64,000 nt of DNA, taken from assembly GCA_002762785.1 (NCBI GenBank), contig PCXY01000003.1, positions 3,317 through 67,316 on the forward strand, given 5' to 3'. The notes below the pieces were generated by a model. It searched no databases and had not been told where the DNA came from. It worked only from the letters and a program-made list of their open reading frames with translations. Within the stretch, counting starts at the first letter, position 1, and each line of letters opens with the position of its first letter. The translations under genes and the position numbers were made by a program. Positions 1 to 64,000 of this stretch are shown one piece after another. The stretch comes from Candidatus Woesearchaeota archaeon CG10_big_fil_rev_8_21_14_0_10_45_16. GTDB taxonomy: Archaea; Nanobdellota; Nanobdellia; Woesearchaeales; GW2011-AR9.

Positions 1-171
1 CCTTTTCCTGATATTCTCTTTTCCTTCCGGAATCTCATGATACAAGACCCTTTCTCCTTCCGGATCAAAGACCATCACTGGATCATTGACGGATTTAGTG
101 AGGGCGAGAGCCGCTCTCCGAACATATTGGAAAACCATCTGGTCAACTCCGTCTTGTGGCCGCAGATACAT
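1..171 (-). CDS. partial ORF running off the left edge (first 57 aa, MYLRPQDGVDQMVFQYVRR...), unknown function
   Basis: Hand translation: ATG at 171-169, 1 nt after the stop (175-173) of the upstream same-strand gene. The frame stays open to base 1. Not in the ORF track because it is short and partial. Confidence 0.3.
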   Translation of the reverse strand, partial: MYLRPQDGVDQMVFQYVRRAALALTKSVNDPVMVFDPEGERVLYHEIPEGKENIRKR

Positions 172-172
172 C

Positions 173-1213
173 TTATTCCACCACCTCAGTCTCGATTTTT
201 TCTAGGTCGCAGAAATCAGTGGTAAAATTATATGCTCCCGCATTGAGGAATGTAACCATATCGCCCACTTTTGGATCATTTAGATAAACACGATACCGGA
301 ACAGATCCATCGAACAAGGAGTTACTCCTTTGATGACGTAGGCCTGTCCAGATCCGTTCGGCAGTTCTCCTTCCACCAGCAGTTTCGCCGGCACCAGGAT
401 GGCATCCATATCCGAGTTGTAGACGGAAGCGTTGATGATGATGTTATGGTCATAGATGGCGATGATCTGGGCATAGAGCTTTCCCGCCGGGGCGGCGATG
501 AACCTTCCCGGTTCGATCATCAGCTTGATCTGCCAGCCGCTTAAGAATAGTTTCAGCTCTTCGATCTTCTTGAAGATTCCCGGCAGGACATCTACATTGG
601 TGTTGGCGTATTCTGACGGCAGACCGCCGCCGATGTTGATGACAGAGATCTTCTGCAGGACTTCTTCACCAAGCATCCTGGTTATCTGGTATCCTAAATT
701 CCATTCGCTCATGTTCTGTGTCTTTCTATGGAAGTGGACACCCAGGTCGATCTTGTCATGATATTTTTTATGGATCTGCTCAACCCTTTCTTTCACTACG
801 TCAGAATCCATCCCAAAGACAAAGTAACGTTCGGTCCTTAAAGTGTTCTCTTTGACTTTCATCCTAAGCAAGAGATTTATCTTCTCTCTGACCTCATTTT
901 TTTCTAAAAATAACAATAATACATCAAGATCTGATTCGTTGTCAACTACAAACCGATTCACCTTCTGGTCTAACAGTTCTTTTATCTGCTGTTCGTCCCA
1001 GGCCTGGGCCAGGAAGACAACTCTCCTCTTATCTTTGATATGTTTTAGTTCATTGACCATATGGATGCTGAATAGGGCATCGCTGTTGTCCTCAAGAATT
1101 GGCGTGACCAACGGATTAGTCTTAGAGCTGAACGCGACGATGTCCGCTGCTTCCTTCACTTTTCTGTACTGCTGTAAGATTGTACTTTTAGATAAGGTGA
1201 ATCTCGGTTTCAT
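173..1213 (-). CDS. PLP-dependent fold-III (Orn/DAP/Arg-type) decarboxylase
   Basis: Ordered motifs: PLP-lysine 'AFSSKTNP', 'INIGGGLP', 'IEPGRFIAA', 'GVTPCSMDLF'. 4-nt overlap with the next gene. Confidence 0.75.
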   Translation of the reverse strand: MKPRFTLSKSTILQQYRKVKEAADIVAFSSKTNPLVTPILEDNSDALFSIHMVNELKHIKDKRRVVFLAQAWDEQQIKELLDQKVNRFVVDNESDLDVLLLFLEKNEVREKINLLLRMKVKENTLRTERYFVFGMDSDVVKERVEQIHKKYHDKIDLGVHFHRKTQNMSEWNLGYQITRMLGEEVLQKISVINIGGGLPSEYANTNVDVLPGIFKKIEELKLFLSGWQIKLMIEPGRFIAAPAGKLYAQIIAIYDHNIIINASVYNSDMDAILVPAKLLVEGELPNGSGQAYVIKGVTPCSMDLFRYRVYLNDPKVGDMVTFLNAGAYNFTTDFCDLEKIETEVVE

Positions 1214-1569
1214 ATCTTGACGATCCTCCTGATGTTCAACGATAATTGCAGATAATGTTCTTCTCCCACGTTTTCGAATGAACCACGCATAGTTCCATCG
1301 ATCATACGCACTACACCATCATTACAAGCTCTCACCAAGTCGTCTTCCAACGATGGCTTCATATCAATGTAGATGCTCCCACAGATCTTATATCCTACTT
1401 CACCAGCGCCGTTCCTAAATCCAGTTGAAGCCTCTTCTCTTGGGGCTTGATCCAATAGCACATAATAACCTGCTCTTGAACGCGCAACATGGCCGAAGAT
1501 GGTTGTCTGGATACTATCTGTTCCAGAACTAAATTCTCTTAACGCTCTCACCAAGTCGTCTTTATCCAT
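1210..1569 (-). CDS. hypothetical 119-aa protein inside the decarboxylase/deoxyhypusine synthase operon
   Basis: Overlaps both neighbours (8 nt and 4 nt). Internal duplicated 'DDLVRA' motif. I recognise no AdoMetDC or PdaD signature. Confidence 0.5.
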   Translation of the reverse strand: MDKDDLVRALREFSSGTDSIQTTIFGHVARSRAGYYVLLDQAPREEASTGFRNGAGEVGYKICGSIYIDMKPSLEDDLVRACNDGVVRMIDGTMRGSFENVGEEHYLQLSLNIRRIVKI

Positions 1570-2503
1570 CTTGCAGCAATCCCTCCTTCCGTAATTCTTC
1601 CAACGCCCGTATCATCGCCAACGGGAACATGATAGTCACATCACCGATAACGGTAGCTACATCGGAATCGTCTTTTACCTTTCCCCAGGACTTGGCTTCA
1701 TCAGTCGTGGCCCCGGACATCGATCCTGAAGTCTTATGGGCAGTAGTCATATAGACCGCATATTCCGCGCCGCCGTTCAGTAAAGTGCAGAGGATGGCGT
1801 GGTGCTTGGAGATACTGCCGCCGAGAGCGATAACTGCTTTCTTTTCATCGTAAGAACTGGAGAACAGGATGTTGCCAAAATCTTTTACCACATCAACGAT
1901 AAAATCAGGATGTTTCTGCTGATATAAGTAAAGGTGGAACCCGAACGCGCCGTCAGTGACAGCTGGGCAGAAGATGGGTATGTCGTTTTTTGCCGCTTGA
2001 TACAGGAGAGAGTTCTCATCTTCCAGCATCAGGCCGATCTCTTTCAACATCTCTGAGACGGCCCAGCGTTTCTGCTTTTCATAAAGCTTGTCTAACACCG
2101 GTGTGATCCAATCTTCAAAATTCATGTAACTCTCATTCTTGATAAGCAGGTTTCCCACCCGGTTGATGCCTTGTTCATGCAGTTCTACGTCATCATGTCC
2201 GAAACGGCCGACTGAGAACGTTTCACCAGTCGATTTCATGATATCTTCCTCGATGCCGCCGACAGTGGTGACGATGACCTGAGCCATCTTCAGCTTTATC
2301 AGTTGGGCGAAGAAACCTCTCAAGCCGGAGGTGACCATGTTGGAAGTGAACGTCAGGTAGATCTTGGCGTTCTCTTTCTTCATCTTGATGATGACATCTG
2401 CCGCTCTTGCTAGTTCGACCGATTGATAGCCGACCTGATGGTACTGGCTGACCAGTTCACTGACGGTCATCCCTGGTGTCCACTGAAAATCTTTTACCTG
2501 CAT
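1562..2503 (-). CDS. dys: deoxyhypusine synthase
   Basis: 'TFTSNMVTSGLRG', 'VGGIEEDIMK' and 'GGSISKHH' match the DHS family; 313 aa. GGTGA Shine-Dalgarno 4 nt upstream of the ATG. Confidence 0.85.
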   Translation of the reverse strand: MQVKDFQWTPGMTVSELVSQYHQVGYQSVELARAADVIIKMKKENAKIYLTFTSNMVTSGLRGFFAQLIKLKMAQVIVTTVGGIEEDIMKSTGETFSVGRFGHDDVELHEQGINRVGNLLIKNESYMNFEDWITPVLDKLYEKQKRWAVSEMLKEIGLMLEDENSLLYQAAKNDIPIFCPAVTDGAFGFHLYLYQQKHPDFIVDVVKDFGNILFSSSYDEKKAVIALGGSISKHHAILCTLLNGGAEYAVYMTTAHKTSGSMSGATTDEAKSWGKVKDDSDVATVIGDVTIMFPLAMIRALEELRKEGLLQDG

Positions 2504-2667
2504 ATATTCACCAAAAACATCTCAAAACGAACCTAAACCTATAGTTTGAAAGAACTTAACTGCCTGCTTTACGGACGGTATCCATGGTGTGGTTATTCTT
2601 GACCCTATTTTTAAATGTTTCTTAGTTGATGGCTGATATGGAATCTTTGATTGACCTTGGTCGGAAG

Positions 2668-3156
2668 TTAAAACCGTCCTGTATCGTCCAAATAAAACTG
2701 TTTTAGTTTCTTTTGGATCGCATCCTCTAGAGATTTTATCCTGACAGCTTCAGGGTATCCGTCGCCATCACGATCTATTGCCAGAGCTTCTAACCTTTGA
2801 TCCCGATCATATGCATATAACTCCATATAATCTGGTTGGCCGTCACCTTCTCTGTCATAACTTACGCTTGTCGGCAGTCCTTGTCCGTCATATCTTACGG
2901 TCCAGATACCTTTAGGTTTTCCTTCAGCATCATATTGAAGCCTTTCAACTTGGTCAGTCCGGCCGTCGCCATCTTTATCTAATTCTGAAGAGATTTTTCT
3001 TCCATTATCATTATAAATATCACGAAGGGCCATTGTTATGTTTCCCTGAGTATCGTAGTTGATTATCTCCTCAGTCCTTTCGGTAGAATCACAGCCTAGG
3101 GCTAAAGCAGTTGTTAGATATAATGCTGGTTTTTTTAACATCTTTGTCAAGCTCAT
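2668..3156 (-). CDS. putative lipoprotein with three DxDGDG calcium-binding-type loops
   Basis: Signal peptide ending in the lipobox-like 'LALGC'. Repeats 'DKDGDGRTD', 'DREGDGQPD', 'DRDGDGYPE'. Confidence 0.6.
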   Translation of the reverse strand: MSLTKMLKKPALYLTTALALGCDSTERTEEIINYDTQGNITMALRDIYNDNGRKISSELDKDGDGRTDQVERLQYDAEGKPKGIWTVRYDGQGLPTSVSYDREGDGQPDYMELYAYDRDQRLEALAIDRDGDGYPEAVRIKSLEDAIQKKLKQFYLDDTGRF

Positions 3157-3180
3157 TTTAGGTCTTAAAAATGGCTTCTA

Positions 3181-3188
3181 CTTATAAA
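3181..3188 (-). promoter_or_regulatory. TATA box (TTTATAAG on minus strand) for 2668..3156
   Basis: 24 nt upstream of the minus-strand ATG at 3156. Confidence 0.5.
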
Positions 3189-3231
3189 TCTTTGCATATT
3201 GACTACTACGCAGTGATGAAGAAGGGAAAAG

Positions 3232-3239
3232 TTTATAAA
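3232..3239 (+). promoter_or_regulatory. TATA box TTTATAAA for 3262..4584
   Basis: 22 nt upstream of the ATG at 3262, giving leaderless geometry. Confidence 0.55.
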
Positions 3240-3261
3240 GAATGGCCGCTATGAGGTCAAT

Positions 3262-4584
3262 ATGAAAAGAGCAGAGGGAAGTAATACTCAAAAAGAACTA
3301 TTAAAAAGCCCTAGCCGTCGGCAGTTCCTGAAGACCTTAGGTATCGCTGCGGCTGTTGGCGCAACTACTAAATACGCTGCTGATGAGATTAGCGATTATG
3401 TTCTGGAAAAGATCCTTAAAGTTGAAGAAGAAGTCCGTGAGACAGTTCTTGATCTTAGAGAGTTTTATGGTACGGTGGATGCTAAACTGGCTGAACAAAG
3501 GAAATTATTGGAGAAAAATTATGGTTCTGCTTTAGATGGTCTACAAAAATTGGATATACTGGATGAAAAGGAGATCGCTGATTTTGAAAAACTAGTTGAT
3601 AATCTGGAAGATGTTGAAAGTCATTATGATTTTGCTGAGAGGGCAAGAATCTTAAAAGACAGGCTTGATCGTAGAATCTTAACTTTGGATACCGTTGTTG
3701 ACAGCTATAAACCTGGTTTCTGGCGTGGAGCTGATGATCTTATTAGGGAAGGTCTTGGCAGGCCATCTGGTGAACATGGAAAAAAATACCGTACAGCCGT
3801 TAAGAAAAGACTTGATGCGCTAAGCCAGATATATGATACCAACTCCGACAATAGGACTGCTGAAACTGCTGTCCTTGGCAAGATCAACGAATATCTGGCT
3901 GATGCGCCACGATTGACATCAGAAGAGAAAGGCCTTCTGTTGTTCCTTAAGGATCAGTATCAAAAACCAGGTGATAAAACTCATCTGAAGAAATTCATAA
4001 ATAACTATGAAGGCTTCAATGCACAGAAAGAGATGGTCCTTAATCTGCGAGCAGCTTTAGTGGAAGGAGAACAAACTTACGAACAGATCAGGAAGAACAA
4101 AGGCTATATGGTTGATCTCGGTCAGATGCTTCAGGATGGAATTGAATTGAAACAGAGGATCAGAGAGACAAATGCAGAAGATTGGATCTCTGGTCATAAT
4201 GAATATCAAAGTCATGCTGACCAATTGAAGAGTAAGGTTGTCCAGATGGTCGATCATCTTAAAGAAGAAGGCTATGATATCGAGACCAGAGATGATTTCA
4301 TCAACAAAGGCACCGTGACTGAAAGTATCGGAAAAGTGCTTTATCGGATCGGCACCATGGCCGCTTTGGCTACCGGCGCTCTGACTGTCTTATATAGGCG
4401 GAAGGGCGATAAGATACGGGCTAAAGAAGATGCTTTGGTAGAAGCCGCAGCTAAGATTGATGACCTGACCTCTAGGCTGCCTCAAGGCTATATCGGAGAA
4501 CCTTACAAAGCAGAAGATCCTCGGGGAGTAAGAAATGTTTTTAAAGACGCAGGAAAATTAGAGGTTTATAAAAATGAAAATTAA
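3262..4584 (+). CDS. Tat-signal, C-terminally anchored coiled-coil protein
   Basis: Twin-arginine motif 'SRRQFLKTLGIAAAVGA'. Long charged helical body. C-terminal hydrophobic 'IGTMAALATGALTVLY'. Confidence 0.6.
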   Translation: MKRAEGSNTQKELLKSPSRRQFLKTLGIAAAVGATTKYAADEISDYVLEKILKVEEEVRETVLDLREFYGTVDAKLAEQRKLLEKNYGSALDGLQKLDILDEKEIADFEKLVDNLEDVESHYDFAERARILKDRLDRRILTLDTVVDSYKPGFWRGADDLIREGLGRPSGEHGKKYRTAVKKRLDALSQIYDTNSDNRTAETAVLGKINEYLADAPRLTSEEKGLLLFLKDQYQKPGDKTHLKKFINNYEGFNAQKEMVLNLRAALVEGEQTYEQIRKNKGYMVDLGQMLQDGIELKQRIRETNAEDWISGHNEYQSHADQLKSKVVQMVDHLKEEGYDIETRDDFINKGTVTESIGKVLYRIGTMAALATGALTVLYRRKGDKIRAKEDALVEAAAKIDDLTSRLPQGYIGEPYKAEDPRGVRNVFKDAGKLEVYKNEN

Positions 4585-4951
4585 AGAATGTGTATTGATT
4601 GAACCGTTCATCTGTGACGTGGATCTTCCTATCGTAGACGTTGCTAAGAAACTACGAACGACTACCCTACGACACATCTTTGTTGTCAATAAAGATAATG
4701 AACCAGCTGGAATCATTTCCGTACTGGATATAAACAATCGACTAGTCGCTGAAGGTAGAGATTATTCTCAAACTCTTGCCAAAGACATCATGTCTAAACC
4801 TGTCGAAAGCTTTAATCTTGAAGAAGATACTTCCGACGTCGGTCAAAAGATGCTTTCTAAAGCTTGGGCTATGAGTCCGGTTGTTGATGAAAATAATAAG
4901 ATGGTCGGTATCGTGACCATCAATCAGGTGCTGAAAAATGAACCGAGATAG
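4574..4951 (+). CDS. CBS-domain pair protein
   Basis: 125 aa with two CBS-like halves ('PAGIISVLDI', 'MVGIVTINQVL'). Overlaps the upstream gene by 11 nt. Confidence 0.7.
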   Translation: MKIKECVLIEPFICDVDLPIVDVAKKLRTTTLRHIFVVNKDNEPAGIISVLDINNRLVAEGRDYSQTLAKDIMSKPVESFNLEEDTSDVGQKMLSKAWAMSPVVDENNKMVGIVTINQVLKNEPR

Positions 4952-5552
4952 ATTTGTTGATGAACATTTGGACAGCTTATTGAATGACCATGAAGTAAAT
5001 CAATATCTTACTAGAGCTAGTCCTGAACAGCGATCAGAGATGGAAGATATGTTACGTCAATCTCTTGGCAGTGGCTATGAAACTCTAGCTAAAGAGTACC
5101 ACGAATCAAAAGGCCTTGGTTCATATTTTGCAACTGCTTTAAAATGGACTGGAACTGCTTTTGATGCTGTAGGAACTTATGCTTTCTGGGCTCTTGGCGG
5201 TGCTGGTTTAGGATTGAAAGCAGTTGGTATGGGACTGAAAACCGGTGCTGATGCTCTTGATGCAAAATATTTTGCGCAACATGCTTCTGAAGCTTCTCTT
5301 GGAGATGGCGTCGCTCTCGCTAGTGAAGGATTAGCTGAACGTATCGCTGCTTATCTACCTCTAGGGGTCGGAGAGATTACAGATGCTTTAAGAGGCAGAT
5401 CAAAATATGATGCAAAAGTTAATGCGCATGCTGTAAGTTATGCCAAACGAGAATTTTTAAACAGATTCGGTGAAGAAAGGCTTAACATCGTTCCTTTGGA
5501 AAGGTTCAGGAATCCATTGTACTCGTTAGATGCTGCCGTTGATGCAGCTTAA
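4938..5552 (+). CDS. hypothetical protein with a Gly/Ala-rich hydrophobic core
   Basis: ORF overlaps the CBS gene by 14 nt. 'WALGGAGLGLKAVGMGLKTGA' segment. Confidence 0.5.
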   Translation: MNRDRFVDEHLDSLLNDHEVNQYLTRASPEQRSEMEDMLRQSLGSGYETLAKEYHESKGLGSYFATALKWTGTAFDAVGTYAFWALGGAGLGLKAVGMGLKTGADALDAKYFAQHASEASLGDGVALASEGLAERIAAYLPLGVGEITDALRGRSKYDAKVNAHAVSYAKREFLNRFGEERLNIVPLERFRNPLYSLDAAVDAA

Positions 5553-5568
5553 TTTTTCTTTTTTTACG

Positions 5569-5838
5569 ATGGCAGACGAATTTGATCTTGGTTTGGATTC
5601 TTTAGATTCCTTAGTGGGGGGAGAGACGATAGAGATGGCTCCACCGCAATATGAACTTCCATTCGGGATAACTCCTGCTGATGTCGTTGATTACATCGAT
5701 TGGGCTGAACAACAGGCTGCAAAAACCTACGCTGATCCTGTGACGGCAGCGATACTGCTTCTACAAGCCAATGAATGTATCAGAAGAACGAGAGAACCAT
5801 ACGGTCCCCATGAAGCCTACGATCCTGAATCTCATTAA
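5569..5838 (+). CDS. hypothetical acidic protein
   Basis: ORF track gives 5530..5838. The internal ATG at 5569 ('MADEFDLG') avoids the overlap and the hydrophobic junk N-terminus. Confidence 0.4.
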   Translation: MADEFDLGLDSLDSLVGGETIEMAPPQYELPFGITPADVVDYIDWAEQQAAKTYADPVTAAILLLQANECIRRTREPYGPHEAYDPESH

Positions 5839-5884
5839 AAACGATAGATCATAAAACCAATAGATCATAAAAACGATAGATTAT
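5838..5884 (+). repeat. three tandem ~15-16 bp direct repeats AAAAC(G/CA)ATAGAT(C/T)AT
   Basis: aaaacgatagatcat / aaaaccaatagatcat / aaaaacgatagattat, read directly. They abut the TATA-like TTATTTAAAT at 5881-5890. Confidence 0.8.
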
Positions 5885-5911
5885 TTAAATCACCTTATTT
5901 TTCTTAAACAG

Positions 5912-6718
5912 ATGAACTTAGTAGATGTCCATTGCCATCTGAACCATGACGCTTTCAAAGATGATTTAGATGAAGTGCTCAAGAGAGCAGAAAAAGCAGG
6001 CCTCAAATCTCTTCTTGTCTCTGGTGTCAATCCTGTCTCCAACCAGCAGGTTCTCGCACTATCCAAAAAACATCCTCTTATCAAAGCATCTCTGGGCATC
6101 TACCCTATCGATGCTCTTGGTCTTTCTGAAGAAGAGATCGGTTTGCCGCGGCAAACTGTTCCTATCAACTTAGAGGAAGAGTTTGCATTCATAAAGAAGC
6201 ATCAAAAAGAGGTTGTTGCCATCGGCGAGGTAGGTATGGATTTCCATTGGGCCGACAAAGAGAAGACTTACCAGCAGCAGGCAGATAATTTCCGAAGGAT
6301 AATCCGTTTTGCTATCAGCATAAAGAAACCTATCGTCATCCATTCCCGGAAAGCCGAGAAAGAGTGTCTGGAGATACTGGAGCAGGAAATAAAAAATAAA
6401 GAGATTCCGGTCATCAACCATTGTTTCTCTGGAAAAAAATCGCTGATCCGCAAGGCAGCGGAACTTGGCCATCATTTCTCCATCCCGCCCAACATCCTGC
6501 GCTCTCACAGCTTTCAGACTTTAGTCAAGATGGTTGACCTGAAACAGCTGTTGACAGAGACAGATTCTCCTTATCTAAGCCCTTATGCCGAGCAGAGAAA
6601 TGAGCCAGCTTTCATCCTGGAATCGATCAAGAAGATCGCTGAGATCAAGCAGATCACAGAAAAAGAAGCCGCCGATAGGATCTGGGAGAACTATTGTAGA
6701 ATATTTAACGTTATTTAA
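5912..6718 (+). CDS. tatD: TatD-family metal-dependent hydrolase/DNase
   Basis: 'VDVHCHL', 'GEVGMDFH', 'IHSR', 'ETDSPYL'. Confidence 0.85.
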   Translation: MNLVDVHCHLNHDAFKDDLDEVLKRAEKAGLKSLLVSGVNPVSNQQVLALSKKHPLIKASLGIYPIDALGLSEEEIGLPRQTVPINLEEEFAFIKKHQKEVVAIGEVGMDFHWADKEKTYQQQADNFRRIIRFAISIKKPIVIHSRKAEKECLEILEQEIKNKEIPVINHCFSGKKSLIRKAAELGHHFSIPPNILRSHSFQTLVKMVDLKQLLTETDSPYLSPYAEQRNEPAFILESIKKIAEIKQITEKEAADRIWENYCRIFNVI

Positions 6719-7896
6719 CGTTTGATCCTTCCGGTTTTTGTCAATTCTGAACTAAGGAACTGCGCCACGAAATATTTCGGCAGGTATAACAGGTACGCCG
6801 CCACCTCTTTTAAGGCATAGGCATCTTTATAGTCAAGGACAGCCTGGATCTGTTCCCCGTTGAACTCATAATCAGCAAAAAACTTCTGGCAATACTCAAA
6901 TTCAGCTTTCTTTTGGTCCTCAAAACGCTCCCATTCATGATGAAGACGACCATCATACTTTCTGACTACACCGTGGAACAGCCGCATCAGATGCATCTCT
7001 TTTTCATCAGATTTGGTGATCTTCCAAACAGCCTCCTTTTCCATGGCATACTTCTTGAAAGCCAGCTGGATCATCGCTTTCACATCACCTATTCCCATGG
7101 CCAGGCAGCGGTGACAGATGGTCAGGAACGCTTCATATGTCGCTTTTGCGCTTCTCTTGAAAAGGACCTCAGTCGGGTTCAGTTTCTTGGCAATGGTCAT
7201 GTGATCCCCGTATCTGTCGATAAGAAATTTTTTGGTATTGTTGAGGATAAAAAGATTCTTGAAACAGCCGTAGATACGCTGCTGGTTATTGAATGTCTCG
7301 ATAGTCAGCACATTATGCATCCTATCGGCCAGCTTGACTTGGATCGCTTTCTCTTTGATGATATCGTCCGGAAATTGATAGACTTGGGCGATGGACTTGT
7401 AATAAAAATCCCGTTTATGCCTAGTGAGCAGCCGGGTGATAGTCAAGACTTCAGCTGCAATCTTGGTGTTGATCTTTTTCTGCCGGCAGACTTTCTCCAT
7501 GTCTTCCTGAAACTCTTTGCTGGCTTTCTCTTCATATTGGTCCAGCATCAGAAGGTGTTCTTTTTGTTTGGCCAGCTTGTTGGCTTTTTTATAAAGATCA
7601 ACCTTTTCTTCGATGAAATCGTGCACCAGACCGGACATCAGCGTAGCCTCATCAGTAACTCCTGCTTCTCTTAAAGCCAGGACAACATTGGCTGGATGGA
7701 TAAATGGATGTTCGCCGTTCTTTCGCATCGGCAGCTTCAGATAGACTTCTTTTGCTTCATTATAAAGATGGAGAAATAGCGGGAATGCGGGAGATTTTGG
7801 ATCCATCAGCTCTTTAGCTGCTGGAAGCCTCTTGACCGGTTTCCAGTGTTTCAGTTCCTGATAGGCCTGATATTCAGGCGTGTCTTTTATCGTCAT
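6715..7896 (-). CDS. HD-domain protein resembling the RelA/SpoT (p)ppGpp hydrolase domain
   Basis: 'HPANVVLALREAGVTDEATLMSGLVHDFIEE' followed by 'VKLADRMHNV', as in RSH hydrolase domains (HP..V...L.E.G.D..TL...LLHD..ED ... KLADRLHNM). Confidence 0.6.
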   Translation of the reverse strand: MTIKDTPEYQAYQELKHWKPVKRLPAAKELMDPKSPAFPLFLHLYNEAKEVYLKLPMRKNGEHPFIHPANVVLALREAGVTDEATLMSGLVHDFIEEKVDLYKKANKLAKQKEHLLMLDQYEEKASKEFQEDMEKVCRQKKINTKIAAEVLTITRLLTRHKRDFYYKSIAQVYQFPDDIIKEKAIQVKLADRMHNVLTIETFNNQQRIYGCFKNLFILNNTKKFLIDRYGDHMTIAKKLNPTEVLFKRSAKATYEAFLTICHRCLAMGIGDVKAMIQLAFKKYAMEKEAVWKITKSDEKEMHLMRLFHGVVRKYDGRLHHEWERFEDQKKAEFEYCQKFFADYEFNGEQIQAVLDYKDAYALKEVAAYLLYLPKYFVAQFLSSELTKTGRIKR

Positions 7897-7947
7897 CGGC
7901 GGGAAATAGATAATTGACAGGACATTTTAAACATTTCGGAAGACTGT

Positions 7948-8123
7948 ACGTATTTAGTTGTGTTCTTTGTGAGCGCAGCACGGCGTCATTATGGCACATA
8001 TGTCAAAATAGGACTTCTAGTGCGCCATCGCCTCAATGGGTCCCAAAAATCATCGATTTTTCAGGACCCCCGGAAATCTTAAGATTTCTCGTGGGCGGCG
8101 CTCACCCACTTAACTAAATACGT
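7948..8123. repeat. 176-bp element with perfect 12-bp terminal inverted repeats, flanked by an 11-bp direct repeat (MITE-like or structured ncRNA)
   Basis: ACGTATTTAGTT (7948-7959) pairs with AACTAAATACGT (8112-8123). TTCGGAAGACT occurs at 7935-7945 and 8123-8133. Nested stems: GTGAGCGC/GCGCTCAC, GGGTCC..GGACCC, GAAATCTTAAGATTTC. Confidence 0.6.
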
Positions 8124-8177
8124 TCGGAAGACTTCAGCACAGATACCTTTTTAAAGTTCTGACCTTCCTGGAAAATC

Positions 8178-9260
8178 ATGGCCTCTGTCCTCGATTATCT
8201 CTCTCAGGGATCGCGTATTTTCTATTCTAGCTTTAAGAGCAGGATCAGACCGAAACAGTACGAAGGTTCAGCTGACCAGATCTGCCACCAGATCGTCAAA
8301 GAATGCTGGAACGGCCGTTTCTTCCAGACATCCACTACCAATTTTCCGCAGTTCTGGACCCGTGATTTCGGCTGGTGTGTACAATCTCTGATCGATCTTA
8401 AGTATGAAAAAGAAGTGCATCAGACCATCCGTTACGCCCTGAACCGTTTCAAGAAGTACAAAAAGATAACTACCACGATCACTCCCGGCGGCAAGCCCTT
8501 TGATTTCCCGACTATGGCCGTGGACTCCTTGCCTTGGTTTATCCATAGCATCCGGGTTTCCAACGCTTCTTACTATTCCTATCGCCATTTCTTGAATGCT
8601 CAGATCAACGCTTATTTTAAGAAGGTCATCAACCCCCAGACTGGGCTGGTGAAACCAGACGTGCATTTCTCTTCCATAAAAGATTTTGCCATCCGCAAGA
8701 GTTCCTGCTATGATAATTGTATGGTAGCCTTGCTGGCAAGGGATCTTTCCCGGCTGAAGCTTGACAATCCTTTCAAGAAATATGATTACTCCGAACTTTT
8801 ACAAAGACATTTCTGGAACGGTCATTATTTTTATGATGACCTTCAGAAAAAACACTATGTCGCTGGCGATGCTAACGTCTTTCCCTTCCTGTTCGGTCTG
8901 GAGCAAGACAAGACCAAAAGGACCGCCGTCCTAAAAGCTTTAGACGATGCTGGCCTCACCAAACCTTTCCCGTTAAAATATACCAATTCCCGTTCCCATG
9001 CCTCGTTTATCTGGCAGGAAGCGTTCATGCGCGATTATGAAAGCGATGCTATCTGGATGCATCTGGGGTTATTGTATGGGAAACTTCTAAAGATGCATGA
9101 TCCGGAAGCGGCAGCAGTCGTCAAGAAAAGGTATCAGGAACTTATCGAGACCTATCATAATTTCCTGGAAGTGTTTGACTCACAAGGGAAACCTTTCAAG
9201 ACTTCTTTCTATCACTGCGATTCGGGGATGCTCTGGGCCGCTAACTATCTTACATTATGA
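8178..9260 (+). CDS. putative (alpha/alpha)6-barrel glycoside hydrolase-like protein
   Basis: 'FWTRDFGW' resembles the W-x-R-D motif of GH15/GH63-type six-hairpin glycosidases. No other motif recognised. Confidence 0.4.
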   Translation: MASVLDYLSQGSRIFYSSFKSRIRPKQYEGSADQICHQIVKECWNGRFFQTSTTNFPQFWTRDFGWCVQSLIDLKYEKEVHQTIRYALNRFKKYKKITTTITPGGKPFDFPTMAVDSLPWFIHSIRVSNASYYSYRHFLNAQINAYFKKVINPQTGLVKPDVHFSSIKDFAIRKSSCYDNCMVALLARDLSRLKLDNPFKKYDYSELLQRHFWNGHYFYDDLQKKHYVAGDANVFPFLFGLEQDKTKRTAVLKALDDAGLTKPFPLKYTNSRSHASFIWQEAFMRDYESDAIWMHLGLLYGKLLKMHDPEAAAVVKKRYQELIETYHNFLEVFDSQGKPFKTSFYHCDSGMLWAANYLTL

Positions 9261-9302
9261 GATTGACATCATGAAACTGATCAACATCACGAAACTAAAA
9301 CT

Positions 9303-9992
9303 ATGAAACCAGCGATATCTGTCATCATCCCGGCTCACAACGAAGAGAACTATATCCGAAAGACCTTGCACAGTCTCAAACAGCAGACATTTCAAGACTT
9401 TGAGACCATCGTCGTCTGTAACGGCTGCAATGACAAGACGGAAGAGATCGTCAGGAGACGTTCTTCCGCCAGGCTTCTATCTCTGTCAAATGCTAACGTT
9501 TCAGTTGCCAGGAATGCCGGTGCGCTCAATTCTACCGGCAGCGTGCTCCTTTTCCTTGACGCCGATACGGTCTTATCACCAGAGACACTGCAGAAAGTCA
9601 ACGAGCAGTTCAACCAGAAATATGCAGTAGCCACGACGAAAGTACGGCCGGATTCTCCTCAGCTAAAGTATCGGGCACTGATGGGTCTTAAGACTATGAT
9701 GCTTTCTACTGGCTTGTTTAAGGGATTCGGGGGCACAGTCATCTGCCGTAAAGAAGATTTTCAGGCAGTCCTGGGCTATGATCCCGATGTGACCGTGAAA
9801 GAACATCACCAGCTGCGGAAGAAGCTTCAGAAGCGGGGGAAATATCTTTGTATCGATTCGCACTCTACTACTTCCATGCGCCGTTTTAATTCCTGGAGCA
9901 TCCCGAAAGCAGCACTTTTCTGGACGAAGCAGCTTGGCCGATATTACCTTGGCGGTGACATGAGAAAAAGCAGCTATGAGAAAGTTCGTTAG
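9303..9992 (+). CDS. family 2 glycosyltransferase
   Basis: 'ISVIIPAHNEENYI' and 'FLDADT' (DxD). Confidence 0.8.
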   Translation: MKPAISVIIPAHNEENYIRKTLHSLKQQTFQDFETIVVCNGCNDKTEEIVRRRSSARLLSLSNANVSVARNAGALNSTGSVLLFLDADTVLSPETLQKVNEQFNQKYAVATTKVRPDSPQLKYRALMGLKTMMLSTGLFKGFGGTVICRKEDFQAVLGYDPDVTVKEHHQLRKKLQKRGKYLCIDSHSTTSMRRFNSWSIPKAALFWTKQLGRYYLGGDMRKSSYEKVR

Positions 9993-10615
9993 CACTCCAA
10001 CGCTTTCTCGCCGCCGTTCAGGCAGGAAACTTTATCATTGATGACCTCGTAAGAATTGATGCTGGGATCATCCACTCTGGCTTTACAGCAGATACTTCTG
10101 GCAGTATTGGCTACCAATAGATCGTAGTTCTCCTGTAAAGATCGCAGTTCTTCTTCGTGCCCGTTAAGCGTCTTCAGGCAACTATCTCTGGCATCGTTGA
10201 CCTCAGCAGTCTTCTTTTCCACTTCCAGCTCCACTTTGGCATCGGCCATGGCCATGATATCTTCTTTCAGGCCGCATGATTCCTCACAGGCAATGGCTTG
10301 TTTTTCTAGGCTCTGCCGTTCTGCTTCGCAGGAAGTGAAATCATCCCTCGCCTGCTGGGCTTCTTTCTGTCTTTCATCGGCAAAATCTTTGGTAAGGGTT
10401 AGCTCCGTGGTAGAAGCAGCTAGCTTTGATTCTAGTTCTTGGACATTTGCGGTATATCCTTCCAGCGACAGACCAGAATCCTCTACCTTTTGATAGACTC
10501 CGTAGCCGATGATGCCTGGTCTTACGATCAGGATGATGAACAGGAATAAGATCACGGCAGCGATCGTAAGGTAAGTCGTGTTCAGCCTTTTTTTTGGGAC
10601 AGCAGATTCTTCCAT
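9989..10615 (-). CDS. N-terminally anchored coiled-coil protein with Cys-rich C-terminus
   Basis: TM 'YLTIAAVILFLFIILIV', then a heptad-like acidic region and 6-7 Cys. Confidence 0.5.
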   Translation of the reverse strand: MEESAVPKKRLNTTYLTIAAVILFLFIILIVRPGIIGYGVYQKVEDSGLSLEGYTANVQELESKLAASTTELTLTKDFADERQKEAQQARDDFTSCEAERQSLEKQAIACEESCGLKEDIMAMADAKVELEVEKKTAEVNDARDSCLKTLNGHEEELRSLQENYDLLVANTARSICCKARVDDPSINSYEVINDKVSCLNGGEKALEC

Positions 10616-10742
10616 GCTTTCTGGAGAAATATTTTTACATTTTTAAATATGACTCTTTTATGAGCTACCAATTTATACCTAAAGATGATCTTAACTCTTT
10701 TAGGGATACCTTTTTAAGAATAAACTATTTTCTGATTATCAT

Positions 10743-11294
10743 ATGATCATCACTATCTCCGGTCCTATCGGCAGCGGCAAAAGTTCCGTCGCCAAGCTGC
10801 TGGCCAAGAAACTGAAGTATAAACATCATTCTACTGGTGACCTGATGCGCCAGATGGCTAAAGAAAAGAAGATGACCCTGGAACAATTGGGCGACTTGGC
10901 TGCTAAAGATTTCTCTATTGACCAAGAGCTGGACGAACGGCAGAAACAGCTGGGCAAAAAAGAAGATAATTTTGTGATCGATGGTCGGTTAAGCTTCCAT
11001 TTCATCCCACAATCATTAAAGATCTATCTTGATGCTGATCCTACTGTAAGAGCAAAGCGGGTCTTCCAGGATCTTAAGAACCGTCCCGAGGAAGCTGAAA
11101 CTTCTTTAGAGAAAGTCCTGGCCAAGATCAAGAAACGGCAGAAGATCGAAATCAAGCGCTATCTTAAATATTATCAGTTGGACCATACTGACAAACGTCA
11201 TTATGATCTCCTTCTGGACACATCGGAGATGCCAGTGGCAGAGGTAGTGGACACAATTATCCGGTTTGTTAAAAACAGGCTCTGTAGAAAATGA
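10743..11294 (+). CDS. cmk: archaeal-type cytidylate (CMP) kinase
   Basis: P-loop 'ISGPIGSGKSS', 'IDGRLS', 'LDADPTVRAKRV'. The ~180-aa size is typical of archaeal cmk. Confidence 0.75.
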   Translation: MIITISGPIGSGKSSVAKLLAKKLKYKHHSTGDLMRQMAKEKKMTLEQLGDLAAKDFSIDQELDERQKQLGKKEDNFVIDGRLSFHFIPQSLKIYLDADPTVRAKRVFQDLKNRPEEAETSLEKVLAKIKKRQKIEIKRYLKYYQLDHTDKRHYDLLLDTSEMPVAEVVDTIIRFVKNRLCRK

Positions 11295-11323
11295 AAGGTC
11301 ACCGCCTCTGTACGAGCAGTAGT

Positions 11324-11344
11324 GTCTCCACGAAGAGACTTTTT
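11324..11344 (+). terminator. hairpin GTCTC-CACGAA-GAGAC followed by T5
   Basis: 30 nt downstream of the cmk stop, read directly. Confidence 0.4.
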
Positions 11345-11367
11345 ACGGAGCATTAAAAACAACAAAA

Positions 11368-11375
11368 CTTATAAA
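11368..11375 (+). promoter_or_regulatory. TATA box CTTATAAA for the FKBP gene
   Basis: 24 nt upstream of the ATG at 11400. Confidence 0.5.
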
Positions 11376-11399
11376 CTCCCTTCAAAAAGAACCTAGCAG

Positions 11400-12059
11400 A
11401 TGGCAGAGACAGTAAAAAACCATGATTTTATCGAACTTGATTATACTGGCCGGTTGATAGACGGCACCGTCTTCGACACCACCGTGGCTTCTGAAGCTAA
11501 AGATCTGGGTAAGCGTGACTTCAAGCCGGTCATCATCTGCGTCGGTGAAAAACAGCTTCTTCCAGGCCTTGATGGCGCGTTGGTCGATAAAGAAACTGGC
11601 AAGAAAGTTTCCATCACCCTTTCTCCTGAACAGGCTTTTGGCAAGAGAGACGTCAAGAAGATGAAGATCGTCCCGATGGGGGCTTTCCAGGAACACAAAG
11701 TACGGCCAGAACCCGGTCTGCAGATCAACATCGACGGCGAGTTAGGGACCATCACCAGAGTTTCCGGAGGCCGTGTCATCGTCAATTTCAATCATCCACT
11801 TGCAGGAAGAGAGGTGGTTTATGAGGTGTTTATCCATCGTAGGATCACTGATGCGAAGGAACAGATCACCTCTTTCCTGCAAACAACCTTTAATCTCCCT
11901 AAAGGGGCTGTCAAAGTAGAGATAACTGGAGAAAAAGCTTCAGTGGAACTGCCGATGGTCCTTCCAGAACCATTATTAGAAGTGATCAGGAAAAAACTGT
12001 CTGAACTTACCGTCTGCAAGGAAGTTGTTCTCAGCTGCAAGTCCCCAGAAAAGAAGTAG
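11400..12059 (+). CDS. FKBP-type peptidyl-prolyl cis-trans isomerase (long archaeal/SlyD-like type)
   Basis: 'DYTGRLIDGTVFDTT' and 'NHPLAGREVVYEV'. Confidence 0.8.
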   Translation: MAETVKNHDFIELDYTGRLIDGTVFDTTVASEAKDLGKRDFKPVIICVGEKQLLPGLDGALVDKETGKKVSITLSPEQAFGKRDVKKMKIVPMGAFQEHKVRPEPGLQINIDGELGTITRVSGGRVIVNFNHPLAGREVVYEVFIHRRITDAKEQITSFLQTTFNLPKGAVKVEITGEKASVELPMVLPEPLLEVIRKKLSELTVCKEVVLSCKSPEKK

Positions 12060-12139
12060 GGTTCTTAACCCGTCTTTTACAGATTAATAATCTTTATATA
12101 TCTCTTTTTTTACCCATCACTAAAAAGGGTTGAGGGGCT

Positions 12140-13270
12140 ATGGATACATACATTCAAGAACAGTCAAGGGTTTCTTCTGCACCGTCGGTAGTCTCTCCTG
12201 AGATCAGCCACAAGAAAGCCAACGTGGATGTCGATGAAGAGTTAGAGCGGATGATCGCTAAGCATAAGACCCGCATCAAAGTGGTCGGCTGCGGTGGAGC
12301 TGGCAACAATACTGTCAATCGCATGACTCAAGTAGGTATCAAAGGTATCGAGACTATCGCTATCAACACTGACGCTCAAGACTTACTATATACCTCCTGT
12401 GACAAGAAACTTCTTATCGGTAAAGAGCTTACTCAAGGTCTGGGAGCTGGCTCCAATCCCAAGATCGGTGAGGAATCAGCTAAAGAAAATGAGACCGACC
12501 TTAAGAAACTGATCGAAGGATCAGATATGGTCTTTATCACCTGCGGCCTGGGCGGCGGTACCGGGACCGGCAGCGCTCCTTTCCTGGCTGGTCTGGCCAA
12601 AAAGATGGGCATACTTAGTGTGGCTATCGTTACCATCCCCTTCACCATGGAAGGCTCCCACCGTTTTGAGAATGCCATGGTCGGTCTGGAGAAGCTGGAA
12701 CAGACTGTCAACACTCTTATCGTCATCCCTAACGAGAAACTCTTGGAACTGGCGCCGCATCTGCCGTTGCAGACTGCTTTCAAAGTCGCTGATGAGATCC
12801 TTACCAATTCTGTCAAAGGGATAGCTGAGCTGGTCACTAAGACGGGCCTGGTCAACCTTGATTTCGCTGATGTCAAAGCTATCATGAGTGAGGGTGGTGT
12901 GGCCATGATCGGCGTCGGCGAGTCTGATTCCGAGAACCGGGCAGCTGAATCGGTCGAGAAAGCGTTGTCCAATCCTCTTATCGATGTTGACATTGGCGAG
13001 GCCACCGGAGCTTTGATCAACATCTCTGGCGGTGAAGGGCTAACTCTGGATGATTCCCGTAAGATCGTACAGCGTGTCGCTGAAAGCCTGGACAGCCATG
13101 CCAAGATAATTTGGGGCGCGCAGATCTATAAAGACCTGGAGAATACTATCCGCACCATGGTCATCATCACTGGCGTCCATTCTGACCAGATCTTCGGCGA
13201 AGGCAACAAATATTTTGACAAGAAGAAGTCAGCCATGAAAGATGAGCTGGGTATCGAGTTCATGAATTGA
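12140..13270 (+). CDS. ftsZ: cell division GTPase FtsZ
   Basis: 'GCGGAGNN' and tubulin signature 'GLGGGTGTGSAP'. Confidence 0.95.
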   Translation: MDTYIQEQSRVSSAPSVVSPEISHKKANVDVDEELERMIAKHKTRIKVVGCGGAGNNTVNRMTQVGIKGIETIAINTDAQDLLYTSCDKKLLIGKELTQGLGAGSNPKIGEESAKENETDLKKLIEGSDMVFITCGLGGGTGTGSAPFLAGLAKKMGILSVAIVTIPFTMEGSHRFENAMVGLEKLEQTVNTLIVIPNEKLLELAPHLPLQTAFKVADEILTNSVKGIAELVTKTGLVNLDFADVKAIMSEGGVAMIGVGESDSENRAAESVEKALSNPLIDVDIGEATGALINISGGEGLTLDDSRKIVQRVAESLDSHAKIIWGAQIYKDLENTIRTMVIITGVHSDQIFGEGNKYFDKKKSAMKDELGIEFMN

Positions 13271-13318
13271 GGTTTTGATCCAGGTTAAGTAATAATCTTT
13301 AGTTGTAAGCCTAATTTG

Positions 13319-14179
13319 TCAGTTTACTGAAAACCATTTTCGAAAGAAAAAGATCATTTTTAGAATGGTGTTCTCTGTTTTTTTTTCTTCAAGTGGTTCA
13401 TTTCTTTTGTCTTTTATAACTTCTTTAAATGATGATTCATCATATTTATCTTCTATTACCTCTTCTTGTTGTGATTCTTCTCTTTCCATGCAATTAAGCT
13501 TCGAATAAAGATAATGTTCACCAATACATCTTGGATAAGTGGCTTTGATCATAGATACAGGAGAACCACTGGTAGTTTCTAATAAATATGAACCATTCTC
13601 TCTTTCTTGGAGAAAAACACTATTTAGTCCAGTTGAGATCATCACATTTTTTTGATATTTGAGAGATTGCGATGAGTTTTGTTTCTGAAATTGAAATTCT
13701 ATGTCCTCGATAGAGGTTCCTTTTCCGGTTAAAGTAAATTCTACTGTAACTTTATCTTTTTTATAAGAACAATTTTGAATATTTAATTCAACAAGTTTGC
13801 AACTAAATTTTAAACCAGGACATTCGACTGTTTTATTGCCGTTTTTAGGATCGAAAACAGCATAGGTTCCAGCGTCGCTAATCTCCGCTTCTTCTGAAGT
13901 AAAAGTTGTTCCCTTCCATTCTCCCGTCACAGTAAAGTTAATCCCATCTTCTTTTTCAATAACTACTGGGTTTATTGGTGGCCTTTGTTTAAATGTAAGT
14001 TGTCCAGTATCAAGGCATTTTAGCCCATAAAAATATGGTCCATCTCCTCCACCCCCGGAGGAATCCCTGGAGTATGTTCCACCGGTTGCACCGCCCCCTG
14101 CAGCTGGAGCGCTAACAAAACTAGCGGCGAGAACAAGAAACACGAGACACACAAGATACAGTGATATCTTTCTATTCAT
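13319..14179 (-). CDS. secreted hypothetical protein
   Basis: Signal peptide 'ISLYLVCLVFLVLAASFVSA', then a Gly-rich linker. No recognisable domain. Confidence 0.5.
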   Translation of the reverse strand: MNRKISLYLVCLVFLVLAASFVSAPAAGGGATGGTYSRDSSGGGGDGPYFYGLKCLDTGQLTFKQRPPINPVVIEKEDGINFTVTGEWKGTTFTSEEAEISDAGTYAVFDPKNGNKTVECPGLKFSCKLVELNIQNCSYKKDKVTVEFTLTGKGTSIEDIEFQFQKQNSSQSLKYQKNVMISTGLNSVFLQERENGSYLLETTSGSPVSMIKATYPRCIGEHYLYSKLNCMEREESQQEEVIEDKYDESSFKEVIKDKRNEPLEEKKTENTILKMIFFFRKWFSVN

Positions 14180-14379
14180 TTTCAGGAGTTAATCTTTTTA
14201 ATGAAGAAATAGTTATAGTTTATATAATCTCTTTACCAAAACTCTTTTTGTAACTATTAATTTAAAAGACAGTGCTGTTATGATAGTTCTCTAATCTCGA
14301 TCTGGAAACCGTTTTTTATCTTGAATAAATTACAATAGATACTAATAAAAATATAATAGAAACAATAAAAACAAGAAAC

Positions 14380-14598
14380 TCACTCTTTCTTCTTGTATTC
14401 GGTATATCCTGTCTTGCCGCAGACTAATCTGTCTTTGTGGTTAGCCAGGAAATCGCCGGGTGACTTTGGTGAGAACTTGTTCTTGCGGACGATCTTATCG
14501 CCTTCAACTGAATATAATTTCCATAATTGGCTTGGCCTCTTGGGTTTACTCTGCTTCTTTCCCTGTGGTCCGCCTTTTCCGCCTTTCTTTGCTGCCAT
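14380..14598 (-). CDS. rps27ae: ribosomal protein eS31 (S27ae) with degenerate zinc ribbon
   Basis: 'WKLYSVEGDKIVRKNKFSPKSPGDFLANHKDRLVCGKTGYTEY' aligns to the archaeal S27ae core. Only one of the four usual Cys remains. Adjacent to rps24e as in other archaea. Confidence 0.8.
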   Translation of the reverse strand: MAAKKGGKGGPQGKKQSKPKRPSQLWKLYSVEGDKIVRKNKFSPKSPGDFLANHKDRLVCGKTGYTEYKKKE

Positions 14599-14600
14599 TC

Positions 14601-14996
14601 TTATTCACCCTCTTTGTTCTCTTCAGCAGGTTTTTCAGCCGCTTTCTGCGCTTCTTCTTTTGCCTTTGCTTCCGCTTCAGCCTTGGCCTTAGCTTCTTCA
14701 TCAGCTTTCTTCTTCTGTTCTTCAGCTTTCTTGCGGAGATGCTTGGTCATCTTCTCCGCTTTGTTTTTCGCTTCCAGGGTTGCATAGACATTTGCATCAA
14801 CTGTCGCTTCCTGCTTGCTAAACTGGGTGTGGATCCTCTTTACGACGACCTGTCCGGGCTGACAGCTCATCTGTTTGCTGATAGCAGCCGCCACGTCAGC
14901 ATTGCTGGGGGTAGCGCCTTCAAAACTGACTGCGCCTTTAACTTCTGTCCGCTTTAATAAGCTGTTTTCATGTTTGTCTTGGATTGTTACCTGCAT
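14601..14996 (-). CDS. rps24e: ribosomal protein eS24 with a K/A/E-rich C-terminal extension
   Basis: 'ENSLLKRTEVKGAVSFEGATPS' N-terminal S24e core plus conserved gene order. Confidence 0.85.
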   Translation of the reverse strand: MQVTIQDKHENSLLKRTEVKGAVSFEGATPSNADVAAAISKQMSCQPGQVVVKRIHTQFSKQEATVDANVYATLEAKNKAEKMTKHLRKKAEEQKKKADEEAKAKAEAEAKAKEEAQKAAEKPAEENKEGE

Positions 14997-15004
14997 CGTG
15001 CCAC

Positions 15005-15187
15005 CTACTGTACCTTTATGGCGTATTCGCCGCTTTCTTCTATGTTAAGCTCTTTAGCTATCATGGATTCTTTAGGATCAGTAATGTATATCCTTCCTTT
15101 CCAGTTGTCAGTCACGGCATCGCTGCCGGCTTCATCCTTGCTTTCGATGAATTTCTTGGTCCGTTTGTTTACTAGACGTCGTGCCAT
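15005..15187 (-). CDS. spt4: transcription elongation factor Spt4 (RpoE''), cysteine-free
   Basis: 'WKGRIYITDPKESMIAKELNIEESGEYAIKV' matches the Spt4 C-terminal half. Sits immediately downstream of rpoE'. No Cys anywhere in the 60 aa. Confidence 0.7.
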   Translation of the reverse strand: MARRLVNKRTKKFIESKDEAGSDAVTDNWKGRIYITDPKESMIAKELNIEESGEYAIKVQ

Positions 15188-15188
15188 T

Positions 15189-15746
15189 TTATTCTTTGTC
15201 TCCTGGTGCTGGAGTTGGGGCTTCCTGGAGCCAGTCTACTTTGCCCAGGCCTTCCTGCCTCATGGTCAAGCCAATCTTTGGATTATTAAGATCTTTATAA
15301 CTGACGGCGATGATCCTGGCCCGGCATCTATCTCCTACTTTCAGCGATTTGCCGGACTTCTTGCCTTGCAGTACCTTTTCTTTGCTAAAAGAGACGAAAT
15401 CATCCATGCTCTGTGAGATGTGGACCATCCCTTCAACACCGCCGATGTCCATGAACGCCCCGAAATCAGTGATATCTCTTACTTTTCCGTAGACGATCTC
15501 ATTCATCTCAGGCTTGTAAGCCAATAATTCGAATTCAGTCTCATAGAACCCCGCTCCGTCACCGGGAACGATAACTCCTTCTTTGATCTCCCCGACGTCG
15601 ATGACATTGACGACAAAGCCGATCTCTTTGGAGATAAAATTCTCATAAGTGGTCTTGATATTTTCCAGCACAGCCTCCTTCTTAGTAAGGTTAAACATGC
15701 TTGGTGGTACTCTTATATGATCTTTGACTTTGACACGGTAGAACAT
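15189..15746 (-). CDS. rpoE: DNA-directed RNA polymerase subunit E' (Rpo7)
   Basis: 'MFYRVKVKDHIRVPP' N-terminus and S1 domain 'GKVRDITDFGAFMDIG'. Confidence 0.9.
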   Translation of the reverse strand: MFYRVKVKDHIRVPPSMFNLTKKEAVLENIKTTYENFISKEIGFVVNVIDVGEIKEGVIVPGDGAGFYETEFELLAYKPEMNEIVYGKVRDITDFGAFMDIGGVEGMVHISQSMDDFVSFSKEKVLQGKKSGKSLKVGDRCRARIIAVSYKDLNNPKIGLTMRQEGLGKVDWLQEAPTPAPGDKE

Positions 15747-15858
15747 CTTGTAATTCCTCCCTGGGCCTGATATAAGCGTATTTTCTGCCTCAGTTTATAA
15801 AGGTTTCTGAAGTGAAGGGGTTAAGTCTTCTGGCTACCCCACCAGCAAAATCTTTATA

Positions 15859-16335
15859 TTGATTCTCGGCCCCGGTTTTTCTATGAGGATCCAGCCCAAA
15901 GATATCCAGGAAGCCATGAGGAAGATCATGCGATATCATCGAGAGCAAGGGGCCGGCTATACTGAGCTTCTCAAGTACAAGACTTCGTTTGACAAGCTGG
16001 CTGACGAAATCTATCGCACGGAGATGCTTCTTGGCAAGGATCAGAGCTTCAAGAAAAGACAAGCGTACGAGGATGCCGTCAAATGCGGCAATATCTTCTT
16101 TGAGGACAAAGAGTTCAAGAAAGCCAGAGCCTATTTTGAGAGAGCGTTGAAACTTTTTCCGGAAGAAAATTATCCCCATTCCAAGATGAAAGAGATAGAC
16201 GTAATGTTGAAAAAGAATATTGATAGGCAGGAAAAAGACGCGGTTGACGAAAAAGATGAGAAAGAGATTATTGAGAGCCAGGTCAAGATGATCAAAGCGT
16301 TCAAGATGAACAATCCATTGTGGGATGTCAAATGA
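15859..16335 (+). CDS. hypothetical protein with a TPR-like helix pair
   Basis: 'FKKARAYFERALKLFPEN'. Chosen over the antisense ORF 15790..16179 on composition. The true start may be an internal Met. Confidence 0.45.
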   Translation: MILGPGFSMRIQPKDIQEAMRKIMRYHREQGAGYTELLKYKTSFDKLADEIYRTEMLLGKDQSFKKRQAYEDAVKCGNIFFEDKEFKKARAYFERALKLFPEENYPHSKMKEIDVMLKKNIDRQEKDAVDEKDEKEIIESQVKMIKAFKMNNPLWDVK

Positions 16336-17042
16336 AACCGATGCTATTTTATGACAAGAAACAGGAAGTGTACTTTTTCATAGCTGATGAGCCTGTCCAT
16401 TGCTACTCCTGCCGTTCTCAGATCACCGCTAACCTCGTCTACCAAACTATCTGGAGGAAGAGCAGCGAGCAGATCAGGACCTACTGCCTGCGCTGCCTGG
16501 ACCGGATCACGGTCTTAGGCGACACTGACGAGTTCAAGATGTGCGTGGTCTCTTCAAGACAGCCGTCGGAAGCTCTCCCGGTCTTTGAACGTAGGCCGCC
16601 GCTGGGTGGAAAAGGCGACTGCAACACTTTTAACGTCATCCAGATCATGAAAGGTTCTGATGCTGAGGTAGATGACCAAACTTTCATTTCCCGTGATCCT
16701 AACCAGTCGATGATGCTTGATTTTGAGAGAAACATCTTACAATTTCAGAAAAGAGACGAATCTTTGGGTGTTTCTGCTTTTATCATCCAGGATATCCAAA
16801 AAGATGAAAACCTTAGCAAGCTGCCGGTAGAGGATGAATTGCAGAAAGTTGCTAACAAAGTCGGCAAGAAAAAAAAACCGGTGGAAAGACCACGGGTATA
16901 TGAACAGTCCTCGCCTGCTATTGATACAAAACAAGAATTGGAGATATTGGATGCTTTCTTCAAAGCCACGTTAAATTCTAAATTGCTGCTGCCGGAACAT
17001 GAGAAACCGCTTCTTACCAACGACAGCGAAGAAGAGATGTGA
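16332..17042 (+). CDS. hypothetical protein with N-terminal CxxC...CxxC zinc-ribbon-like motif
   Basis: 'HCYSCRS...YCLRCLD'. The ATG at 16332 forms an ATGA overlap with the upstream stop (ORF track start 16320). Confidence 0.5.
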   Translation: MKPMLFYDKKQEVYFFIADEPVHCYSCRSQITANLVYQTIWRKSSEQIRTYCLRCLDRITVLGDTDEFKMCVVSSRQPSEALPVFERRPPLGGKGDCNTFNVIQIMKGSDAEVDDQTFISRDPNQSMMLDFERNILQFQKRDESLGVSAFIIQDIQKDENLSKLPVEDELQKVANKVGKKKKPVERPRVYEQSSPAIDTKQELEILDAFFKATLNSKLLLPEHEKPLLTNDSEEEM

Positions 17043-17060
17043 GATCCCTAAAGAAGAATC

Positions 17061-17068
17061 TTTATAAA
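17061..17068 (+). promoter_or_regulatory. TATA box TTTATAAA
   Basis: 22 nt upstream of the ATG at 17091. Confidence 0.55.
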
Positions 17069-17090
17069 CACTCTTTGTTTAATCCTTCAG

Positions 17091-17666
17091 ATGGAACTAC
17101 GTGAGCTGAAAAAAGAGGTACAGGGCTTGCCTTCCGCCAGCCAGACTGTCGCTTCTTTACAGCAGGAATGGTTAAGACCGATCCGCTCTAACAGCAACCC
17201 TGAACTGCCTTCTTTAAAAGATCTTTCTGAGGAGCAAAGGAAAGAGATCAACGATAAGCTGCAGATATGGCGACGTCTTGCCGGGGATCTGCAATCTTCA
17301 GCCGTCTCCCAGAAATTACAGCATTATTCCCGCTACCTCATCGAGCTGGCTTTGACTTCTCTCCGCAGCGATGGGAAAAAAGCCAAGATGATCACCAACC
17401 ATCTTCTGAATGACGACTACCTCAACCTTTCTCAGACTATCACTGACGTACAGGTTTTTGAGAACAACGTCAAGGCTTTATCACAGATTCATAAAGAGAT
17501 CACTGAACTACTCAACGGTTCTCTTTCTCTGGAAGAAGCTGTCTTGTTCATGGACAAACCACACCAGAAACACTTGCAGCAGCTGCAGGATATCGCTGAA
17601 AAACAGAAATCGCTGGTCAAAGACATCGGCGCTAATCTTATCAAGCTGGCTGCGGAGGACAGCTGA
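17091..17666 (+). CDS. hypothetical helical protein
   Basis: ORF with its own TATA. No recognisable domain. Confidence 0.5.
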   Translation: MELRELKKEVQGLPSASQTVASLQQEWLRPIRSNSNPELPSLKDLSEEQRKEINDKLQIWRRLAGDLQSSAVSQKLQHYSRYLIELALTSLRSDGKKAKMITNHLLNDDYLNLSQTITDVQVFENNVKALSQIHKEITELLNGSLSLEEAVLFMDKPHQKHLQQLQDIAEKQKSLVKDIGANLIKLAAEDS

Positions 17667-17905
17667 TGGCATTTGAACTGGCGATCGGTATCGTTGGGAT
17701 CTCGTTCATCCTGGCGGCGTTCATCCTTGACGAGTTTCTTAAGACCTGGAACCAGAACACGATAAGATATAACTTGTTTAACATTGTCGGCGCTGCTTTC
17801 CTGGTCTGGTATGCTTATCTTCTCAATTCTTGGCCGTTTATGGTCCTTAACGGCGTGTGGTTCCTCGCAGCCATGATCAAGCTATATGAGATCTTGAAGA
17901 AGTGA
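17666..17905 (+). CDS. small 3-TM membrane protein
   Basis: 79 aa with three hydrophobic helices. The start overlaps the upstream stop. Confidence 0.5.
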   Translation: MAFELAIGIVGISFILAAFILDEFLKTWNQNTIRYNLFNIVGAAFLVWYAYLLNSWPFMVLNGVWFLAAMIKLYEILKK

Positions 17906-18569
17906 ATCTTCTCTTCCCAAACTCGCAGTACTTCAGCACCGGACATTCTTTGCATTTCGGATTGATAGGCAGACAGATCCGCTGGCCGTGATCGACCAGT
18001 AACATATTAACTTTGTTCCATGAATCTCTGGGAACGATCGCCATCAATCTCTCTTCAGATTCTTCTGGCGTTTTAGTGCTTATCCAGCCTAGCCTGTTAG
18101 AGATGCGATGCACGTGGACATCGACGGCGATAGCTGGTTTGTTGAAAACGTAGCTGAGCATGCAGTTAGCTGTTTTCCTGCCAACGCCGGGCAAGGTAGT
18201 CATCTCTTCTAACGTATCTGGAACTTTTCCGTCAAACTTTTCTAATAGGATCCTACATAACTCTTTCACATGCTTGGTCTTGACTTTATAGAACCCGATG
18301 CGGTACAGCTTCTTCTCTAGTTCTGCATCTGAGAGTTTCAAGATCTCTTTCGGCCCCGGATATTTCTGGAACAGATCCTTCACGACAGGAATTACGGTCA
18401 CGTCCTTTGTCCTGGCGCTTAGCAACGTAGCTACTAGCCTCTGGAAAGGTGTGTAATCTTTGAGCATCTCCAGCATCGTCGGTTGATGGGTTTTCTCAAG
18501 GACGGAAAGGACTTTGATGATTTCAACGGCCATCACTTCAAGAATATTTTTCCCTTTATAATTATTCAC
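17877..18569 (-). CDS. nth: endonuclease III (DNA glycosylase/AP lyase)
   Basis: HhH 'LPGVGRKTANCML' and Fe-S cluster 'C-x6-C-x2-C-x5-C' (CLPINPKCKECPVLKYC). Confidence 0.9.
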   Translation of the reverse strand: MNNYKGKNILEVMAVEIIKVLSVLEKTHQPTMLEMLKDYTPFQRLVATLLSARTKDVTVIPVVKDLFQKYPGPKEILKLSDAELEKKLYRIGFYKVKTKHVKELCRILLEKFDGKVPDTLEEMTTLPGVGRKTANCMLSYVFNKPAIAVDVHVHRISNRLGWISTKTPEESEERLMAIVPRDSWNKVNMLLVDHGQRICLPINPKCKECPVLKYCEFGKRRFTSSRSHIA

Positions 18570-19666
18570 ACGAACAGCAGCACGATCCCAACCACTAACA
18601 ATACACAGCTGACGATGAAACTGGCAACTTTATGCTGATGCCGCATGAACCGTTCTTTCTTGTCATCCTGGACTTCAGCCAACTTGTCATCAAGACGTTC
18701 CTGGATAGTATAGACGACCAGGCCGCTGACGATGAACAGCCACAGTAGCAATATTGAGTAATACAATAATAATGGTATGGTCGTCAGCATCATCCCTGAT
18801 CGTAAAGTAAGGTTCTGCAGAGAGATGAACGTGATGCTGCGGATAGACAAAGCCAGATAACTGCCGACAGCTCCCAGAACAGCTATGCCTGGTAATGTCG
18901 TGAAGAACTTTACCTTCTCAAGTACTTTCTGCCTGGTCTCCTGGCTTAGGACCTCTTTACGGTTAAAGAAACTGCGGATATGGAGGATACCGATGAGGAT
19001 GGCGATCACGCCTATAGATTTGCTAAAGATCAGAGCCATGTCTGGAGAGGTGATACGCGGCAGCATCTTAAAGCCGTACAATACCTGCACCAGGAAGACG
19101 CCTAGCAGTCCATAGAGGAGCCTCTTACGGTAAATATTACGCTGCGGAGTCACCATGATCAATAATAATGATACTAAGAACAGAGCTAGCATCGCCGGTC
19201 GGAAACTGTCTTTCACGGCAGCGACCGACACGCGCCAGACGGAGATGGTATCACGGACATCGGAAGGATCTTTCTCTGCCACCAAGCCAACTCCAACATA
19301 TTCGGAAGAACAGCCTTCATCAACGGTCTTCTTGATGTGTTCTTCTAAAACAGCCGGTTCAGATTGGTTGCCGATAAAATAGGCGTCGTCGATGAAGACA
19401 GCCGGCAGGCCTCTCGAATTCTCTGGGACCAGATAACGGCGGAAATATTCATCTAACAATTTCTCGTTCTCCTCATCAAGATAAGCTTCATGGATCTCCA
19501 CCTGCCCAGGATAGCGTTCCTGCATCAGGTTCATGAACCCATTGAGGCTCTGGCACTGCACACAGTTTTCTCCATAAAAATAAGCTACACAAGAATCTTC
19601 AGCAGCGCTGACAGCCGTAATTGAAAGCAATAATAGTCCCAGTAACAAAGCGATTCTGTGTTTCAT
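18566..19666 (-). CDS. polytopic membrane protein with extracytoplasmic thioredoxin-like CxxC domain
   Basis: Signal peptide, 'FYGENCVQCQ', then about 7 TM helices. Divergent from the thioredoxin gene. Confidence 0.55.
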   Translation of the reverse strand: MKHRIALLLGLLLLSITAVSAAEDSCVAYFYGENCVQCQSLNGFMNLMQERYPGQVEIHEAYLDEENEKLLDEYFRRYLVPENSRGLPAVFIDDAYFIGNQSEPAVLEEHIKKTVDEGCSSEYVGVGLVAEKDPSDVRDTISVWRVSVAAVKDSFRPAMLALFLVSLLLIMVTPQRNIYRKRLLYGLLGVFLVQVLYGFKMLPRITSPDMALIFSKSIGVIAILIGILHIRSFFNRKEVLSQETRQKVLEKVKFFTTLPGIAVLGAVGSYLALSIRSITFISLQNLTLRSGMMLTTIPLLLYYSILLLWLFIVSGLVVYTIQERLDDKLAEVQDDKKERFMRHQHKVASFIVSCVLLVVGIVLLFV

Positions 19667-19774
19667 CCTCTTTTTATGTCAGAACTAAGGAGAAGTTGTT
19701 TATAAACGTTGCGGGATGCTGTAGAAAGACAGATAAAACCCTGCTCATTCCACCTAAAAAAAAGACACGAGGTT

Positions 19775-20107
19775 ATGAAAATGGTTCTCGAACTGACTAA
19801 AGATTCATTTGAAACAGAAGTATTAAAATCAGAAACTCCGGTTATCGTCGATTTCTGGGCATCCTGGTGCGGTCCCTGTAAGATGCTGGCTCCCGTCTTT
19901 GAGGAAGTAAGCAAAGAGTACGAAGGGAAACTGAAATTCGCCAAGATCTCTACGGAAGACTTCCCTGAGATCGCTGGAGAGAACATGATCACTGGCATCC
20001 CTTGTTTGTTAGTCTTTAATAAAGGTGAAGAAGTCGATAGGATCGTCGGCTTTAACCCTAAAGATGCCCTGAAAAAGAAGATTGATGCTGTTTTGGCAAA
20101 AATTTAA
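19775..20107 (+). CDS. trxA: thioredoxin
   Basis: '[16 protein letters not shown]'. ATG at 19775 preceded by GAGGT. The ORF-track TTG start at 19709 is less likely. Confidence 0.9.
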
Positions 20108-20123
20108 TTTTTTTTCTTATACT

Positions 20124-20263
20124 AAAAAATTTCGATAGGAATTTTTAGTGGGGTACAATACCCCGACCTTCAGATCGAAATTTTTGGTATCACAAAAATC
20201 TGCTGTAAGAGAAAGTGTTCTACACTGTCTTTTAGGGGAGTAGAACACTTTCAGTAGATTTTT
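20124..20263 (+). other. two consecutive long hairpins (candidate structured RNA or palindromic elements)
   Basis: HP1: AAAAATTTCGAT (20125-20136) pairs with ATCGAAATTTTT (20174-20185) and encloses GGGGTA-CAA-TACCCC. HP2: AAAAATCTGCTG/CAGTAGATTTTT (one mismatch) plus the perfect 13-bp stem GAAAGTGTTCTAC (20211-20223) / GTAGAACACTTTC (20240-20252). Confidence 0.6.
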
Positions 20264-20264
20264 C

Positions 20265-20660
20265 ATGATAATTTTAAATAAACTTGAGTTTTTTTACGTA
20301 AGTATGAACTATTCTGCCTTATTATTGACTGCTGTTTTGATGGCACCTCAATTGACCAGGACACCTAGTGAACGGATTGTCATGAAACTGGAAGGCGAGT
20401 CGTTTATCTTTAGAAAGACTACTCCTGGTGGTCTTTGCACTCTCGTCTTTGACCTAAAAAATTATCCGGAGGTGCCGCCACGAGAGTCTGAAAATCATCA
20501 TTTGATGAACCTTTATACTTTTGCAGGTTACGTCCATAGTTGTTTGGGCGGCCGGCTGCCCAGTGATTCGTCTAGTCTGGATCGACGCTTGATGCGAATA
20601 TTCGACCCTAAAGCTAATACTTTATCCGTCTATGCGCCGTTTGTGTCACAATCTTTATAA
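20265..20660 (+). CDS. small hypothetical secreted protein
   Basis: Hydrophobic N-terminus 'YSALLLTAVLMAP'. The start may be the internal Met at 20304. Confidence 0.4.
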   Translation: MIILNKLEFFYVSMNYSALLLTAVLMAPQLTRTPSERIVMKLEGESFIFRKTTPGGLCTLVFDLKNYPEVPPRESENHHLMNLYTFAGYVHSCLGGRLPSDSSSLDRRLMRIFDPKANTLSVYAPFVSQSL

Positions 20661-20683
20661 TAAAGCTGCTTCTGGGCTAGGTT

Positions 20684-21121
20684 ATGCGCAATTATGCAAT
20701 CCCTTTGGCTTTTGCAACCTCATATCTTCTCTCTCCAGCCAGAGCTGATTTTCAAGCGGAGAAATGTCCGCCTGGCTTAGAGATGTTAGTAGAGCCGCTT
20801 GAAGGGCAAAGAGTTCTTTTTGTCTATCGCTCTCCTCCTGAATGCAGCCCATGTGAAGTTTATCTTCCATTAAGCAGTTACCCTCACTTTAAAGAGATGA
20901 GTGGAGCTGATTTTGCCAGAGCAGCAGCGATGATCTATGGCCTTACCTGCTTGACAAAGGATCAGCAGCATCAGACCACTCCAGAAAAGCTGATTCCCCA
21001 TCTGGGTCTCAGCTTTGATTCCTCCACACAAAGGATCAAGATTTCCCTTGAGACAGATAAATTCTTAAATGGTGGAAAAGTATCTAGTAAAAATGGCAAA
21101 ACTACTCGCCCAAGGCGCTGA
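20684..21121 (+). CDS. hypothetical secreted protein
   Basis: Signal-like 'AIPLAFATSYLLSPARA'. The 3' end overlaps bud32. Confidence 0.4.
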   Translation: MRNYAIPLAFATSYLLSPARADFQAEKCPPGLEMLVEPLEGQRVLFVYRSPPECSPCEVYLPLSSYPHFKEMSGADFARAAAMIYGLTCLTKDQQHQTTPEKLIPHLGLSFDSSTQRIKISLETDKFLNGGKVSSKNGKTTRPRR

Positions 21122-21707
21122 AGCCAAGATCTTCAAGGACAATAACAGTATTATCAAGGAACGGTTCAGCAAGGAATATAGGCTGGAGCATCTTGATCAT
21201 GCCTTACGGCAGTTCCGTACCCGGCGGGAAGCCAAAGTCCTGGGCAAGTTGGCCGATATCAATTTTCCTGCTCCTCATCTTCAGAATTTCTCCGACAAAC
21301 GTATGTCTATCGTCATGGATTTCGTCCCTGGCGAGAAGCTGAAAGACGTCCTTCTTCGAGGCGATGAATGTGGGCGGTTTGCCCAGGAGATGGGAGAGAA
21401 GATCGGTAAACTTCACGCTGAAAATATCATCCATGGTGATTTGACGACATCTAACCTGATCCTCCACGAACAGACCAAAGAATTAAACTTTATCGACTTT
21501 GGTCTTTCTTCTTTCTCAGACAAGATAGAAGATAAGGCTGTTGACCTGTTCTTGTTAGAAAGATCATTACAAAGCACCCATTACGATAAGCCGGAGATGT
21601 TTGAGAAGATCGTGGAAAGCTATCGTGAAAGCAGCCCTCAGGCAGCTGAAGTTTTGGAGCGGTTGCAAGCTGTCCAGAAAAGAGGAAGAAATAAAGCAAA
21701 AGAGTGA
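21093..21707 (+). CDS. bud32: Bud32/PRPK atypical kinase (KEOPS subunit), stand-alone
   Basis: 'AQGAEAKIF', 'IIHGDLTTSNLIL', 'IDFGLS'. ORF track start 21069; the Met at 21093 gives the typical N-terminus. Confidence 0.8.
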   Translation: MAKLLAQGAEAKIFKDNNSIIKERFSKEYRLEHLDHALRQFRTRREAKVLGKLADINFPAPHLQNFSDKRMSIVMDFVPGEKLKDVLLRGDECGRFAQEMGEKIGKLHAENIIHGDLTTSNLILHEQTKELNFIDFGLSSFSDKIEDKAVDLFLLERSLQSTHYDKPEMFEKIVESYRESSPQAAEVLERLQAVQKRGRNKAKE

Positions 21708-21719
21708 TGAGATGATTGC

Positions 21720-22076
21720 ATGGATAGGTCACCCGATTCAGGTTTTTCTGTTGGAGGAAGTTCTTTAGAAAGTTGTTTAGTGCCGGATAGGGTTAATCTT
21801 TTAGAACTTGCTTTGAGACGAAAATTGACTATTCAAGATAGAGAGATGAGGGAACATTGTTGGTACCGGGGTCAAGAAGCTGGTCACACCGTCGATCCTG
21901 ATCAAGCTGCCCTTGATTATGTTATCAATCATGGTAAAAGGTTCAGTGACGTTTTTGACGCCAACGCTCAAAATATCTATGCTAATTGTGATACTACCTG
22001 TGGAGTAAATTACTGCAGAGGGATTAGCAACTGTCCATTGACCAACGAACAGATCCATGAACTGTTGGGAGATTAG
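21720..22076 (+). CDS. hypothetical protein
   Basis: ORF only. 'EHCWYRGQEAGHTVDPDQAALDYVINH' looks like a conserved motif, but I cannot name the family. Confidence 0.4.
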   Translation: MDRSPDSGFSVGGSSLESCLVPDRVNLLELALRRKLTIQDREMREHCWYRGQEAGHTVDPDQAALDYVINHGKRFSDVFDANAQNIYANCDTTCGVNYCRGISNCPLTNEQIHELLGD

Positions 22077-22095
22077 ACTGTAATTTGTCAGATGA

Positions 22096-22755
22096 TTACA
22101 GCCACTTCGTGGCCACGGTGCCCGGTCCCCTTCTGCCGACGGTCGGTCCGTCATTATAAAATAATCCGGCTTTGCTCATGTTTTCTCGTCCTAGTCTGGC
22201 GCAGGAGTATGTCGCCAAGATGGCCGAATCGCTCATGACCCGGTACATCTGCTCAAATAGTGAAGTATCCCACATTTCCGGCATCGTCTTTGGTGAAAAA
22301 GGATCAAAGAACACGGCATCGAAGTGATTCTCAGATAATTGTTTCACGGTTTCCCGAGCATCTCCAAGAAGAATCTTTACTGACACTTTACCTTCTTTAA
22401 ATTTTAGATTATCTTTGGTCAATTTTTTATAATGTGTAAAAAAAGCTATCGGCGGATCGATCTCCTGCATCTTCTGGATGATCTCGGGGTCATTTTCCAG
22501 ACCGATCACTTCAATCTCACAGTCAGGATTCTCTTTTAGAGCAATGTCAATAGCCATGGCTGAATTATAACCTATACCAAAGAAAGCGTCTAAAATCCTG
22601 ATCTTTCCACTTTTCGCTTTCTCAGCGATCTTGCAGGGGATAGCATACTTCTTCAACGCTTCTTCTACCGCTCCAGTCTGGGAATGGTAGCTTTCGCCGA
22701 CAGTCTCGTTCAGAAATGTTTCGGTGTTGTCGGCAGTAGTTATCTTACGTATCAT
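22096..22755 (-). CDS. SAM-dependent methyltransferase of the MnmC-like (DUF752) type
   Basis: 'ESYHSQTGA', 'ILDAFFGIGYN', 'DAVFFDPFSPKTMPEMW'. Confidence 0.6.
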   Translation of the reverse strand: MIRKITTADNTETFLNETVGESYHSQTGAVEEALKKYAIPCKIAEKAKSGKIRILDAFFGIGYNSAMAIDIALKENPDCEIEVIGLENDPEIIQKMQEIDPPIAFFTHYKKLTKDNLKFKEGKVSVKILLGDARETVKQLSENHFDAVFFDPFSPKTMPEMWDTSLFEQMYRVMSDSAILATYSCARLGRENMSKAGLFYNDGPTVGRRGPGTVATKWL

Positions 22756-22786
22756 TACTTCTCTAGATCAAAGTCGTTTTAAATAG

Positions 22787-23071
22787 TTAACGGCGAATTT
22801 TACTTTTTTTCTCGTTCATCCTGAAATAGGAAAAGATGCCGATGTAAGCAAGAGTGGTCTCGATAGCGATGATATATTTGATTATCAAAGGCCCTTGATC
22901 GATAAGGATGGCATAGATCAAAGCGATTATATTTGCTACCAGAAAGATGACGAATAATAATAGGCTGACCCCTTTTGTGTCTTGCGACCGCAAAGTCCTG
23001 ACCATCTGCGGGATGATCATTATTGAAAACAGGAACGTAGCTGTCCAGCCTAAAATTTGCGCGATATCCAT
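22787..23071 (-). CDS. SemiSWEET / PQ-loop 3-TM transporter
   Basis: 94 aa, three TM helices, 'IPQMVRTLRSQDTKGVSL' PQ motif after TM1. Confidence 0.6.
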   Translation of the reverse strand: MDIAQILGWTATFLFSIMIIPQMVRTLRSQDTKGVSLLLFVIFLVANIIALIYAILIDQGPLIIKYIIAIETTLAYIGIFSYFRMNEKKSKIRR

Positions 23072-23072
23072 C

Positions 23073-23696
23073 TTATGCTTTCTCGGCCCGCCCTTTCCTT
23101 ATTAAAAGTTCTGCAACTTCAGGAAAGATCTCTGTTTCTTCATCCTCTTCAAAAGGCCCGTAGTTCTTGAGGTCTTTCCAGACAAAACTGGGAGTAGCAT
23201 GTAAAAACCTGATCTTGGTCAAGCCTTCTTCTTTAGGTTCTTCTTTCACCACTTTTGGCACTGCCTTCTTCTCTTGAACATTTGGCAGATCGCCTTTCAA
23301 TAAAGTCAGCAAAACTCCTGTCCGTTGCTCATCTAGTCTTGATAGTATCTGGTTATAGAACTCCTTCTCTTCAGCCAGCATATAGCTGGTGTCGATGATA
23401 TCGGAGCCGGTGCGGCTCTTGTTCAATGCGATGTCGATGATCTTCTTCTCTCGTTTCTCATAGATCTCTTTTAAGATACGTTTGATACTTTTTAGTTCAT
23501 ATTCTACTTTCTCTTTCTCGCTGGCGGCAAAGATGCTCTCACTTTCCGTCTTAAGGTCAAGAAGGCCTTTCTTTTCTCTGAGATAAGTGGCTACGTCCAT
23601 GAAAAAAGAAGCTTCCAGCTCCTGCAGGTCGTCCCTCTTCTTTTCGTTTCGTAGAATATCGTACAACGTCTCTAACGTAATCTTTATTTCTCCCAT
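23073..23696 (-). CDS. GINS-like replication factor (Gins51/Sld5-like)
   Basis: N-terminal 'LYDILRNEKKRDDLQELEASFFMDVATYL' resembles the archaeal GINS A-domain. Recall-based only. Confidence 0.45.
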   Translation of the reverse strand: MGEIKITLETLYDILRNEKKRDDLQELEASFFMDVATYLREKKGLLDLKTESESIFAASEKEKVEYELKSIKRILKEIYEKREKKIIDIALNKSRTGSDIIDTSYMLAEEKEFYNQILSRLDEQRTGVLLTLLKGDLPNVQEKKAVPKVVKEEPKEEGLTKIRFLHATPSFVWKDLKNYGPFEEDEETEIFPEVAELLIRKGRAEKA

Positions 23697-23795
23697 CCCC
23701 AGGAAGCTCGAGGAATTGCTGCTTTTTAAAGTTTTCCAGCTGTTTGAACACTATGGTAAGAAAGATACTTAAACTCTAATTGGCCTATCTGGGGC

Positions 23796-24029
23796 ATGGA
23801 TATTAACCCACATATCATCAATAAAACCCTTTCTCTGAAAGTTATACCTAATTCCGGTCGTAATGAGCTTATTGAAGAGAATAATTCGTTAAGACTTTAT
23901 ATCAAAGCCATTCCAGATAAGAACAAAGCTAATTTAGAAGTTATCAAATTCTTCAAGAAGGAATTCAACCTGCGGGTGGAGATAGTTTCCGGATTGAAGA
24001 GCCGGGAGAAAAGGCTGAAAGTTTTGTGA
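23796..24029 (+). CDS. DUF167/YggU-family protein
   Basis: 'KAIPDKNKANLEVIKFFKK' ... 'VEIVSGLKSREKRLKV' matches the UPF0235 pattern. Confidence 0.65.
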   Translation: MDINPHIINKTLSLKVIPNSGRNELIEENNSLRLYIKAIPDKNKANLEVIKFFKKEFNLRVEIVSGLKSREKRLKVL

Positions 24030-24033
24030 GTTA

Positions 24034-25062
24034 TCACTGATTAGAATACTTCTCTATCTGCTTGTTGAGGATCTCCAGCTTTATGCCTGCTTCTTTGAAC
24101 AATCGGTGTGAATCCCCGCCGGCATGGTAATCGTTCTCAGCTACGACCTTGACGACACCAGCGTTGATGATCATCTTGGCGCAGACATAGCAGGGAGTCA
24201 TCCGGCAGTATAATGTAGAGCCCTGGATCGGGATCCCTCTTCTGGCGGCCTGACAGATGGCGTTCTGTTCGGCATGGGTCGTCCGTACGCAATGGTTGCT
24301 CTGATGCCCATCTTCATGGATGGTCGCTTTCATCTGGTGGCCGATCTCGTCGCAATGGGCGACACCTAAAGGACTGCCAACATAACCAGTTACCATGATC
24401 TGTTTATCTCTGGCAATAACACAACCGCTTCTTCCTCTATCGCAGGTAGCTCTCCTGGCCACGGATTGGGCGATACCCATGAAATATTCATCCCAGCTGG
24501 GGCGTTTGTGAAATCTCTTTCGGAGATCTGATAATAAGTTGTCAACTTTTTCATACAACCCTTCGATACTACTATCATTCTTGATGACGATCTTCGCCAG
24601 CTTGATGCATTTATGGAGCTGCTGCTTATTAGGGTCACTGCTTTTCTCCTGTTTCTCTTTTGCTTCCAGTTCTGCCAGAGTTTCCGGGTCGCCTTCTCGG
24701 GCCCTTCTCTGGATCCAGCTGAAACGGTTCTTGACATCTGCATCGATATTGATAAGGACAAAGTCAGGGATCTTCTTTAAGATATCGATCTCTACCGGAT
24801 TTCTGATAGAAGTCAGCACGTAATCTTTATTGGCTTCTAGCTTTGCTTTGACTCTTGCGGCAAAGACGCCAGGGCCTTCTTTCCTTCGCAGCTCATTAGC
24901 AAGAGAGATCATGTTATCTCGGCTCATCTTCATCTGCCGCTTCCGGCATTCCTCACGGATCTCATCTGAAAGAGAATAATGTACGAAACCTTGTCTTTTC
25001 TCAAGGTATTCCGCAAGGGTATCTTTGCCAGCAGCATACAAGCCAGTAACTCCGATTATCAT
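24034..25062 (-). CDS. fusion of a P-loop nucleotide kinase-like domain with dCMP deaminase
   Basis: N-terminal 'IGVTGLYAAGKDT'. C-terminal zinc motifs 'HAEQNAI' and 'PCYVCAKMI'. Confidence 0.75.
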   Translation of the reverse strand: MIIGVTGLYAAGKDTLAEYLEKRQGFVHYSLSDEIREECRKRQMKMSRDNMISLANELRRKEGPGVFAARVKAKLEANKDYVLTSIRNPVEIDILKKIPDFVLINIDADVKNRFSWIQRRAREGDPETLAELEAKEKQEKSSDPNKQQLHKCIKLAKIVIKNDSSIEGLYEKVDNLLSDLRKRFHKRPSWDEYFMGIAQSVARRATCDRGRSGCVIARDKQIMVTGYVGSPLGVAHCDEIGHQMKATIHEDGHQSNHCVRTTHAEQNAICQAARRGIPIQGSTLYCRMTPCYVCAKMIINAGVVKVVAENDYHAGGDSHRLFKEAGIKLEILNKQIEKYSNQ

Positions 25063-25139
25063 GCTGCTCTTTCAACCAGAGCCATATAAATTAATTGTGA
25101 TGGTTGAATGGCTGTTCTGTAATCAGGATATTGGAAATG

Positions 25140-25147
25140 TTTATAAA
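25140..25147 (+). promoter_or_regulatory. TATA box TTTATAAA
   Basis: 24 nt upstream of the ATG at 25172. Confidence 0.55.
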
Positions 25148-25171
25148 TAATTACTTTTTAGTAACTACAAA

Positions 25172-25513
25172 ATGACTCAAGGCATATTGGCATCGATGGC
25201 TTTAGGATCTCGGTTTCGTCACCAGATTGACGATAGATACACGCTTCTTGGTAACTACTGGGAGCGCGAGAACAATGGACATCCCGGAACCTATCTCGCT
25301 AGCTCTTTAGAGGCATGGGTAGACATTCACGATGGAAAGCTGCCGGGAGAAGTTGAGGCTGTCATTCCAAGTAATAGGGCTGATTTTTTTCAGCGGTACC
25401 AAAGGATGGGAAGACTAGTAGCAGTAGAATCAGAAAGAAAGTTTCCAGAAGGCGATCCTTGCAGCCGTATCCCAGAACAATACCGCTTCTTTGAAGTTTA
25501 TAGGAAAAAATGA
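25172..25513 (+). CDS. hypothetical protein
   Basis: ORF with TATA. Ends in 'IPEQYRFFEVY'. Confidence 0.5.
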   Translation: MTQGILASMALGSRFRHQIDDRYTLLGNYWERENNGHPGTYLASSLEAWVDIHDGKLPGEVEAVIPSNRADFFQRYQRMGRLVAVESERKFPEGDPCSRIPEQYRFFEVYRKK

Positions 25514-25914
25514 ATGCATTATTTTCTCGTATCCCGCTTTGTATGCTGAGCGCGCTTCCTCCTCGACAAGAGGATTCACGTCTTATAGATCATCTCTATC
25601 AGCATATCAATCTTCCAACTACAATCTACCCTGCTTTTGAACTTGAAAGATTTGTCGCCAGGTTCAATTTTGACCCAGCCGGCCATGATCTTAACAGAGA
25701 ACCGTACCTTGAGGCAAGACTGTTCAACTGGCATGACTTTTTATCTGGAATACAAGGCCATCTCCAAGCTGCAGAAAGAGCGCTGCCTTCATCAATAAAT
25801 GAAAAAAGAGATAGATATATCCGGCCCAACTACCGTTTCTATGAGGTTCATACTGCTGGTAATGTAGAGCTTACGGCTGAAGGTATGAGATTTTCCCCTG
25901 CAGTCTCTGTCTGA
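25510..25914 (+). CDS. hypothetical protein
   Basis: ATGA overlap with the upstream gene. Contains 'IRPNYRFYEVH', similar to the C-terminus of the upstream ORF. Confidence 0.5.
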   Translation: MNALFSRIPLCMLSALPPRQEDSRLIDHLYQHINLPTTIYPAFELERFVARFNFDPAGHDLNREPYLEARLFNWHDFLSGIQGHLQAAERALPSSINEKRDRYIRPNYRFYEVHTAGNVELTAEGMRFSPAVSV

Positions 25915-26341
25915 CGATCTGTCCGATACTTCTGCTAAGATCATCTTGGGGTACTCTCTTCCCTATCATTATCCCATAACAAGCCGTGCCGTCAACATTT
26001 ACTGGAGAAGAATCTTCTACAAGAGTGAAATGACCTGGATATGACGTTTGCAGCCAACTAACTTGTTCAGGTAAAAGACTGTTCCCATACCTGTTGACTT
26101 CTGCCGATTTCAGATCTCTTCCTAGCTGGCGTTCCAAGTCAGCTAAAGCAGCATCGTTTGCGTCTCGCACCAGGTTTGGGGTCGCCTCACCAGCTTTCCC
26201 GCAATAGATACCGATACCAACTCTTCCCTGAAGTCCGGTACTTTGAGTTCCATGTCTTTCAACAGGTTCTTGAGCGGAACAACCGGAAATAAGAAGCAAT
26301 CCGGATAAAGCGATGTTTCTTGCAGTATATGCTGGGTTCAT
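25871..26341 (-). CDS. putative lipoprotein
   Basis: 'LSGLLLISGCSAQ' lipobox-like signal. Confidence 0.5.
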   Translation of the reverse strand: MNPAYTARNIALSGLLLISGCSAQEPVERHGTQSTGLQGRVGIGIYCGKAGEATPNLVRDANDAALADLERQLGRDLKSAEVNRYGNSLLPEQVSWLQTSYPGHFTLVEDSSPVNVDGTACYGIMIGKRVPQDDLSRSIGQIVRQRLQGKISYLQP

Positions 26342-26398
26342 GGTCTTGCTTCGGGACGGTTCCTCTTTAAAAGGTTTATGAAGAAATCTGATTGATGC

Positions 26399-27604
26399 TC
26401 ATAATAGTTTCCCCACATAGATATTGTGCTTATCCCGCTGTATCTTAACTCGTATCTTCTTGTCTTTCACGAACTTGCATCCCGGTACTGAGATGTTTCT
26501 CTCTCCAGATACAGCGATCACAGAATGGGGAAACCTGTCGGGACATTTGATGACAGCCGTGATCTCATCTCCTTCTACGAAAGGTTTCGGCAGGGGTTTG
26601 ATCTTCCTGATATTGAAATCTTCTTTCTGTAATCGTAATTTGATATCATGTTTCTTCTCTAACTTCTCTAACAAAGTGTAAAAATCTTCCCAAAGGATCT
26701 CTTTGGCTGGATTGCGTCCGGTCTTATATCGCAAGAAATTCTGGATGCCGAGGATCGGCTGTTTCGGTAAGGATTTCACGAATAAGATTATCTTCTCCAT
26801 CTGGTCTTCGTTATAGCCTTGCGTCAATACCGGGGCGACGATGACTTTCAGCTTTTGGGATGCGTACGAGATGACTTCCTTGACGTGGTTGATGTTATAA
26901 CTTTGTACTCCAGCAACTTTCTTGGCGATCTCTTCATCGATGGCATCCAATGAAAGGTTCAGCTGTAACTTATCATTCTTGGCGAGAGCATCGATCTTTT
27001 CTTTGTTGAGCATGGTGCCGTTGGTATCGATGGAGATGGTATGTACTGACGGAATGGCCTGCAAGTCTTCGATAAGATACTGCATATCTGCATAGAGGAA
27101 CGGTTCACCCTGGACGCCGATATGGATCTCCAACGGTTCATCGACAAACCGGATGATCTTCTCCAGTTCTTCTACCATGTATTCTTTTTCGACGACAAAA
27201 TCGTGTTTCTTGGAAGAAAGACCCTCTGAGATGGAACAATAGACACAGTCCAGGTTGCAGGAGGTGACCGGTTTGATCTCAATGATGGACGAGTTTCTAT
27301 AGACGATGCCGAAAGCCACGTTGCCGATCAACGGGATTCCTGAATTACGGTGGATATAAGTAACTGGATTGCCGGTAAGCTTGTTTGTTAGGTGTTCAAA
27401 ATACTTGTCTAGCAGGAACGAGAATCTAGTCTCTGCTTTCTCTACGTCAATCTTTTTGAAATTGATAGTGTGCGGATCAGGAACTTCAAAAGGGGCGATG
27501 GCTTCCACTTCTTCCAGGGGCATCTTGGCGGTGAAGAGCTTGAGCAAGGTTACAACTAGTTCTTTCTCGGTCTTACGGAAGGAAAGTGTTTCGAATGTAG
27601 CCAT
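26399..27604 (-). CDS. radical SAM protein
   Basis: Canonical 'CNLDCVYC' (CX3CX2C); 401 aa. Confidence 0.75.
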   Translation of the reverse strand: MATFETLSFRKTEKELVVTLLKLFTAKMPLEEVEAIAPFEVPDPHTINFKKIDVEKAETRFSFLLDKYFEHLTNKLTGNPVTYIHRNSGIPLIGNVAFGIVYRNSSIIEIKPVTSCNLDCVYCSISEGLSSKKHDFVVEKEYMVEELEKIIRFVDEPLEIHIGVQGEPFLYADMQYLIEDLQAIPSVHTISIDTNGTMLNKEKIDALAKNDKLQLNLSLDAIDEEIAKKVAGVQSYNINHVKEVISYASQKLKVIVAPVLTQGYNEDQMEKIILFVKSLPKQPILGIQNFLRYKTGRNPAKEILWEDFYTLLEKLEKKHDIKLRLQKEDFNIRKIKPLPKPFVEGDEITAVIKCPDRFPHSVIAVSGERNISVPGCKFVKDKKIRVKIQRDKHNIYVGKLL

Positions 27605-27650
27605 ATCTGTCTATTTCAACAGCTATTTTAAAAAAGTTGTTGAGAATAAA

Positions 27651-28547
27651 TCAATTCAGAGACGGCTGCATCACATAGGCGCAGATCATTCCTTCTGTGT
27701 TTGGCAGGTTGTCGGTGATGTCGAGAAGATTCAGATTCATCCCTCTTGGGTCAAACGTACCTAGGTTATTGACAATCACCACACTTCCCCCGGCAAGAGT
27801 ATGGAGTTTTTGGATCCTTTCCTTTTCCAGAGCCTGATGGCTGCGGCTTTCGTCGCTACGATCAGTATTGTTTAAAGCATCGTTCTTATCATCAACAAAA
27901 TGCAGCTCAACCTGATAGCCATTCTGTAAGATGGCAGTAGCATGAAGCGCTTTGTAACCTGACGCTTTAGGATTCTCATAGTAATCCTTTCTCTCGATCA
28001 TTCTGGCTACAAATGGTAATTTAGTCACATGTTCCTCTAAAGCATAAGCATCTTCTGCTGTTTCTCCTACGAGAGTCGCTCCTTTTAAGTCTCTGACAAC
28101 TGTAAGTCCATCTTCTGGTCTGATCAGGCCTTTCTCTCCTGCATCACGAGCCGCTTTTTCCAGCGCGCTGTCATCAGCTTTAAGACGACCGTAGATTCTC
28201 AATGCATGATAAGGGTTTGATGTGGATCTGGGATCAAATGTGATCGTCTCTATGTACCCGGCAGGATCAGAGTGATGTGGTAAAGTTGGTGGGACAGCTC
28301 TTCTTTTGATAGGGCTATGCGCTTGGTCCACCATTTCAGCTAAAGCATAAAGTATGGTTGTATGAGCGCCATAATTTCTATCAAACACAGCAACATTTCC
28401 TCTTTGTAATAACTCTCTGGTCTGTGGATTCTCAGCTAATGCATCGGTCAGAAGCTGTCTCCTCTGCTCGTTTACAGTATTATACCCTATCGCTGGTTCA
28501 TTATGGGCTCTCACCGCCAGCTGTTCCAATCCTAAATTGCCGTTCAT
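27651..28547 (-). CDS. divergent RelA/SpoT-like nucleotidyltransferase (small alarmone synthetase-like)
   Basis: 'VRDLKGATLV' then 'KDYYENPKASGYKALH' then 'YQVELHF' parallels the synthetase-domain pattern D.xGxRxx ... KDYIxxPKxxGYxSLH ... EIQIRT. The last motif is degenerate. Confidence 0.4.
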   Translation of the reverse strand: MNGNLGLEQLAVRAHNEPAIGYNTVNEQRRQLLTDALAENPQTRELLQRGNVAVFDRNYGAHTTILYALAEMVDQAHSPIKRRAVPPTLPHHSDPAGYIETITFDPRSTSNPYHALRIYGRLKADDSALEKAARDAGEKGLIRPEDGLTVVRDLKGATLVGETAEDAYALEEHVTKLPFVARMIERKDYYENPKASGYKALHATAILQNGYQVELHFVDDKNDALNNTDRSDESRSHQALEKERIQKLHTLAGGSVVIVNNLGTFDPRGMNLNLLDITDNLPNTEGMICAYVMQPSLN

Positions 28548-28706
28548 ATTATACGATATATACTTGTGGTTTATATAGGCTGTGACAGAAATGGTCTTTA
28601 TCTACAACTCATGACACATTTAAGGTAGTTCTGGCTTTTTTCTCTGTTTCCAATAACCTCTACCATCACCATAATCATTAAATATCTTACAGAGCCACAA
28701 ACATCC

Positions 28707-31700
28707 ATGGAAAAGAGCCTCAGCATCCTCGATGTACCGATAGCGCATCTCACGCCGGGCATGCAGCAATACCTGGATGCCAAAAAAGCCAATCCTGACT
28801 GTCTGATCATGCTGCGTATGGGCGATTTCTATGAGATGTTTTACCAGGATGCCGTCACCGCTTCCAAAGAATTAGATATCACCCTCACAGCGAGAGGGCA
28901 GGGTGAAAGAAGAGCTCCTTTAGCCGGCATTCCCTATCATGCTTTAGAATCATACCTCGGGAGACTTGTAAAAAAAGGCCATAAAGTCGCTATCATCGAA
29001 CAGCTGGAAGATCCCAAGAAAGCCAAAGGCTTGGTAAAACGCGGCCTGGTGAGGATCGTCACGCCAGGGACGTTGATCGAATCTTCTTTACTGGATGAAA
29101 AAGAGAATAATTATGTTTTCTCGATGAAAGTCCTGGGAGATGATATCGCTGCGGCGTTCTGCGACATGTCTACCGGAGAGTTCTTTACGACGGTCCATAA
29201 GAGCCTGCCGGCATTACTTGGTGATATTGTCCGTTTCCATCCCAGCGAAGGTATCCTGCCGGAGAGCCTGCTGGTCGATACAGAATTGGTGGAGAAGATC
29301 CGTCAGCTGGATTGTTTTGTCAACAGCCTTGATGATCATCATTTCAAGACTGAAAAAGCAGCTGAGATCCTTAAGGAGCATTTTAACCTCGCTTCATTAG
29401 ACTCTTTCGGCATCGAAGACAAAAATAGCATCTCTGCTGCCGGAGGTCTGCTGTATTATCTCCGCAGCACTCAGAAGAATGGTCTCTCGCACATCAAAAG
29501 CCTTTCTTCCAGGAGCAATCAGGAGACGATGCTGCTTGACGGCAGTACTTTCCGCAACCTGGAACTGCTGCGTAACATCCGCGACAGCGGTAGCCGCGGT
29601 ACCGTCTTATCTATCTTGGATAAGACCGTCACTGTCCTTGGTTCCCGGCTGCTAAAAGCCTGGTTGAAGACCCCTTTGTGCAACCGCCAGCGGATCGAAC
29701 AGCGTCTCGACGCTGTAGAGCAGCTGCATAAAAATATTATCATCAGGGAAGAGATCCGCGAGCTCCTGAAAGAAGTCTATGATCTGGAAAGGCTGATCAG
29801 CCGTATCAACTACGGCAATGCCTCGCCTAAAGACCTCTTGGCCTTGCGGCAGTCGCTGGAAAAGATCCCGCTGCTGAAACAGAAGACAATCAACTTGGAT
29901 TCATCATTGCTGCAGAACATCAGCAGCATGGCTGATCTCCATGAGATACGAGGCCTTCTTGGTTCCGCGATCAAAGATGACGCGCCGTTTACTGTCAGAG
30001 AAGGCGGTATCATCAAGCCGGAGTTCGACCAAGAGCTCGCTTCGTTGGTCAGCATCAAAGAAAATGGCAGACAATATCTTCAAGAGCTAGAGAGACGGGA
30101 GAAAGAGAAGACTGGCATCTCTTCATTAAAGATCAGCTACAACAAAGTTTTTGGTTATTATATCGAAGTTACTAAGAAAAACCTTTCTTTGGTGCCGGAA
30201 CATTACATCCGTAAACAGACGACGGCTAACGGCGAGCGTTACATCACTGAAGAACTGAAACTAGAAGAAGAAAAAATACTTGGAGCTCAGGAAAAGATTG
30301 CCGAGCTGGAATATCGGCTGTTTCAGGATATCGTCGCCAGGATAGCCGCCAGGACTGCGGAAGTTCAGGAGACGGCCAGAAAGGTCGCCGCTCTTGATGT
30401 TCTCTGTTCTCTGGCAAAGATCTCAGCTGAAAACCATTACGTCCGTCCGCGATTTGTCGATGATAACATCCTTCACATAAAAAGAGGGCGTCATCCAGTC
30501 GTCGAGCAGCTGGAGAGCCGCTTCATCGCCAATGATGTTCTTCTGGATGAAGGACAGATGATGATCATCACCGGACCAAACATGGCCGGGAAGTGTTTAG
30601 TCGGTGAGTCTATCGTCTTTACTGATAAAGGCATGATCCCTATCGAAGATTTTAAACCGGCCCTGATCGAAACCGGCCAATTTTATCCGCTTCAGGTTGG
30701 GGTCAATGGTGTTGAAGGACTTGAAACGGCATCACATTTTTATTATGATGGAAAAAGAAAGACTATCAGACTTAAGACCCGGTTTGGTTACGAGATTGAA
30801 GGCACAGAGAACCATCCTGTCCTTGTCAGGACTATGGAAGGAAAAGAGATCTGGCGGAAACTAGGAAACATCCAGGAGCAGGATCAGATAATAATCAACC
30901 GGAAAATTGATCTTTGGGGAAAAAATGTAAAAATCTCTCCAAAGATTCTCTCTGAGATGCGTCAAGGTAAGTATCACCATAACGTGCTTTTCTATAAAGT
31001 TCCAGAACTTATCGATGAGGATCTGGCGTACTTGATCGGACTGCTTGTGGGGGATGGCACTTTAACATATAAAAATAGTATCACTTTCTCTAACATCGAT
31101 ACAGAGCTGATAGCTGAATTCTTCCGGATCATGGAAGATAAATTTGGTTATTCTCCAAAGACCAAGAAAAATAATACAGATCATCTTGTGTGCAGCAGGC
31201 ACATACGATCATTTTTTGAAAAGATCGGCTTAGGGTACGTAAACTCTCTCGACAAAGAAACACCAAGGTGTATCCTGGAAGCTCCTAAACATATTGTCCG
31301 GATGTTTTTACAAGGACTATTTGACACCGATGGCTGTGCCGACAAAAGATACGGCAACGTAAGCGTATCGACCTCCTCTTATAAGTTGGCAAGACAGATC
31401 CAGATAATCTTATTGAACTTTGGCATAATCTCTTCACTCAAGCCGAAAAAGACAAGCCGCAACCTGAATTATAGGGTACAGATATATGGTCAGGATTCGA
31501 TATTATTCCATAACACCGTCGGATTTAAGCTTCGGAGAAAGAGCGCTCGGTCAGACAAGTCTTCCTCATTAAGGATGCCCAACTATGGCGTCCCTCATCT
31601 GAAAGAGGCGTTGAAAAGGATACAAAAAGAGATAGTCGGTAGGAAAGATAAGATTGTGGCGCTCAAGAAAGTTAAAAAGATCAACTCTATCTTCTACACT

Positions 31701-32540
31701 TATCTCCCCAATAATCGGAACATCAGCCACCAGAAGCTGAAAGAATTGATTGACTATTGTGATTTGAACCGGATTAGCTGCCCAGATATGAAAAAGATTT
31801 CGGAACGGAATTATCTTTATGATCCGATCGCCAGTATTGAGGCCTCAGAAGCTATGAAGGATGTTTATGATTTCTCGGTTCCCGGAACCCATTCTTTTAC
31901 TGCCAACGGCTTGATCAACCATAACTCAACGATAATGCGGCAGACGGCTTTGATCGTCCTGCTGGCTCAGATGGGCAGTTTCGTACCGGCGGAAGAAGCC
32001 ACTTTGGGTGTTATCGACCGCATCTTCACCCGCGTCGGCGCTTATGATGACCTTAGCTCCGGGCAGTCAACGTTTATGGTAGAGATGAGCGAGACAGCAT
32101 CTATCCTTGGCAATGCCACAGAAAAGAGCCTGGTCATCCTGGACGAGATCGGCCGCGGCACTTCCACTTTTGACGGCGTCTCCATCGCCTGGAGCGTGGC
32201 TGAACACATCCATAATACTGTCAAAGCCAAGACGCTTTTTGCCACCCATTACCACGTCATGAACAAGCTGGCTGACAATTTCTCCCGGATCAAGAATTAC
32301 ACCATCGCCGTCCGCGAGAAAGAAGGGGACGTCATCTTCTTGCACAAGCTGGTGGAAGGCAGCACCGACCAGAGCTACGGCATCCATGTCGCTAAGCTGG
32401 CTGGCCTTCCTGGCTCTGTCGTCGAACGGGCTAAAGAGATCCAGACCCTGCTGGAAAAAGACGATGAGATGATACGCAGGATCAAAGCCAAGAAGATCCA
32501 GGAGCAGACCAGCTTAGAAAATTTTAAGGATAAGATTTAA
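28707..32540 (+). CDS. mutS: bacterial-type mismatch repair protein MutS (MutS1), intein-containing
   Basis: 'LTPGMQQY', mismatch-binding 'GDFYEMF', Walker A 'GPNMAGK'+'ST' split by the intein, 'DEIGRGTST', 'ATHYH', 'QSYGIHVAKLAGLP'. Confidence 0.9.
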   Translation: MEKSLSILDVPIAHLTPGMQQYLDAKKANPDCLIMLRMGDFYEMFYQDAVTASKELDITLTARGQGERRAPLAGIPYHALESYLGRLVKKGHKVAIIEQLEDPKKAKGLVKRGLVRIVTPGTLIESSLLDEKENNYVFSMKVLGDDIAAAFCDMSTGEFFTTVHKSLPALLGDIVRFHPSEGILPESLLVDTELVEKIRQLDCFVNSLDDHHFKTEKAAEILKEHFNLASLDSFGIEDKNSISAAGGLLYYLRSTQKNGLSHIKSLSSRSNQETMLLDGSTFRNLELLRNIRDSGSRGTVLSILDKTVTVLGSRLLKAWLKTPLCNRQRIEQRLDAVEQLHKNIIIREEIRELLKEVYDLERLISRINYGNASPKDLLALRQSLEKIPLLKQKTINLDSSLLQNISSMADLHEIRGLLGSAIKDDAPFTVREGGIIKPEFDQELASLVSIKENGRQYLQELERREKEKTGISSLKISYNKVFGYYIEVTKKNLSLVPEHYIRKQTTANGERYITEELKLEEEKILGAQEKIAELEYRLFQDIVARIAARTAEVQETARKVAALDVLCSLAKISAENHYVRPRFVDDNILHIKRGRHPVVEQLESRFIANDVLLDEGQMMIITGPNMAGKCLVGESIVFTDKGMIPIEDFKPALIETGQFYPLQVGVNGVEGLETASHFYYDGKRKTIRLKTRFGYEIEGTENHPVLVRTMEGKEIWRKLGNIQEQDQIIINRKIDLWGKNVKISPKILSEMRQGKYHHNVLFYKVPELIDEDLAYLIGLLVGDGTLTYKNSITFSNIDTELIAEFFRIMEDKFGYSPKTKKNNTDHLVCSRHIRSFFEKIGLGYVNSLDKETPRCILEAPKHIVRMFLQGLFDTDGCADKRYGNVSVSTSSYKLARQIQIILLNFGIISSLKPKKTSRNLNYRVQIYGQDSILFHNTVGFKLRRKSARSDKSSSLRMPNYGVPHLKEALKRIQKEIVGRKDKIVALKKVKKINSIFYTYLPNNRNISHQKLKELIDYCDLNRISCPDMKKISERNYLYDPIASIEASEAMKDVYDFSVPGTHSFTANGLINHNSTIMRQTALIVLLAQMGSFVPAEEATLGVIDRIFTRVGAYDDLSSGQSTFMVEMSETASILGNATEKSLVILDEIGRGTSTFDGVSIAWSVAEHIHNTVKAKTLFATHYHVMNKLADNFSRIKNYTIAVREKEGDVIFLHKLVEGSTDQSYGIHVAKLAGLPGSVVERAKEIQTLLEKDDEMIRRIKAKKIQEQTSLENFKDKI
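30594..31925 (+). mobile_element. 444-aa intein with LAGLIDADG homing endonuclease inside the MutS P-loop
   Basis: Begins 'CLVGESIVF' directly after GPNMAGK. Block B 'GTENHPVLV'. Two dodecapeptides, 'LAYLIGLLVGDGT' and 'FLQGLFDTDGCA'. Ends 'GLINHN' followed by the +1 Ser of 'STIMRQ'. Confidence 0.85.
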
Positions 32541-32566
32541 ATAAAAGAACTACTCAATGGTAGTTT

Positions 32567-32962
32567 ATGGTTGATGCTTTGGAACGGACGGTACTGTTGG
32601 CTGATGATAGTGATCTTCTTAGAAGGAGTTATGGCCGGATAATCAGCCGCTATGATGCAGGTATCAACGTAACTGCCGTTTCGACTGGTGAAGAGCTGGT
32701 GCGAGAAGCTGCTGGACAGCAATACAATCTGATCATCACCGATAACAACATGGGCTTAGGGATCAAAGGTGTGGAAGCGGTACAGCAGATCCGGGCTGGA
32801 AAATACAACACCGAGACTCCCCTTTACGTCGTCAGTTCCGATGGTTTTGCTAAGTCGGAAGCAGCTGAGGCTGGAGCTACCGGATTCATCTTGAAAGACG
32901 GCGGATTAAACGACCAGATCAAAGTGCTTCTTGAAAAACATCTGCCGTTTAGCCGGGAATGA
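32567..32962 (+). CDS. stand-alone response-regulator receiver domain (CheY-like)
   Basis: 'VLLADDSD', phospho-Asp context 'LIITDNNMG', 'LYVVSSDG', 'GFILKD'. No output domain. Confidence 0.75.
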   Translation: MVDALERTVLLADDSDLLRRSYGRIISRYDAGINVTAVSTGEELVREAAGQQYNLIITDNNMGLGIKGVEAVQQIRAGKYNTETPLYVVSSDGFAKSEAAEAGATGFILKDGGLNDQIKVLLEKHLPFSRE

Positions 32963-32970
32963 TCTTCTAA

Positions 32971-33060
32971 TAGCTGACCTGTTGATAGCTGACCTGTTGA
33001 TAGCTGACCTGTTGATAGCTGACCTGTTGATAGCTGACCTGTTGATAGCTGATCTCTTGA
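32971..33060 (+). repeat. 15-bp tandem repeat TAGCTGACCTGTTGA x5 plus one degenerate unit (TAGCTGATCTCTTGA)
   Basis: Read directly. Starts 9 nt after the response-regulator stop and ends 13 nt before ATG 33074. Confidence 0.95.
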
Positions 33061-33097
33061 TATTTCTTCCAACATGACAACTCCGCCCCAACAAGAT

Positions 33098-33105
33098 TTA
33101 AATAC
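33098..33105 (+). promoter_or_regulatory. TATA-like TTTAAATA; with GGTGA at 33154-33158 it supports start 33167
   Basis: The GGTGA lies 8 nt upstream of ATG 33167. The TATA lies downstream of the alternative ATG 33074. Confidence 0.4.
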
Positions 33106-33166
33106 GAATCATTATTCTTCTACTTTAGACTTGTCAGGAACTGACATAAAAAGGGTGAATGCATGT

Positions 33167-34474
33167 ATGGAATCCAAAACTGTGGAACCGAAAAAATTTC
33201 TATTTGTTTCAAAAGAAGCATTGATAACTGATATTGCCTGGTGTGTCATAAAAGAAGGACATCAAGTAAAATATTACATCGAGGATGAAGTGGACCGAGA
33301 TATCGGTGAAGGCTTTGTTCCAAAGGTTGATGACTGGCGTCCTGAGGTTGAGTGGGCTGACGTGATCGTCTTTGACGATGTCCTGGGCCACGGTAAGATT
33401 GCGGAAGAACTGCGCAAGCAGGGCAAAGCGGTCATCGGCGGTACTGCCTACACAGACAAGCTGGAAGACGAACGTTCTTTCGGTCAGGAAGAGCTGAAGA
33501 AACACGGCATCCCTATCATCCCTTATTCTGAATTCACCTCTTTTGATGAAGCGATCAATTACGTCAAGCAGAATCCAGCTAAATATGTCATCAAACCGTC
33601 CGGCGAAGCTCAGAACAAGAAAGGGCTGTTGTTCGTCGGCCAGGAAGATGACGGCGCGGATGTTATCCGTGTCCTTGAATCCTACAAGAGGACCATGCAG
33701 CAGCATATCGCCATCATCCAGCTGCAGCGGCGCATCACTGGCGTGGAAGTGGCTGTGGGGGCTTTCTTCAACGGCAAGCAGTTCATGACCCCGATCAACA
33801 TCAACTTTGAACATAAGAAACTGTTCCCGGGCAACATCGGTCCTTCTACTGGAGAGATGGGGACTAGCATGTTTTGGAGCATGCCCAACAAGCTGTTCAA
33901 CACGACCTTGAAGAAGATCGAGAAGACTCTGGCTACTGAAGGTTATGTCGGCTACATCGACCTTAACTGCATCGTCAACGGCAACGGCATCTATCCTCTG
34001 GAGTTCACGTCCCGATTTGGCTATCCGACCATCTTTATCCAGCAGGAAGGCATCCTTAACACCATGGGCGAATTTCTTCACGGCATGGCTACCGGCCAGA
34101 TGAACGAGTTCCGCACTAAGAAAGGCTTTCAGGTGGGTGTAAGGATCTTGGTGCCGCCGTTCCCTTTCGGTGATCAGGAAACGTTCGAATCACATTCTAA
34201 AGGCAGCACCATCGTCTTCAAGAAGCATGATGAGAACGGCGTCCACATCGAAGACGTCAAGCTGATCAACGGCGAATGGGTAGTTGCTGGAAGTTCTGGA
34301 GTGATCATGGTCGTGGTCGGCACCGGTTCCACTATGAAAGATGCCCAGAAGCAAGTTTACAATCGCATCAGCAATATCTTGATCCCGCACATGTACTACC
34401 GGACGGACATCGGCGACCGTTGGTATGAGGATTCCGACCGCCTGCATAGCTGGGGCTATCTTCGCGAACAGTAA
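33167..34474 (+). CDS. ATP-grasp enzyme, phosphoribosylamine-glycine ligase (PurD)-like fold
   Basis: 'KYVIKPSGEAQNKKGLLFV', 'GVEVAVGAFFNG', 'GYIDLNCIV', 'PLEFTSRFGYP' fit the ATP-grasp layout. It lacks the PurD N-terminal GGREHA motif. ORF track start 33074. Confidence 0.55.
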   Translation: MESKTVEPKKFLFVSKEALITDIAWCVIKEGHQVKYYIEDEVDRDIGEGFVPKVDDWRPEVEWADVIVFDDVLGHGKIAEELRKQGKAVIGGTAYTDKLEDERSFGQEELKKHGIPIIPYSEFTSFDEAINYVKQNPAKYVIKPSGEAQNKKGLLFVGQEDDGADVIRVLESYKRTMQQHIAIIQLQRRITGVEVAVGAFFNGKQFMTPININFEHKKLFPGNIGPSTGEMGTSMFWSMPNKLFNTTLKKIEKTLATEGYVGYIDLNCIVNGNGIYPLEFTSRFGYPTIFIQQEGILNTMGEFLHGMATGQMNEFRTKKGFQVGVRILVPPFPFGDQETFESHSKGSTIVFKKHDENGVHIEDVKLINGEWVVAGSSGVIMVVVGTGSTMKDAQKQVYNRISNILIPHMYYRTDIGDRWYEDSDRLHSWGYLREQ

Positions 34475-34503
34475 GAAAGCGACAAGGGTGAACAAAAACC
34501 TCT

Positions 34504-35445
34504 ATGAAAATTCGTGTGGAAACTGACCTGCAGAAATGTAGGGATCTTTGGGACCGCTTTTCACCTAAGAAAAGGTTGTGGGACCTTTGGGAAGTCTTAT
34601 ACTGTTTTAACGAGCAGGGCAACACTCTCCATTTTCTGGTCTTGGAAGATGAAAGAGGAGATCAACCGCATGGCATCCTGCCTTTATGGTGGGATCAGCC
34701 CCTTGAGAAATACCTGTTCTTTGGCGGCGAATACATGGAAGACATCCAATTCTGGTTCGACCTGAAACATTTCCCGCTGGTTGTCCAGCACCTTCCTAAA
34801 GACACTTTTCTTTACGACATAAATCACCTGGAGATGGAAAAGATCCTGGCTCTCCATCCGCAGTTTAAAGATGATTTCCAGCATCTTGATGACCATTTCT
34901 TCATCAACCTGGACAAGTACAGCTACGACCTTCAGTCTTTCCTGGCCACTTTCGGCAAGAAACATCGTAAGAATCTGCTCTATGACCTACGCCATGTCGA
35001 GCAGGAAGGCTTTGAGGTGCGCTGGGAGACTAAGCTGTTGTTCTACGATGATTTCATCAGTTATAACCAGAAGCGTTTCGGTGAAGAGTCTGATTTCGTC
35101 CACCCTACTTTTATTGACGGCATGAGGGATTTCCTGAAGCTTCTAGAATCTCGTGATCTTCTTCAGACTTCTCTGGTCTTGAAAGACGGCAGGCCTCTGG
35201 CTATCGAATATGCTGCTTTCTTCAACGGAGTTTACTATGTTCTTAACGGCGGCTATGACTTCAGTGTCGAGAACCTCGGGAAGTACTTGATGATGCTTCA
35301 TATTAGGCGGGCGGCAGCCCAGAAAGCTCCTCTAATTGATTTTCTCTGCGGTGACGCCGGCTGGAAGCGCCTCTGGAATTGCGAAAGCGCCCCTTATTAC
35401 ACTTTCTCGACGACAAATCTGTCGATAAAAAGCCCCAAACAATAA
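34504..35445 (+). CDS. FemAB-like / CelD-BcsL-type GNAT acyltransferase (Acetyltransf_6-like)
   Basis: 'FGKKHRKNLLYDLRHVEQEGFEV' ... 'LKDGRPLAIEYAAFFNGVYYVLNGGYD' ... 'DFLCGDAGWKRLW'. Confidence 0.5.
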   Translation: MKIRVETDLQKCRDLWDRFSPKKRLWDLWEVLYCFNEQGNTLHFLVLEDERGDQPHGILPLWWDQPLEKYLFFGGEYMEDIQFWFDLKHFPLVVQHLPKDTFLYDINHLEMEKILALHPQFKDDFQHLDDHFFINLDKYSYDLQSFLATFGKKHRKNLLYDLRHVEQEGFEVRWETKLLFYDDFISYNQKRFGEESDFVHPTFIDGMRDFLKLLESRDLLQTSLVLKDGRPLAIEYAAFFNGVYYVLNGGYDFSVENLGKYLMMLHIRRAAAQKAPLIDFLCGDAGWKRLWNCESAPYYTFSTTNLSIKSPKQ

Positions 35446-35446
35446 G

Positions 35447-35454
35447 TTTATAAA
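35447..35454 (+). promoter_or_regulatory. TATA box TTTATAAA
   Basis: 22 nt upstream of the GTG start at 35477. Confidence 0.5.
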
Positions 35455-35476
35455 AGTGATTGTTTTTTCCTGGTGA

Positions 35477-36037
35477 GTGTGTGATTCAAGCGACTTGGAA
35501 GTGCGAACAACGGAAAAAGGGAAATCGTTGTTTACAAAAAAAGAAGTGAAGAAAGGAGAAGTTCTTCTCGCTTTTGAGAGGAATTTTGTCTCACGTCCTT
35601 CTCGCTTCACGCTACAGATTGATGAAGGTGTCTTTCAGATCAGCAGTTCTCCTGGTACCCTTGAAAATTATATCAACCATTCTTGCGATCCAAATTGTTA
35701 CATCGACTTCTCTGAGCTAGTGTTTCGTGCCCGCCGCAAAATTCGCCAGGGGGAAGAGTTGTCTTTTAACTATAACACTACAGAGTGGGACATGGAGCGT
35801 GGCACCGACAAAGGTTTTGTCTGCTGCTGCAGCGCTGAGAACTGTGTCTATAAAGTGAGAGGCTTCAGATACCTCTCTCCTGAGATCAAGGCAGTCCTGC
35901 GTCCGATACTGTCGCCGTTCCTGACCAAGAAGCTGCTGCGCGAAAATGCCCGGCTGCAGAAAAACCTCCAGAAGAGCCTGCAGAGAAAAGAAGTCTTGCT
36001 AGCCCAGCCGATCCAGCTGCTGACGCCCGATAATTGA
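35477..36037 (+). CDS. SET-domain protein lysine methyltransferase
   Basis: 'NHSCDPN', 'GEELSFNY', post-SET-like 'CCCSAENC'. Confidence 0.75.
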   Translation: MCDSSDLEVRTTEKGKSLFTKKEVKKGEVLLAFERNFVSRPSRFTLQIDEGVFQISSSPGTLENYINHSCDPNCYIDFSELVFRARRKIRQGEELSFNYNTTEWDMERGTDKGFVCCCSAENCVYKVRGFRYLSPEIKAVLRPILSPFLTKKLLRENARLQKNLQKSLQRKEVLLAQPIQLLTPDN

Positions 36038-36055
36038 CCTAATCACTAAAGATTC

Positions 36056-37105
36056 TTAAGCTCTTTCTTGGACCATCTCCCACAACTGCGGCAGTCTCCT
36101 GATGATGCTCTGATGCGCAGCTATCCTTCTCTCCAGGGCCACGCCATGGATCGGCGTCTCCACTACGATGACTGATCTTGCTGCCGGTTTTATCATCGCT
36201 CTATCGTCATGCCAATATTTTTCTGCTGCTAAGAATTCATCGATAGACCCATCTGAAGTATAGGCGATCCCGCCCCTGATCTCTTCGCCATACGTTGTCT
36301 TTCCCGTCATCTGCAGGCCCATCCCTGCCTTTTGAAGCAGTTGCACAACGCTCTTCGCGACCAGATCTTCAGATCGTAACGGTCCCTGAGAATAGATGTA
36401 TGGCGGTCCTCTGATGTCGTCATCCTCGTGGAAGTCTATGCTTAACAAAGGCGGGTATCGTTCCAGCAATGAACGAACATGTTCTGTAAATCTGGCTGCA
36501 TACTCGCTGGCCGCCTGGGCTGTCCTTGGTCCTTGCTGGTCTTCTCGCAGCAGCAGATGTTCTGAATCGCCGACGCTGTGGCCTTGCCTGCCGTCGCTAG
36601 GATGGTCGTAATACCTCCAGTTGAGAGCATAACCCAAAGGGTTTGCTAATGGTATCAGCACCATGGGGATCCCTTCTTTTGGTCTCTTTTTGTTTTGTCC
36701 ATCGCTGGTTTTGGGATTTGTCCTTTGATTTGTCCTTTGATCACTAAAATGATCCAGAAGAGCTAAAGATTTCGCCAACGCATTTGGTCCTGCTGGTTCT
36801 TCTCCATGGATGCCGCCGATCAGATATACTGCCGGCCCTTCTCTCTCTGTCGTGAAGGAATAGCAAGGGAGATCCGTTTTTCTGCCGTCGATCTCTGCCC
36901 CGATCTTGTAGATCTCCTGTTGCTGCCAGCCGGTCTTGTTTCCATGTCTTTCAAATTGGTCCAAGAGTATCGGCAGAACCGTCCGGCCGTCTTCAGTATA
37001 AGATTTATTTGCATTGGGAGGACGGGCTACTCCCTGACTGCCAGCATGATCTTGATTCGGCACCGAATCTGTCGGAACCGGAGAAATTGCAGGGCTTTTT
37101 CGCAT
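36056..37105 (-). CDS. M14-like zinc carboxypeptidase / AstE-AspA-type deacylase
   Basis: 'GGIHGEEPAG' (HxxE zinc site) and 'IDFHED'. In-frame duplication 'NQRTNQRT' from a 12-bp tandem at ~36718-36741. Confidence 0.6.
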   Translation of the reverse strand: MRKSPAISPVPTDSVPNQDHAGSQGVARPPNANKSYTEDGRTVLPILLDQFERHGNKTGWQQQEIYKIGAEIDGRKTDLPCYSFTTEREGPAVYLIGGIHGEEPAGPNALAKSLALLDHFSDQRTNQRTNPKTSDGQNKKRPKEGIPMVLIPLANPLGYALNWRYYDHPSDGRQGHSVGDSEHLLLREDQQGPRTAQAASEYAARFTEHVRSLLERYPPLLSIDFHEDDDIRGPPYIYSQGPLRSEDLVAKSVVQLLQKAGMGLQMTGKTTYGEEIRGGIAYTSDGSIDEFLAAEKYWHDDRAMIKPAARSVIVVETPIHGVALERRIAAHQSIIRRLPQLWEMVQERA

Positions 37106-37222
37106 CAGCTTTCAGTTGTTCTTGTGGTTGAAGAAATATATAACCTTTATGCTGCTGCAGAAGAGTTGTTTGGGGAATCTTTATCCTATCTTTATCATTC
37201 TTATCCTTGTCATCGAAGATTA

Positions 37223-38980
37223 TCATCCCTGGTCGTCGCTGAAATCATCGGCTTCCCGGCGCAGCAAGATATTCTTCTGGTCTTTCTTTTCCCGGAACGC
37301 TCGGGGCACGAAGATCTTCTCCCTGGTCAGTGGATTTTCTCCGCTGTAATACATAGCCGTGGCCACCGTCCCGGGAGTAGGTGTGAACACCTGCGTGAGG
37401 TTGACATAAAGTTCATTGTCATCACAGAATCTCTTAAGCTTCCGCATCGATTCTTTAGTTGAGCCGGGATGCGCAGCTACAAAATAAGGCACCAAATTTT
37501 TCTTTGTACCTTGTTCAAAGTTCACTCTTTTGTACTCTGCTAGGAACCTGACGAAATCGTCTCTGGTGCCTTTGTTCATGTTTTTCAAGACTTCTTCGTC
37601 GATATGTTCCGGGGCGATCTTCAGACGGGAGATGAACTGCATGATCTTCCTGAACAGTTTCGGCTGGTCAAGGATGATGTCGTGCCGGATGGCGCTCCGT
37701 AGTTCCAGTTCTGCACCTTGGTATTTCTGCTGTAATCTCTCTACCCCTTCCAGCAGCGGATAGAGGTCATCGGAGATCCTGCGGTGCTTGCAGCCGACAC
37801 ATTGCTGGTTGCAGTACTCTTTCTTTGTGTAATGGTCTATCTCTTTATCGATGATCGGCGAACTGAGGGTCTCTTTATGGTTGTACAACTCACAGGATGA
37901 GCCATACATGTTCAAAGTCGGCAGCGTGAGGTCATTGACTTTAGGTATGCCTTCTTTGTACAAAGCTTCTACTTCTTTCAGCACGCTCTGCTGGCTGCGT
38001 TTGGCTACTGCTTTGCCTTGCACCAACGGGATGACGCAGAACGTGCAGCTGCCCCAGCAGCCTCTTCCTAGGATGACTGAATGCTGCAGCTTTTCTACCA
38101 TGCTCTCATTGAATTCCCGATTCTTGCTGGCTGGATGAAGTTTCCTGGTGAACGGCAGCTGGTAAATGAAGTCCATCTCCTCTTCTGTCAGCGTCGGTTC
38201 TGGTTCCGTATGATAGATGAAACCTAAACCGCAAGGTTCGATGAACGGATCATCGGGGCGGAGAAAATGGATCCTCGTCAGCAGATTGAAATTAAGCTTG
38301 TCCTGCAGGCATTCTTCATAACTAGGCAGGATCCTGGTATCTTTTGGAAGCTCATCCTTTTTTACCCTGAATGCTGTTCCTGGGATTGATGGCAGATCTA
38401 GTTCTTTTTTGATCTTGGGAAAGGAAGATATGCTTGGCGATCTCTCCATCCTCTGTAATAAAGTCAACAAAGCCCTTTCAGCGTTGCCGAACAATAACAA
38501 GTCTGCTTTACTGTCGTTGAGGATGCCTCTCCGCAAGGTGTTCTCTTTGTAATCGAAATGGGTGAATCGTCGTATCGTCGCTTCCACGCCGCCGATGATG
38601 GTCATGCTTCCCGGAAACAGTTCTTTGATCTTCTGGGTGTATGTTATGGTTGCTCTTTCTGGAACCAATACATTTTCCCGTTTCTTAAGCATCGGCGTGT
38701 AGTTGGCCAGCATCGAATCGAGCAATCCTGACGTTATGCAGAAAAAATACTTTGGTTTTCCGCAGGCTTGGAACTCTTCTACCGTTTCCGGCTGGGCGAT
38801 GATTCCTACTTTGTAGCTTTTCTTATCTAGCAGCCGGCTGAGGATGGCGATGCCGCTTAAAGGATGATCGTAATAAGGGTCTCCGGTGATGAAGATGACA
38901 TCAAACTGCTCAAAAACAGAGTTTCTTTTATTATGATGTCTCTTCCCTTCATCCAGGCTGGTCGGCAGGAACTGTTCCAT
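37223..38980 (-). CDS. YgiQ-family (UPF0313) radical SAM protein
   Basis: 'FITGDPYYDHPLSGIAILSRLL...YKVGIIAQP' N-terminus and 'GRGCWGSCTFC'. Confidence 0.8.
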   Translation of the reverse strand: MEQFLPTSLDEGKRHHNKRNSVFEQFDVIFITGDPYYDHPLSGIAILSRLLDKKSYKVGIIAQPETVEEFQACGKPKYFFCITSGLLDSMLANYTPMLKKRENVLVPERATITYTQKIKELFPGSMTIIGGVEATIRRFTHFDYKENTLRRGILNDSKADLLLFGNAERALLTLLQRMERSPSISSFPKIKKELDLPSIPGTAFRVKKDELPKDTRILPSYEECLQDKLNFNLLTRIHFLRPDDPFIEPCGLGFIYHTEPEPTLTEEEMDFIYQLPFTRKLHPASKNREFNESMVEKLQHSVILGRGCWGSCTFCVIPLVQGKAVAKRSQQSVLKEVEALYKEGIPKVNDLTLPTLNMYGSSCELYNHKETLSSPIIDKEIDHYTKKEYCNQQCVGCKHRRISDDLYPLLEGVERLQQKYQGAELELRSAIRHDIILDQPKLFRKIMQFISRLKIAPEHIDEEVLKNMNKGTRDDFVRFLAEYKRVNFEQGTKKNLVPYFVAAHPGSTKESMRKLKRFCDDNELYVNLTQVFTPTPGTVATAMYYSGENPLTREKIFVPRAFREKKDQKNILLRREADDFSDDQG

Positions 38981-39276
38981 TTAGGCTGGATTCCTTTCTC
39001 TATTCAAAAAAGTAGCGGCCGAAAATCATTACGGGCTAAAGTTATCCTGAACTTTTCTTTTCCCAAGATCTCTGTTTCTGTCAAATCCTTTTCTGGCCCG
39101 AACGTCCCTCTTCTTTTCTGATTCAACCTGTTTTCTCCCTATATCTTTAGGCACTGCCAAATATGTGTGATAAACGTCTATCAGAAATATCTGCTCTATT
39201 TGCTTAGTCTGTTTGTCTAGTTTATTCGTTGTCACAGACCAAAATACTTATAAACTTCAGCTTCTTTCTTCTGGTC

Positions 39277-40806
39277 ATGCCCCTGGGTGAAAAAAAGGAG
39301 AAAGTAAAGAAACGCAAGCTTGTCCAGAAGAAGCGCTCAAAGAAAGAAAAATATAAGTCCATCCAGGACGCTTCTCTGGAAGAAAATATTCCCACAGATT
39401 CTTTTCCAGAAGGTTTGGATTCTCCGCAAGAGGTCTCGGGCTCTGCTCCTGATGGTCCTGTTCCCCCCCTGGAGGAGTCGCCTCAAGAAGAAAAGATTCC
39501 TGTCGCTGCCAAGCCTTCTAAAAAACCAGAGAGCAAGTCTTCTCTTCGTAAACATAATCAGAAGAAAAAACATCATCGGGAAAACAAAGACAAGACCCGA
39601 CGGCTGATAATCGATCTTCTGAAGAGCCGTACTGAAGGGCTTACTATCTCTGAGGTCATGGACAAGCTCAACCTGGCCCGTCATACCATCTTAGCCAGGC
39701 TTCACGCTCTCGTCGGTGAGGGGAAGGTGGTGGTCCGTCAGGTCAACATGGCTAAGCTCCATTATTGGAAAGCGACTGCACCTCCCGAAGAAATCATCGT
39801 GTCATCGGAGAAAGAACATCCCGAACAGGAAAGGGTTAAAGTGAAACCGCTTCATGAAGAGCACTTCAAGAAAGCTCCTAAAAGTCCCCTCCCTGCTGAG
39901 TCATCTCCTGCTGAACAGCTGATGGACATCGCTTCCATCAAGAAGAAGATCCTAGGTGAGCTGCGACAGGGTACGATCAAGAAGCCAGAGGCCCTTATCA
40001 AAGAAACCCGGGCGCCGTTGGTCCACATCATGGAGCATACCGAGCATCCTTCAAAAAGGAAACCTCAAGAATATCTTCTGACTGGCATCCCTGGGTTTGA
40101 TGAGCTTCTGGGCAATGGTATCCCTCGTGGTTCTGCTATCTTGGTGGCGGGGGGAGCCGGCAGCGGCAAGACTATCTTCAGCCTGCAGACTCTTTATAAT
40201 CATGCTCTCTCTGGTGAGAAATGTCTTTACATGAGCTTTGAAGAGCCGGAAGATCACCTGATCCACCACATGGAGGACTTCGGCTGGGATCCTTTGCCGC
40301 TGATCAAGAAAGGTAACCTTATGGTAAAACGGTTCAACCCCTTTGACATCACTCGTAACGTTGATGCTTTGCTGCTGAAAGCCAAAGGCGAGCTTCTTAT
40401 CGATATTGAGCCTATCCTTTTCCCTGATGGTTTTGTCCCTAAGATCATCGTCATCGATTCTTTGACGGCCATCGCATCTGCTTTCTCCAGCAAAGAGGAT
40501 TCTTACCGTGTTTACATTGAACAATTGTTCCGCTTCTTTGAGAAGATGGGCGCTACCTCTTTCCTTATCACTGAGACAAAGCAGATCCCGACAGTCTTCA
40601 GCACCAGTGGTGTGGAAGAGTTCTTGGCAGACGGGGTGATCGTCTTATACAACCTTGAACGAGCCAATGTCCGGGAAAGCGCCATCGAAGTGTTGAAGAT
40701 GCGTGGTTCTCGTCATGTCAAAAAGATTGTTGCCATGCAGATCTCTGATGATGGCATTGTCGTCTTCCCGGGTCAGGAAGTCTTCGAAGAGATTGGTGGC
40801 GAATAA
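39277..40806 (+). CDS. Lys-rich N-terminal tail + winged-helix domain + KaiC/RecA-like ATPase
   Basis: wHTH 'LTISEVMDKLNLARHTILARLHALVGEGKV'. 'GIPGFDELLGNGIPRGS', Walker A 'GGAGSGKT', Walker B 'IIVIDSL'. ATG 39277 lies ~25 nt after CTTATAAAC (ORF track TTG start 39229). Confidence 0.75.
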   Translation: MPLGEKKEKVKKRKLVQKKRSKKEKYKSIQDASLEENIPTDSFPEGLDSPQEVSGSAPDGPVPPLEESPQEEKIPVAAKPSKKPESKSSLRKHNQKKKHHRENKDKTRRLIIDLLKSRTEGLTISEVMDKLNLARHTILARLHALVGEGKVVVRQVNMAKLHYWKATAPPEEIIVSSEKEHPEQERVKVKPLHEEHFKKAPKSPLPAESSPAEQLMDIASIKKKILGELRQGTIKKPEALIKETRAPLVHIMEHTEHPSKRKPQEYLLTGIPGFDELLGNGIPRGSAILVAGGAGSGKTIFSLQTLYNHALSGEKCLYMSFEEPEDHLIHHMEDFGWDPLPLIKKGNLMVKRFNPFDITRNVDALLLKAKGELLIDIEPILFPDGFVPKIIVIDSLTAIASAFSSKEDSYRVYIEQLFRFFEKMGATSFLITETKQIPTVFSTSGVEEFLADGVIVLYNLERANVRESAIEVLKMRGSRHVKKIVAMQISDDGIVVFPGQEVFEEIGGE

Positions 40807-40808
40807 GC

Positions 40809-40925
40809 TCATTCTTCTCCGCTTCTTTGCTCTCCCTCCATCATCTCTCCCTCCATCATCTCTCCCTCTCTCTCCATTCTCTCTTATCCTCTTCTCTTTG
40901 TCTCTTCTTTTCGTGTTTTCTTTGT
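40809..40925 (+). repeat. ~117-nt pyrimidine-rich tract containing 15-bp tandem CTCCCTCCATCATCT x2 plus a partial unit
   Basis: Hand count: 13 purines in 117 nt. Repeat units at 40831-40845 and 40846-40860. Confidence 0.85.
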
Positions 40926-41027
40926 CAAGGTGCGCCTTCCCCAAAATGCGAGTATTGGTAATTAATCTATCTTTCTTTTATTAATATCTAATAATTGGGA
41001 CTATTGCTTGGTACTAGAATGGAAACA

Positions 41028-41035
41028 TTTATATA
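41028..41035 (+). promoter_or_regulatory. TATA box TTTATATA for the giant-protein operon
   Basis: 23 nt upstream of ATG 41059. Confidence 0.55.
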
Positions 41036-41058
41036 TCAAAAATATCTTCTTCAGCCAG

Positions 41059-41259
41059 ATGGTGAAAAAAGAGGTAGAGGGTGCTATTTTTAAGTACATC
41101 AAGGACTCTTCTCCTCGGCCTGTCTCTACCAAAGAGATTGCCGAAACCCTAAAGATCGCCTGGCATACTGCCGACCGTTACTGCCTTAAGCTGCAACTTC
41201 AAAAGAAAGTGGGCTGTTTCACCATAGGTAAAGCCACTGCCTGGTATGCTGCCAAATGA
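41059..41259 (+). CDS. small winged-helix DNA-binding protein
   Basis: 'RPVSTKEIAETLKIAWHTADRYCLKLQLQKKV'. The stop overlaps the giant-gene start (ATGA). ORF track TTG start 41008. Confidence 0.6.
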   Translation: MVKKEVEGAIFKYIKDSSPRPVSTKEIAETLKIAWHTADRYCLKLQLQKKVGCFTIGKATAWYAAK

Positions 41260-44200
41260 TGCTCTCAAAAAAAGCCCGGATCAGTACATATCTTCTCTTT
41301 ATCGTGATACTTTTTTCTCTGGTCTTTTTCGTCCTCGCTGACAATCTTACTGGGGATCTTACTAGCGCTAAGGCTGGGGATGCTACCAATGAAACTCTCT
41401 CAAACCTTTCTTTAGATGATTCAGGCAATTTTTCTCAGGCAATTTCTAATGTTTCAATAATCTTTGATGACTCCGGTAGTACTTCGAATCAGTCAGAAGA
41501 CGATATTCAACCGTTAAAGAAGATAGTCAATCTGGAATCAAACCAGAGCAATAACCGCAGCCATCTTCAGCCTTTGATCAAGCTTAAAGACCGCCGCGGC
41601 CAGAAGTTGGGCCGTTTTGTCCTGACTGAAAGGGATAATGGCACCTATGACTTGGAACTGCATTCTGATAAGCCGCTGCTGAAAGCGAAAGCTGTCCGTC
41701 TTGACAAGTTAAAAAGTAAGCTCAAGCAGAATGGAAATGGCAGAAGTAACGGCAGGGGTGATAGAAAAGTAGGAAGCGAAGAAGCTGAAGACAGCAATGC
41801 CTCTGTGCGGATCAGAGGTATCAAAGGCGATCCGACAGAGATCACTGCGATGATCGACAGCCTTGACGACAACGCTGCTGCTATTGATGGTGGTCAGATC
41901 AACACTGAAGTGGTGGCCGTCAGTGAGGTCGAGATAGAAGAAGCAGTCATCCAGTTGCCGAAAGCCGGTTTTGTCAATAAGATCCTGCGCTGCACTGATT
42001 TTGACGAAGAACAGTTCAGCTGCTCTCAGTGGGAAGTTACTGATATCCCTTTCGTTGACCATGGTGATCACATCGAGTTCAACGTGACTCATTTCAGTGC
42101 CTATGCCGGCGGCGAGATCATCGCTATCGATGCAGTCCATCTGGATGAGAATTACTCCATCGTCTCTAATATCTATGCTGATGTTGAGTTGCAAGACGGG
42201 GTATGGAGCGAAGCTATCTATGCTGACGAATATGTAAGGGTTACTTTTGAACAGGATCTTACTGACGGTCGCTACATCGATGTTACGGCTCGGAGTAATG
42301 GGACTGTCGCTTATTTTGAAGTCTACGAGGCAGATACGAATCATCTGGTGGGCCGTTCAGCAGTGATAAACGGACCAGAACACCAGTATCTTCTGGTCGA
42401 TGGTCTTACCGAGCCGACAGATACGTTCGACTTTAAGATCGTAGCTGCTCTCAGCCCGATAGAAGAAGTGAATCAATGCATCAGCTATTGTCCTGTCACT
42501 TGCAATGAAGATTCTTACGATGGTTGTTTTGCTGGCTGTAGCGACGATTGTGATACAGTTACGGCGCATGAGGACCGTACCGTGTTTGTTCAGTTCGATT
42601 TCATCCATGACGATGCCATCACTGCCACCCAGGCTGACGGGATGATTGTCTATGATGAACTTAATGTCCAGACCCCTCGTTACCGCCTTTGGAACGAGTC
42701 AAATAATTTTACTGCTGAGCTGACCAATACTCAAAATGTCGGCGGTGACATCACCTGGAACCTATTACGGGGAAACCATGAACGCGACGAATTCATTCTG
42801 GGAACAGAGGACAAGAACAACGATGTTAACGTCCAGGTCTATAGCAACGGAGCGTGGGGCAACCTGCTGGAAGTAAGCGCCGACGTCCAGAACTCCAACT
42901 CTCGTGGGTTTTCCATCGCTTATGAGGACGTTTCAGGAGACGCTTTGATCGTCTATGAAAACTTGAGCTCGAACGATCAGTTCTTCAAGTATCGTATCTG
43001 GAATGGCACTTCTTATTCTAATGAATTCACCCTTCAAACAGGCCTTCCGTCAAGTAGTGTCCGCTGGATAAATGCTATTCCCCGGTCTGGCAGTGACGAA
43101 ATAATGGTCTTGGTCCATAACAATGCCGGCGACCTGCATGCTCAACTTTGGAACGGCACCAGTTTTGATAATATCCACAACCTTACGATGTCTCTTTCTA
43201 CTACTACCAACACCGAGGAACATTTTAACTTTCAGTGGGAAAGCAAGAGCGATGACGGCATTATCATGTATGGTGTAGGGAGTAATCTAGTCTATCGAGC
43301 TTTTTCCCTCACAGCGCCTTACTGGACTGCCGAAACTAGCATCAGCTTGGGAAACCCTCTCCACGGGTTGCGGATGTGCGCCGATCCAACTTCCGATTAC
43401 ATCGGTATCATCGTCCAGGACGGCGGCAACGATCTCAACGTTAGGATGTGGGACGGCACTCAGATACTTGCTGGTCCGCCAACAGAGGACATACTTGTTG
43501 AGCCTGACGGATCCAATAACGCTAACATCGATTGCGGCTGGTATAACTCCAGCAGTGCTTTATTCGGCTTCATCGACCAGACAGGTGGTGGGAACGGTCT
43601 GTTAAGCATGGATTATTTCACTTTCACCAAAACTAACACTTGGAGTGATCCTTCATTAGGCATTCCTCTCCTTTTGCTTGATAACGCCCCCACAACCGTA
43701 AACTTTGCTTCCGACGACATCGACGGGCTTCGGTTTGCTGAACATCCGACTCTTCCAGAGATTATGGTCACTGCTCAAGACTTGCAGGAACGGGTCGCTC
43801 TGATCCGTTGGAACGGCACCCGTTTTCGGGGTGTCGGCGAATCTCCTGTCGAGACAGCCACTGAAGTGACCAACGGCGGGCAGGAGAGCGCTTTCTTCGA
43901 ATGGTCAAGATACGATCCAGTGCCGAACGTTACTGCTGTCAATCCCAGCGGGCTTAATTTTCCTGCAAATACGCTTATCTCTCTTAATGCTACGGTGCGC
44001 GATAATGTTGGTGTTTCTGTTGTCGTCGCCAACGTCACTTTTCCTAACAGCTCTATCCAATCTTTTACTCTTTTGGATAGTGATGCTGATAACATCTTCA
44101 ACAGCACTCTCATCACCGCTCTAAGTGGTTTTTACACTGTCCGCATCTTTGCTAACGATACCAGCACTCACCGTAATCTTAATAGTTCTGAGTCCGTGAC

Positions 44201-47200
44201 TTTCTCGGTAGGCGATCCTTTCTTCCCCAATGTCACTACTCTCATCCCCAGCAGCGGTTCGGTCTTTAGTCCTCAGGCTTTAGTAGAGATTGCTGCTAAT
44301 GTTACCGATAATGTTTTGGTCGATACAGTACTGGCTAATCTCACTTTTCCTAATGGGACGACTGAAACAATAACTCTGGCCAACGGAACCAATTATATCC
44401 ATAAGTATAATGTTTCCCTCAATGTTGGAAGACGGATCGGCAACTACTCTGTCCGTTTCATCGCTAATGACAGCAGCAACAATATCAATAGCACCGAGAC
44501 AACTTCTTTTACTGTTGTTGACAATGTTCCGCCTAATGTCACCGATCTGATCCCGGCTACCGGAAGCAATTTCAACCTTGGCGCTGTAAGTGTCATCCAG
44601 TTTTCGGCTAATATCAGTGATGATGTTTATATCTCGCAGTTTTATGCCAATTTGACCTATCCGAATGGCTCTCTCGAACAGTTTACTCTTAATAACAATA
44701 CTGGATTTTTCAACAAGTTCAACACTTCTTTTGCGGTCCCTGATAAGATTGGAACTTACACTCTCCGTTTCTTTGCCAACGATACCAGCAATAATAGGAA
44801 TAGCACCCAAATCACGACTTTCACGATCAGTGACGTAACTCCACCTAATGTCACCGATATCAAACCCGTCCAAAGCGGTAGCCATAATATCAGCAGTGTA
44901 GTCGAGATCTCTGTCAACGCTTCTGATGTCATAATTATCGACACGGTCTTAGCGAACATCACCTATCCCAACGGCTCTCAGGAAAAGATCTTTTTGAGCA
45001 ATAGCAGCGGCTACTTCAACAAGTTTAATGTTTCTTACATTGTTCCTAATGTTGTGGGAGTTATCAATATTACCCTTTTCGTCAACGATACCAGTGACAA
45101 TCTTAACTCTACAGAATTTACAAATTTTACGACCAATGATGGAACCAGGCCGAAAACGAGCGTTCTTATCCCTCCTCCGGGCAGCACTTTTGCCCAGAAC
45201 ACGAATGTTTCCATCACGGTCAACGTCACTGACAACATCGCTGTCTCTACGGTAGTTATCAACGTGACCCTGCCTAACGGAACAAGACGGCAAAGTACTC
45301 TTACTGACGCTGACGCTGACGGTCTTTACTACTTTAACTTCACCGAAACTCCTGACACCGGATCTTATAACATCAGGGTCATCGCTAATGACACTAACGA
45401 TAATATTAATAGGACTACTACTAGAATCTTCAATGTTCAGGATAATAATAATCCTATCGTCAACCTGATCTCGCCGGCTGATGAAGCCGTTGTCACCGCT
45501 CTTCCAGTCACTTTCAGATGCAACGCTACAGATAATACAGCTTTAAGCAACATCACTTTATATCTTAATGTCACTGGCGTCTTTGCAGCGAATCAGACAA
45601 TTGCTGTTAACGGCACCAACAACCAGACTAATTTCAGCGTCTCATTGGATGATGGCAATTATATCTGGAACTGCCTGGCCCTGGATGAAGGCGGCAACCC
45701 TTCATTTGGCTCAGCTAACTTCACAGTCAGCATCAACACCTTGCCGCCGGCCGTCACGCCGCTCAGTCCCGCAAATGGCAGCACATTTAACATCACCGAT
45801 ACGGTCAACATCACTGCCTTGGTGACGGATTCGTTTGTCATCAGCAGGGCCGTAGTCAATGTCACTCTTCCCAATGGCAGCATCCAGCAGATCCCCCTTC
45901 AGGATGAGGAAAGCGATTCAACTTACAATGGCACTTTCCTTATCCCTAATAAGATCGGAGCTTATACTATCCGTTATATAGCCAACGATACTAGCAAGAA
46001 CACCAACAGCACCGAGATAGTCTCTTTCACTGCTGTCGATCCCTTCCCGCCAAAGGTCACCGATCTGCGGCCAGTCCAGAACAGCACCTATAACCTCAGC
46101 AACACCATCGAGATCTCAGCCAATGTCTCAGATACTATCTTCGTAAGCCTGGTCTCGGCTAACATCACTTTTCCAAACGGCACCATCCAGGAACTTACAT
46201 TAAGCAACAGCACTGGCTACGGCAACAAGTTCAACTCTTCATTCACCATCCCGCAATTGGTCGGAAACTATTCGGTCTTGTTCATCGCCAACGATACCAG
46301 CAACAATTTTAACTCTACAGAGACCGTCAACTTTACGGTCAATGATGTTCTTGCTCCTAATGTCACTCTCAACACTCCGTTGAACAATACCAATACTTCC
46401 AGCGCCTCTGTAATATTTAACATCACTGTCGCTGACGATGCTCTTACTGCTTTAACCTGTAATCTTTACATCAATTCAACGTTGAATCTCACCAATGCAT
46501 CTGTCGTCGACGGCGTCACTCAGTTTGATATCCCTCTGATCGAAGATGGACCTCACAGCTGGTACGTCAATTGCACAGACGCCTCCGGCAATTTCAACAC
46601 TACTGGTTCTCGTGTCTTTACTGTAGATACACAATTACCGCAGTTCAACAACTTTACTACTTCTCCGAATTCGGAAGCTGATCTCGATCCGGATGTGAAC
46701 GTCACCGTCTTCGCCGGCGTAACTGATAATGTTACTGGGATAAACACCGTGATCTTACAGAGAAAACTAAGCAATGATACGGATGCCAGCTACATCAACG
46801 TCACGATGACCTACAATCCTTTTACAGGATTATATAACGCTTCATTCAATGCCACCCAAAACGGCACCTATAACCTTCGCCTGTTTGCCAATGACACCGT
46901 CGGCAACCGGGAAGTCAGTACTTTAGTCAATATCTCCGTACAATTAGACCGCAACTGGACTCGGAGTCCAGGAACATTCACGGTCGTTACGGCCACGGCC
47001 AGCCAGAACGTGACCGTCGGCAACCTCACGATCAATAACACCGGTGACTTCCCTTTCGTGTTTACGATAGTATCTAACTCGTCCACGACCAGATACAATG
47101 AGACCGAGAATTTCACCCTGGCGGCCGGCCAGGTCAAGTTCCTAGCTATCAATGAGACGGCTCCTCTCGGTGGACTTAAAGTCTTTACCCTGAACATCAG

Positions 47201-50200
47201 TGTCAATGATACAGCAGCCACTCCCTATTCCCAGATATCTACCGGTTCGGTCTTGGTGGCCGGCAACCAGCCGGTGCTTTCGGCTAGTTTCACTACACCT
47301 AATGCGGAGACTAGGCAGGTGACACAAGGCAACACCGGAGTGGCTTTTGTTGCCACATTGACCAATATAGGGATAGGCAATGCTACTAATGTTACTTTTA
47401 CGATAACCTTGCCTAGTGAATGGACGATCACTTTTGGAGACCCTAACCTTACTGTCGGCAACCTTAGTTCAGGTGAAAGCGCAGAGATCAGCCTGGAAGT
47501 GACCATCCCGGCTGACGCAACGATAGGAACATTTACCGTTCTTGCTAATGCTACTGGTAATAATGCGACCAATGGCAGCCTGAATGGGGCAGGTTTGATC
47601 TTCAGTGATTCCGTCGCCGTTACCGTCAATTCTGCTACGACTATCGGTGGCGGTGGCGAACCTACAAGTGGTAGCGGCGGCGGTCCTACGCCTTCCGGAA
47701 CTGCTCCTTCAGGCGGCGGTGGTGGCGGTGGCAGCAGCGGACGCGTCACCAAAGGAACTTTAGGCGGCCAGAGCGAGACCATCGAGACAGTCGATGAGTT
47801 TCTGGTGCCTCGCGGCACGGGCGCATCGACACATTTCACGGTAAGAAACCTCTGGCAGAACGCTTTCATGGAGAACATCGATCTTAAAGTGAGCGGTTTC
47901 CTGGAGAGTTATGTTATCATCTCCCCCGAACTGAACCGCAACCGGGTGGTCGAAGTCAAAGCTGTTTCACATACGCCGCAGTTATTCGAGCTTCCAGGCA
48001 TCGGCTTCCATACCCTCACTGTTGATGAGCTGAAATTTGAAAAAGTAACTGTAACTATCGAGTCTGAACCGCAGGTGCTTGACCTGAAGACCGGCCGTCT
48101 TCGTTATGTTGATCTGGACGGCGATCATTTCGGTGATATCGCTTTGGAACTGGAAGAGATCGTCGGCGAGGAAGCGCAATTAAACATCTATCCGGTCAAG
48201 GATTATGAAAACAGGAGATTGGCCTATGGTGAGAGCTTGAATTATTCACTCGATGTTTATGCCCCGTCATATCTGACCCAGAAAGATTATCAGGTGGATC
48301 TGCAGATCGAGTCGACACTGACGCCGCTGAACGCTACTCAAGCTGGTTTCACCCAGAAGGTGATCACAGAACTTCGCACGCTGCTGTTCAAGATCCAGGG
48401 GGCCGATGCCGAACTAGCGCAGAGTAAGCTGAACCTGGCTCGTGAGATGGTCCAGGAGATGTATGATGCTTCGTTCAATGCCGTCGAGGTCCAGGATCTG
48501 CTGCTTCAGGCTGAGGCAGCTTTTGAAGAGGCTGATTACGATCAGGTGCTGGCTCTAGGTGAGAAGATCACCGAGATCTATGATGATGCTTTCGCCGCTG
48601 CCGAGATCATCACCTTAGTCAAACAACAACAGCAGGATGCTAAAGACAGATGGCTGGGCACGCCGCAGACCGATGAAGCGCTGGGCCTGGCTCAGGTCGC
48701 TTTTGAACGCGGTGATTATGACACAGCTTTGGAACGGGCCAAGAATGCCCAGCTAGTCGCTGTCCTGGAGATAAAAGGAAAAGTGAATGTCATCAAGTTC
48801 GTGATCGATTGGTGGTGGGCTTTGCTTCTGGCAGTTCTGGTCTTGTCTGGGCTGCTGTACTTTGTCTATAAGAGAAGTGTCATCTTTACCATAGAACACC
48901 GTCTCAAGAACTTAACAAAGGAAGAAGATACTCTTCATGAGCTGCTGGAAGAGACACAGAAAAAATATTTCCAGGAAAAATCGCTTTCGGATCAGCAGTA
49001 TCAGCGTTATGTCTCTGAATATCAGAAGCGTCTGGCATCTATTGGCCAGATCCGGGCTAAGCTCCGCAATAAAAGAGTAAAGATACTCAAGACTGAGCAG
49101 GAGCTGCTGAGCATCAAGAAAGAGAAGGATGAGGTTGAAGGACTGTTAAAGAAAAATCAGAAAGATTATTTTATCGATAAGAAATTTGGTTCACAGCGTT
49201 TCAAAGAGAACGAACAGCTTCATAAGACCAGGTTAGCTGAGATCGATAAGGAAGAAGCGATCCTTGAAGAGAAGTTATCTCGCAAGATGGACCAGCGCGG
49301 CTATAAGCTTCTGGAGAGATTCAGACGCCGGAAAAAAGAGGAAGAGAAACTGGCTCTGCAGCCTGAAGCGGCTGTTGAGACTGAACAGGTGGTCGCGCCG
49401 CAGCAGGAACGTGATCTGGGTAAGAAAGATGTGGAAGAAAAGCCAGTCCAGAAGAAGAAAAAGAAGAGACGGTTCTGGCATAAGAAACGGCGGAAAGAAG
49501 AGGAAGTATCGGAAGAGAAAGAACCAGGAGAGAAAGAACCTAAAACTGACAAACAGGATACAGCTGAAGAGACAGCGGAAACAGCCGAACCAGGAAAAGA
49601 AGTTGAGCCTGAAGAGAAAAGTGGTGATGCTGAAGAAAACAAGTCTCTCGAGGAAAAGGATGCATCTCAAAAACACTCCTCTCAAAAACACTCCTCGCAG
49701 AAGCAATCTCCAAAAAATAAAGAAGATTCTAAGAATGAACCTGAGAAAGAGCATACAGAAAAAAAGCCTAACGAAAAATTATCTAAGTCTAAATGGTCGG
49801 GTGGTAGGCATAAATCGGATCATAAAAGCCAGAAGCATGGAAAATCACCAAATATCCTTCCCCTGCTGATCTCGCCGCAGCCTGAAAGCTCCCGGCCTGA
49901 AGAGACAAGGAGAAAAGCCAAGTATGTCGTCCCTATCGACCAGCCCGCTGGCCATAAACCTCACGAACACCATCCAGCGAAGGCTTCTCGTCGGGCCGTC
50001 GATACCACTATCCTGATGAATATGTTCGATCAGCCTTCCGGCAGGTCGTCCTCTGCTCAGTCATCCTCTTCAAAAGATATCCGCAGCCAGTTTGCAGCTT
50101 TTGAACGCGGCGAGATCTCGCTGTCTCGTAGATTCCGTAAAGATGTTGATCTAAAAAGTACCAAAGATGTCCCTTCACCGTTGAGAGGATCAACTGCGAG

Positions 50201-50339
50201 AAAGTCGTCATCAGCAGAAACTGGATATAGGCCGGGGTCAAGATCGAGACGTATCACCAATACTCCTAAAGATGTATCATCTGTTGAGAGGCTTAGTGAA
50301 AAAGAGTTACGGAAACGCTTTCCGGGGGCATTCAAATGA
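41256..50339 (+). CDS. 3027-aa type-I membrane surface protein with a charged cytoplasmic tail
   Basis: In order: signal/anchor 'STYLLFIVILFSLVFFVLA', WNGT propeller-like repeats, ten ~101-aa Ig-like repeats, two CARDB-like modules, a Gly-rich linker, a helical stalk, TM 'WWWALLLAVLVLSGLLYFVY' (48810-48869), and a ~490-aa K/E-rich tail. Confidence 0.9.
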   Translation: MMLSKKARISTYLLFIVILFSLVFFVLADNLTGDLTSAKAGDATNETLSNLSLDDSGNFSQAISNVSIIFDDSGSTSNQSEDDIQPLKKIVNLESNQSNNRSHLQPLIKLKDRRGQKLGRFVLTERDNGTYDLELHSDKPLLKAKAVRLDKLKSKLKQNGNGRSNGRGDRKVGSEEAEDSNASVRIRGIKGDPTEITAMIDSLDDNAAAIDGGQINTEVVAVSEVEIEEAVIQLPKAGFVNKILRCTDFDEEQFSCSQWEVTDIPFVDHGDHIEFNVTHFSAYAGGEIIAIDAVHLDENYSIVSNIYADVELQDGVWSEAIYADEYVRVTFEQDLTDGRYIDVTARSNGTVAYFEVYEADTNHLVGRSAVINGPEHQYLLVDGLTEPTDTFDFKIVAALSPIEEVNQCISYCPVTCNEDSYDGCFAGCSDDCDTVTAHEDRTVFVQFDFIHDDAITATQADGMIVYDELNVQTPRYRLWNESNNFTAELTNTQNVGGDITWNLLRGNHERDEFILGTEDKNNDVNVQVYSNGAWGNLLEVSADVQNSNSRGFSIAYEDVSGDALIVYENLSSNDQFFKYRIWNGTSYSNEFTLQTGLPSSSVRWINAIPRSGSDEIMVLVHNNAGDLHAQLWNGTSFDNIHNLTMSLSTTTNTEEHFNFQWESKSDDGIIMYGVGSNLVYRAFSLTAPYWTAETSISLGNPLHGLRMCADPTSDYIGIIVQDGGNDLNVRMWDGTQILAGPPTEDILVEPDGSNNANIDCGWYNSSSALFGFIDQTGGGNGLLSMDYFTFTKTNTWSDPSLGIPLLLLDNAPTTVNFASDDIDGLRFAEHPTLPEIMVTAQDLQERVALIRWNGTRFRGVGESPVETATEVTNGGQESAFFEWSRYDPVPNVTAVNPSGLNFPANTLISLNATVRDNVGVSVVVANVTFPNSSIQSFTLLDSDADNIFNSTLITALSGFYTVRIFANDTSTHRNLNSSESVTFSVGDPFFPNVTTLIPSSGSVFSPQALVEIAANVTDNVLVDTVLANLTFPNGTTETITLANGTNYIHKYNVSLNVGRRIGNYSVRFIANDSSNNINSTETTSFTVVDNVPPNVTDLIPATGSNFNLGAVSVIQFSANISDDVYISQFYANLTYPNGSLEQFTLNNNTGFFNKFNTSFAVPDKIGTYTLRFFANDTSNNRNSTQITTFTISDVTPPNVTDIKPVQSGSHNISSVVEISVNASDVIIIDTVLANITYPNGSQEKIFLSNSSGYFNKFNVSYIVPNVVGVINITLFVNDTSDNLNSTEFTNFTTNDGTRPKTSVLIPPPGSTFAQNTNVSITVNVTDNIAVSTVVINVTLPNGTRRQSTLTDADADGLYYFNFTETPDTGSYNIRVIANDTNDNINRTTTRIFNVQDNNNPIVNLISPADEAVVTALPVTFRCNATDNTALSNITLYLNVTGVFAANQTIAVNGTNNQTNFSVSLDDGNYIWNCLALDEGGNPSFGSANFTVSINTLPPAVTPLSPANGSTFNITDTVNITALVTDSFVISRAVVNVTLPNGSIQQIPLQDEESDSTYNGTFLIPNKIGAYTIRYIANDTSKNTNSTEIVSFTAVDPFPPKVTDLRPVQNSTYNLSNTIEISANVSDTIFVSLVSANITFPNGTIQELTLSNSTGYGNKFNSSFTIPQLVGNYSVLFIANDTSNNFNSTETVNFTVNDVLAPNVTLNTPLNNTNTSSASVIFNITVADDALTALTCNLYINSTLNLTNASVVDGVTQFDIPLIEDGPHSWYVNCTDASGNFNTTGSRVFTVDTQLPQFNNFTTSPNSEADLDPDVNVTVFAGVTDNVTGINTVILQRKLSNDTDASYINVTMTYNPFTGLYNASFNATQNGTYNLRLFANDTVGNREVSTLVNISVQLDRNWTRSPGTFTVVTATASQNVTVGNLTINNTGDFPFVFTIVSNSSTTRYNETENFTLAAGQVKFLAINETAPLGGLKVFTLNISVNDTAATPYSQISTGSVLVAGNQPVLSASFTTPNAETRQVTQGNTGVAFVATLTNIGIGNATNVTFTITLPSEWTITFGDPNLTVGNLSSGESAEISLEVTIPADATIGTFTVLANATGNNATNGSLNGAGLIFSDSVAVTVNSATTIGGGGEPTSGSGGGPTPSGTAPSGGGGGGGSSGRVTKGTLGGQSETIETVDEFLVPRGTGASTHFTVRNLWQNAFMENIDLKVSGFLESYVIISPELNRNRVVEVKAVSHTPQLFELPGIGFHTLTVDELKFEKVTVTIESEPQVLDLKTGRLRYVDLDGDHFGDIALELEEIVGEEAQLNIYPVKDYENRRLAYGESLNYSLDVYAPSYLTQKDYQVDLQIESTLTPLNATQAGFTQKVITELRTLLFKIQGADAELAQSKLNLAREMVQEMYDASFNAVEVQDLLLQAEAAFEEADYDQVLALGEKITEIYDDAFAAAEIITLVKQQQQDAKDRWLGTPQTDEALGLAQVAFERGDYDTALERAKNAQLVAVLEIKGKVNVIKFVIDWWWALLLAVLVLSGLLYFVYKRSVIFTIEHRLKNLTKEEDTLHELLEETQKKYFQEKSLSDQQYQRYVSEYQKRLASIGQIRAKLRNKRVKILKTEQELLSIKKEKDEVEGLLKKNQKDYFIDKKFGSQRFKENEQLHKTRLAEIDKEEAILEEKLSRKMDQRGYKLLERFRRRKKEEEKLALQPEAAVETEQVVAPQQERDLGKKDVEEKPVQKKKKKRRFWHKKRRKEEEVSEEKEPGEKEPKTDKQDTAEETAETAEPGKEVEPEEKSGDAEENKSLEEKDASQKHSSQKHSSQKQSPKNKEDSKNEPEKEHTEKKPNEKLSKSKWSGGRHKSDHKSQKHGKSPNILPLLISPQPESSRPEETRRKAKYVVPIDQPAGHKPHEHHPAKASRRAVDTTILMNMFDQPSGRSSSAQSSSSKDIRSQFAAFERGEISLSRRFRKDVDLKSTKDVPSPLRGSTARKSSSAETGYRPGSRSRRITNTPKDVSSVERLSEKELRKRFPGAFK
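43917..46949 (+). repeat. ten tandem ~101-aa (about 303-nt) diverged Ig-like repeat units inside the giant CDS
   Basis: Recurrent pattern 'P(P)NVT.L.P..GS.F.......I.ANV.D...V..V.ANLT.PNG......L.N......F..SF.VP...G.Y..R..ANDTSNN.NST....FTV.D'. Units 6 and 9 are a Cys-containing variant. Confidence 0.85.
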
Positions 50340-51247
50340 AACCAGTTGTAAAGACTTATCTCCTGGCTGGATCATTGTTGTTTATCGCTTTGACTCTCGG
50401 TTCTCTGGTTGACAATGATAGTTCTATCACCGGCTTTTTTGTTTTTGAAGATCTGGCGCCGTCTGGGTTCGAATTCATTCCGCCAGACGATGTCTCTGCC
50501 GCTGCCGCTTCCCGGTCGATGGAACTGGCTGAAGGAGTTATGGAAGAGATGGTCCAGGAGAACATGACCATGGTCTTGTCAGCAGATGTCATGGAAGAAG
50601 CCCATGCTGCTTACGATTCTGGAGATTACATGGAATCTATCCGTCTTGCGCAATTCATCGATTACATCCATAAGCAAAAAATTGTCTTCCTCGATAAATA
50701 TTCTCTTCTGCAGACAGATATTGCCGCCGCTTCTTCAACTGGGGTTGACACCAGCATGGCAGAACTCCGGCAGGGAGAAGCTATGGCTTCTTTTACCGAC
50801 GATCAGCTGCTGGAAGCTGATGAGCTTATCTCCCAGTCCCGTCAAGAATTGGAGATGGCTATGGCTGAAAATAAAAGGCGTCAGCGTATCTCTTATCTTG
50901 GCAAGAATTTCCTTCTGAAATATTGGTGGGAACTATTATTGATGATCGTGGCTCTTATCATCGCTGGAGTTATTTTTGGCAAGAAGTGGATCGTCCATCG
51001 CCGTCGTCAGAAACTGCGGACCCTGAAGCTGGAGCAGGCCGAAGCTCAGACCTTGCTGAAAGACCTCCAGAAGCAATGTTTTGTCGACAAGAAGATTTCC
51101 GTGCAGAGCTACAAGCTGCGCAAAGCCCATTATGAGGAACGTCTGGCGGCTATCAAGAGCGCCATCCCCGTCCTGGAAGAGGAATTAGCGGGAAAGAAGA
51201 TAGCCAAAGAGAAAAAAATCTTGACGATGTTAGTGGTGAAAAAATGA
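50336..51247 (+). CDS. 303-aa membrane protein paralogous to the stalk-TM-juxtamembrane module of the giant protein
   Basis: ATGA overlap with the giant gene. 'AHAAYDSGDY', TM 'WWELLLMIVALIIAGVIF', then 'LLKDLQKQCFVDKKISVQSYKLRKAHYEERLAAI'. Confidence 0.7.
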   Translation: MKPVVKTYLLAGSLLFIALTLGSLVDNDSSITGFFVFEDLAPSGFEFIPPDDVSAAAASRSMELAEGVMEEMVQENMTMVLSADVMEEAHAAYDSGDYMESIRLAQFIDYIHKQKIVFLDKYSLLQTDIAAASSTGVDTSMAELRQGEAMASFTDDQLLEADELISQSRQELEMAMAENKRRQRISYLGKNFLLKYWWELLLMIVALIIAGVIFGKKWIVHRRRQKLRTLKLEQAEAQTLLKDLQKQCFVDKKISVQSYKLRKAHYEERLAAIKSAIPVLEEELAGKKIAKEKKILTMLVVKK

Positions 51248-51831
51248 TCGGCCATGAACATCTGATAATATTGAAACCTAAAGATTATTTCTGTGTCGGG
51301 GTAGTCTCTGTCTTGTCATCTTTCCTGATGCTCATAGGAAGTCTTTTCACATCTCCTTCCGTCAGCCTGATATTATCCTTGGCTTTGCTGATCATCGGCA
51401 TGAACCTTAGTGTCTATCTGATAAAGAAAGCTGGGGTCGCTGTCATCTTCTCTTTGCTTACCGGCATCTTCACTTTTTTTCTCAACGATATCGGCGTCCT
51501 GGGCTGGCAGAAGATCATCACTTTTCTGGTCTCCGGCCTGCTCTTTGAACTGATCTTTTTACTGCTGAAGATACGTGTCCATGACGTGCCTTTAGAGTTG
51601 ATCATCGGCTCTTCCCTCTCTGCTGTGACGGTAGTGTTGGTTTCGGCTTTCTTGTTATCAAGCTCCCTGGCCAGATCGTTTCCTTTGGAATTGTTGAACC
51701 TATTGCTTCTGGCTTTTGTGGTCGGTCTTTTTTCTTCAGTATTGTTCTTCTTGTTCTGGCAGGCGGTTGAGCAGAGTAAGCTGATCCTGAAGCTGGAATC
51801 GTATCTGATGAGCCTTAACCGCTGGATCTGA
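51244..51831 (+). CDS. polytopic membrane protein (5-6 TM)
   Basis: ATGA overlap with the upstream gene. Hydrophobic throughout. Confidence 0.6.
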   Translation: MIGHEHLIILKPKDYFCVGVVSVLSSFLMLIGSLFTSPSVSLILSLALLIIGMNLSVYLIKKAGVAVIFSLLTGIFTFFLNDIGVLGWQKIITFLVSGLLFELIFLLLKIRVHDVPLELIIGSSLSAVTVVLVSAFLLSSSLARSFPLELLNLLLLAFVVGLFSSVLFFLFWQAVEQSKLILKLESYLMSLNRWI

Positions 51832-51850
51832 GCATATTTAAGAAAAGGAT

Positions 51851-52108
51851 TCAAAGAAGGAACAACAATGTCGTCGTATCTGATTTCTCGATGCGGATCA
51901 GCCTGAGGAAAGCCAGTTCTTCACAATGTTTTTTCAATGAAGTAGGGTTGGTGCGGATCTTTCTTTCTAATTGGGAGAGGGTGATACCTGGATTCTCCTG
52001 GATGGCAGTATAAATCTCCCGTTGGATCTCAAGTGTCTTTCTCTTCATGGGTATCAATCGTAGATTATCTGTTTCAATCGGCTCCAAAACGGCTTGATCT
52101 CGTAGCAC
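51851..52108 (-). CDS. winged-helix transcriptional regulator
   Basis: 'IYTAIQENPGITLSQLERKIRTNPTSLKKHCEELAFLRLI'. Confidence 0.6.
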   Translation of the reverse strand: MLRDQAVLEPIETDNLRLIPMKRKTLEIQREIYTAIQENPGITLSQLERKIRTNPTSLKKHCEELAFLRLIRIEKSDTTTLLFLL

Positions 52109-52201
52109 TTAAACTTTTGTGGGCTGGAGTAAACTATCATTTTCGGAAGCTTTATATAGACATACGCCACATTATTGTAGTAATCAGAGGTGATTCAGTA
52201 G

Positions 52202-52780
52202 ATGTCAGGCAAATCTTTATCAGATAGTCATTCATTTCTTGCGTTAGCCAAAAAACGTAAGACTACTTATGAATTTACTCCTGAAAAAGTTAAGGATAGC
52301 TTCATCAATAAGATTCTTGAGGCCGGCCGCTGGGCGCCTAGCTGTTCCAATACCCAGCCGTGGCATTTTGTCGTTATCAGGGATAAAAATGTGATCCAAA
52401 AGCTGATGATGACTGCCAATTATGGTGATTTCCATACTGATCCTCCGGTCTTGCTGGCCCTTGTCTTGCTGAAAGATCGTTGCCCGGGCAAAGGCTTATC
52501 CTGTTTCCGGGGCAAGGATTCCGGTGTCTATGATTCTTATATCAGTGTGGGGATGGCTGCTTTGAACATGACCCTGCAGGCGGCTGAACTTAGCGTTGAT
52601 TCTTGTATCATCACACCAAGTCAAAAAGAAGCTAGGAAGATCCTTAAGGTGAGGACTTCTGATGCCGTGCCGCTGCTGGTAGGTCTTGGCTTCCAGAGTC
52701 CTAAAACTCTGCAGAAAGCCAGGATCCGTCGTCCGTTGTCAGAAATTGTTTCTCAGGAAATGTTTGGAGGCAACAGATGA
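52202..52780 (+). CDS. nitroreductase-family protein
   Basis: 'RKTTYEFTPE' and 'APSCSNTQPWHFVVI'. TATA TTTATATA at 52151-52158 and GGTGA about 10 nt upstream of the ATG. Confidence 0.8.
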   Translation: MSGKSLSDSHSFLALAKKRKTTYEFTPEKVKDSFINKILEAGRWAPSCSNTQPWHFVVIRDKNVIQKLMMTANYGDFHTDPPVLLALVLLKDRCPGKGLSCFRGKDSGVYDSYISVGMAALNMTLQAAELSVDSCIITPSQKEARKILKVRTSDAVPLLVGLGFQSPKTLQKARIRRPLSEIVSQEMFGGNR

Positions 52781-53307
52781 GCAGCGCCGCTTTAAAAAGT
52801 CTGAACAAAGCAGGGAAGGGTGTCTACGTTATCACCTCTGGAGCTTCCAACAGCAAGAATCTCTCTAAAGAAGTCCTGTCTTCAGTGATGGGCAGCCGTT
52901 TTGGCGTCTATGTTACCCTGAACAGATCTTATACGGAGATGGTCAAGCAGCTGCAGACCCAGAAGATCAAGACCGACAAGCTGTTGTTCATCGATGGTGT
53001 CGGTGCGAAGTGTGAAGTTGACAGTCAGAACTGCATCTCTTTGGAAGGCAACAAATCATTGACGGAACTTTCTTTGATCCTGTCAAAAGCCGGCAGCAAC
53101 AGCTCCATCAAGTTCATCATCTTCGATTCTCTTAATTCCTTATTGTTGTACAATAAAGTTGAATCCTGCGAGCGGTTTGTCCATTATCTTATCAACAAGG
53201 TCAAGAACATGGATGTTCTCCTGGCCATCCTGGCTGTTAATGGCGAGAAGGTTAACCATCTGATCTCGGTGGCTTCGCAGCTTTCCGACAAGGTCATCGA
53301 ACTGTAG
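52777..53307 (+). CDS. KaiC/RecA-superfamily-like protein lacking a canonical Walker A
   Basis: 'GVYVITSGASNSKN' where a P-loop is expected. Walker-B-like 'FIIFDSLNSLL'. ATGA overlap with the nitroreductase gene. Confidence 0.4.
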   Translation: MSSAALKSLNKAGKGVYVITSGASNSKNLSKEVLSSVMGSRFGVYVTLNRSYTEMVKQLQTQKIKTDKLLFIDGVGAKCEVDSQNCISLEGNKSLTELSLILSKAGSNSSIKFIIFDSLNSLLLYNKVESCERFVHYLINKVKNMDVLLAILAVNGEKVNHLISVASQLSDKVIEL

Positions 53308-53655
53308 GTGTTAAACATGGTCCAAATGCTTGAGTTTTACATTCATCTGCTGACTTTTCTGATAGTCTTGTTTCCCGGCTGGCTGATCCTAAAGATCATG
53401 CAGAAAGACCGCGGACAGTTTACCAAGATGTTGGTGCTGGTGCTTTTCGGTCTGCTGCCGATGGCGTTGTATCATCTGGTGGAAGCTTTGGTGGCGGTCG
53501 GAGTGATCCCTTTCTTTCAGGAAGGTGCTTTTAGCCGTATCGTCGCTGAACACGTGGTGGTAGTGCTGGCCTTTGCTTCTTTCAGTTACTTCTTGAGCTT
53601 TTATTATAATAGATACATAAAGCCGATCTATCATATCACTTCTCCTAAAAGATGA
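53308..53655 (+). CDS. small 3-TM membrane protein (paralog group with 54182 and 54501)
   Basis: Three hydrophobic helices, 'LYHLVEAL' after TM2. The likely ATG is at 53317. Confidence 0.5.
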   Translation: MLNMVQMLEFYIHLLTFLIVLFPGWLILKIMQKDRGQFTKMLVLVLFGLLPMALYHLVEALVAVGVIPFFQEGAFSRIVAEHVVVVLAFASFSYFLSFYYNRYIKPIYHITSPKR

Positions 53656-54155
53656 AAAAAAGAATTACTGTCAATGATTCCATGCAGAAAAAGTATGTCT
53701 ATTACCTGACAGAACCTGCTGGGAAGAATTTTCACCCTGCTTTCAAGCCGCAACTGACTCCTAAACAGATGCTGGGACTGGGTGTCTTTGGCGGCAAGTA
53801 TCTTAACGATTGCCGGAAGGAGTTTCCTGCCAGCTGGTTTGCCAAAGCTAAATTATGTAGAAAGAAGCATGATCCTTCTCTAAATTATTTCGGCGTTAAC
53901 GCTTCCAAGCCGTTATGGTACTGGATAAAAAAACGTTGGGTCTATAAAGAAGATCCCCGAGGCTGGTTCCAGTGGTACTGTCGTTATTATCAAGGAAGGA
54001 GATGCAAAGATGACTTGCGGCAGATCAGGCGGTGGAAAGCCATGACTCGGCATGTAGCTCAGGTAAAGAAGAACTGTCGCAGAGGAGATACTGGTTGTCG
54101 TCCTCGGCAACGGCAGGCTTTATTGCATTGGGCCTATGACAGTCGGAAGATATAA
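53652..54155 (+). CDS. conserved-looking basic hypothetical protein
   Basis: 'DPRGWFQWYCRYYQGRRCKDDLRQIRRWK' looks like a family signature that I cannot name. ATGA overlap upstream. Confidence 0.5.
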   Translation: MKKRITVNDSMQKKYVYYLTEPAGKNFHPAFKPQLTPKQMLGLGVFGGKYLNDCRKEFPASWFAKAKLCRKKHDPSLNYFGVNASKPLWYWIKKRWVYKEDPRGWFQWYCRYYQGRRCKDDLRQIRRWKAMTRHVAQVKKNCRRGDTGCRPRQRQALLHWAYDSRKI

Positions 54156-54181
54156 ATACAGTAAAATAATCATTTTATCGC

Positions 54182-54496
54182 ATGGAAACGGCAGTGGTAC
54201 TATTGATCGGAACGTTGCTGTTAGGCGGTGTTACTGTGTTCTTGGCTTTCCGTTGCCGCAGCTACAAGCTGGATATAAATAGTAAGTTCCTTGATTACCG
54301 TTTCATGGCTTTGCTGGTGGTGGCTTTGGCTTTCTCTCTTCATACTCTCGGCGATGCCCTGATGCCGTCCATGGGAGAAGAGGTGGAGATGCTGTTGGAA
54401 TCCATCGCTCACGTTATCATGGCGGTAAGCCTGTTCATCTTTTTACTAGGTTCGCGATACTTGTTGCGCTCAGCAAAAGAACATTCGTTTAAATAA
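54182..54496 (+). CDS. small 3-TM membrane protein
   Basis: 'SLHTLGDAL' after TM2. Confidence 0.5.
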   Translation: METAVVLLIGTLLLGGVTVFLAFRCRSYKLDINSKFLDYRFMALLVVALAFSLHTLGDALMPSMGEEVEMLLESIAHVIMAVSLFIFLLGSRYLLRSAKEHSFK

Positions 54497-54500
54497 AAAA

Positions 54501-54860
54501 ATGGAAGAAACAATCTTATTGATAGCGCAGGTCAGCGCATCCCTGACTACCATCCTCGGTGCGGTAGCTCTCTTCTATGTTATCCAGGCCGTCCGCAGTC
54601 TCCTGCCGGGTGAACTACGAAAGATCATGATGCTCTCGGCGGTGGCTTTCGGAGTGGCTTTGCTGGGCCTTAGCAGCATGACCGTGTTTCATCTCCTGGA
54701 AGAAAGTTCTCACGAGATCGCTGAGGTCATGGAATTTTTCTGGTACTTGCTGATGTTCCTGGCCCTGTTAATATTCTGTTATGAATCCTGGCAGATAGCT
54801 TCTTTCGGCAAGAGGATCACCGAGCCTTTGGAGAAGTTTGGGAAGAAAAAGAGAAGCTGA
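54501..54860 (+). CDS. small 3-TM membrane protein
   Basis: 'VFHLLEES' after TM2; basic C-terminal tail. Confidence 0.5.
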   Translation: MEETILLIAQVSASLTTILGAVALFYVIQAVRSLLPGELRKIMMLSAVAFGVALLGLSSMTVFHLLEESSHEIAEVMEFFWYLLMFLALLIFCYESWQIASFGKRITEPLEKFGKKKRS

Positions 54861-54905
54861 ACATCACTCCATAAGTAATATAAATGAGTTTTCTATATTT
54901 AATCA

Positions 54906-55184
54906 ATGATGCTAGAAGAGATAGTCTGGAAAGAGGATCGTTTTGTCAAAGTATCTAATGATCAAGAGGTCAATCCATCACCAAGAGGCCCATTTAATGT
55001 GAGCTTTCATCCTGAAACACTTGATTATGTTTCTGCTGATTTTCTTCAGAGAACAGCAGAATATCATAACAAAGAATTCGAAACTCAACATCCAAATTCT
55101 GACTCTGCCAATGCTTTTTATGTCAAAACTATAACTGGTGATGGTGGCGGTGAATTTGTGGTCGTGCAGTTGTATCGCATCTGA
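54906..55184 (+). CDS. hypothetical protein
   Basis: ORF only. Confidence 0.4.
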   Translation: MMLEEIVWKEDRFVKVSNDQEVNPSPRGPFNVSFHPETLDYVSADFLQRTAEYHNKEFETQHPNSDSANAFYVKTITGDGGGEFVVVQLYRI

Positions 55185-55247
55185 AAGATAATCAACCGTA
55201 ATTTTCTAGGTTTACTTTGTCACTATTTAGTTGCAATCTGGCAAAGC

Positions 55248-55255
55248 TTTATAAA
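55248..55255 (+). promoter_or_regulatory. TATA box TTTATAAA
   Basis: 24 nt upstream of ATG 55280. Confidence 0.55.
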
Positions 55256-55279
55256 CAGGACGTTTAATTCAGACTCATC

Positions 55280-56938
55280 ATGGAAGAATTCAAAAAACTG
55301 GGTCTTTCTGAAAATGTTATTGCTGCTTTAAAGAAGAAAGGGTATGTAACACCGACGGAAATCCAGCAGAAAACTATACCGGTCTTATTAGAGGGTAAAC
55401 TAGATCTTATCGCTCAATCACAGACCGGGACGGGTAAGACGGCCAGTTTTGCTATTCCTATCATCGAGAAAGCAAAAGAAAATTCTAAACACGTTCAAGC
55501 TATCATCCTTACTCCGACCCGGGAATTGGCCCTTCAGGTCTCTAAAGAGATCGAATCATTGCGGGGGCAAAAGAGGCTGCGTGTACTTGCAGTATATGGC
55601 GGGACGTCGATGAATGATCAGATCCAGAAATTGCGTCAAGGTATCGATATCGTGGTTGGAACTCCAGGAAGGGTGATCGATCAGATTAAACGCAGGTTTC
55701 TTGATCTTTCTCAAGTATCATTTACAGTATTAGATGAAGCTGATGAGATGTTAAACATGGGTTTTCTGGAAGAGATTGAAAAAATCTTGGAAAACACTAA
55801 TCCGCATCAAAGAATGCTTTTATTTTCAGCTACTATGCCAAAACCGATCCAAATGATCGCTAAGAAGTTCATGAAAGAACATCTCTTCCTAAAGATCGAG
55901 AATAAACAATTGACCATCGGGTTGACCGAACAGGTTTATTATGAGGTAGCCTCTTCAGATAAGTTTGAAGCGCTGCGCCGAGTGATAGATATCAGTGATG
56001 AGTTCTATGGCATCATATTTTGTAAGACCAGAGTTGAGGTTGACATCCTCACCAGACAGCTGATCGATAAGAATTACAGCGCTGCCGGAATCCATGGAGA
56101 TATCTCTCAAGAACAGAGAGAAAAAGTTTTAAGCTTGTTTAGAGCTAAGAGAGTTAATATCCTAATCGCAACTGACGTTGCGGCCCGCGGAATAGATGTC
56201 AATGACTTGACTCATGTTGTAAATTATTCTTTGCCTCAAAATCCAGAATCTTACGTCCATCGAATCGGTCGAACTGGTCGGGCTGGTAAAAGTGGGATGG
56301 CTGTAACTTTCATCATCCCTTCTGAAAGAAATAGATTAAGATTTATTGAAAAAATTGCTGGCGGTGAGATGAATAGAAAAGAATTGCCTTCTATCAATGA
56401 AGTTATCGCTTTTAAGAAAAAACATATCAGACAGACAGTTGAGCAATATTGTCAAGCTGGAACTTCCGGGTCATATGAGGAGATCGCGAAGGAAATCCTT
56501 ATTAGCAATACTCCAGTTTCAGCTCTGGCTTCTGTGTTAGAATTGGCGTTTAAAGCAGTATTAAATCCTCAGAATTATAAAGAACTTCGAGGGGTCAATG
56601 ACAGCCATCGGACTTCACGGAAAGGAAAGAAAGATTCATTTGGTCAAAATTATCGCAAACAGAGATCAGACCGTGATGGTGGATTTGGTTCACGAAATAA
56701 GAGGACTGATGATGGTCCTCGATTCGATTCCAGAAAGTCTCGTCCTGATAGTGGTAAACGGTTTGATTCTAAGAAGCCTCATTCTGAAGGTCCTAGGTTT
56801 GATTCCAGAAAACCACGTTCTGAAGAAGGTCAAAGATTCGATTCCAGAAAGTCTCGTCCTGATGGTGGCAAACGGTTTGATTCTAAGAAATCGTTCTCTG
56901 GTGGAAAGAAAAAATCATTTAAATCGTTTAAGAGATAA
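55280..56938 (+). CDS. DEAD-box RNA helicase with C-terminal RFDS(R/K)K repeat tail
   Basis: 'AQSQTGTGKT', 'PTRELA', 'DEAD', 'SAT', 'HRIGRTGRAG'. The tail has six 'RFDS[RK]K' units. About 55 nt are duplicated near 56716-56771 and 56836-56891. Confidence 0.9.
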   Translation: MEEFKKLGLSENVIAALKKKGYVTPTEIQQKTIPVLLEGKLDLIAQSQTGTGKTASFAIPIIEKAKENSKHVQAIILTPTRELALQVSKEIESLRGQKRLRVLAVYGGTSMNDQIQKLRQGIDIVVGTPGRVIDQIKRRFLDLSQVSFTVLDEADEMLNMGFLEEIEKILENTNPHQRMLLFSATMPKPIQMIAKKFMKEHLFLKIENKQLTIGLTEQVYYEVASSDKFEALRRVIDISDEFYGIIFCKTRVEVDILTRQLIDKNYSAAGIHGDISQEQREKVLSLFRAKRVNILIATDVAARGIDVNDLTHVVNYSLPQNPESYVHRIGRTGRAGKSGMAVTFIIPSERNRLRFIEKIAGGEMNRKELPSINEVIAFKKKHIRQTVEQYCQAGTSGSYEEIAKEILISNTPVSALASVLELAFKAVLNPQNYKELRGVNDSHRTSRKGKKDSFGQNYRKQRSDRDGGFGSRNKRTDDGPRFDSRKSRPDSGKRFDSKKPHSEGPRFDSRKPRSEEGQRFDSRKSRPDGGKRFDSKKSFSGGKKKSFKSFKR

Positions 56939-57474
56939 TGGCACGCATAACTATTAAAGGACATGAATTCAATCAGTTAGTGATAAGGGATTCTTACGAT
57001 CGAAGAGCCCAGCTATTCTGTAACACTATCATTGAAACTTTAAGAAAGATCGGTATCTCTGAAGATGACGTTGATGTTCAGCTACAGAAAGTGGCTAGAG
57101 CTAAAGGTAGTGCGGCAGCTTCTTGGTACTTTGATGGTCATTACATGTATTTTGGTTATAAGTTAGCAGATAAATTTGTGGAAAATCTTTACATCGTTTC
57201 TAAAGTGATTGAACTGGAAGTTAAAGCGTTGCTGGAAGAACGGATTACTATGGAAGAATTCACCCAGCATTTCTCTGAAGATCATGACATCGAGAAAAGA
57301 CGGAAAGAAGCCCGTATCATCCTTGGCGTTCCTGAAGATTGTCTTGATCTAGATCTAATTAATCGTAATTATAAAAATCTTGCAAAGAAATGTCATCCTG
57401 ATGCTGGTGGTGACCAAGAGTTGTTTAAGAAGATCAATAATGCTCATAAGATGTTAAAAAGAGAATTAAGCTGA
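56938..57474 (+). CDS. J-domain (DnaJ-like) protein
   Basis: C-terminal 'ILGVPEDCLDLDLINRNYKNLAKKCHPDAGGDQELFKKINNAHKML' with the HPD tripeptide. The start overlaps the helicase stop (TAATG). Confidence 0.7.
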   Translation: MARITIKGHEFNQLVIRDSYDRRAQLFCNTIIETLRKIGISEDDVDVQLQKVARAKGSAAASWYFDGHYMYFGYKLADKFVENLYIVSKVIELEVKALLEERITMEEFTQHFSEDHDIEKRRKEARIILGVPEDCLDLDLINRNYKNLAKKCHPDAGGDQELFKKINNAHKMLKRELS

Positions 57475-57478
57475 TCCG

Positions 57479-58798
57479 ATGAAAATAGTCTTAGTTTACC
57501 TTCCGTTTTGTACACCGGTGAGCCCGCCGTATTCTTTGACGAACCTGCAAGCTTTTCTCTCCCATAATTCTTCGCATGAGATCAAAGTATTGGATCTGAA
57601 CGTTAAATTTCATCATTATAAATTTCAGGATGCTCAAGAATATTTTAGGTCTGGCCAATGGAATGATTATGAGGAAGTAGCTCAAAAGTATCATGATCTT
57701 ACCAGGAAAGTCTATTCAGAAAATAATTCTCAGGTAGTGCAGAGCCAGAAGCCAGAATTTTTCGCCGAAATGTTGAAGAGCATCGAGGATGAAAAACCAG
57801 ACATCGTAGCTTTTAGTATCGTCTACTCCTCCCAGGCGTTCTATGCTCAAGCGCTGCTCAAGGAATTGAAAGTTACTACTGTTATCGGCGGTCCCTGCGT
57901 CAATAAGAAATTGGTTGCAGATCATCATTTTAAGAATGAACTGGAGTTTCTTGATTTTCTTGACAGAAAAGATCATTCAGAGTTGAAGTTTGACTTTCCT
58001 TTAGATTTTTCTACAGATGGTTATTTCACGCCTCAGCCGGTGATCCCTTTGAAGACATCTACCACTTGTTATTACCAGCAGTGTTCGTTCTGTGCTCATT
58101 ATGCCAAAGTTCCTTATCTGGAGTATCCATTGAAGACCATTGAGGAGACGGTCGTCAAATCTCAAGCGAAGCATTTTTTCCTGATAGATGACATGATCCC
58201 TCTCAGACGGTTGCTGCTGCTGGCTGAGATCTTCAAAAAACATGGTGCAAAGTGGGCCTGTCAATTACGGCCGACGAAGGAGTTTACTTTTGAGAAGTTA
58301 TCTGAATTGTCCGCATCAGGCTTAACTTTTGTCCTGTGGGGTTTTGAATCAGGATCGCAGAAAGTGTTGGACCTGATAAAGAAGGGGACGAAAGTAGAAG
58401 ATATTCAAGAGGTTTTGAAAGATTCTTCTAAAGCTGGGATCAAGAATGTCTTGTATACGATGTTCGGCTTCCCCGGTGAGACGAAAGATGATCTTTTAGA
58501 GACTATTAGGTTCTTACAGGATAATTCTGAGAATATCGATCTAGTATCAATCAGTACTTTCGGCGTCCATAAAGGAGCTCCAGTCTATGATGATCCTGAG
58601 AAGTTTGGTCTGGTTCTTAAAGAAGAAGAAAGGACAGTCTTAGAGCCTAAGATAACCTATACTGTCAAAGACGGCTTATCAGCTGCTGAGGTGAAGATGT
58701 TACGGAAGAAGTATGGTCCGGTCATCGACAAGATAAACAAGTATCCGGCTTCTTTGAATTTCTTCAGGGAGCATCTGTTTTTTTACCGAAATCAGTAG
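57479..58798 (+). CDS. B12-binding-domain radical SAM-like protein with CX4CX2C motif
   Basis: N-terminal 'KIVLVYLPF...PPYSLTNLQAFL' and 'TTCYYQQCSFCAHY'. Confidence 0.6.
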   Translation: MKIVLVYLPFCTPVSPPYSLTNLQAFLSHNSSHEIKVLDLNVKFHHYKFQDAQEYFRSGQWNDYEEVAQKYHDLTRKVYSENNSQVVQSQKPEFFAEMLKSIEDEKPDIVAFSIVYSSQAFYAQALLKELKVTTVIGGPCVNKKLVADHHFKNELEFLDFLDRKDHSELKFDFPLDFSTDGYFTPQPVIPLKTSTTCYYQQCSFCAHYAKVPYLEYPLKTIEETVVKSQAKHFFLIDDMIPLRRLLLLAEIFKKHGAKWACQLRPTKEFTFEKLSELSASGLTFVLWGFESGSQKVLDLIKKGTKVEDIQEVLKDSSKAGIKNVLYTMFGFPGETKDDLLETIRFLQDNSENIDLVSISTFGVHKGAPVYDDPEKFGLVLKEEERTVLEPKITYTVKDGLSAAEVKMLRKKYGPVIDKINKYPASLNFFREHLFFYRNQ

Positions 58799-58911
58799 TA
58801 GATCGCTTTTTTTTCAATAGTGTGAGAGGGATATTGTCAGTGTAATCATTGTAGCGATGATAAGAATATGGTTAAGAAAAGCTTTTTAAACAGAAAAGAT
58901 ATGGTCTAGTC

Positions 58912-59211
58912 ATGGTCTTTAAAGGTTTCAAAATTTTTCTTAAAGAATACCGAATCATAGCTGTCTCGGTCGCGTTCATCGTCAGCTTGGCTTCTTTAAG
59001 TTTCATCCAATCCTTTGTCAATGATATCCTTCTGCCCATTCTCAGACCGTTTGTTTCAAATAGCGCTACCTGGGAAGAGATGATCCTTCCGATAGGTTCG
59101 GTCAACCTTAGGGTCGGTTCTTTTTTAAGCTCATTCCTGAGCCTTTTGATCATCCTGATCCTTCTTTATGTAGTCGTTGCCAGGATCCTACGCTGGAAGC
59201 CTAAGAAATAG
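58912..59211 (+). CDS. mscL: large-conductance mechanosensitive channel MscL
   Basis: 'FKIFLKEYRIIAVSVAFIVSLASLSFIQSFVNDILLPIL' matches the MscL TM1 region. A second TM and a basic tail follow. Confidence 0.65.
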   Translation: MVFKGFKIFLKEYRIIAVSVAFIVSLASLSFIQSFVNDILLPILRPFVSNSATWEEMILPIGSVNLRVGSFLSSFLSLLIILILLYVVVARILRWKPKK

Positions 59212-59258
59212 TTAGATCCATGTTTATGTGAAAAAACTTTGCTGGGACGACGTTTGCG

Positions 59259-59340
59259 AATTAAGCTTAACGATGTTCCCAGACTTTATATGCAGGTCGT
59301 AGCAACGAAGAAGCGGAGAAGTTTGTTTCTTGCCGTACAA
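59259..59340 (+). repeat. island repeat copy R1 (most diverged)
   Basis: AATTAAGCTTAACGATGTT...CGTAGCAACGAAGAAGCGGAGAAGTTTG. Confidence 0.7.
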
Positions 59341-59432
59341 AAGACCTGTGCCGTTCTTTAAAATTATCTTGGTGTTATAGTTTTAAGAAGAGGGACTTAA
59401 GAATCATTTTTGTCGTAACTCCCGAGTAAAGA

Positions 59433-59440
59433 TTTATAAG
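59433..59440 (+). promoter_or_regulatory. TATA box TTTATAAG
   Basis: 22 nt upstream of ATG 59463. Confidence 0.5.
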
Positions 59441-59462
59441 TGGGGCTGTTTTCCAGAAAGAT

Positions 59463-60542
59463 ATGGGTAATTTAGAAGAAGCAATTAGTAGATCTGCAGT
59501 TTGTACTCTTCCCATTGATATCCCTATGAATTCTTTTAATTCTCTTACTTTTCTAGATAGACTTTCTGATGTGGCAAGAAGAATGGCTTACAGCGAAGAG
59601 GAAACAGTACATGAGAAACAAGGTAATGTAGCAAAAAGATTATATGGTTTATTAGAGGCAATACAACACCAAGTTGTTCCTCCATATCATCAAAAAAGTA
59701 AGCCAAGACGTACTCTTCCTGCTCTTATTGAAGAAGTGCCTGACGATATTGATGTAAATGTAAGTGGTAATATTGGCATTATTCTTCCTCAACTGTTTAG
59801 GTGGGTTGGATCTACACCAGAAAAATTTGCGGTAAGTGTTGTTGGTCCAAAAGAAGTTTATGATAATTTTGAAGGAGAAGTTTTCTTTGCTGAAGAATTA
59901 AATAATCAAGTTGTAGACATATCGCTTTTAGGTGGAAAAGCAAGTGGCGCTTTCCTGAATGGGCCATACTTTTCTGCAGACACACAAAAATGGTTCTATA
60001 ATAGATTAGTTGGGAAAAAATCAGGAAAGTCACATGAGTGGGGATATGTCTTAGAGCAGGCAGGAGATGATTACGACTGGTCTCAACACTTATTAGATAT
60101 TAATCTCAAAAGAGGTCCGTATAATTATGCAATTGATATGGGTGCTTTCAGGGACGATGAATTAAGAAAGAAATTTTCAGAAGCACAAAATAAAGAATTA
60201 CAACCATTCTTATATAATATTCGGGTTGGTGCTCATTGGCTAGATAGTGAAAACAGTATTGTGTCATCCCCCAAAATTGACATTTACAGAGATGATGGTC
60301 AAGGTGTTATTTTAATCAAATTATCAATTGATAACAATAAACTATTTGATACAGAACCGTTATCATTTCTATATCAACGTCTCTTGCCTCAGAATCTACT
60401 TCAAGTAGCTCTTAGTCAACATAGGCAGTATTTAGCTGATACATCCGATAGTCCTGCTAATTATGAAAGTGCTCTTAGAAGATATACTGCTCTTGAGAGA
60501 ACTGTTTCTTTAGGAGAACAAGAAGAGTTTATTGTTCATTAG
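59463..60542 (+). CDS. hypothetical 359-aa protein (island)
   Basis: AT-rich ORF with its own TATA. No recognisable domain. Confidence 0.55.
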   Translation: MGNLEEAISRSAVCTLPIDIPMNSFNSLTFLDRLSDVARRMAYSEEETVHEKQGNVAKRLYGLLEAIQHQVVPPYHQKSKPRRTLPALIEEVPDDIDVNVSGNIGIILPQLFRWVGSTPEKFAVSVVGPKEVYDNFEGEVFFAEELNNQVVDISLLGGKASGAFLNGPYFSADTQKWFYNRLVGKKSGKSHEWGYVLEQAGDDYDWSQHLLDINLKRGPYNYAIDMGAFRDDELRKKFSEAQNKELQPFLYNIRVGAHWLDSENSIVSSPKIDIYRDDGQGVILIKLSIDNNKLFDTEPLSFLYQRLLPQNLLQVALSQHRQYLADTSDSPANYESALRRYTALERTVSLGEQEEFIVH

Positions 60543-60712
60543 AATAGGTAGCTTGCTTTTTTCTTAAGTCCCTTACATTTTGATTAGTTGTCAGAGTTTA
60601 CACATTAAAGGCACAGGTCAAGTTCAGGTGATATAACTTCCTCGTTAATGGAACAAAAAACCAGAATTTTAGCGAAAGATTTAAATAAGTAGGCAATTAC
60701 AAAGACATTACA

Positions 60713-60961
60713 ATGGTAATGGATACAATACAAATAAGGTTAAGTCATGGTTTAGTAGATAGGATAGATGATTTAGTAAATACGGGAATTTATGCAAATA
60801 GGTCTGATGCGATTAGGGATGGAGTCAGACGGTTAATTTTAGATAAACAAATTGGTTCAATCCCTAATGCTGGCGACTCTGTTAAAGAAGTTAGAAAAAT
60901 CAGAGCTAAATTGTCTAAAGAGAAATTTGATCTAGATGAAATTAATAAATTAGCTGAGTAA
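60713..60961 (+). CDS. ribbon-helix-helix (CopG-family) protein
   Basis: 'IQIRLSHGLVDRIDDLVNTGIYANRSDAIRDGVRRLI'. TATA TTTAAATA at 60680-60687. Confidence 0.7.
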   Translation: MVMDTIQIRLSHGLVDRIDDLVNTGIYANRSDAIRDGVRRLILDKQIGSIPNAGDSVKEVRKIRAKLSKEKFDLDEINKLAE

Positions 60962-61375
60962 CTCTTCTGGTTTAAAAACTTCAATGTGTTTTATTGCAAA
61001 ATCCATTAAGTCTTTATCTCTTGTGATTAATGGAACGTTTAATCTTTTTGCAATGGCAACATGGAGATAATCGTAAAAGCTAATTTTAGAATTTTCTTCG
61101 TCTTCAAATTTTCTTGCTAAATCATAATCCTCTTGTATTGTTTTAATAATCTTAACAAATTCAGTATCTTTAAAGAATTTCAATTTTTCTTCAAATTGAT
61201 CTTCAAGTTTGTAAGACAATTCTTTAAGAACTATTGTTGAAATTATTAATCGATTATTCAGTTCAAGAAAATCTTTCGCTAATTTCCAGTACGGCACCCC
61301 TTTGGTTGGATCTCCTTCTTTCTTGAAGAGATTAAGCCAGATGCAGGAGTCGACGTAGTAGGTTTTTTGTGCCAT
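60950..61375 (-). CDS. PIN-domain nuclease (VapC-like)
   Basis: Acidic residues in PIN spacing: 'YYVDSCIW', 'LKELS', 'FYDYLHVA', 'LITRDKD'. Confidence 0.7.
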   Translation of the reverse strand: MAQKTYYVDSCIWLNLFKKEGDPTKGVPYWKLAKDFLELNNRLIISTIVLKELSYKLEDQFEEKLKFFKDTEFVKIIKTIQEDYDLARKFEDEENSKISFYDYLHVAIAKRLNVPLITRDKDLMDFAIKHIEVFKPEELLS

Positions 61376-61438
61376 ACCTAAATTATTGGGAAGTTCTACT
61401 TAATAAAGTTAATTAAAATGGCTCCGAAGACTTATTGG

Positions 61439-61516
61439 ACTTAACGATGTTATGCAAGGGAGACTTTATGTCTCCCTCGTAGCACGTAGTGCGGAGCAAG
61501 TTATGACGCAACAGCC
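61439..61516 (+). repeat. island repeat copy R2
   Basis: ACTTAACGATGTTATGCAA-GGGAGAC-TTTAT-GTCTCCC-TCGTAGCACGTAGTGCGGAGCAAGTTATGACGCA. Confidence 0.85.
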
Positions 61517-61558
61517 ATTAAAAAGATTTTTAAAAGATTCTCTCATTTTTCTTTTTTA

Positions 61559-62029
61559 ATGTCATTAGAAGCAACTCTTGATGGATTGAAAGAAGATGCA
61601 CACGCTTTAGGTAGATTTTACTCAAAAGATTTTGGAGCACATTTAACTGGAATCCAAGCAAGTGGTGAAGTATATTTGCATGAGCCAACTGCTGAAAGAA
61701 AAGAAAGAATGGAAAGTGATTTAGAAATTATTAATGATTTTTATGAAACAATTCCATTTGATGAATTATTAGGTGATGAAAGATATGATCCTCTTTTTGT
61801 TGTAAATAGTTTGTTACCTAAAGTTAAAGAAAATATGAGTTTATTTTTTGATAATCCAACAGAAGCAACTTATCAAGATTTATTTTTGGTTTGTAATGCT
61901 GTTCATGAAGTTGGTTATCTTTATAGAGGATCTTTTGATGATGCATTAGAGAAAGTCCATGCCCATCCAGAAGGTCGTGATTTTAGGATACAACTGGTTG
62001 GAATTACGGGCACGGAGTGGGATTATTAA
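61559..62029 (+). CDS. hypothetical acidic 156-aa protein (island)
   Basis: ORF with a TATA-like TTTTTAAAAG 23 nt upstream. Confidence 0.5.
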   Translation: MSLEATLDGLKEDAHALGRFYSKDFGAHLTGIQASGEVYLHEPTAERKERMESDLEIINDFYETIPFDELLGDERYDPLFVVNSLLPKVKENMSLFFDNPTEATYQDLFLVCNAVHEVGYLYRGSFDDALEKVHAHPEGRDFRIQLVGITGTEWDY

Positions 62030-62193
62030 TGACTGTGAGTAATATTCTGCTTAACGGCCCTGTTAGTTTCGTCTGACCAACGGGAAGACCTAAAATTTAG
62101 TGCAACGTTCCGAAGGAAAATTTTAGAGTTTTTGAGTCAGCCGTATATCTAGAACAAAGTTCAATATAATAAAAGAATAAAGGGCAAGAATTG

Positions 62194-62508
62194 TTATTTT
62201 TCCTCGTCTCTACAAATATATTTAATTGCTTTAATATTTTGATATATTGTTCCAGCATATGCTCCTGCAATTTCCATAGCTTGTACTATTTGTTCTGAAT
62301 TACCCAAAGAGAGACCCATACTCTCGTGCAAGGATGATCCTCCAGTAAAGTATGGAGCAATTAATGAATCAATTCCTAAAACTAATGAACCACATAAAGC
62401 AATTTTCTTTGGAGTAGACATCTGTTTATAGTGAGTTGTAGGTTGATTTAAACTCCCTGCAATTGTTCCTCCAACATAGAGATGTTGTAATAGATTGAAT
62501 AGGCTCAT
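62194..62508 (-). CDS. hypothetical 104-aa Gly-rich protein (island)
   Basis: ORF with TATA (ATTTAAATAC on the minus strand, 62531-62540) ~23 nt upstream. Confidence 0.45.
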   Translation of the reverse strand: MSLFNLLQHLYVGGTIAGSLNQPTTHYKQMSTPKKIALCGSLVLGIDSLIAPYFTGGSSLHESMGLSLGNSEQIVQAMEIAGAYAGTIYQNIKAIKYICRDEEK

Positions 62509-62606
62509 ATCACTTAATAAGAAGGAGCAAGTATTTAAATCTTTTGGCCGATTAGTCTTTTATGGGTAGTAACAATTCACGCCCAATCGTTAAATAGGCT
62601 GACTTG

Positions 62607-62685
62607 AAAATTAAACTTAACGATGTTATGTCGTGGGGACTTTATGTCCCCAGCCGAGCGTTAGCGAGGAAGTTTTCTTCCACCG
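62607..62685 (+). repeat. island repeat copy R3
   Basis: AAAATTAAACTTAACGATGTTATGTCGT-GGGGAC-TTTAT-GTCCCC-AGCCGAGCGTTAGCGAGGAAGTTTTC. Confidence 0.85.
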
Positions 62686-62726
62686 AACATACAAGGATTA
62701 GCACCAAAATTTCTAATGATTATTTT

Positions 62727-63416
62727 TTATGGAGAATAAGCAGCAGTTCTTTCATTTAGACTAGCACTAATAGTAATAGCACTCTCAAATTCTTCTCTAT
62801 GGGGGGCTAATACATCCCCTAGAACTTTTCCTAAAGCAAATTCGTGTTGATCAAAGGCATACTCACGAACCCCATGTAATGGAAAATGTTCTCTTGGTTT
62901 TTCTAAGGATCTATACATTCCCTCTGCTAGTCTAAATGTGAGACTCATGTCTCTTAAGGAGGATAGTGCTTTTTGTGCTTCTCTTTCTCTTTTTGCAACA
63001 TCTAATTCTCCTCCGTAAAGAAGAGTTGATTCTATTGCTCCAATAACAACCTGAGAAAATTTTTGAGCTGTTTCGTAGGCAGCAAGTTCATCAGTTCCAA
63101 ATTCATATTCTCTTGGACAAAAATTTTCATTTGCTAGAACTGCTGCTAAATCTCTACCTGCAAAATCAAATAATGTGGATATTTCTGAAGCACCGCCTCG
63201 TCTAAATAATTGATGTATTCCACCAGCCATTAATTGTGTATAGTCTGGTGCTTCTTGTCCTTGGGCCGCGTAAAGAATTCTAGCTTGAACAGCTACAAAG
63301 CCCATTACAAATGTTTCTCCTGAGACTTGCATTTTCAGGTAAGAAATATCCTCATTAATAAATGTTACTACTTTAAAATAAGATTTTGCAGAATCAAGAA
63401 CAGGGAAAGGTGCCAA
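62727..63416 (-). CDS. hypothetical 229-aa protein (island)
   Basis: The ORF starts at a TTG. An alternative ATG at 63332 has TTTATTAA ~22 nt upstream. Confidence 0.45.
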   Translation of the reverse strand: MAPFPVLDSAKSYFKVVTFINEDISYLKMQVSGETFVMGFVAVQARILYAAQGQEAPDYTQLMAGGIHQLFRRGGASEISTLFDFAGRDLAAVLANENFCPREYEFGTDELAAYETAQKFSQVVIGAIESTLLYGGELDVAKREREAQKALSSLRDMSLTFRLAEGMYRSLEKPREHFPLHGVREYAFDQHEFALGKVLGDVLAPHREEFESAITISASLNERTAAYSP

Positions 63417-63466
63417 TCCTAAAAAATGTTTAATTATGGCGTTAGCGTCATCAAAATAGGTGGAAG

Positions 63467-63555
63467 AAAATTAAGCTTAACGATGTTAAGCAGGGGGGGA
63501 CTTCATGTCCCCCTCGTAGCACGTAGTGCGGAGAAGTATGACGCAGGGAGCCACG
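63467..63555 (+). repeat. island repeat copy R4
   Basis: AAAATTAAGCTTAACGATGTTAAGCAGG-GGGGGAC-TTCAT-GTCCCCC-TCGTAGCACGTAGTGCGGAGAAGTATGACGCA. Confidence 0.85.
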
Positions 63556-63611
63556 TTCTAACACATAGTTTTACAGAATAAAGCGTAAGCAATAAAAGGG
63601 CATTTTTTTCT

Positions 63612-64000
63612 TTAGTTTTTAATAATAGAAATGAGTTGATTGATATAATCTTCAATGTTATTGATATTTTCTACTCTAATAATTCTATCTGACATATGTT
63701 CCAGCATCAAAGGAATTTCTGTCGTATCTTCTGCAAGTAAGATTATTGGTTTATTACTCCCATAAGAAAAACCAACTTCCCCTCCCCAATTAGGTGAAAC
63801 ATTTAAGGCAACTCCGAGGATTTTTTTACTATTGTTAATTCCGTTAATGTTTTGTGAGAATTTCTCATTTGATTCCCCATTTTGATTGGTGTCTCTTTGA
63901 GGTAAATGACAACTAATTCCTCTTCGTTCTAATTCTTCACATAATTTAGGATTAAATGACACATTCCAGTCATTATGAAGTGTTGATGTAATAAAGACGT
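63612..64000 (-). CDS. nucleoside 2-deoxyribosyltransferase-like protein, N-terminus beyond the window
   Basis: 'NWGGEVGFSYGSNKPIILL' resembles the NDT-family D/E-G-T-x-x-E-x-G-x-A...KP-V motif. The frame stays open upstream of the GTG at 63962 (..VFITSTLHNDWN..) to base 64000. Confidence 0.4.
   Translation of the reverse strand, partial: VFITSTLHNDWNVSFNPKLCEELERRGISCHLPQRDTNQNGESNEKFSQNINGINNSKKILGVALNVSPNWGGEVGFSYGSNKPIILLAEDTTEIPLMLEHMSDRIIRVENINNIEDYINQLISIIKN

Follow-up and report, generated by a model that had tools for sequence, protein, structure and literature searches.

KaiC-like ATPases have reportedly been proposed, in a computational study by Makarova, Galperin and Koonin (mBio 2017), to form signalling hubs in archaea, and giant surface proteins of DPANN archaea are said to have been described by Hamm et al. 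(2019) as the SPEARE proteins of Nanohaloarchaeota. Other described systems that resemble parts of the locus presented here are the PapI/FaeA regulators, the S components of ECF transporters, and S-layers of the SlaA/SlaB type, which combine a large canopy protein with a smaller membrane-anchored helical stalk protein. We know of no biochemical link between a KaiC-like ATPase and the membrane anchor module described below.

The locus lies on contig PCXY01000003.1 of a member of the Woesearchaeota with a small genome of 1.18 Mb. All coordinates are positions in the window, the 64,000-nt stretch of this contig that was analyzed. The data are best explained if Woesearchaeota and related Nanoarchaeia have a conserved accessory module in which anchored surface proteins are linked to KaiC, and if the operon provides the membrane and surface components of this module. 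The operon probably encodes a regulated apparatus for cell attachment, of a type for which we have found no description, and a regulated, KaiC-coupled adhesin complex is the best reading, towards which we lean with some reserve.

The operon consists of four genes on the plus strand: gene 1 (41059-41259, 66 aa, P0001), gene 2 (41256-50339, 3027 aa, P0002), gene 3 (50336-51247, 303 aa, P0003) and gene 4 (51244-51831, 195 aa, P0004). An earlier note on this DNA had described them as open reading frames joined by ATGA overlaps, and the ORF list, the translations and the raw letters agree, with stop/start overlaps at 41256-41259, 50336-50339 and 51244-51247. Shine-Dalgarno-like motifs precede the 303-aa gene (GGGGG) and the 195-aa gene (GGTGA). 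A small convergent gene begins 20 nt past the stop codon of gene 4, which places the end of the operon at 51831. The one TATA box claimed upstream of the first gene is present as TTTATATA at 41028-41035 on the plus strand, preceded by AAACA. Its distance of 31 nt from the ATG at 41059 suggests a leaderless or near-leaderless mRNA. This promoter is conserved in all seven orthologous loci that carry the small winged helix-turn-helix (wHTH) gene, and TTTATA is invariant in their alignment.

The genes recur, as the earlier note would lead one to expect, in other genomes of Woesearchaeota/Nanoarchaeia and on independent metagenome contigs, where their order is unchanged and most of the 4-nt overlaps are retained. 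All four are syntenic in G004, G009, G013 and L024. G007, where the giant gene is split over two contig ends, and G008, which lacks the 195-aa gene, have three of them, and L023 has only the last two. Independent gene calls on metagenome contigs gave proteins of 65, 2071, 299 and 191 aa, each joined by 4-nt overlaps and followed by KaiC. A single transcription unit is thus supported by a gene neighbourhood that is conserved in relatives, and co-transcription and translational coupling are predicted. Compact archaeal genomes commonly contain ATGA overlaps, and four unrelated neighbours might overlap by accident, but gene order and overlaps are shared between families and orders, and the phyletic profiles agree. 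These comparative data refute a chance juxtaposition, to which we assign practically no probability. Of the 251 genomes sampled, no more than 42 (17%) have the anchor family introduced below. The system is thus not a housekeeping S-layer, which agrees with the earlier view that the giant protein does not form a passive one.

P0002 has one hydrophobic segment in its N-terminal part and another in its C-terminal part. Its signal peptide (aa 1-28) is followed by a conserved head with W-N-G-T repeats (~190-890), sequon-saturated Ig-like/CARDB repeats (~890-2130), a G/S/P linker (~2135-2175) and a membrane-proximal domain (2180-2380). The anchor module (48396-49355, plus strand), the part common to gene 3, comprises an extracellular helical stalk (aa 2381-2514), a single transmembrane (TM) helix (aa 2515-2537) and two tandem cytoplasmic helix-loop-helix motifs (aa 2538-2700). 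The distal cytoplasmic tail (49356-50339, plus strand; aa 2701-3027) is rich in K, R, E, S and P and of low complexity. N-x-S/T sequons number 128 in the ectodomain (45 expected) and 2 in the tail (1.5 expected), a bias indicating that the ectodomain is extracellular. We infer that P0002 is exported, heavily N-glycosylated and held in the membrane by its C-terminal module. Big_7 and NPCBM_assoc scored above the Pfam cut-offs, MG2 and Big_13 below them. The head has homologues in 47 giant proteins of Woese- and Pacearchaeota, nearly all of which are annotated as 'hypothetical'; the labels of two are generic ('DUF11 domain-containing', for example). P0002 had no PDB sequence match, and neither Pfam nor the PDB sequence search returned a domain of known ligand or adhesion specificity. 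A role in host attachment is suggested by lifestyle only, because Woesearchaeota are uncultured.

All large orthologues share the conserved stalk and juxtamembrane region, and the anchor module is kept while the ectodomain ranges from 268 to >6000 aa in length. In the cytoplasmic part, conservation is confined to the first ~150 residues (~2538-2700); residues 2700-3027 gave no BLAST match in any orthologue. Of the ~490-aa charged tail on which signalling had originally been based, the part at ~2538-2700 therefore stands as a conserved element, but most of it is unconserved low-complexity sequence and the long tail as such does not carry the argument.

P0003 has a signal peptide, an all-helical ectodomain of two helix-helix-long-helix repeats, a TM helix and one cytoplasmic helix-loop-helix motif. 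It matched residues 2385-2622 of the giant protein in BLASTP with an E-value of 4e-15 (second match 6e-10) and is a true paralog of the stalk-TM-hairpin module, so that the name 'mini-anchor paralog' given to it before was appropriate. Among eight aligned homologues, the invariant columns include K242, Q245, Y259, Y266 and P278. The AlphaFold2 model (pLDDT 82.8, and >90 for residues 50-280) had no significant PDB match, and no Pfam family corresponds to P0003 or the stalk-TM-hairpin module. The anchor family comprises 2092 clusters (50% identity, E ≤ 1e-3), and in about two dozen genomes from several families and orders a paralog of ~300 aa is encoded directly 3' of a large anchor-bearing gene on the same strand.

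Upstream of the operon, a wHTH-KaiC-like ATPase of ~509 aa is encoded on the plus strand at 39277-40806 (counted from the ATG at 39277), with its own TATA-like box, TTATAAA, at 39248-39254. The protein has a basic disordered N-terminus, a wHTH domain at about residues 105-170 (HTH_20/HTH_24 at 105-151) and a KaiC/RecA-type ATPase domain (PF06745, 182.9 bits) with intact Walker A (GGAGSGKT) and FEE motifs. Orthologues with 50-75% identity adjoin the cassette in at least 11 loci, and KaiC usually lies within a few kb of anchor-family genes, in a position and orientation that differ between loci. Among 251 genomes, 38 had both KaiC and the anchor family, 4 only the anchor family, 9 only KaiC and 200 neither (p = 8e-32, in a test that ignores shared ancestry); for 61 genomes, the corresponding numbers were 11, 0, 3 and 47. 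Downstream of the operon, Pfam identified a nitroreductase-family gene (52202-52780, plus strand) and, ATGA-coupled to it, a gene for a P-loop-less KaiC-like protein (DUF7504; 52777-53307, plus strand), in whose translation no Walker A motif is visible. DUF7504-like genes recur in at least nine cassette loci, the pair of nitroreductase and inactive KaiC adjoins KaiC in G035 and on contigs L041-L043, and CheY receivers and inactive KaiC copies recur near the cassette. While the order of the four genes described initially is conserved, the unit was drawn too small: KaiC, inactive KaiC and, in close relatives, the nitroreductase also belong to it. Judged from sequence comparison, the wHTH-KaiC-like ATPase is part of the system although it lies outside the four-gene interval considered at first. 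Its location next door and its co-occurrence with the cassette would favour, as circumstantial evidence, the idea of a connection from the surface to DNA.

The ATPase might instead serve assembly or positioning, with a cytoplasmic KaiC ring on the hairpins, comparable to ArlH at the base of the archaellum, driving insertion, clustering, positioning or remodelling of the giant proteins at the expense of ATP and no signal reaching DNA. The intact Walker A and FEE motifs would suit such a machine, as would the many KaiC orthologues that lack the wHTH and are bare domains of 260-300 aa. The resemblance to ArlH/FlaH is weak, however, with 51 bits for the ArlH model against a cut-off of 215, and a regulatory network would better account for the wHTH fusions, the stand-alone wHTH genes, the inactive KaiC copies and the CheY receivers. 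We regard this possibility as improbable.

P0001 is a minimal winged-helix protein with borderline similarity to FaeA/PapI. Its Pfam wHTH matches are weak (TBPIP, E 0.005; FaeA, 16.4 bits, under the cut-off of 20.7). In its family of 246 clusters, some members carry PF04703 and some are labelled FaeA/PapI or 'transcriptional regulator' by the source. It matched the wHTH of the KaiC protein in hhalign (probability 78%, E 1.8e-5) and is also related to that of Csa3-type regulators. Orthologues of 56-75% identity lie directly 5' of the giant gene, and some genomes that lack the anchor family also have P0001-like wHTH genes, which score more weakly. The small wHTH gene is missing from many loci having the giant, the ~300-aa paralog and KaiC. 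The same holds for the gene of the 195-aa protein. Both are thus accessory: only some loci of the family encode them, and neither is essential to the core function.

An element, AAATGCGAGTAT, was located at 40944-40955 on the plus strand, ~75-85 bp 5' of the TATA box, and elements of this type lie 5' of the promoter at each orthologous locus with a small wHTH gene. All 7 orthologous promoters share the core AAA-N-TGC-R-A-R-TA; the rest of their intergenic sequence cannot be aligned. Across the 467 kb of loci that were fetched, the strict core was found solely upstream of small wHTH genes and was absent from loci lacking such a gene. It occurs once in the window, and the genome contains 6 copies of the 9-mer core, where 21 would be expected. 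We consider AAATGCGAGTAT a candidate for the operator or activating site that controls the operon.

A dedicated small wHTH protein accompanying a conserved promoter and upstream element is also what would be expected of a plain regulated adhesin, in which the giant protein, its paralog and the S component-like protein of gene 4 are passive, the wHTH and wHTH-KaiC proteins only switch transcription on cytoplasmic cues, and nothing crosses the membrane. The separate promoter and variable placement of the KaiC gene and the unconserved distal tail point the same way, and none of the scanned proteins joins a KaiC or inactive-KaiC domain to the anchor module. Such a passive adhesin leaves unexplained, however, why, in both paralogs, few parts are as well conserved as the ~150 cytoplasmic residues that hold the tandem hairpins and the invariant K, Q, Y, Y and P, and why KaiC tracks the anchor module rather than any particular ectodomain. 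We consider it rather unlikely, if still a serious alternative.

P0004 (195 aa) is a six-helix membrane protein with the fold of an ECF-transporter S component (YkoE-like) and has an invariant intramembrane Glu102 and an invariant Trp172. It was predicted by AlphaFold2 with a pLDDT of 90.1; the best PDB match was the S component 5EDL (TM-score 0.67, probability 1.00), and RibU, ThiT and PanT were also among the matches. The score against PF09819 was 28.2 bits (cut-off 25.2). Together with the intramembrane Glu, the small genome and the tight coupling of gene 4 to gene 3 in many loci, these features could indicate contact-coupled uptake, in which P0004 would be a solitary transporter for a vitamin or precursor, the adhesin would bring the cell to the source and the operon would serve nutrient scavenging. 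Several observations run counter to this: no EcfT (PF02361) was found in the genome, about two thirds of the genomes with the anchor pair lack the 195-aa protein (13 of 42 have it), homologues also stand alone in other contexts (G002, G031), and only 3 of 15 orthologues match PF09819 at E ≤ 0.01. We give this proposal very little weight. Gene 4 lies directly 3' of gene 3 wherever both are present.

For the KaiC-coupled adhesin complex, the following mechanism can be proposed. The four genes would be transcribed from the conserved TATA promoter as one leaderless mRNA. P0001 would most likely be the operon's own DNA-binding regulator, a putative binder of AAATGCGAGTAT that might act in the manner of PapI/FaeA, the small proteins that regulate fimbrial operons in bacteria. 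P0003, the giant's module without its ectodomain, most likely pairs with P0002 in a hetero-oligomeric stalk and anchor, to which P0004 may add a third, optional membrane subunit. The neighbouring KaiC-like ATPase and the inactive KaiC copies would be functionally tied to this complex. From their co-occurrence only, the ATPase would most likely dock on the conserved cytoplasmic hairpins and could couple the state of the adhesin to regulation, and a signal might run in either direction. The complex may mediate adhesion to a partner cell or a surface.

With PapI/FaeA (PF04703), the operon shares a single-wHTH protein of 65-77 aa encoded with the adhesin genes that it would control, a conserved upstream DNA element and some family labels. 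P0001 nevertheless stays below the Pfam cut-off, there is no evidence of an Lrp/Dam-type phase switch for its operon, and PapI/FaeA are bacterial whereas P0001 belongs to an archaeon with a TATA/BRE promoter. P0004 resembles YkoE-type S components (5EDL, PF09819) in its six-helix fold and Pfam match, but differs from them in that its genome lacks the EcfT scaffold, its gene overlaps that of an anchor protein (with predicted translational coupling) rather than transporter genes, and its orthologues, taken together as a family, only just reach the Pfam model. As in SlaA/SlaB, a large glycosylated outer protein is encoded beside a smaller helical anchored one by two genes predicted to be co-transcribed. 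Unlike in SlaA/SlaB, to which P0002 and P0003 have no sequence or fold match, P0002 has its own TM anchor, and the pair, present in only 17% of the sampled genomes, is therefore not the housekeeping wall layer. The SPEARE proteins are likewise very large, membrane-anchored, repeat-rich surface proteins of small-genome DPANN archaea with a presumed role in cell-cell contact, whereas P0002 has no protease, nuclease or HerA/FtsK-type ATPase domain and is defined by the anchor module that it shares with its short paralog and by the linkage to KaiC. The archaeal KaiC hubs have in common with this locus a KaiC/RecA-type ATPase that has a single domain and an intact P-loop, and P-loop-less KaiC, CheY-like receivers and wHTH outputs, all encoded alongside membrane proteins. 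In contrast to these hubs as they have reportedly been described, the constant partner here is the unannotated stalk-TM-hairpin anchor family, which takes the form of a long and a short paralog, the long one bearing a giant glycosylated ectodomain.

ORF listing and translation gave four plus-strand genes: P0001, encoding a 66-aa winged-helix (wHTH) protein (41059-41259); P0002, a 3027-aa giant surface protein (41256-50339); P0003, a 303-aa mini-anchor protein (50336-51247); and P0004, a polytopic membrane protein of 195 aa (51244-51831). In the raw sequence every junction between them is an ATGA overlap, and Shine-Dalgarno-like motifs precede the starts of P0003 (GGGGG) and P0004 (GGTGA). The earlier note had described these ORFs, the overlaps and a TATA box at 41028 correctly. 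This TATA box (TTTATATA, 41028-41035) lies 31 nt 5' of the first ATG, a distance typical of leaderless mRNAs in archaea, which suggests that the transcript is of this type. A separate TATA-like box lies upstream of the ATG (39277) of the preceding gene, which ends at 40806. Since a convergent gene on the opposite strand begins 20 nt past the P0004 stop codon, the unit ends at 51831. The convergent gene (51851-52048, minus strand) encodes a 65-aa HTH_24-type winged-helix protein. No related locus conserves it, and it is therefore not part of the system; nor does the genome encode a clear paralog of it. The genome holding the window (C2:3317-67316) comprises 1.18 Mb in six contigs and is 98% complete; the window contains neither tRNAs nor Rfam families. 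A plus-strand gene at 28707-32540 encodes a 1277-aa MutS interrupted by an intein (Pfam Intein_splicing, residues 677-1073) with a LAGLIDADG homing endonuclease (LAGLIDADG_3, residues 864-932); the insertion lies in MutS domain V or just ahead of it.

For a comparison of the cassette, the surrounding DNA of relatives was fetched and its ORFs were compared. A P0003 homolog was present in 11 of 61 relatives. All four genes occur in the same order in the genomes G004, G009 and G013 and in locus L024, and three of the four in G007, where the giant gene is split over two contig ends, and in G008, which lacks the 195-aa gene; locus L023 holds only the last two. The 4-nt overlap between the giant gene and P0003 recurs in about ten loci and that between P0003 and P0004 in about eight. 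On three metagenome contigs, independent gene calls gave proteins of 65, 2071, 299 and 191 aa with successive 4-nt overlaps. The co-occurrence of the four genes in related MAGs, which the operon claimed in the earlier note implied, was thus borne out in both order and overlap, and a chance juxtaposition of the four genes is scarcely credible to us. Judged by gene arrangement, the cassette is a conserved, predicted transcription unit. The records of related loci are titled Candidatus Woesearchaeota or Nanoarchaeia. The TPA bins L019-L022 and L024, which GTDB assigns to the family of the present Woesearchaeota genome, are titled 'uncultured Methanosarcinales archaeon', a discrepancy that looks like a labeling error in the public records.

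P0001, a single minimal wHTH, opens the operon in all orthologous loci. Its Pfam matches to FaeA and TBPIP were below threshold (16.4 bits versus a cut-off of 20.7 for FaeA/PapI, PF04703), and among the 120 family members listed about 10 carry a precomputed PF04703 match. The family comprises at least 246 clusters, a few of which are annotated as FaeA/PapI or 'transcriptional regulator', and a PDB sequence search with it returned only noise. Close P0001 orthologs (E < 1e-30) were found in 8 of 251 genomes sampled from the phylum, seven of which also encode the anchor family described below; more distantly related genes occur elsewhere. The DNA upstream of seven P0001 orthologs showed no general alignment, and two elements were common to all of them. 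The first is the BRE/TATA region (AACATTTATA). The second, AAA-N-TGC-R-A-R-TA, is located 60-85 bp upstream of the first and is represented in the window by a single copy, AAATGCGAGTAT, at 40944-40955. In 467 kb of fetched loci, its strict core was found only at promoters of P0001 orthologs and had no copy in loci lacking the small wHTH gene. An operator bound by the wHTH protein of the same operon would show a pattern of this kind, and we regard the element as a candidate binding site.

The giant protein P0002 begins with a signal-like segment and carries a single transmembrane helix towards its C-terminus (residues 2515-2537). Ahead of this helix, N-x-S/T sequons are enriched (128 observed versus 45 expected), while beyond it their number is close to expectation (2 versus 1.5), a bias consistent with a large ectodomain that is glycosylated and a C-terminus in the cytoplasm. 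Pfam detected only Ig-like and CARDB-type domains, and a PDB sequence search gave no match. The head of the protein (residues 190-890) is common to 47 other giant proteins of Woese- and Pacearchaeota, nearly all of them called hypothetical. Across the loci, the product of gene 2 ranges from 268 to more than 6000 aa, the ectodomain being hugely variable, and the stalk and about 150 juxtamembrane residues are kept in every ortholog. The charged tail of about 490 aa ascribed to this protein therefore holds up only in its juxtamembrane part, whereas the distal residues 2700-3027 matched nothing in any ortholog. Purely transcriptional control, without transmembrane coupling, would suit the leading wHTH gene and the candidate operator; set beside a cytoplasmic region retained in every ortholog, we consider it unlikely, though an alternative to be taken seriously.

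P0003 proved to be a genuine short paralog of the giant's anchor, as had been proposed: it aligns with residues 2385-2622 of P0002 (E 4e-15) and, in a second alignment, with residues 2606-2686. The shared module consists of an extracellular helical stalk, a transmembrane helix and a cytoplasmic helix-loop-helix motif, of which the giant carries two copies and P0003 one. The AlphaFold2 model of P0003 is all-helical and confident (pLDDT 82.8). A fold search with it found no significantly similar solved structure (all matches with E > 0.07 and TM < 0.25), and since the matches were only generic long-helix proteins (sperm microtubule inner proteins, BAR domains, ABC transmembrane helices), the fold was left unassigned. 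No Pfam model matched P0003. An identity as xenorhabdolysin subunit A was rejected, the NCBIfam match being weak (20.6 bits versus a cut-off of 125) and attributable to helical and transmembrane composition. The pattern of the cytoplasmic motif resembles that of the SHOCT type; with the isolated motif and stalk as queries, Pfam gave nothing credible at E ≤ 10 and no SHOCT-type match.

A profile of this anchor family retrieved 2092 clusters (50% identity), of which 698 had E-values below 1e-30. The members are either proteins of about 300 aa or the C-termini of proteins of 500-3500 aa, and all those sampled lacked annotation. Extensions in the longer members were coiled-coil or MG2 domains only; fusions to KaiC or to inactive KaiC were not found among them. 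The family occurs in 42 of the 251 genomes, all 42 belonging to the same class; about two dozen of these have a large ORF with the anchor (up to 6305 aa) and, after it on the same strand, a paralog of about 300 aa. One 398-aa member (P0162, OGF19904.1) is deposited under a bin of Candidatus Falkowbacteria, a CPR bacterium; either an archaeal contig was mis-binned here, or the gene was transferred between bacteria and archaea of ultra-small size.

P0004 matched PF09819 (YkoE-like) with 28.2 bits (cut-off 25.2) and with 29.7 bits in a six-frame search of the genome; only 3 of 15 orthologs matched at E ≤ 0.01, and a PDB sequence search with the family gave no match. The top Foldseek match of its AlphaFold2 model (pLDDT 90.1) was the ECF S component 5EDL (TM 0.67/0.66, probability 1.00), and the S components RibU, ThiT and PanT were also among the matches. 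P0004 is thus predicted to adopt the six-helix fold of ECF S components. Homologs were present in 15 of the 251 genomes, 13 of them anchor-positive, and in genomes that have both genes it lies directly 3' of gene 3. P0004 is accessory to the cassette. The S-component fold would suit a system for contact-coupled nutrient uptake, an explanation that we consider very improbable; EcfT/CbiQ (PF02361) had no match in the 98%-complete genome, and the same search found matches in 11 of 14 reference genomes used as control. In the related genome G002 (L037:9132-10423), an S-component-like gene without an anchor pair is ATGA-coupled to a gene for a 241-aa protein with three transmembrane helices (MVDVLVTFWNRFIDLL...), a close homolog of which is encoded at L021:4251-4955, about 5 kb from the cassette.

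The product of the gene at 39277-40806 (plus strand) combines a KaiC-type ATPase domain (PF06745, 182.9 bits) with an N-terminally fused wHTH and a basic N-terminus; its translation shows an intact Walker A motif (GGAGSGKT) and an FEE motif. Profile comparison aligned P0001 end to end with the KaiC-fused wHTH (probability 78%, E 1.8e-5); the relation was seen by this method only, as BLASTP of the small wHTH against the KaiC protein gave nothing. In at least 11 other loci, the cassette is adjoined by a KaiC ortholog of 50-75% identity, placed upstream, downstream or divergent. Among the 61 relatives, 11 had both KaiC and anchor genes, none the anchor only, three KaiC only and 47 neither (Fisher p 9e-10); in the phylum sample of 251 the corresponding numbers were 38, 4, 9 and 200 (p 8e-32), both tests ignoring phylogeny. 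Because the distribution is patchy across many families, the signal is hard to explain by descent alone. In most double-positive genomes, the two genes are on one contig within about 10 kb and often adjacent. The four genes first taken as the whole unit are conserved, but the unit is larger and includes the adjoining, co-occurring KaiC gene. In the minus-strand locus L039:2058-6156 (G007:C28), the KaiC-type wHTH has a gene of its own (75 aa), which forms an overlapping three-gene unit with genes for an 883-aa coiled-coil protein without transmembrane helices and for the KaiC ortholog, divergent from a pair of small-wHTH and giant genes.

P-loop-less KaiC homologs (DUF7504) and CheY receivers recur in cassette loci. 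In the window, the gene at 52777-53307 has weak matches to DUF7504 and KaiC, both below the curated cut-offs, and lacks a P-loop. It is ATGA-coupled to a preceding nitroreductase gene and followed by small membrane proteins (52202-54860, plus strand). The pair (52202-53307) recurs in close relatives and adjoins the KaiC ortholog in G035 (L035) and on contigs L041-L043. A multi-copy version of the module is present in a relative with a 2.1-Mb genome from a different family, on one contig of 41 kb (L016/L017, G059:C13:10001-41427) that encodes two KaiC orthologs, four inactive KaiC proteins, two CheY receivers and three large proteins with the anchor (1623, 1418 and 1721 aa).

Counting as shown the conserved unit, the anchor paralogy, the topology signal, the S-component fold, the co-occurrence and adjacency of KaiC, and the promoter with its upstream element, we judge the following composite reading probable, if only just. 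The giant and its short paralog P0003 would form a hetero-oligomeric anchor, to which the S-component-like P0004 might be added as an optional third subunit. The giant ectodomain would mediate attachment, P0001 would regulate the operon, and KaiC would act at the conserved cytoplasmic hairpins. Alternatively, KaiC might have an assembly or positioning role like that of ArlH. An identity of the KaiC gene with archaellum ArlH (FlaH) was rejected (NF052589, 51.3 bits versus a cut-off of 215), and such a role seems distinctly unlikely to us.

Little is known of the ways in which DPANN archaea, among them Woesearchaeota, sense partner cells and attach to them. As a speculative extension of the composite reading, which we hold to be doubtful, the long/short anchor pair might represent an unrecognized class of archaeal single-pass surface receptor in a KaiC-based, DPANN-specific contact-sensing pathway. 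A partner cell would bind to the giant ectodomain, and this event would be relayed via the hetero-oligomeric stalk and the transmembrane helices to the tandem cytoplasmic hairpins, which would recruit or release a hexameric KaiC-like ATPase. The latter would control the wHTH proteins and hence gene expression. CheY receivers and inactive KaiC copies might be further nodes, and in some lineages the receptor might be physically coupled to an S-component-type importer. The module supplies recurring parts, namely a variable giant glycoprotein, an unannotated anchor family of more than 2000 clusters and a KaiC-like ATPase, together with a candidate regulator and a candidate operator site. As a marker, the anchor module could help to find surface proteins of such archaea in metagenomes, whatever their ectodomain.

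A search of the full-text literature, which covered sources other than a 2017 paper on KaiC, found no description of this gene set. A housekeeping S-layer was rejected, in agreement with the earlier note's view that this is not a passive S-layer: no S-layer model of Pfam or NCBIfam matched, and the anchor family is restricted to 42 of 251 phylum genomes and 11 of 61 close relatives. P0002 is not a SPEARE-type giant either, since it contains only Ig-like or CARDB-type domains and no protease, nuclease or membrane ATPase domains. An anti-phage defense system was likewise rejected, since with the PADLOC models the membrane proteins had no matches and only the wHTH parts resembled the wHTH of Csa3/CARF regulators. 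With a putative mini-regulator as the first gene of its operon, the module may work like an adhesin operon of the PapI/FaeA type, but P0001 remains below the PF04703 cut-off. P0004 shares fold and PF09819 match with ECF S components, but EcfT is missing from the genome. Makarova and co-workers reportedly proposed in 2017 that KaiC-like ATPases are signaling hubs in archaea, a proposal of which the module is a testable version. It would work like a KaiC-centered signaling neighborhood, in which an intact KaiC ATPase, a P-loop-less KaiC and a wHTH are linked here.

What the first reader, a model, noticed from the sequence alone, without database searches (positions are those of the whole stretch)
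59259..63555. Four same-orientation copies of a ~80-nt repeat with a covarying hairpin separate the genes of the terminal island
Copies at 59259, 61439, 62607 and 63467 share the layout AAAATTAAGCTTAACGATGTTA.GC, then a 6-7 bp hairpin, then CGTAGCACGTAGTGCGGAG.AAGT.ATGACGCA.
- The hairpin differs between copies by compensatory changes: GGGAGAC/GTCTCCC, GGGGAC/GTCCCC, GGGGGAC/GTCCCCC. Pairing is therefore selected, not just sequence.
- R4 also carries a perfect GCTTAAC-GAT-GTTAAGC palindrome.
- All four copies point the same way on the chromosome, although the flanking genes are on both strands. That argues against a gene-linked UTR or terminator and for directly repeated recombination sites, or a propagating element.
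- Units between copies are 0.9-2.2 kb, which is cassette-sized.
- Read on the minus strand, each copy ends in GTTAAG(C/T), which fits the integron R' core GTTRRRY. R1, next to conserved mscL, is the most decayed copy, as expected for the distal end of an array.
- Against a classical integron: I cannot fold a full R''-L''/L'-R' attC, most island genes have their own TATA box, and no integrase is in the window (it would lie beyond 64000).

This could be a new archaeal cassette or recombination-site family, a MITE, or a small-RNA family.
Basis: partly seen in the sequence, partly recalled or inferred. Interest (0 to 1): 0.78.

Follow-up and report, generated by a model that had tools for sequence, protein, structure and literature searches.

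The report
Integron-like gene cassettes in Woesearchaeota
The four repeats are the worn far end of a chain of at least twelve mobile gene cassettes, each closed by a folded recombination site of about 100 bases; this gene-capture system works like a bacterial integron but uses a different site and a Xer-type recombinase, is common in DPANN archaea, and I found no published description of it.

Summary
Four same-strand copies of an 85-nt element lie at window 59253-63551, and the source contig carries nine more beyond the window end.

The element bounds discrete gene units:
- Two 899-nt units in this array are 93-94% identical exactly from core to core.
- The same units occur in other genomes next to different neighbours.
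- The start of a unit is complementary to the end of the same unit. This gives a 9-3-9 palindrome and a 12-17 bp unit-specific helix. The rejoined ends fold into a four-way junction, and three of its four helices covary (closing helix, hairpins B and C).

About 150 copies occur in some 60 Woesearchaeota/Nanoarchaeota loci.

A search starting from the neighbouring tyrosine recombinase returned 45 sites. All lie upstream of the gene and on the opposite strand. A distinct attI-like site sits next to the gene. Related genomes show this platform both empty and occupied, with the breakpoint at |GTTATG.

The recombinase scores as XerA and lacks the integron-integrase insertion. The site is not a canonical attC.

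Verdict: an integron-like cassette system of a new variant. The recombinase for this particular array lies off the contig. Whether recombination uses single-stranded DNA is inferred, not shown.

The parts
59253..59337 (-). Site copy R1. It is the last (distal) site of the array, next to mscL. The core TAAC-GAT-GTT is kept, but hairpin B and the left half are decayed.
   Evidence: Covariance model hit of 52.7-52.8 bits. The alignment shows the loss of the hairpin.
61427..61516 (-). Site copy R2. The core lies at 61440-61451 and hairpin B at 61458-61476 (GGGAGAC TTTAT GTCTCCC). It carries the sub-family box ATGACGCA.
   Evidence: Covariance model hit of 64.9 bits. Sequence read; fold.
62603..62688 (-). 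Site copy R3. The core lies at 62616-62627 and hairpin B at 62634-62652 (TGGGGAC TTTAT GTCCCCA).
   Evidence: Covariance model hit of 80.8 bits, the best in the window. Fold.
63463..63551 (-). Site copy R4. The core lies at 63476-63487, with a 7-3-7 palindrome GCTTAAC GAT GTTAAGC. Hairpin B lies at 63495-63513 (GGGGGAC TTCAT GTCCCCC).
   Evidence: Covariance model hit of 67.4 bits. Fold.
62673..62684 (.). One strand of the unit-specific closing helix P1 of unit 3 (TTTTCTTCCACC). It pairs with 63459-63470.
   Evidence: A 12-bp perfect run, found only between the two ends of the same unit (L001 9568-10428; fold).
63459..63470 (.). The other strand of helix P1 of unit 3 (GGTGGAAGAAAA). It lies 2 nt from the 9-nt arm of R4.
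59338..61426 (.). Unit 1, between R1 and R2. It holds a 359-aa ORF with no family match (59463-60542 +), an RHH gene (60713-60961 +) and a PIN gene (60950-61375 -). It is probably two fused units, because the PIN/RHH part is a stand-alone unit of about 900 nt in other arrays.
   Evidence: ORFs. Pfam families. The PIN/RHH part matches stand-alone units in L029, L046 and L078 at 69-81% identity.
61517..62602 (.). Unit 2, between R2 and R3. It holds a 156-aa ORF (61559-62029 +) and a 104-aa ORF (62194-62508 -). Neither has a family match.
   Evidence: An interrupted 8-bp closing helix appears in the fold.
62689..63462 (.). Unit 3, between R3 and R4. It holds a 229-aa ORF (62727-63416 -) with no family match.
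   Evidence: The same unit lies on a Logan contig, L002.
63552..64000 (.). The start of unit 4, cut by the window end. It holds a nucleoside 2-deoxyribosyltransferase-like ORF. The array runs on for nine more sites on the contig.
   Evidence: L001 1-9051.
58912..59211 (+). mscL, the first ordinary chromosomal gene. It marks the distal border of the array.
   Evidence: Pfam MscL. GC content steps down after it. The flank genes rSAM, DnaJ and DEAD have homologues next to a last site in L079, L035 and L070.

Best explanation
The four repeats are recombination sites that bound mobile gene cassettes in a chromosomal array of a Woesearchaeota-type (DPANN) archaeon. The window holds the oldest, partly decayed end of that array.

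**Anatomy of a unit**
- A unit starts with GTTAWGYNN-AA, followed by a 12-17 nt unit-specific sequence.
- It carries one to four genes, in either direction.
- It ends with the complement of that specific sequence, then a small hairpin A (loop about TAC), hairpin B (a 7-bp stem that differs between units, loop RTRAA), the arm NNRCWTAAC, and ATC.
- When the two ends are joined, as in an excised circle, one strand folds into a four-way junction. Its arms are the closing helix P1, hairpin A, hairpin B and a 9-bp hairpin C with the triloop ATC.

**Proposed mechanism (inferred)**
- A Xer-family tyrosine recombinase acts on these sites. Its gene lies at the other end of such arrays, facing away from them.
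- It exchanges strands within the GTTA that follows ATC.
- It inserts circles at a distinct platform site (GSWTATA-N4-GTTAWR) next to its own gene.
- New units therefore enter next to the recombinase, and old ones drift to the far end.
- Only the sequence to the right of the crossover is shared between platform and unit sites. The likely route is therefore exchange of one strand pair on folded or single-stranded DNA, resolved by replication. Integron attI x attC and CTX-phi integration work this way.

**Shown and inferred**
- Shown: the array, the unit borders, the folding constraints, the recombinase linkage, the platform site, and the empty and occupied states of the platform.
- Inferred: catalysis by this recombinase, the circular intermediate, and the single-stranded substrate.
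For: 1. **The array.** There are 13 one-way copies on the contig and none in the other 59 kb.
2. **Discrete units.** Two 899-nt units in the same array are 93-94% identical exactly from TAACATCGTTATG to the next ...CATAACATCGTTATGC, with unrelated flanks. A PIN/RHH unit is 90% identical to a unit in another metagenome's array (L085). Homology starts at the core, and none of the neighbouring L001 units has a match in L085.
3. **Own-unit complementarity.**
   - Over 73 units, the right half at a unit's start pairs with the left half at the same unit's end.
   - Pairing at positions 1-9 is .97 1 1 .99 .82 .96 .89 .79 .86. For the halves that are neighbours in the array it is .97 1 1 1 .60 .88 .60 .36 .41.
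   - 0 of 2000 shuffles reach the observed value.
   - Within arrays, 65% of own pairs are perfect 9/9 against 4% of non-own pairs. Own exceeds non-own in 14 of 14 loci, and 0 of 5000 within-locus shuffles reach the observed value.
4. **Closing helix P1.**
   - 40 of 73 own units have a perfect run of 8 bp or more (typically 12-17). Among non-own pairs, 8 of 454 do.
   - In 37 of those 40 the run starts 2 nt after the arm.
   - Duplex energy is -14.4 kcal/mol for own pairs against -6.7 for non-own, p = 8e-24.
5. **Covariation.** RNAalifold on 27 rejoined sites predicts P1, B and C. Of 29 pairs, 25 have compensatory changes, 93% of cells pair against 62% when shuffled, and 0 of 500 shuffles reach the observed value. 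Hairpin B alone pairs in 96.3% of cells over 145 copies.
6. **DNA rather than RNA.** Wobble pairs are not enriched. In hairpin B, GT+TG number 12, AC+CA 16 and other mismatches 21, out of 1013 cells.
7. **Recombinase linkage.**
   - In 4 genome loci the recombinase lies to the left of the first site on the opposite strand.
   - A separate search starting from the protein returned 80 loci carrying 45 sites. All 45 are on the minus strand and upstream of the gene, and none is downstream.
8. **Platform site.**
   - The own-unit rule predicts a 9-mer from the first site. In 12 of 15 loci where it could be tested, that 9-mer is found with 0 mismatches between the gene and the first site.
   - It always follows GSWTATA-N4 there, without ATC and without hairpin B.
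   - The platform is conserved in about 40 loci.
9. **Empty and occupied platforms.** The same element X follows the platform directly in L121, L122 and L113. In L102 and L101 it follows the last unit site. The breakpoint is exactly at |GTTATG.
10. **Family assignment.** The recombinase has Phage_integrase and SAM_4 domains. Its best NCBIfam model is XerA (221-232 bits, cut-off 220).
Against: - No recombinase gene lies on this contig. It ends inside the array, 153 nt before the first site.
- With this covariance model, only about half of the recombinase loci that have at least 3 kb upstream show sites. Some have variant sites and some seem empty.
- Two of the three complete units in the window break the own-unit rule for the 9-nt arms (5 of 9 positions). 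Unit 1 has no closing helix. The window itself therefore shows the system only in decayed form.
- ORFs run mostly against the site direction (82 against 49). This is unlike integrons.
- Nothing here shows catalysis, circles or single-stranded intermediates.
- All data come from metagenome assemblies.
Confidence: 0.78

Rival explanations
1. The recombinase is the cell's housekeeping XerA, and the platform site is the chromosome's dif. On this view the array is a pile-up of small elements that exploit Xer (IMEX-like), not a dedicated gene-capture platform.
For: - The recombinase passes the XerA equivalog cut-off. It is as close to solved XerA structures as to VchIntIA.
- Recombinases with and without arrays are not separated by identity to the query.
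- From my own knowledge, the core resembles bacterial dif arms (GCATAA ... TTATGTTAAAT).
- Some platforms are empty.
Against: - The platform is a weak palindrome, with 4 of 7 arm positions matching by eye. It has extra conserved parts over about 85 nt. A dif site is a simple 11-6-11 repeat.
- Archaeal dif is a single site that is not next to xerA (PMC2958812). Here the gene and the site are always adjacent.
- Units are non-autonomous 0.3-3.8 kb gene cassettes, each with an elaborate structured site.
- I could not check whether a second xerA or a separate dif exists in these genomes.
Confidence: 0.17
2. [quoted passage not shown]
For: - Integrons and CALINs are known in Nanoarchaeota (PMC9668308).
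- The site has AAC ... GTT cores and a crossover compatible with G|TT.
- Toxin-antitoxin and unknown-function genes are typical cassette cargo.
Against: - Only 3 nt separate the paired cores, so there is no L box between them.
- The crossover lies next to the hairpin tip, not at the base of the structure. About 25-30 nt of the structure belong to the start of the unit.
- The recombinase lacks the IntI insertion. TIGR02249 scores 192-206 bits against a cut-off of 265, split into two stretches.
- Six array contigs tested are absent from the published contig lists.
Confidence: 0.02
3. This is a MITE or small transposon family with terminal inverted repeats, which inserts in tandem and leaves ATC as a target-site duplication.
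For: Each unit has terminal inverted repeats of 9 + 12-17 nt and is flanked by ATC on both sides.
Against: - The repeats differ in sequence between units and are conserved only in pairing. A transposase could not read them.
- There is no ATC at the platform junction.
- There are no copies outside the arrays.
- All copies point one way.
- The only conserved neighbouring enzyme is a tyrosine recombinase.
Confidence: 0.02
4. This is an RNA-level element, such as a small RNA, a 3' UTR stabiliser or a terminator repeated between genes.
For: - Stable hairpins lie between genes.
- T-rich tracts lie on both sides.
Against: - No Rfam family matches.
- There is no G-U excess on either strand.
- The site direction is fixed, while the flanking genes run both ways.
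- Helix P1 and the outer pairs of hairpin C form only between sequences 0.3-3.8 kb apart on the chromosome.
Confidence: 0.01

Closest known systems
Bacterial integrons (IntI, attI, attC), especially sedentary chromosomal integrons
   Same: - A one-way array of small cassettes next to a divergently placed tyrosine recombinase gene.
- A distinct platform site beside that gene.
- Cassette sites conserved in fold rather than in sequence, except for AAC/GTT cores.
- A crossover compatible with G|TT.
- A cassette start that is complementary to the same cassette's own site.
- Toxin-antitoxin cassettes and much cargo of unknown function.
- Sites that are similar within a lineage.
   Different: - The site folds as a four-way junction (P1, A, B, C) with the crossover next to a triloop tip. 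An attC is a single R-box/L-box hairpin cut near its base.
- About a quarter of the site lies at the start of the cassette.
- The recombinase lacks the IntI-specific insertion and scores as XerA.
- Cassettes often hold several genes, mostly facing the recombinase.
Integrons and CALINs reported in Archaea (Ghaly et al. 2022, PMC9668308)
   Same: - Archaeal hosts, including Nanoarchaeota/Woesearchaeales.
- Arrays that are mostly found without an integrase on the same contig.
   Different: - Those were found with HattCI and IntegronFinder. They have the canonical attC fold and IntI with the extra domain, and some are 95-100% identical to bacterial attCs.
- The contigs found here are not in their lists.
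Xer/dif and elements that exploit Xer (CTX-phi, TLC-phi, gonococcal island). This entry rests on my own knowledge plus PMC2958812.
   Same: - A Xer-family recombinase.
- A core with dif-like arms.
- Tandem accumulation at one site.
- For CTX-phi, a folded single strand as substrate and exchange of a single strand pair.
   Different: - The units are gene cassettes, not phages or islands.
- The site is 9-3-9 plus three further helices, not 11-6-11.
- The gene and the site are adjacent, unlike archaeal xerA and dif.
- There are tens of sites per genome.
pdif modules of Acinetobacter plasmids (my own knowledge)
   Same: Small gene modules, including toxin-antitoxin pairs, bounded by Xer-type sites.
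   Different: - pdif sites alternate in orientation and are plain 28-bp sites.
- Here all sites are direct and structured.
Single-recombinase Xer systems XerS/difSL and XerH/difH (my own knowledge plus the listing)
   Same: A single recombinase whose gene lies next to its site.
   Different: Those have one site per chromosome and no cassettes.

Membership tests
Integron | An integrase of the IntI type, carrying the IntI-specific extra domain near patch III. | tested here: not met
   TIGR02249 scores 192-206 bits against a cut-off of 265 and matches in two stretches. The alignment to VchIntIA (2a3v) skips IntI residues of about 180-244. This was tested on recombinases of related arrays, because none lies on this contig.
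Integron | Paired cores RYYYAAC / GTTRRRY with the crossover at G|TT, and a cassette start that is complementary to the cassette's own inverse core. | tested here: met
   The cores are RCWTAAC / GTTAWGY. The crossover is confined to the GTTA that follows ATC. Own-unit complementarity holds.
Integron | The attC architecture: one imperfect hairpin R''-L''-loop-L'-R' of 55-141 nt, with an L box and extrahelical bases between the cores. | tested here: not met
   Only ATC lies between the cores. The fold is a four-way junction, and helices A and B lie 5' of the left core.
Integron | A recombinase gene placed divergently next to an attI and the array. | tested here: met
   This holds in 22 related loci. 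It cannot be tested for the window's own array, because the contig ends first.
Integron | Sites recognised by the attC covariance model (IntegronFinder / HattCI). | not testable with these tools
   The model is not available here. The only indirect evidence is that six array contigs tested are absent from the published archaeal integron lists.
Xer/dif with IMEX | A recombinase that is a Xer family member. | tested here: met
   NF040815 recomb_XerA_Arch scores 221-232 bits against a cut-off of 220.
Xer/dif with IMEX | A plain 11-6-11 imperfect palindrome, one per chromosome, at the replication terminus and, in Archaea, not next to xerA. | tested here: not met
   The core is 9-3-9 with extra helices, and there are many copies. 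The platform is only weakly palindromic and is always next to the gene (PMC2958812). The terminus position could not be tested.
Xer/dif with IMEX | The recombinase is the host's sole housekeeping Xer. | not testable with these tools
pdif modules | Flanking sites in alternating (inverted) orientation. | tested here: not met
   All 13 sites on the contig and all 45 recombinase-linked sites are direct.
MITE / TIR transposon | Dispersed copies, sequence-conserved terminal repeats and a target-site duplication. | tested here: not met
   There are no copies outside the array. The repeats are unit-specific. There is no ATC at the platform junction.
Structured RNA family / tRNA-derived att repeat | A match to a known RNA model, or RNA-type covariation with G-U pairs. 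| tested here: not met
   Rfam gives 0 hits and ARAGORN gives 0. Wobble pairs are not enriched.

The most novel reading that the evidence does not exclude
Woesearchaeota and related DPANN archaea carry a second, structurally distinct kind of integron.
- It is a dedicated gene-capture platform in which a XerA-like recombinase lacking the IntI domain recombines a single-stranded site that forms a four-way junction.
- It may be either an independent invention or a living intermediate between Xer/dif and the bacterial integron.
- Current integron finders do not detect it.
Probability: 0.55. Interest if true: 0.92.

Novelty: new variant of a known kind. Interest (0 to 1): 0.85.

Why it matters
- Integrons are the classic example of site-specific gene capture, and their origin from Xer-like recombinases is unresolved. 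This system has integron logic: a platform, folded cassette sites, a G|TT-type crossover, toxin-antitoxin cassettes, and empty and occupied platforms. It is built from a Xer-type enzyme and a different DNA fold.
- It occurs in many genomes of host-dependent archaea with small genomes. In such organisms a store of exchangeable genes could matter greatly.
- It offers a direct test of how structure-specific recombination sites evolve.
- It gives a simple sequence rule, own-end complementarity, for finding more such systems.
- It means surveys that rely on the attC model undercount cassette arrays in Archaea.

Tried and rejected
**Readings of the element that were tested and dropped**
- tRNA or tmRNA origin of the repeat: ARAGORN found none.
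- Known RNA family: Rfam found none.
- A canonical attC fold for the 85-nt element as it stands in the array: folding gives only separate hairpins. The closing helix appeared only after rejoining a unit's own ends.
- Viral carriers: an exact-pattern scan of viral contigs found nothing.

**Attempts to reach this array's recombinase end**
- Look-ups of window proteins returned only the same arrangement, or contigs that also stop.
- A contig of 0.2-1 Mb exists, but it was collapsed as a 'similar place' and could not be read.
- A homologue search with the left-most unit gene did not extend the contig. It did show that the gene is an ordinary chromosomal gene elsewhere.

**Other tests that were uninformative or limited**
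- Pairing between the platform's left side and the distal flank: the duplex predictions were uninformative.
- Synteny of the array flanks: only weak.
- Literature: seven searches found no description of this system. The library holds open-access papers and bioRxiv only.

**Caveats on particular results**
- The bacterial hits in the genome scan score 21-22 bits and are chance. About 17 were expected from the pattern's information content (my own estimate).
- The 27 rejoined sites were picked by eye from 44. Decayed sites and sites of the second sub-family were left out.

Full report
**1. Checking the observation**

The 12-mer CTTAACGATGTT occurs exactly four times in the window, at 59266, 61440, 62616 and 63476. 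All four are on the + strand, and there is no other exact copy in 64 kb. A covariance model built later finds exactly four full-length copies with all filters off. They lie at 59253-59337, 61427-61516, 62603-62688 and 63463-63551, and score 52.8 to 80.8 bits. The next hit scores 12 bits. R1 has lost the hairpin. GC content drops from about 45% to 33-36% in the island. There is no tRNA and no Rfam family in the window.

**2. The array is larger than the window**

The window is part of a 76-kb ENA contig. The 9 kb beyond position 64000 carry nine more copies in the same orientation, and the contig ends 153 nt before the first of them.

- Cargo genes include PIN/RHH and ParE toxin-antitoxin pairs, two methyltransferases, a kinase-like protein, an S66 peptidase, an AAA kinase, and several ORFs with no family match.
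- No recombinase gene lies on the contig.

From here on I read the element on the window's minus strand (the + strand of locus L001). In that orientation it runs:
- an upstream box, nnnAAAA-CTTC
- a small hairpin A
- hairpin B, a 7-bp variable stem with loop RTRAA
- NNRCWTAAC - ATC - GTTAWGYNN - AAT...

**3. The copies bound discrete units**

- Two 899-nt methyltransferase units in the same array are 93-94% identical from TAACATCGTTATG to the next ...CATAACATCGTTATGC. Outside that span they are unrelated.
- A PIN/RHH unit is 90% identical to a unit in an array from another metagenome (L085). Homology begins at the core, hairpin B upstream of it is different, and none of the neighbouring L001 units has a match in L085.
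- Many other units are shared between loci at 67-100% identity.

**4. A widespread family**

An exact-pattern scan of one genome per species returned the capped 80 stretches. Most come from Woesearchaeota, Nanoarchaeota and Pacearchaeota MAGs. The covariance model finds about 150 strong full-length copies in about 60 of these loci. The few bacterial hits score 21-22 bits and are chance.

- Hairpin B pairs in 96.3% of cells over 145 distinct copies. All seven pairs covary, and 0 of 500 shuffles reach the observed value.
- Units have a median length of 1.13 kb (range 311-3830) and hold 0-4 ORFs.
- 49 ORFs run with the site direction and 82 against it.

**5. The two ends of a unit belong together**

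In the array, the variable position of the palindrome pairs in only 56% of copies. The right half at the start of a unit is instead complementary to the left half at the end of the same unit.

| Comparison | Pairing at positions 1-9 |
|---|---|
| Own unit (start with own end) | .97 1 1 .99 .82 .96 .89 .79 .86 |
| Array neighbours | .97 1 1 1 .60 .88 .60 .36 .41 |

- 0 of 2000 shuffles reach the observed value.
- Within arrays, 65% of own pairs are perfect 9/9 against 4% of non-own pairs. Own exceeds non-own in 14 of 14 loci, and 0 of 5000 within-locus shuffles reach the observed value.

Rejoining a unit's end to its own start also reveals a long closing helix, P1, between the upstream box and the sequence that begins 2 nt after the right arm.

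- 40 of 73 own units have a perfect run of 8 bp or more (typically 12-17). Among non-own pairs, 8 of 454 do.
- Duplex energy is -14.4 kcal/mol for own pairs against -6.7 for non-own, p = 8e-24.
- With a fixed register taken from the model alignment, positions 2-13 pair at .46-.72 for own pairs against .24-.52 for non-own.

RNAalifold on 27 rejoined sites, a hand-picked subset, predicts three helices by itself: P1 (13 bp), B (7 bp) and C (9 bp). Of 29 pairs, 25 show compensatory changes. 93% of cells pair against 62% when shuffled.

The rejoined site is therefore about 100-110 nt and folds as a four-way junction. Stems B and C abut without a linker. Wobble pairs are not enriched on either strand. 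The pairing is therefore selected in DNA, not in RNA.

**6. The recombinase**

Clustering the ORFs of the genome loci gave a tyrosine recombinase in four archaeal loci. In each it lies to the left of the first site, on the opposite strand.

- It has Phage_integrase and SAM_4 domains.
- It just passes the XerA equivalog cut-off, at 221-232 bits against 220.
- It misses the integron-integrase model, at 192-206 bits against 265, with the match split where IntI carries its extra domain.

A separate search that started from the protein returned 80 metagenome loci. The site model finds 45 sites in 18 of them. All 45 lie upstream of the gene and on the opposite strand, and none lies downstream. Many contigs break 100-700 nt upstream of the gene. 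In 12 of 18 cases checked by hand, the break falls within about 150 nt after the platform site. That is what variable content after the platform would cause.

**7. The platform site and the crossover**

The nearest model hit lies 0.8-2.5 kb from the gene. The own-unit rule predicts which 9-mer should start the first unit. In 12 of 15 loci where it could be tested, that 9-mer is found with no mismatch between the gene and the first site.

- It always follows GSWTATA-N4 there.
- That junction has no ATC and no hairpin B (the same holds in L032).

The platform is a conserved stretch of about 85 nt. It contains further half-site-like motifs and a small covarying hairpin. Because ATC travels with the preceding unit and GTTAW... 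with the following one, the crossover lies within GTTA. That is compatible with the integron G|TT.

Related genomes show the platform both empty and occupied. Element X (GTTATGCGTAATTTTTTATTTGCC...) follows the platform directly in L121, L122 and L113. In L102 and L101 it follows the last unit site. The breakpoint is exactly at |GTTATG.

**8. How it most likely works**

The shown facts fit the integron scheme.
- Circular units carrying a folded site are inserted at the platform by the adjacent recombinase.
- Arrays grow at the recombinase end and decay at the far end.

The window matches the far end. R1 is the weakest copy, two of the three units break the arm rule, and unit 1 looks like two fused units.

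Platform and unit sites share sequence only to the right of the crossover. Exchange of a single strand pair followed by replication is therefore the simplest route. This step is inferred by analogy with attI x attC and with CTX-phi, from my own knowledge. Helices that can form only in a rejoined or single-stranded unit argue for a folded substrate. Which strand is used, and whether the substrate is a circle, is unknown.

**9. Comparison with known systems**

- **Integron in the strict sense:** it is not one. There is no IntI domain and no attC architecture.
- **Plain Xer/dif:** it is not that either. The site is not a simple 11-6-11 repeat, the gene is next to the site, and there are tens of sites.
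- **pdif modules:** excluded, because all sites are direct.
- **MITE:** excluded, because there are no dispersed copies and the repeats are unit-specific.
- **Published archaeal integrons:** these use canonical attC and IntI. Six of the contigs found here are absent from their lists.
- **Literature:** seven searches found no description of this system.
- **Main open rival:** the recombinase may be the housekeeping XerA and the platform the chromosome's dif. I could not test this without whole genomes.

**10. Verdict**

I rate it a new variant of a known kind, an integron-like cassette system, with high interest.

The caveats are:
- All evidence is comparative.
- All sequences come from metagenome assemblies.
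- The recombinase of this particular array was not reached.

Noticed in passing
L121 9452-9781 (minus strand); L102 5147-5270; L101 2753-2873; L063 7400-7523: Element X is a non-coding stretch of about 125-250 nt that starts GTTATGCGTAATTTTTTATTTGCC. It is 97.6% identical between L121 and L102, although their recombinase genes are only 67% identical. It sits right after the platform or after the last unit. Why it is so conserved is unknown.
   Followed up: partly
About 42 nt upstream of the recombinase genes, for example L032 about 820-850 and L088 9701-9813: The motif TTGTCCAGTG is conserved in front of most recombinase genes. It sometimes occurs twice, 85 nt apart. It may be a regulatory or accessory binding site.
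   Followed up: no
Window 61497-61516 (R2) and 63531-63551 (R4); L069, L032 and L070 sites: A sub-family of sites has two extra conserved boxes between helix P1 and the junction: TGCGTCATAAC on the 5' side and AATTATTACTCRG on the 3' side. They pair only partly, and the first contains a second CATAAC motif.
   Followed up: partly
L098 upstream region; L115 3186-9709; L117 2061-8136: The centre of the palindrome differs between lineages. It is ATC in most and GTC or AAC in L098. L115 and L117 have an 8-4-8 variant with AACT. Sites and recombinases therefore seem to co-vary.
   Followed up: partly
Window 60713-60961 (+) and 60950-61375 (-); L001 6485-6925 and 6917-7174: The PIN and RHH genes in the units are convergent and overlap by about 12 nt at their 3' ends. 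This is an unusual layout for a toxin-antitoxin pair. It recurs in seven loci.
   Followed up: no
L177-L180 (gene at 10001-10537 in L177): A 71%-identical homologue of the AAA-kinase unit gene (L001 245-793) is an ordinary chromosomal gene next to fibrillarin/Nop genes in other Woesearchaeota. This hints that unit genes are recruited from related chromosomes.
   Followed up: partly
Window 56684-56889: The DEAD-box helicase gene (55280-56938) ends in a 114-nt tandem repeat that encodes a basic RFDSRKSRPD..GKRFDSKK tail.
   Followed up: no
L001 3062-3373 and three other units: Four of 73 units have no ORF of 60 aa or more. One is a 311-nt unit on the window's own contig. These are empty or non-coding cassettes.
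   Followed up: no
13 loci, for example L011 1515-2276 and L082 4295-5005: A TrmB-family regulator of 236-254 aa recurs in or beside the arrays. It runs in the same direction as the sites in 12 of 13 loci, often next to a divergent multi-gene block.
   Followed up: partly
Window 46000-48000: Cumulative GC skew reaches its minimum here, about 12 kb from the array. This could mark a replication landmark, or it could merely reflect gene orientation.
   Followed up: no
L047 359-1315: One chance pattern hit fell inside a genuine bacterial integron integrase gene (Pseudohongiellaceae). It served as a handy IntI comparator.
   Followed up: yes
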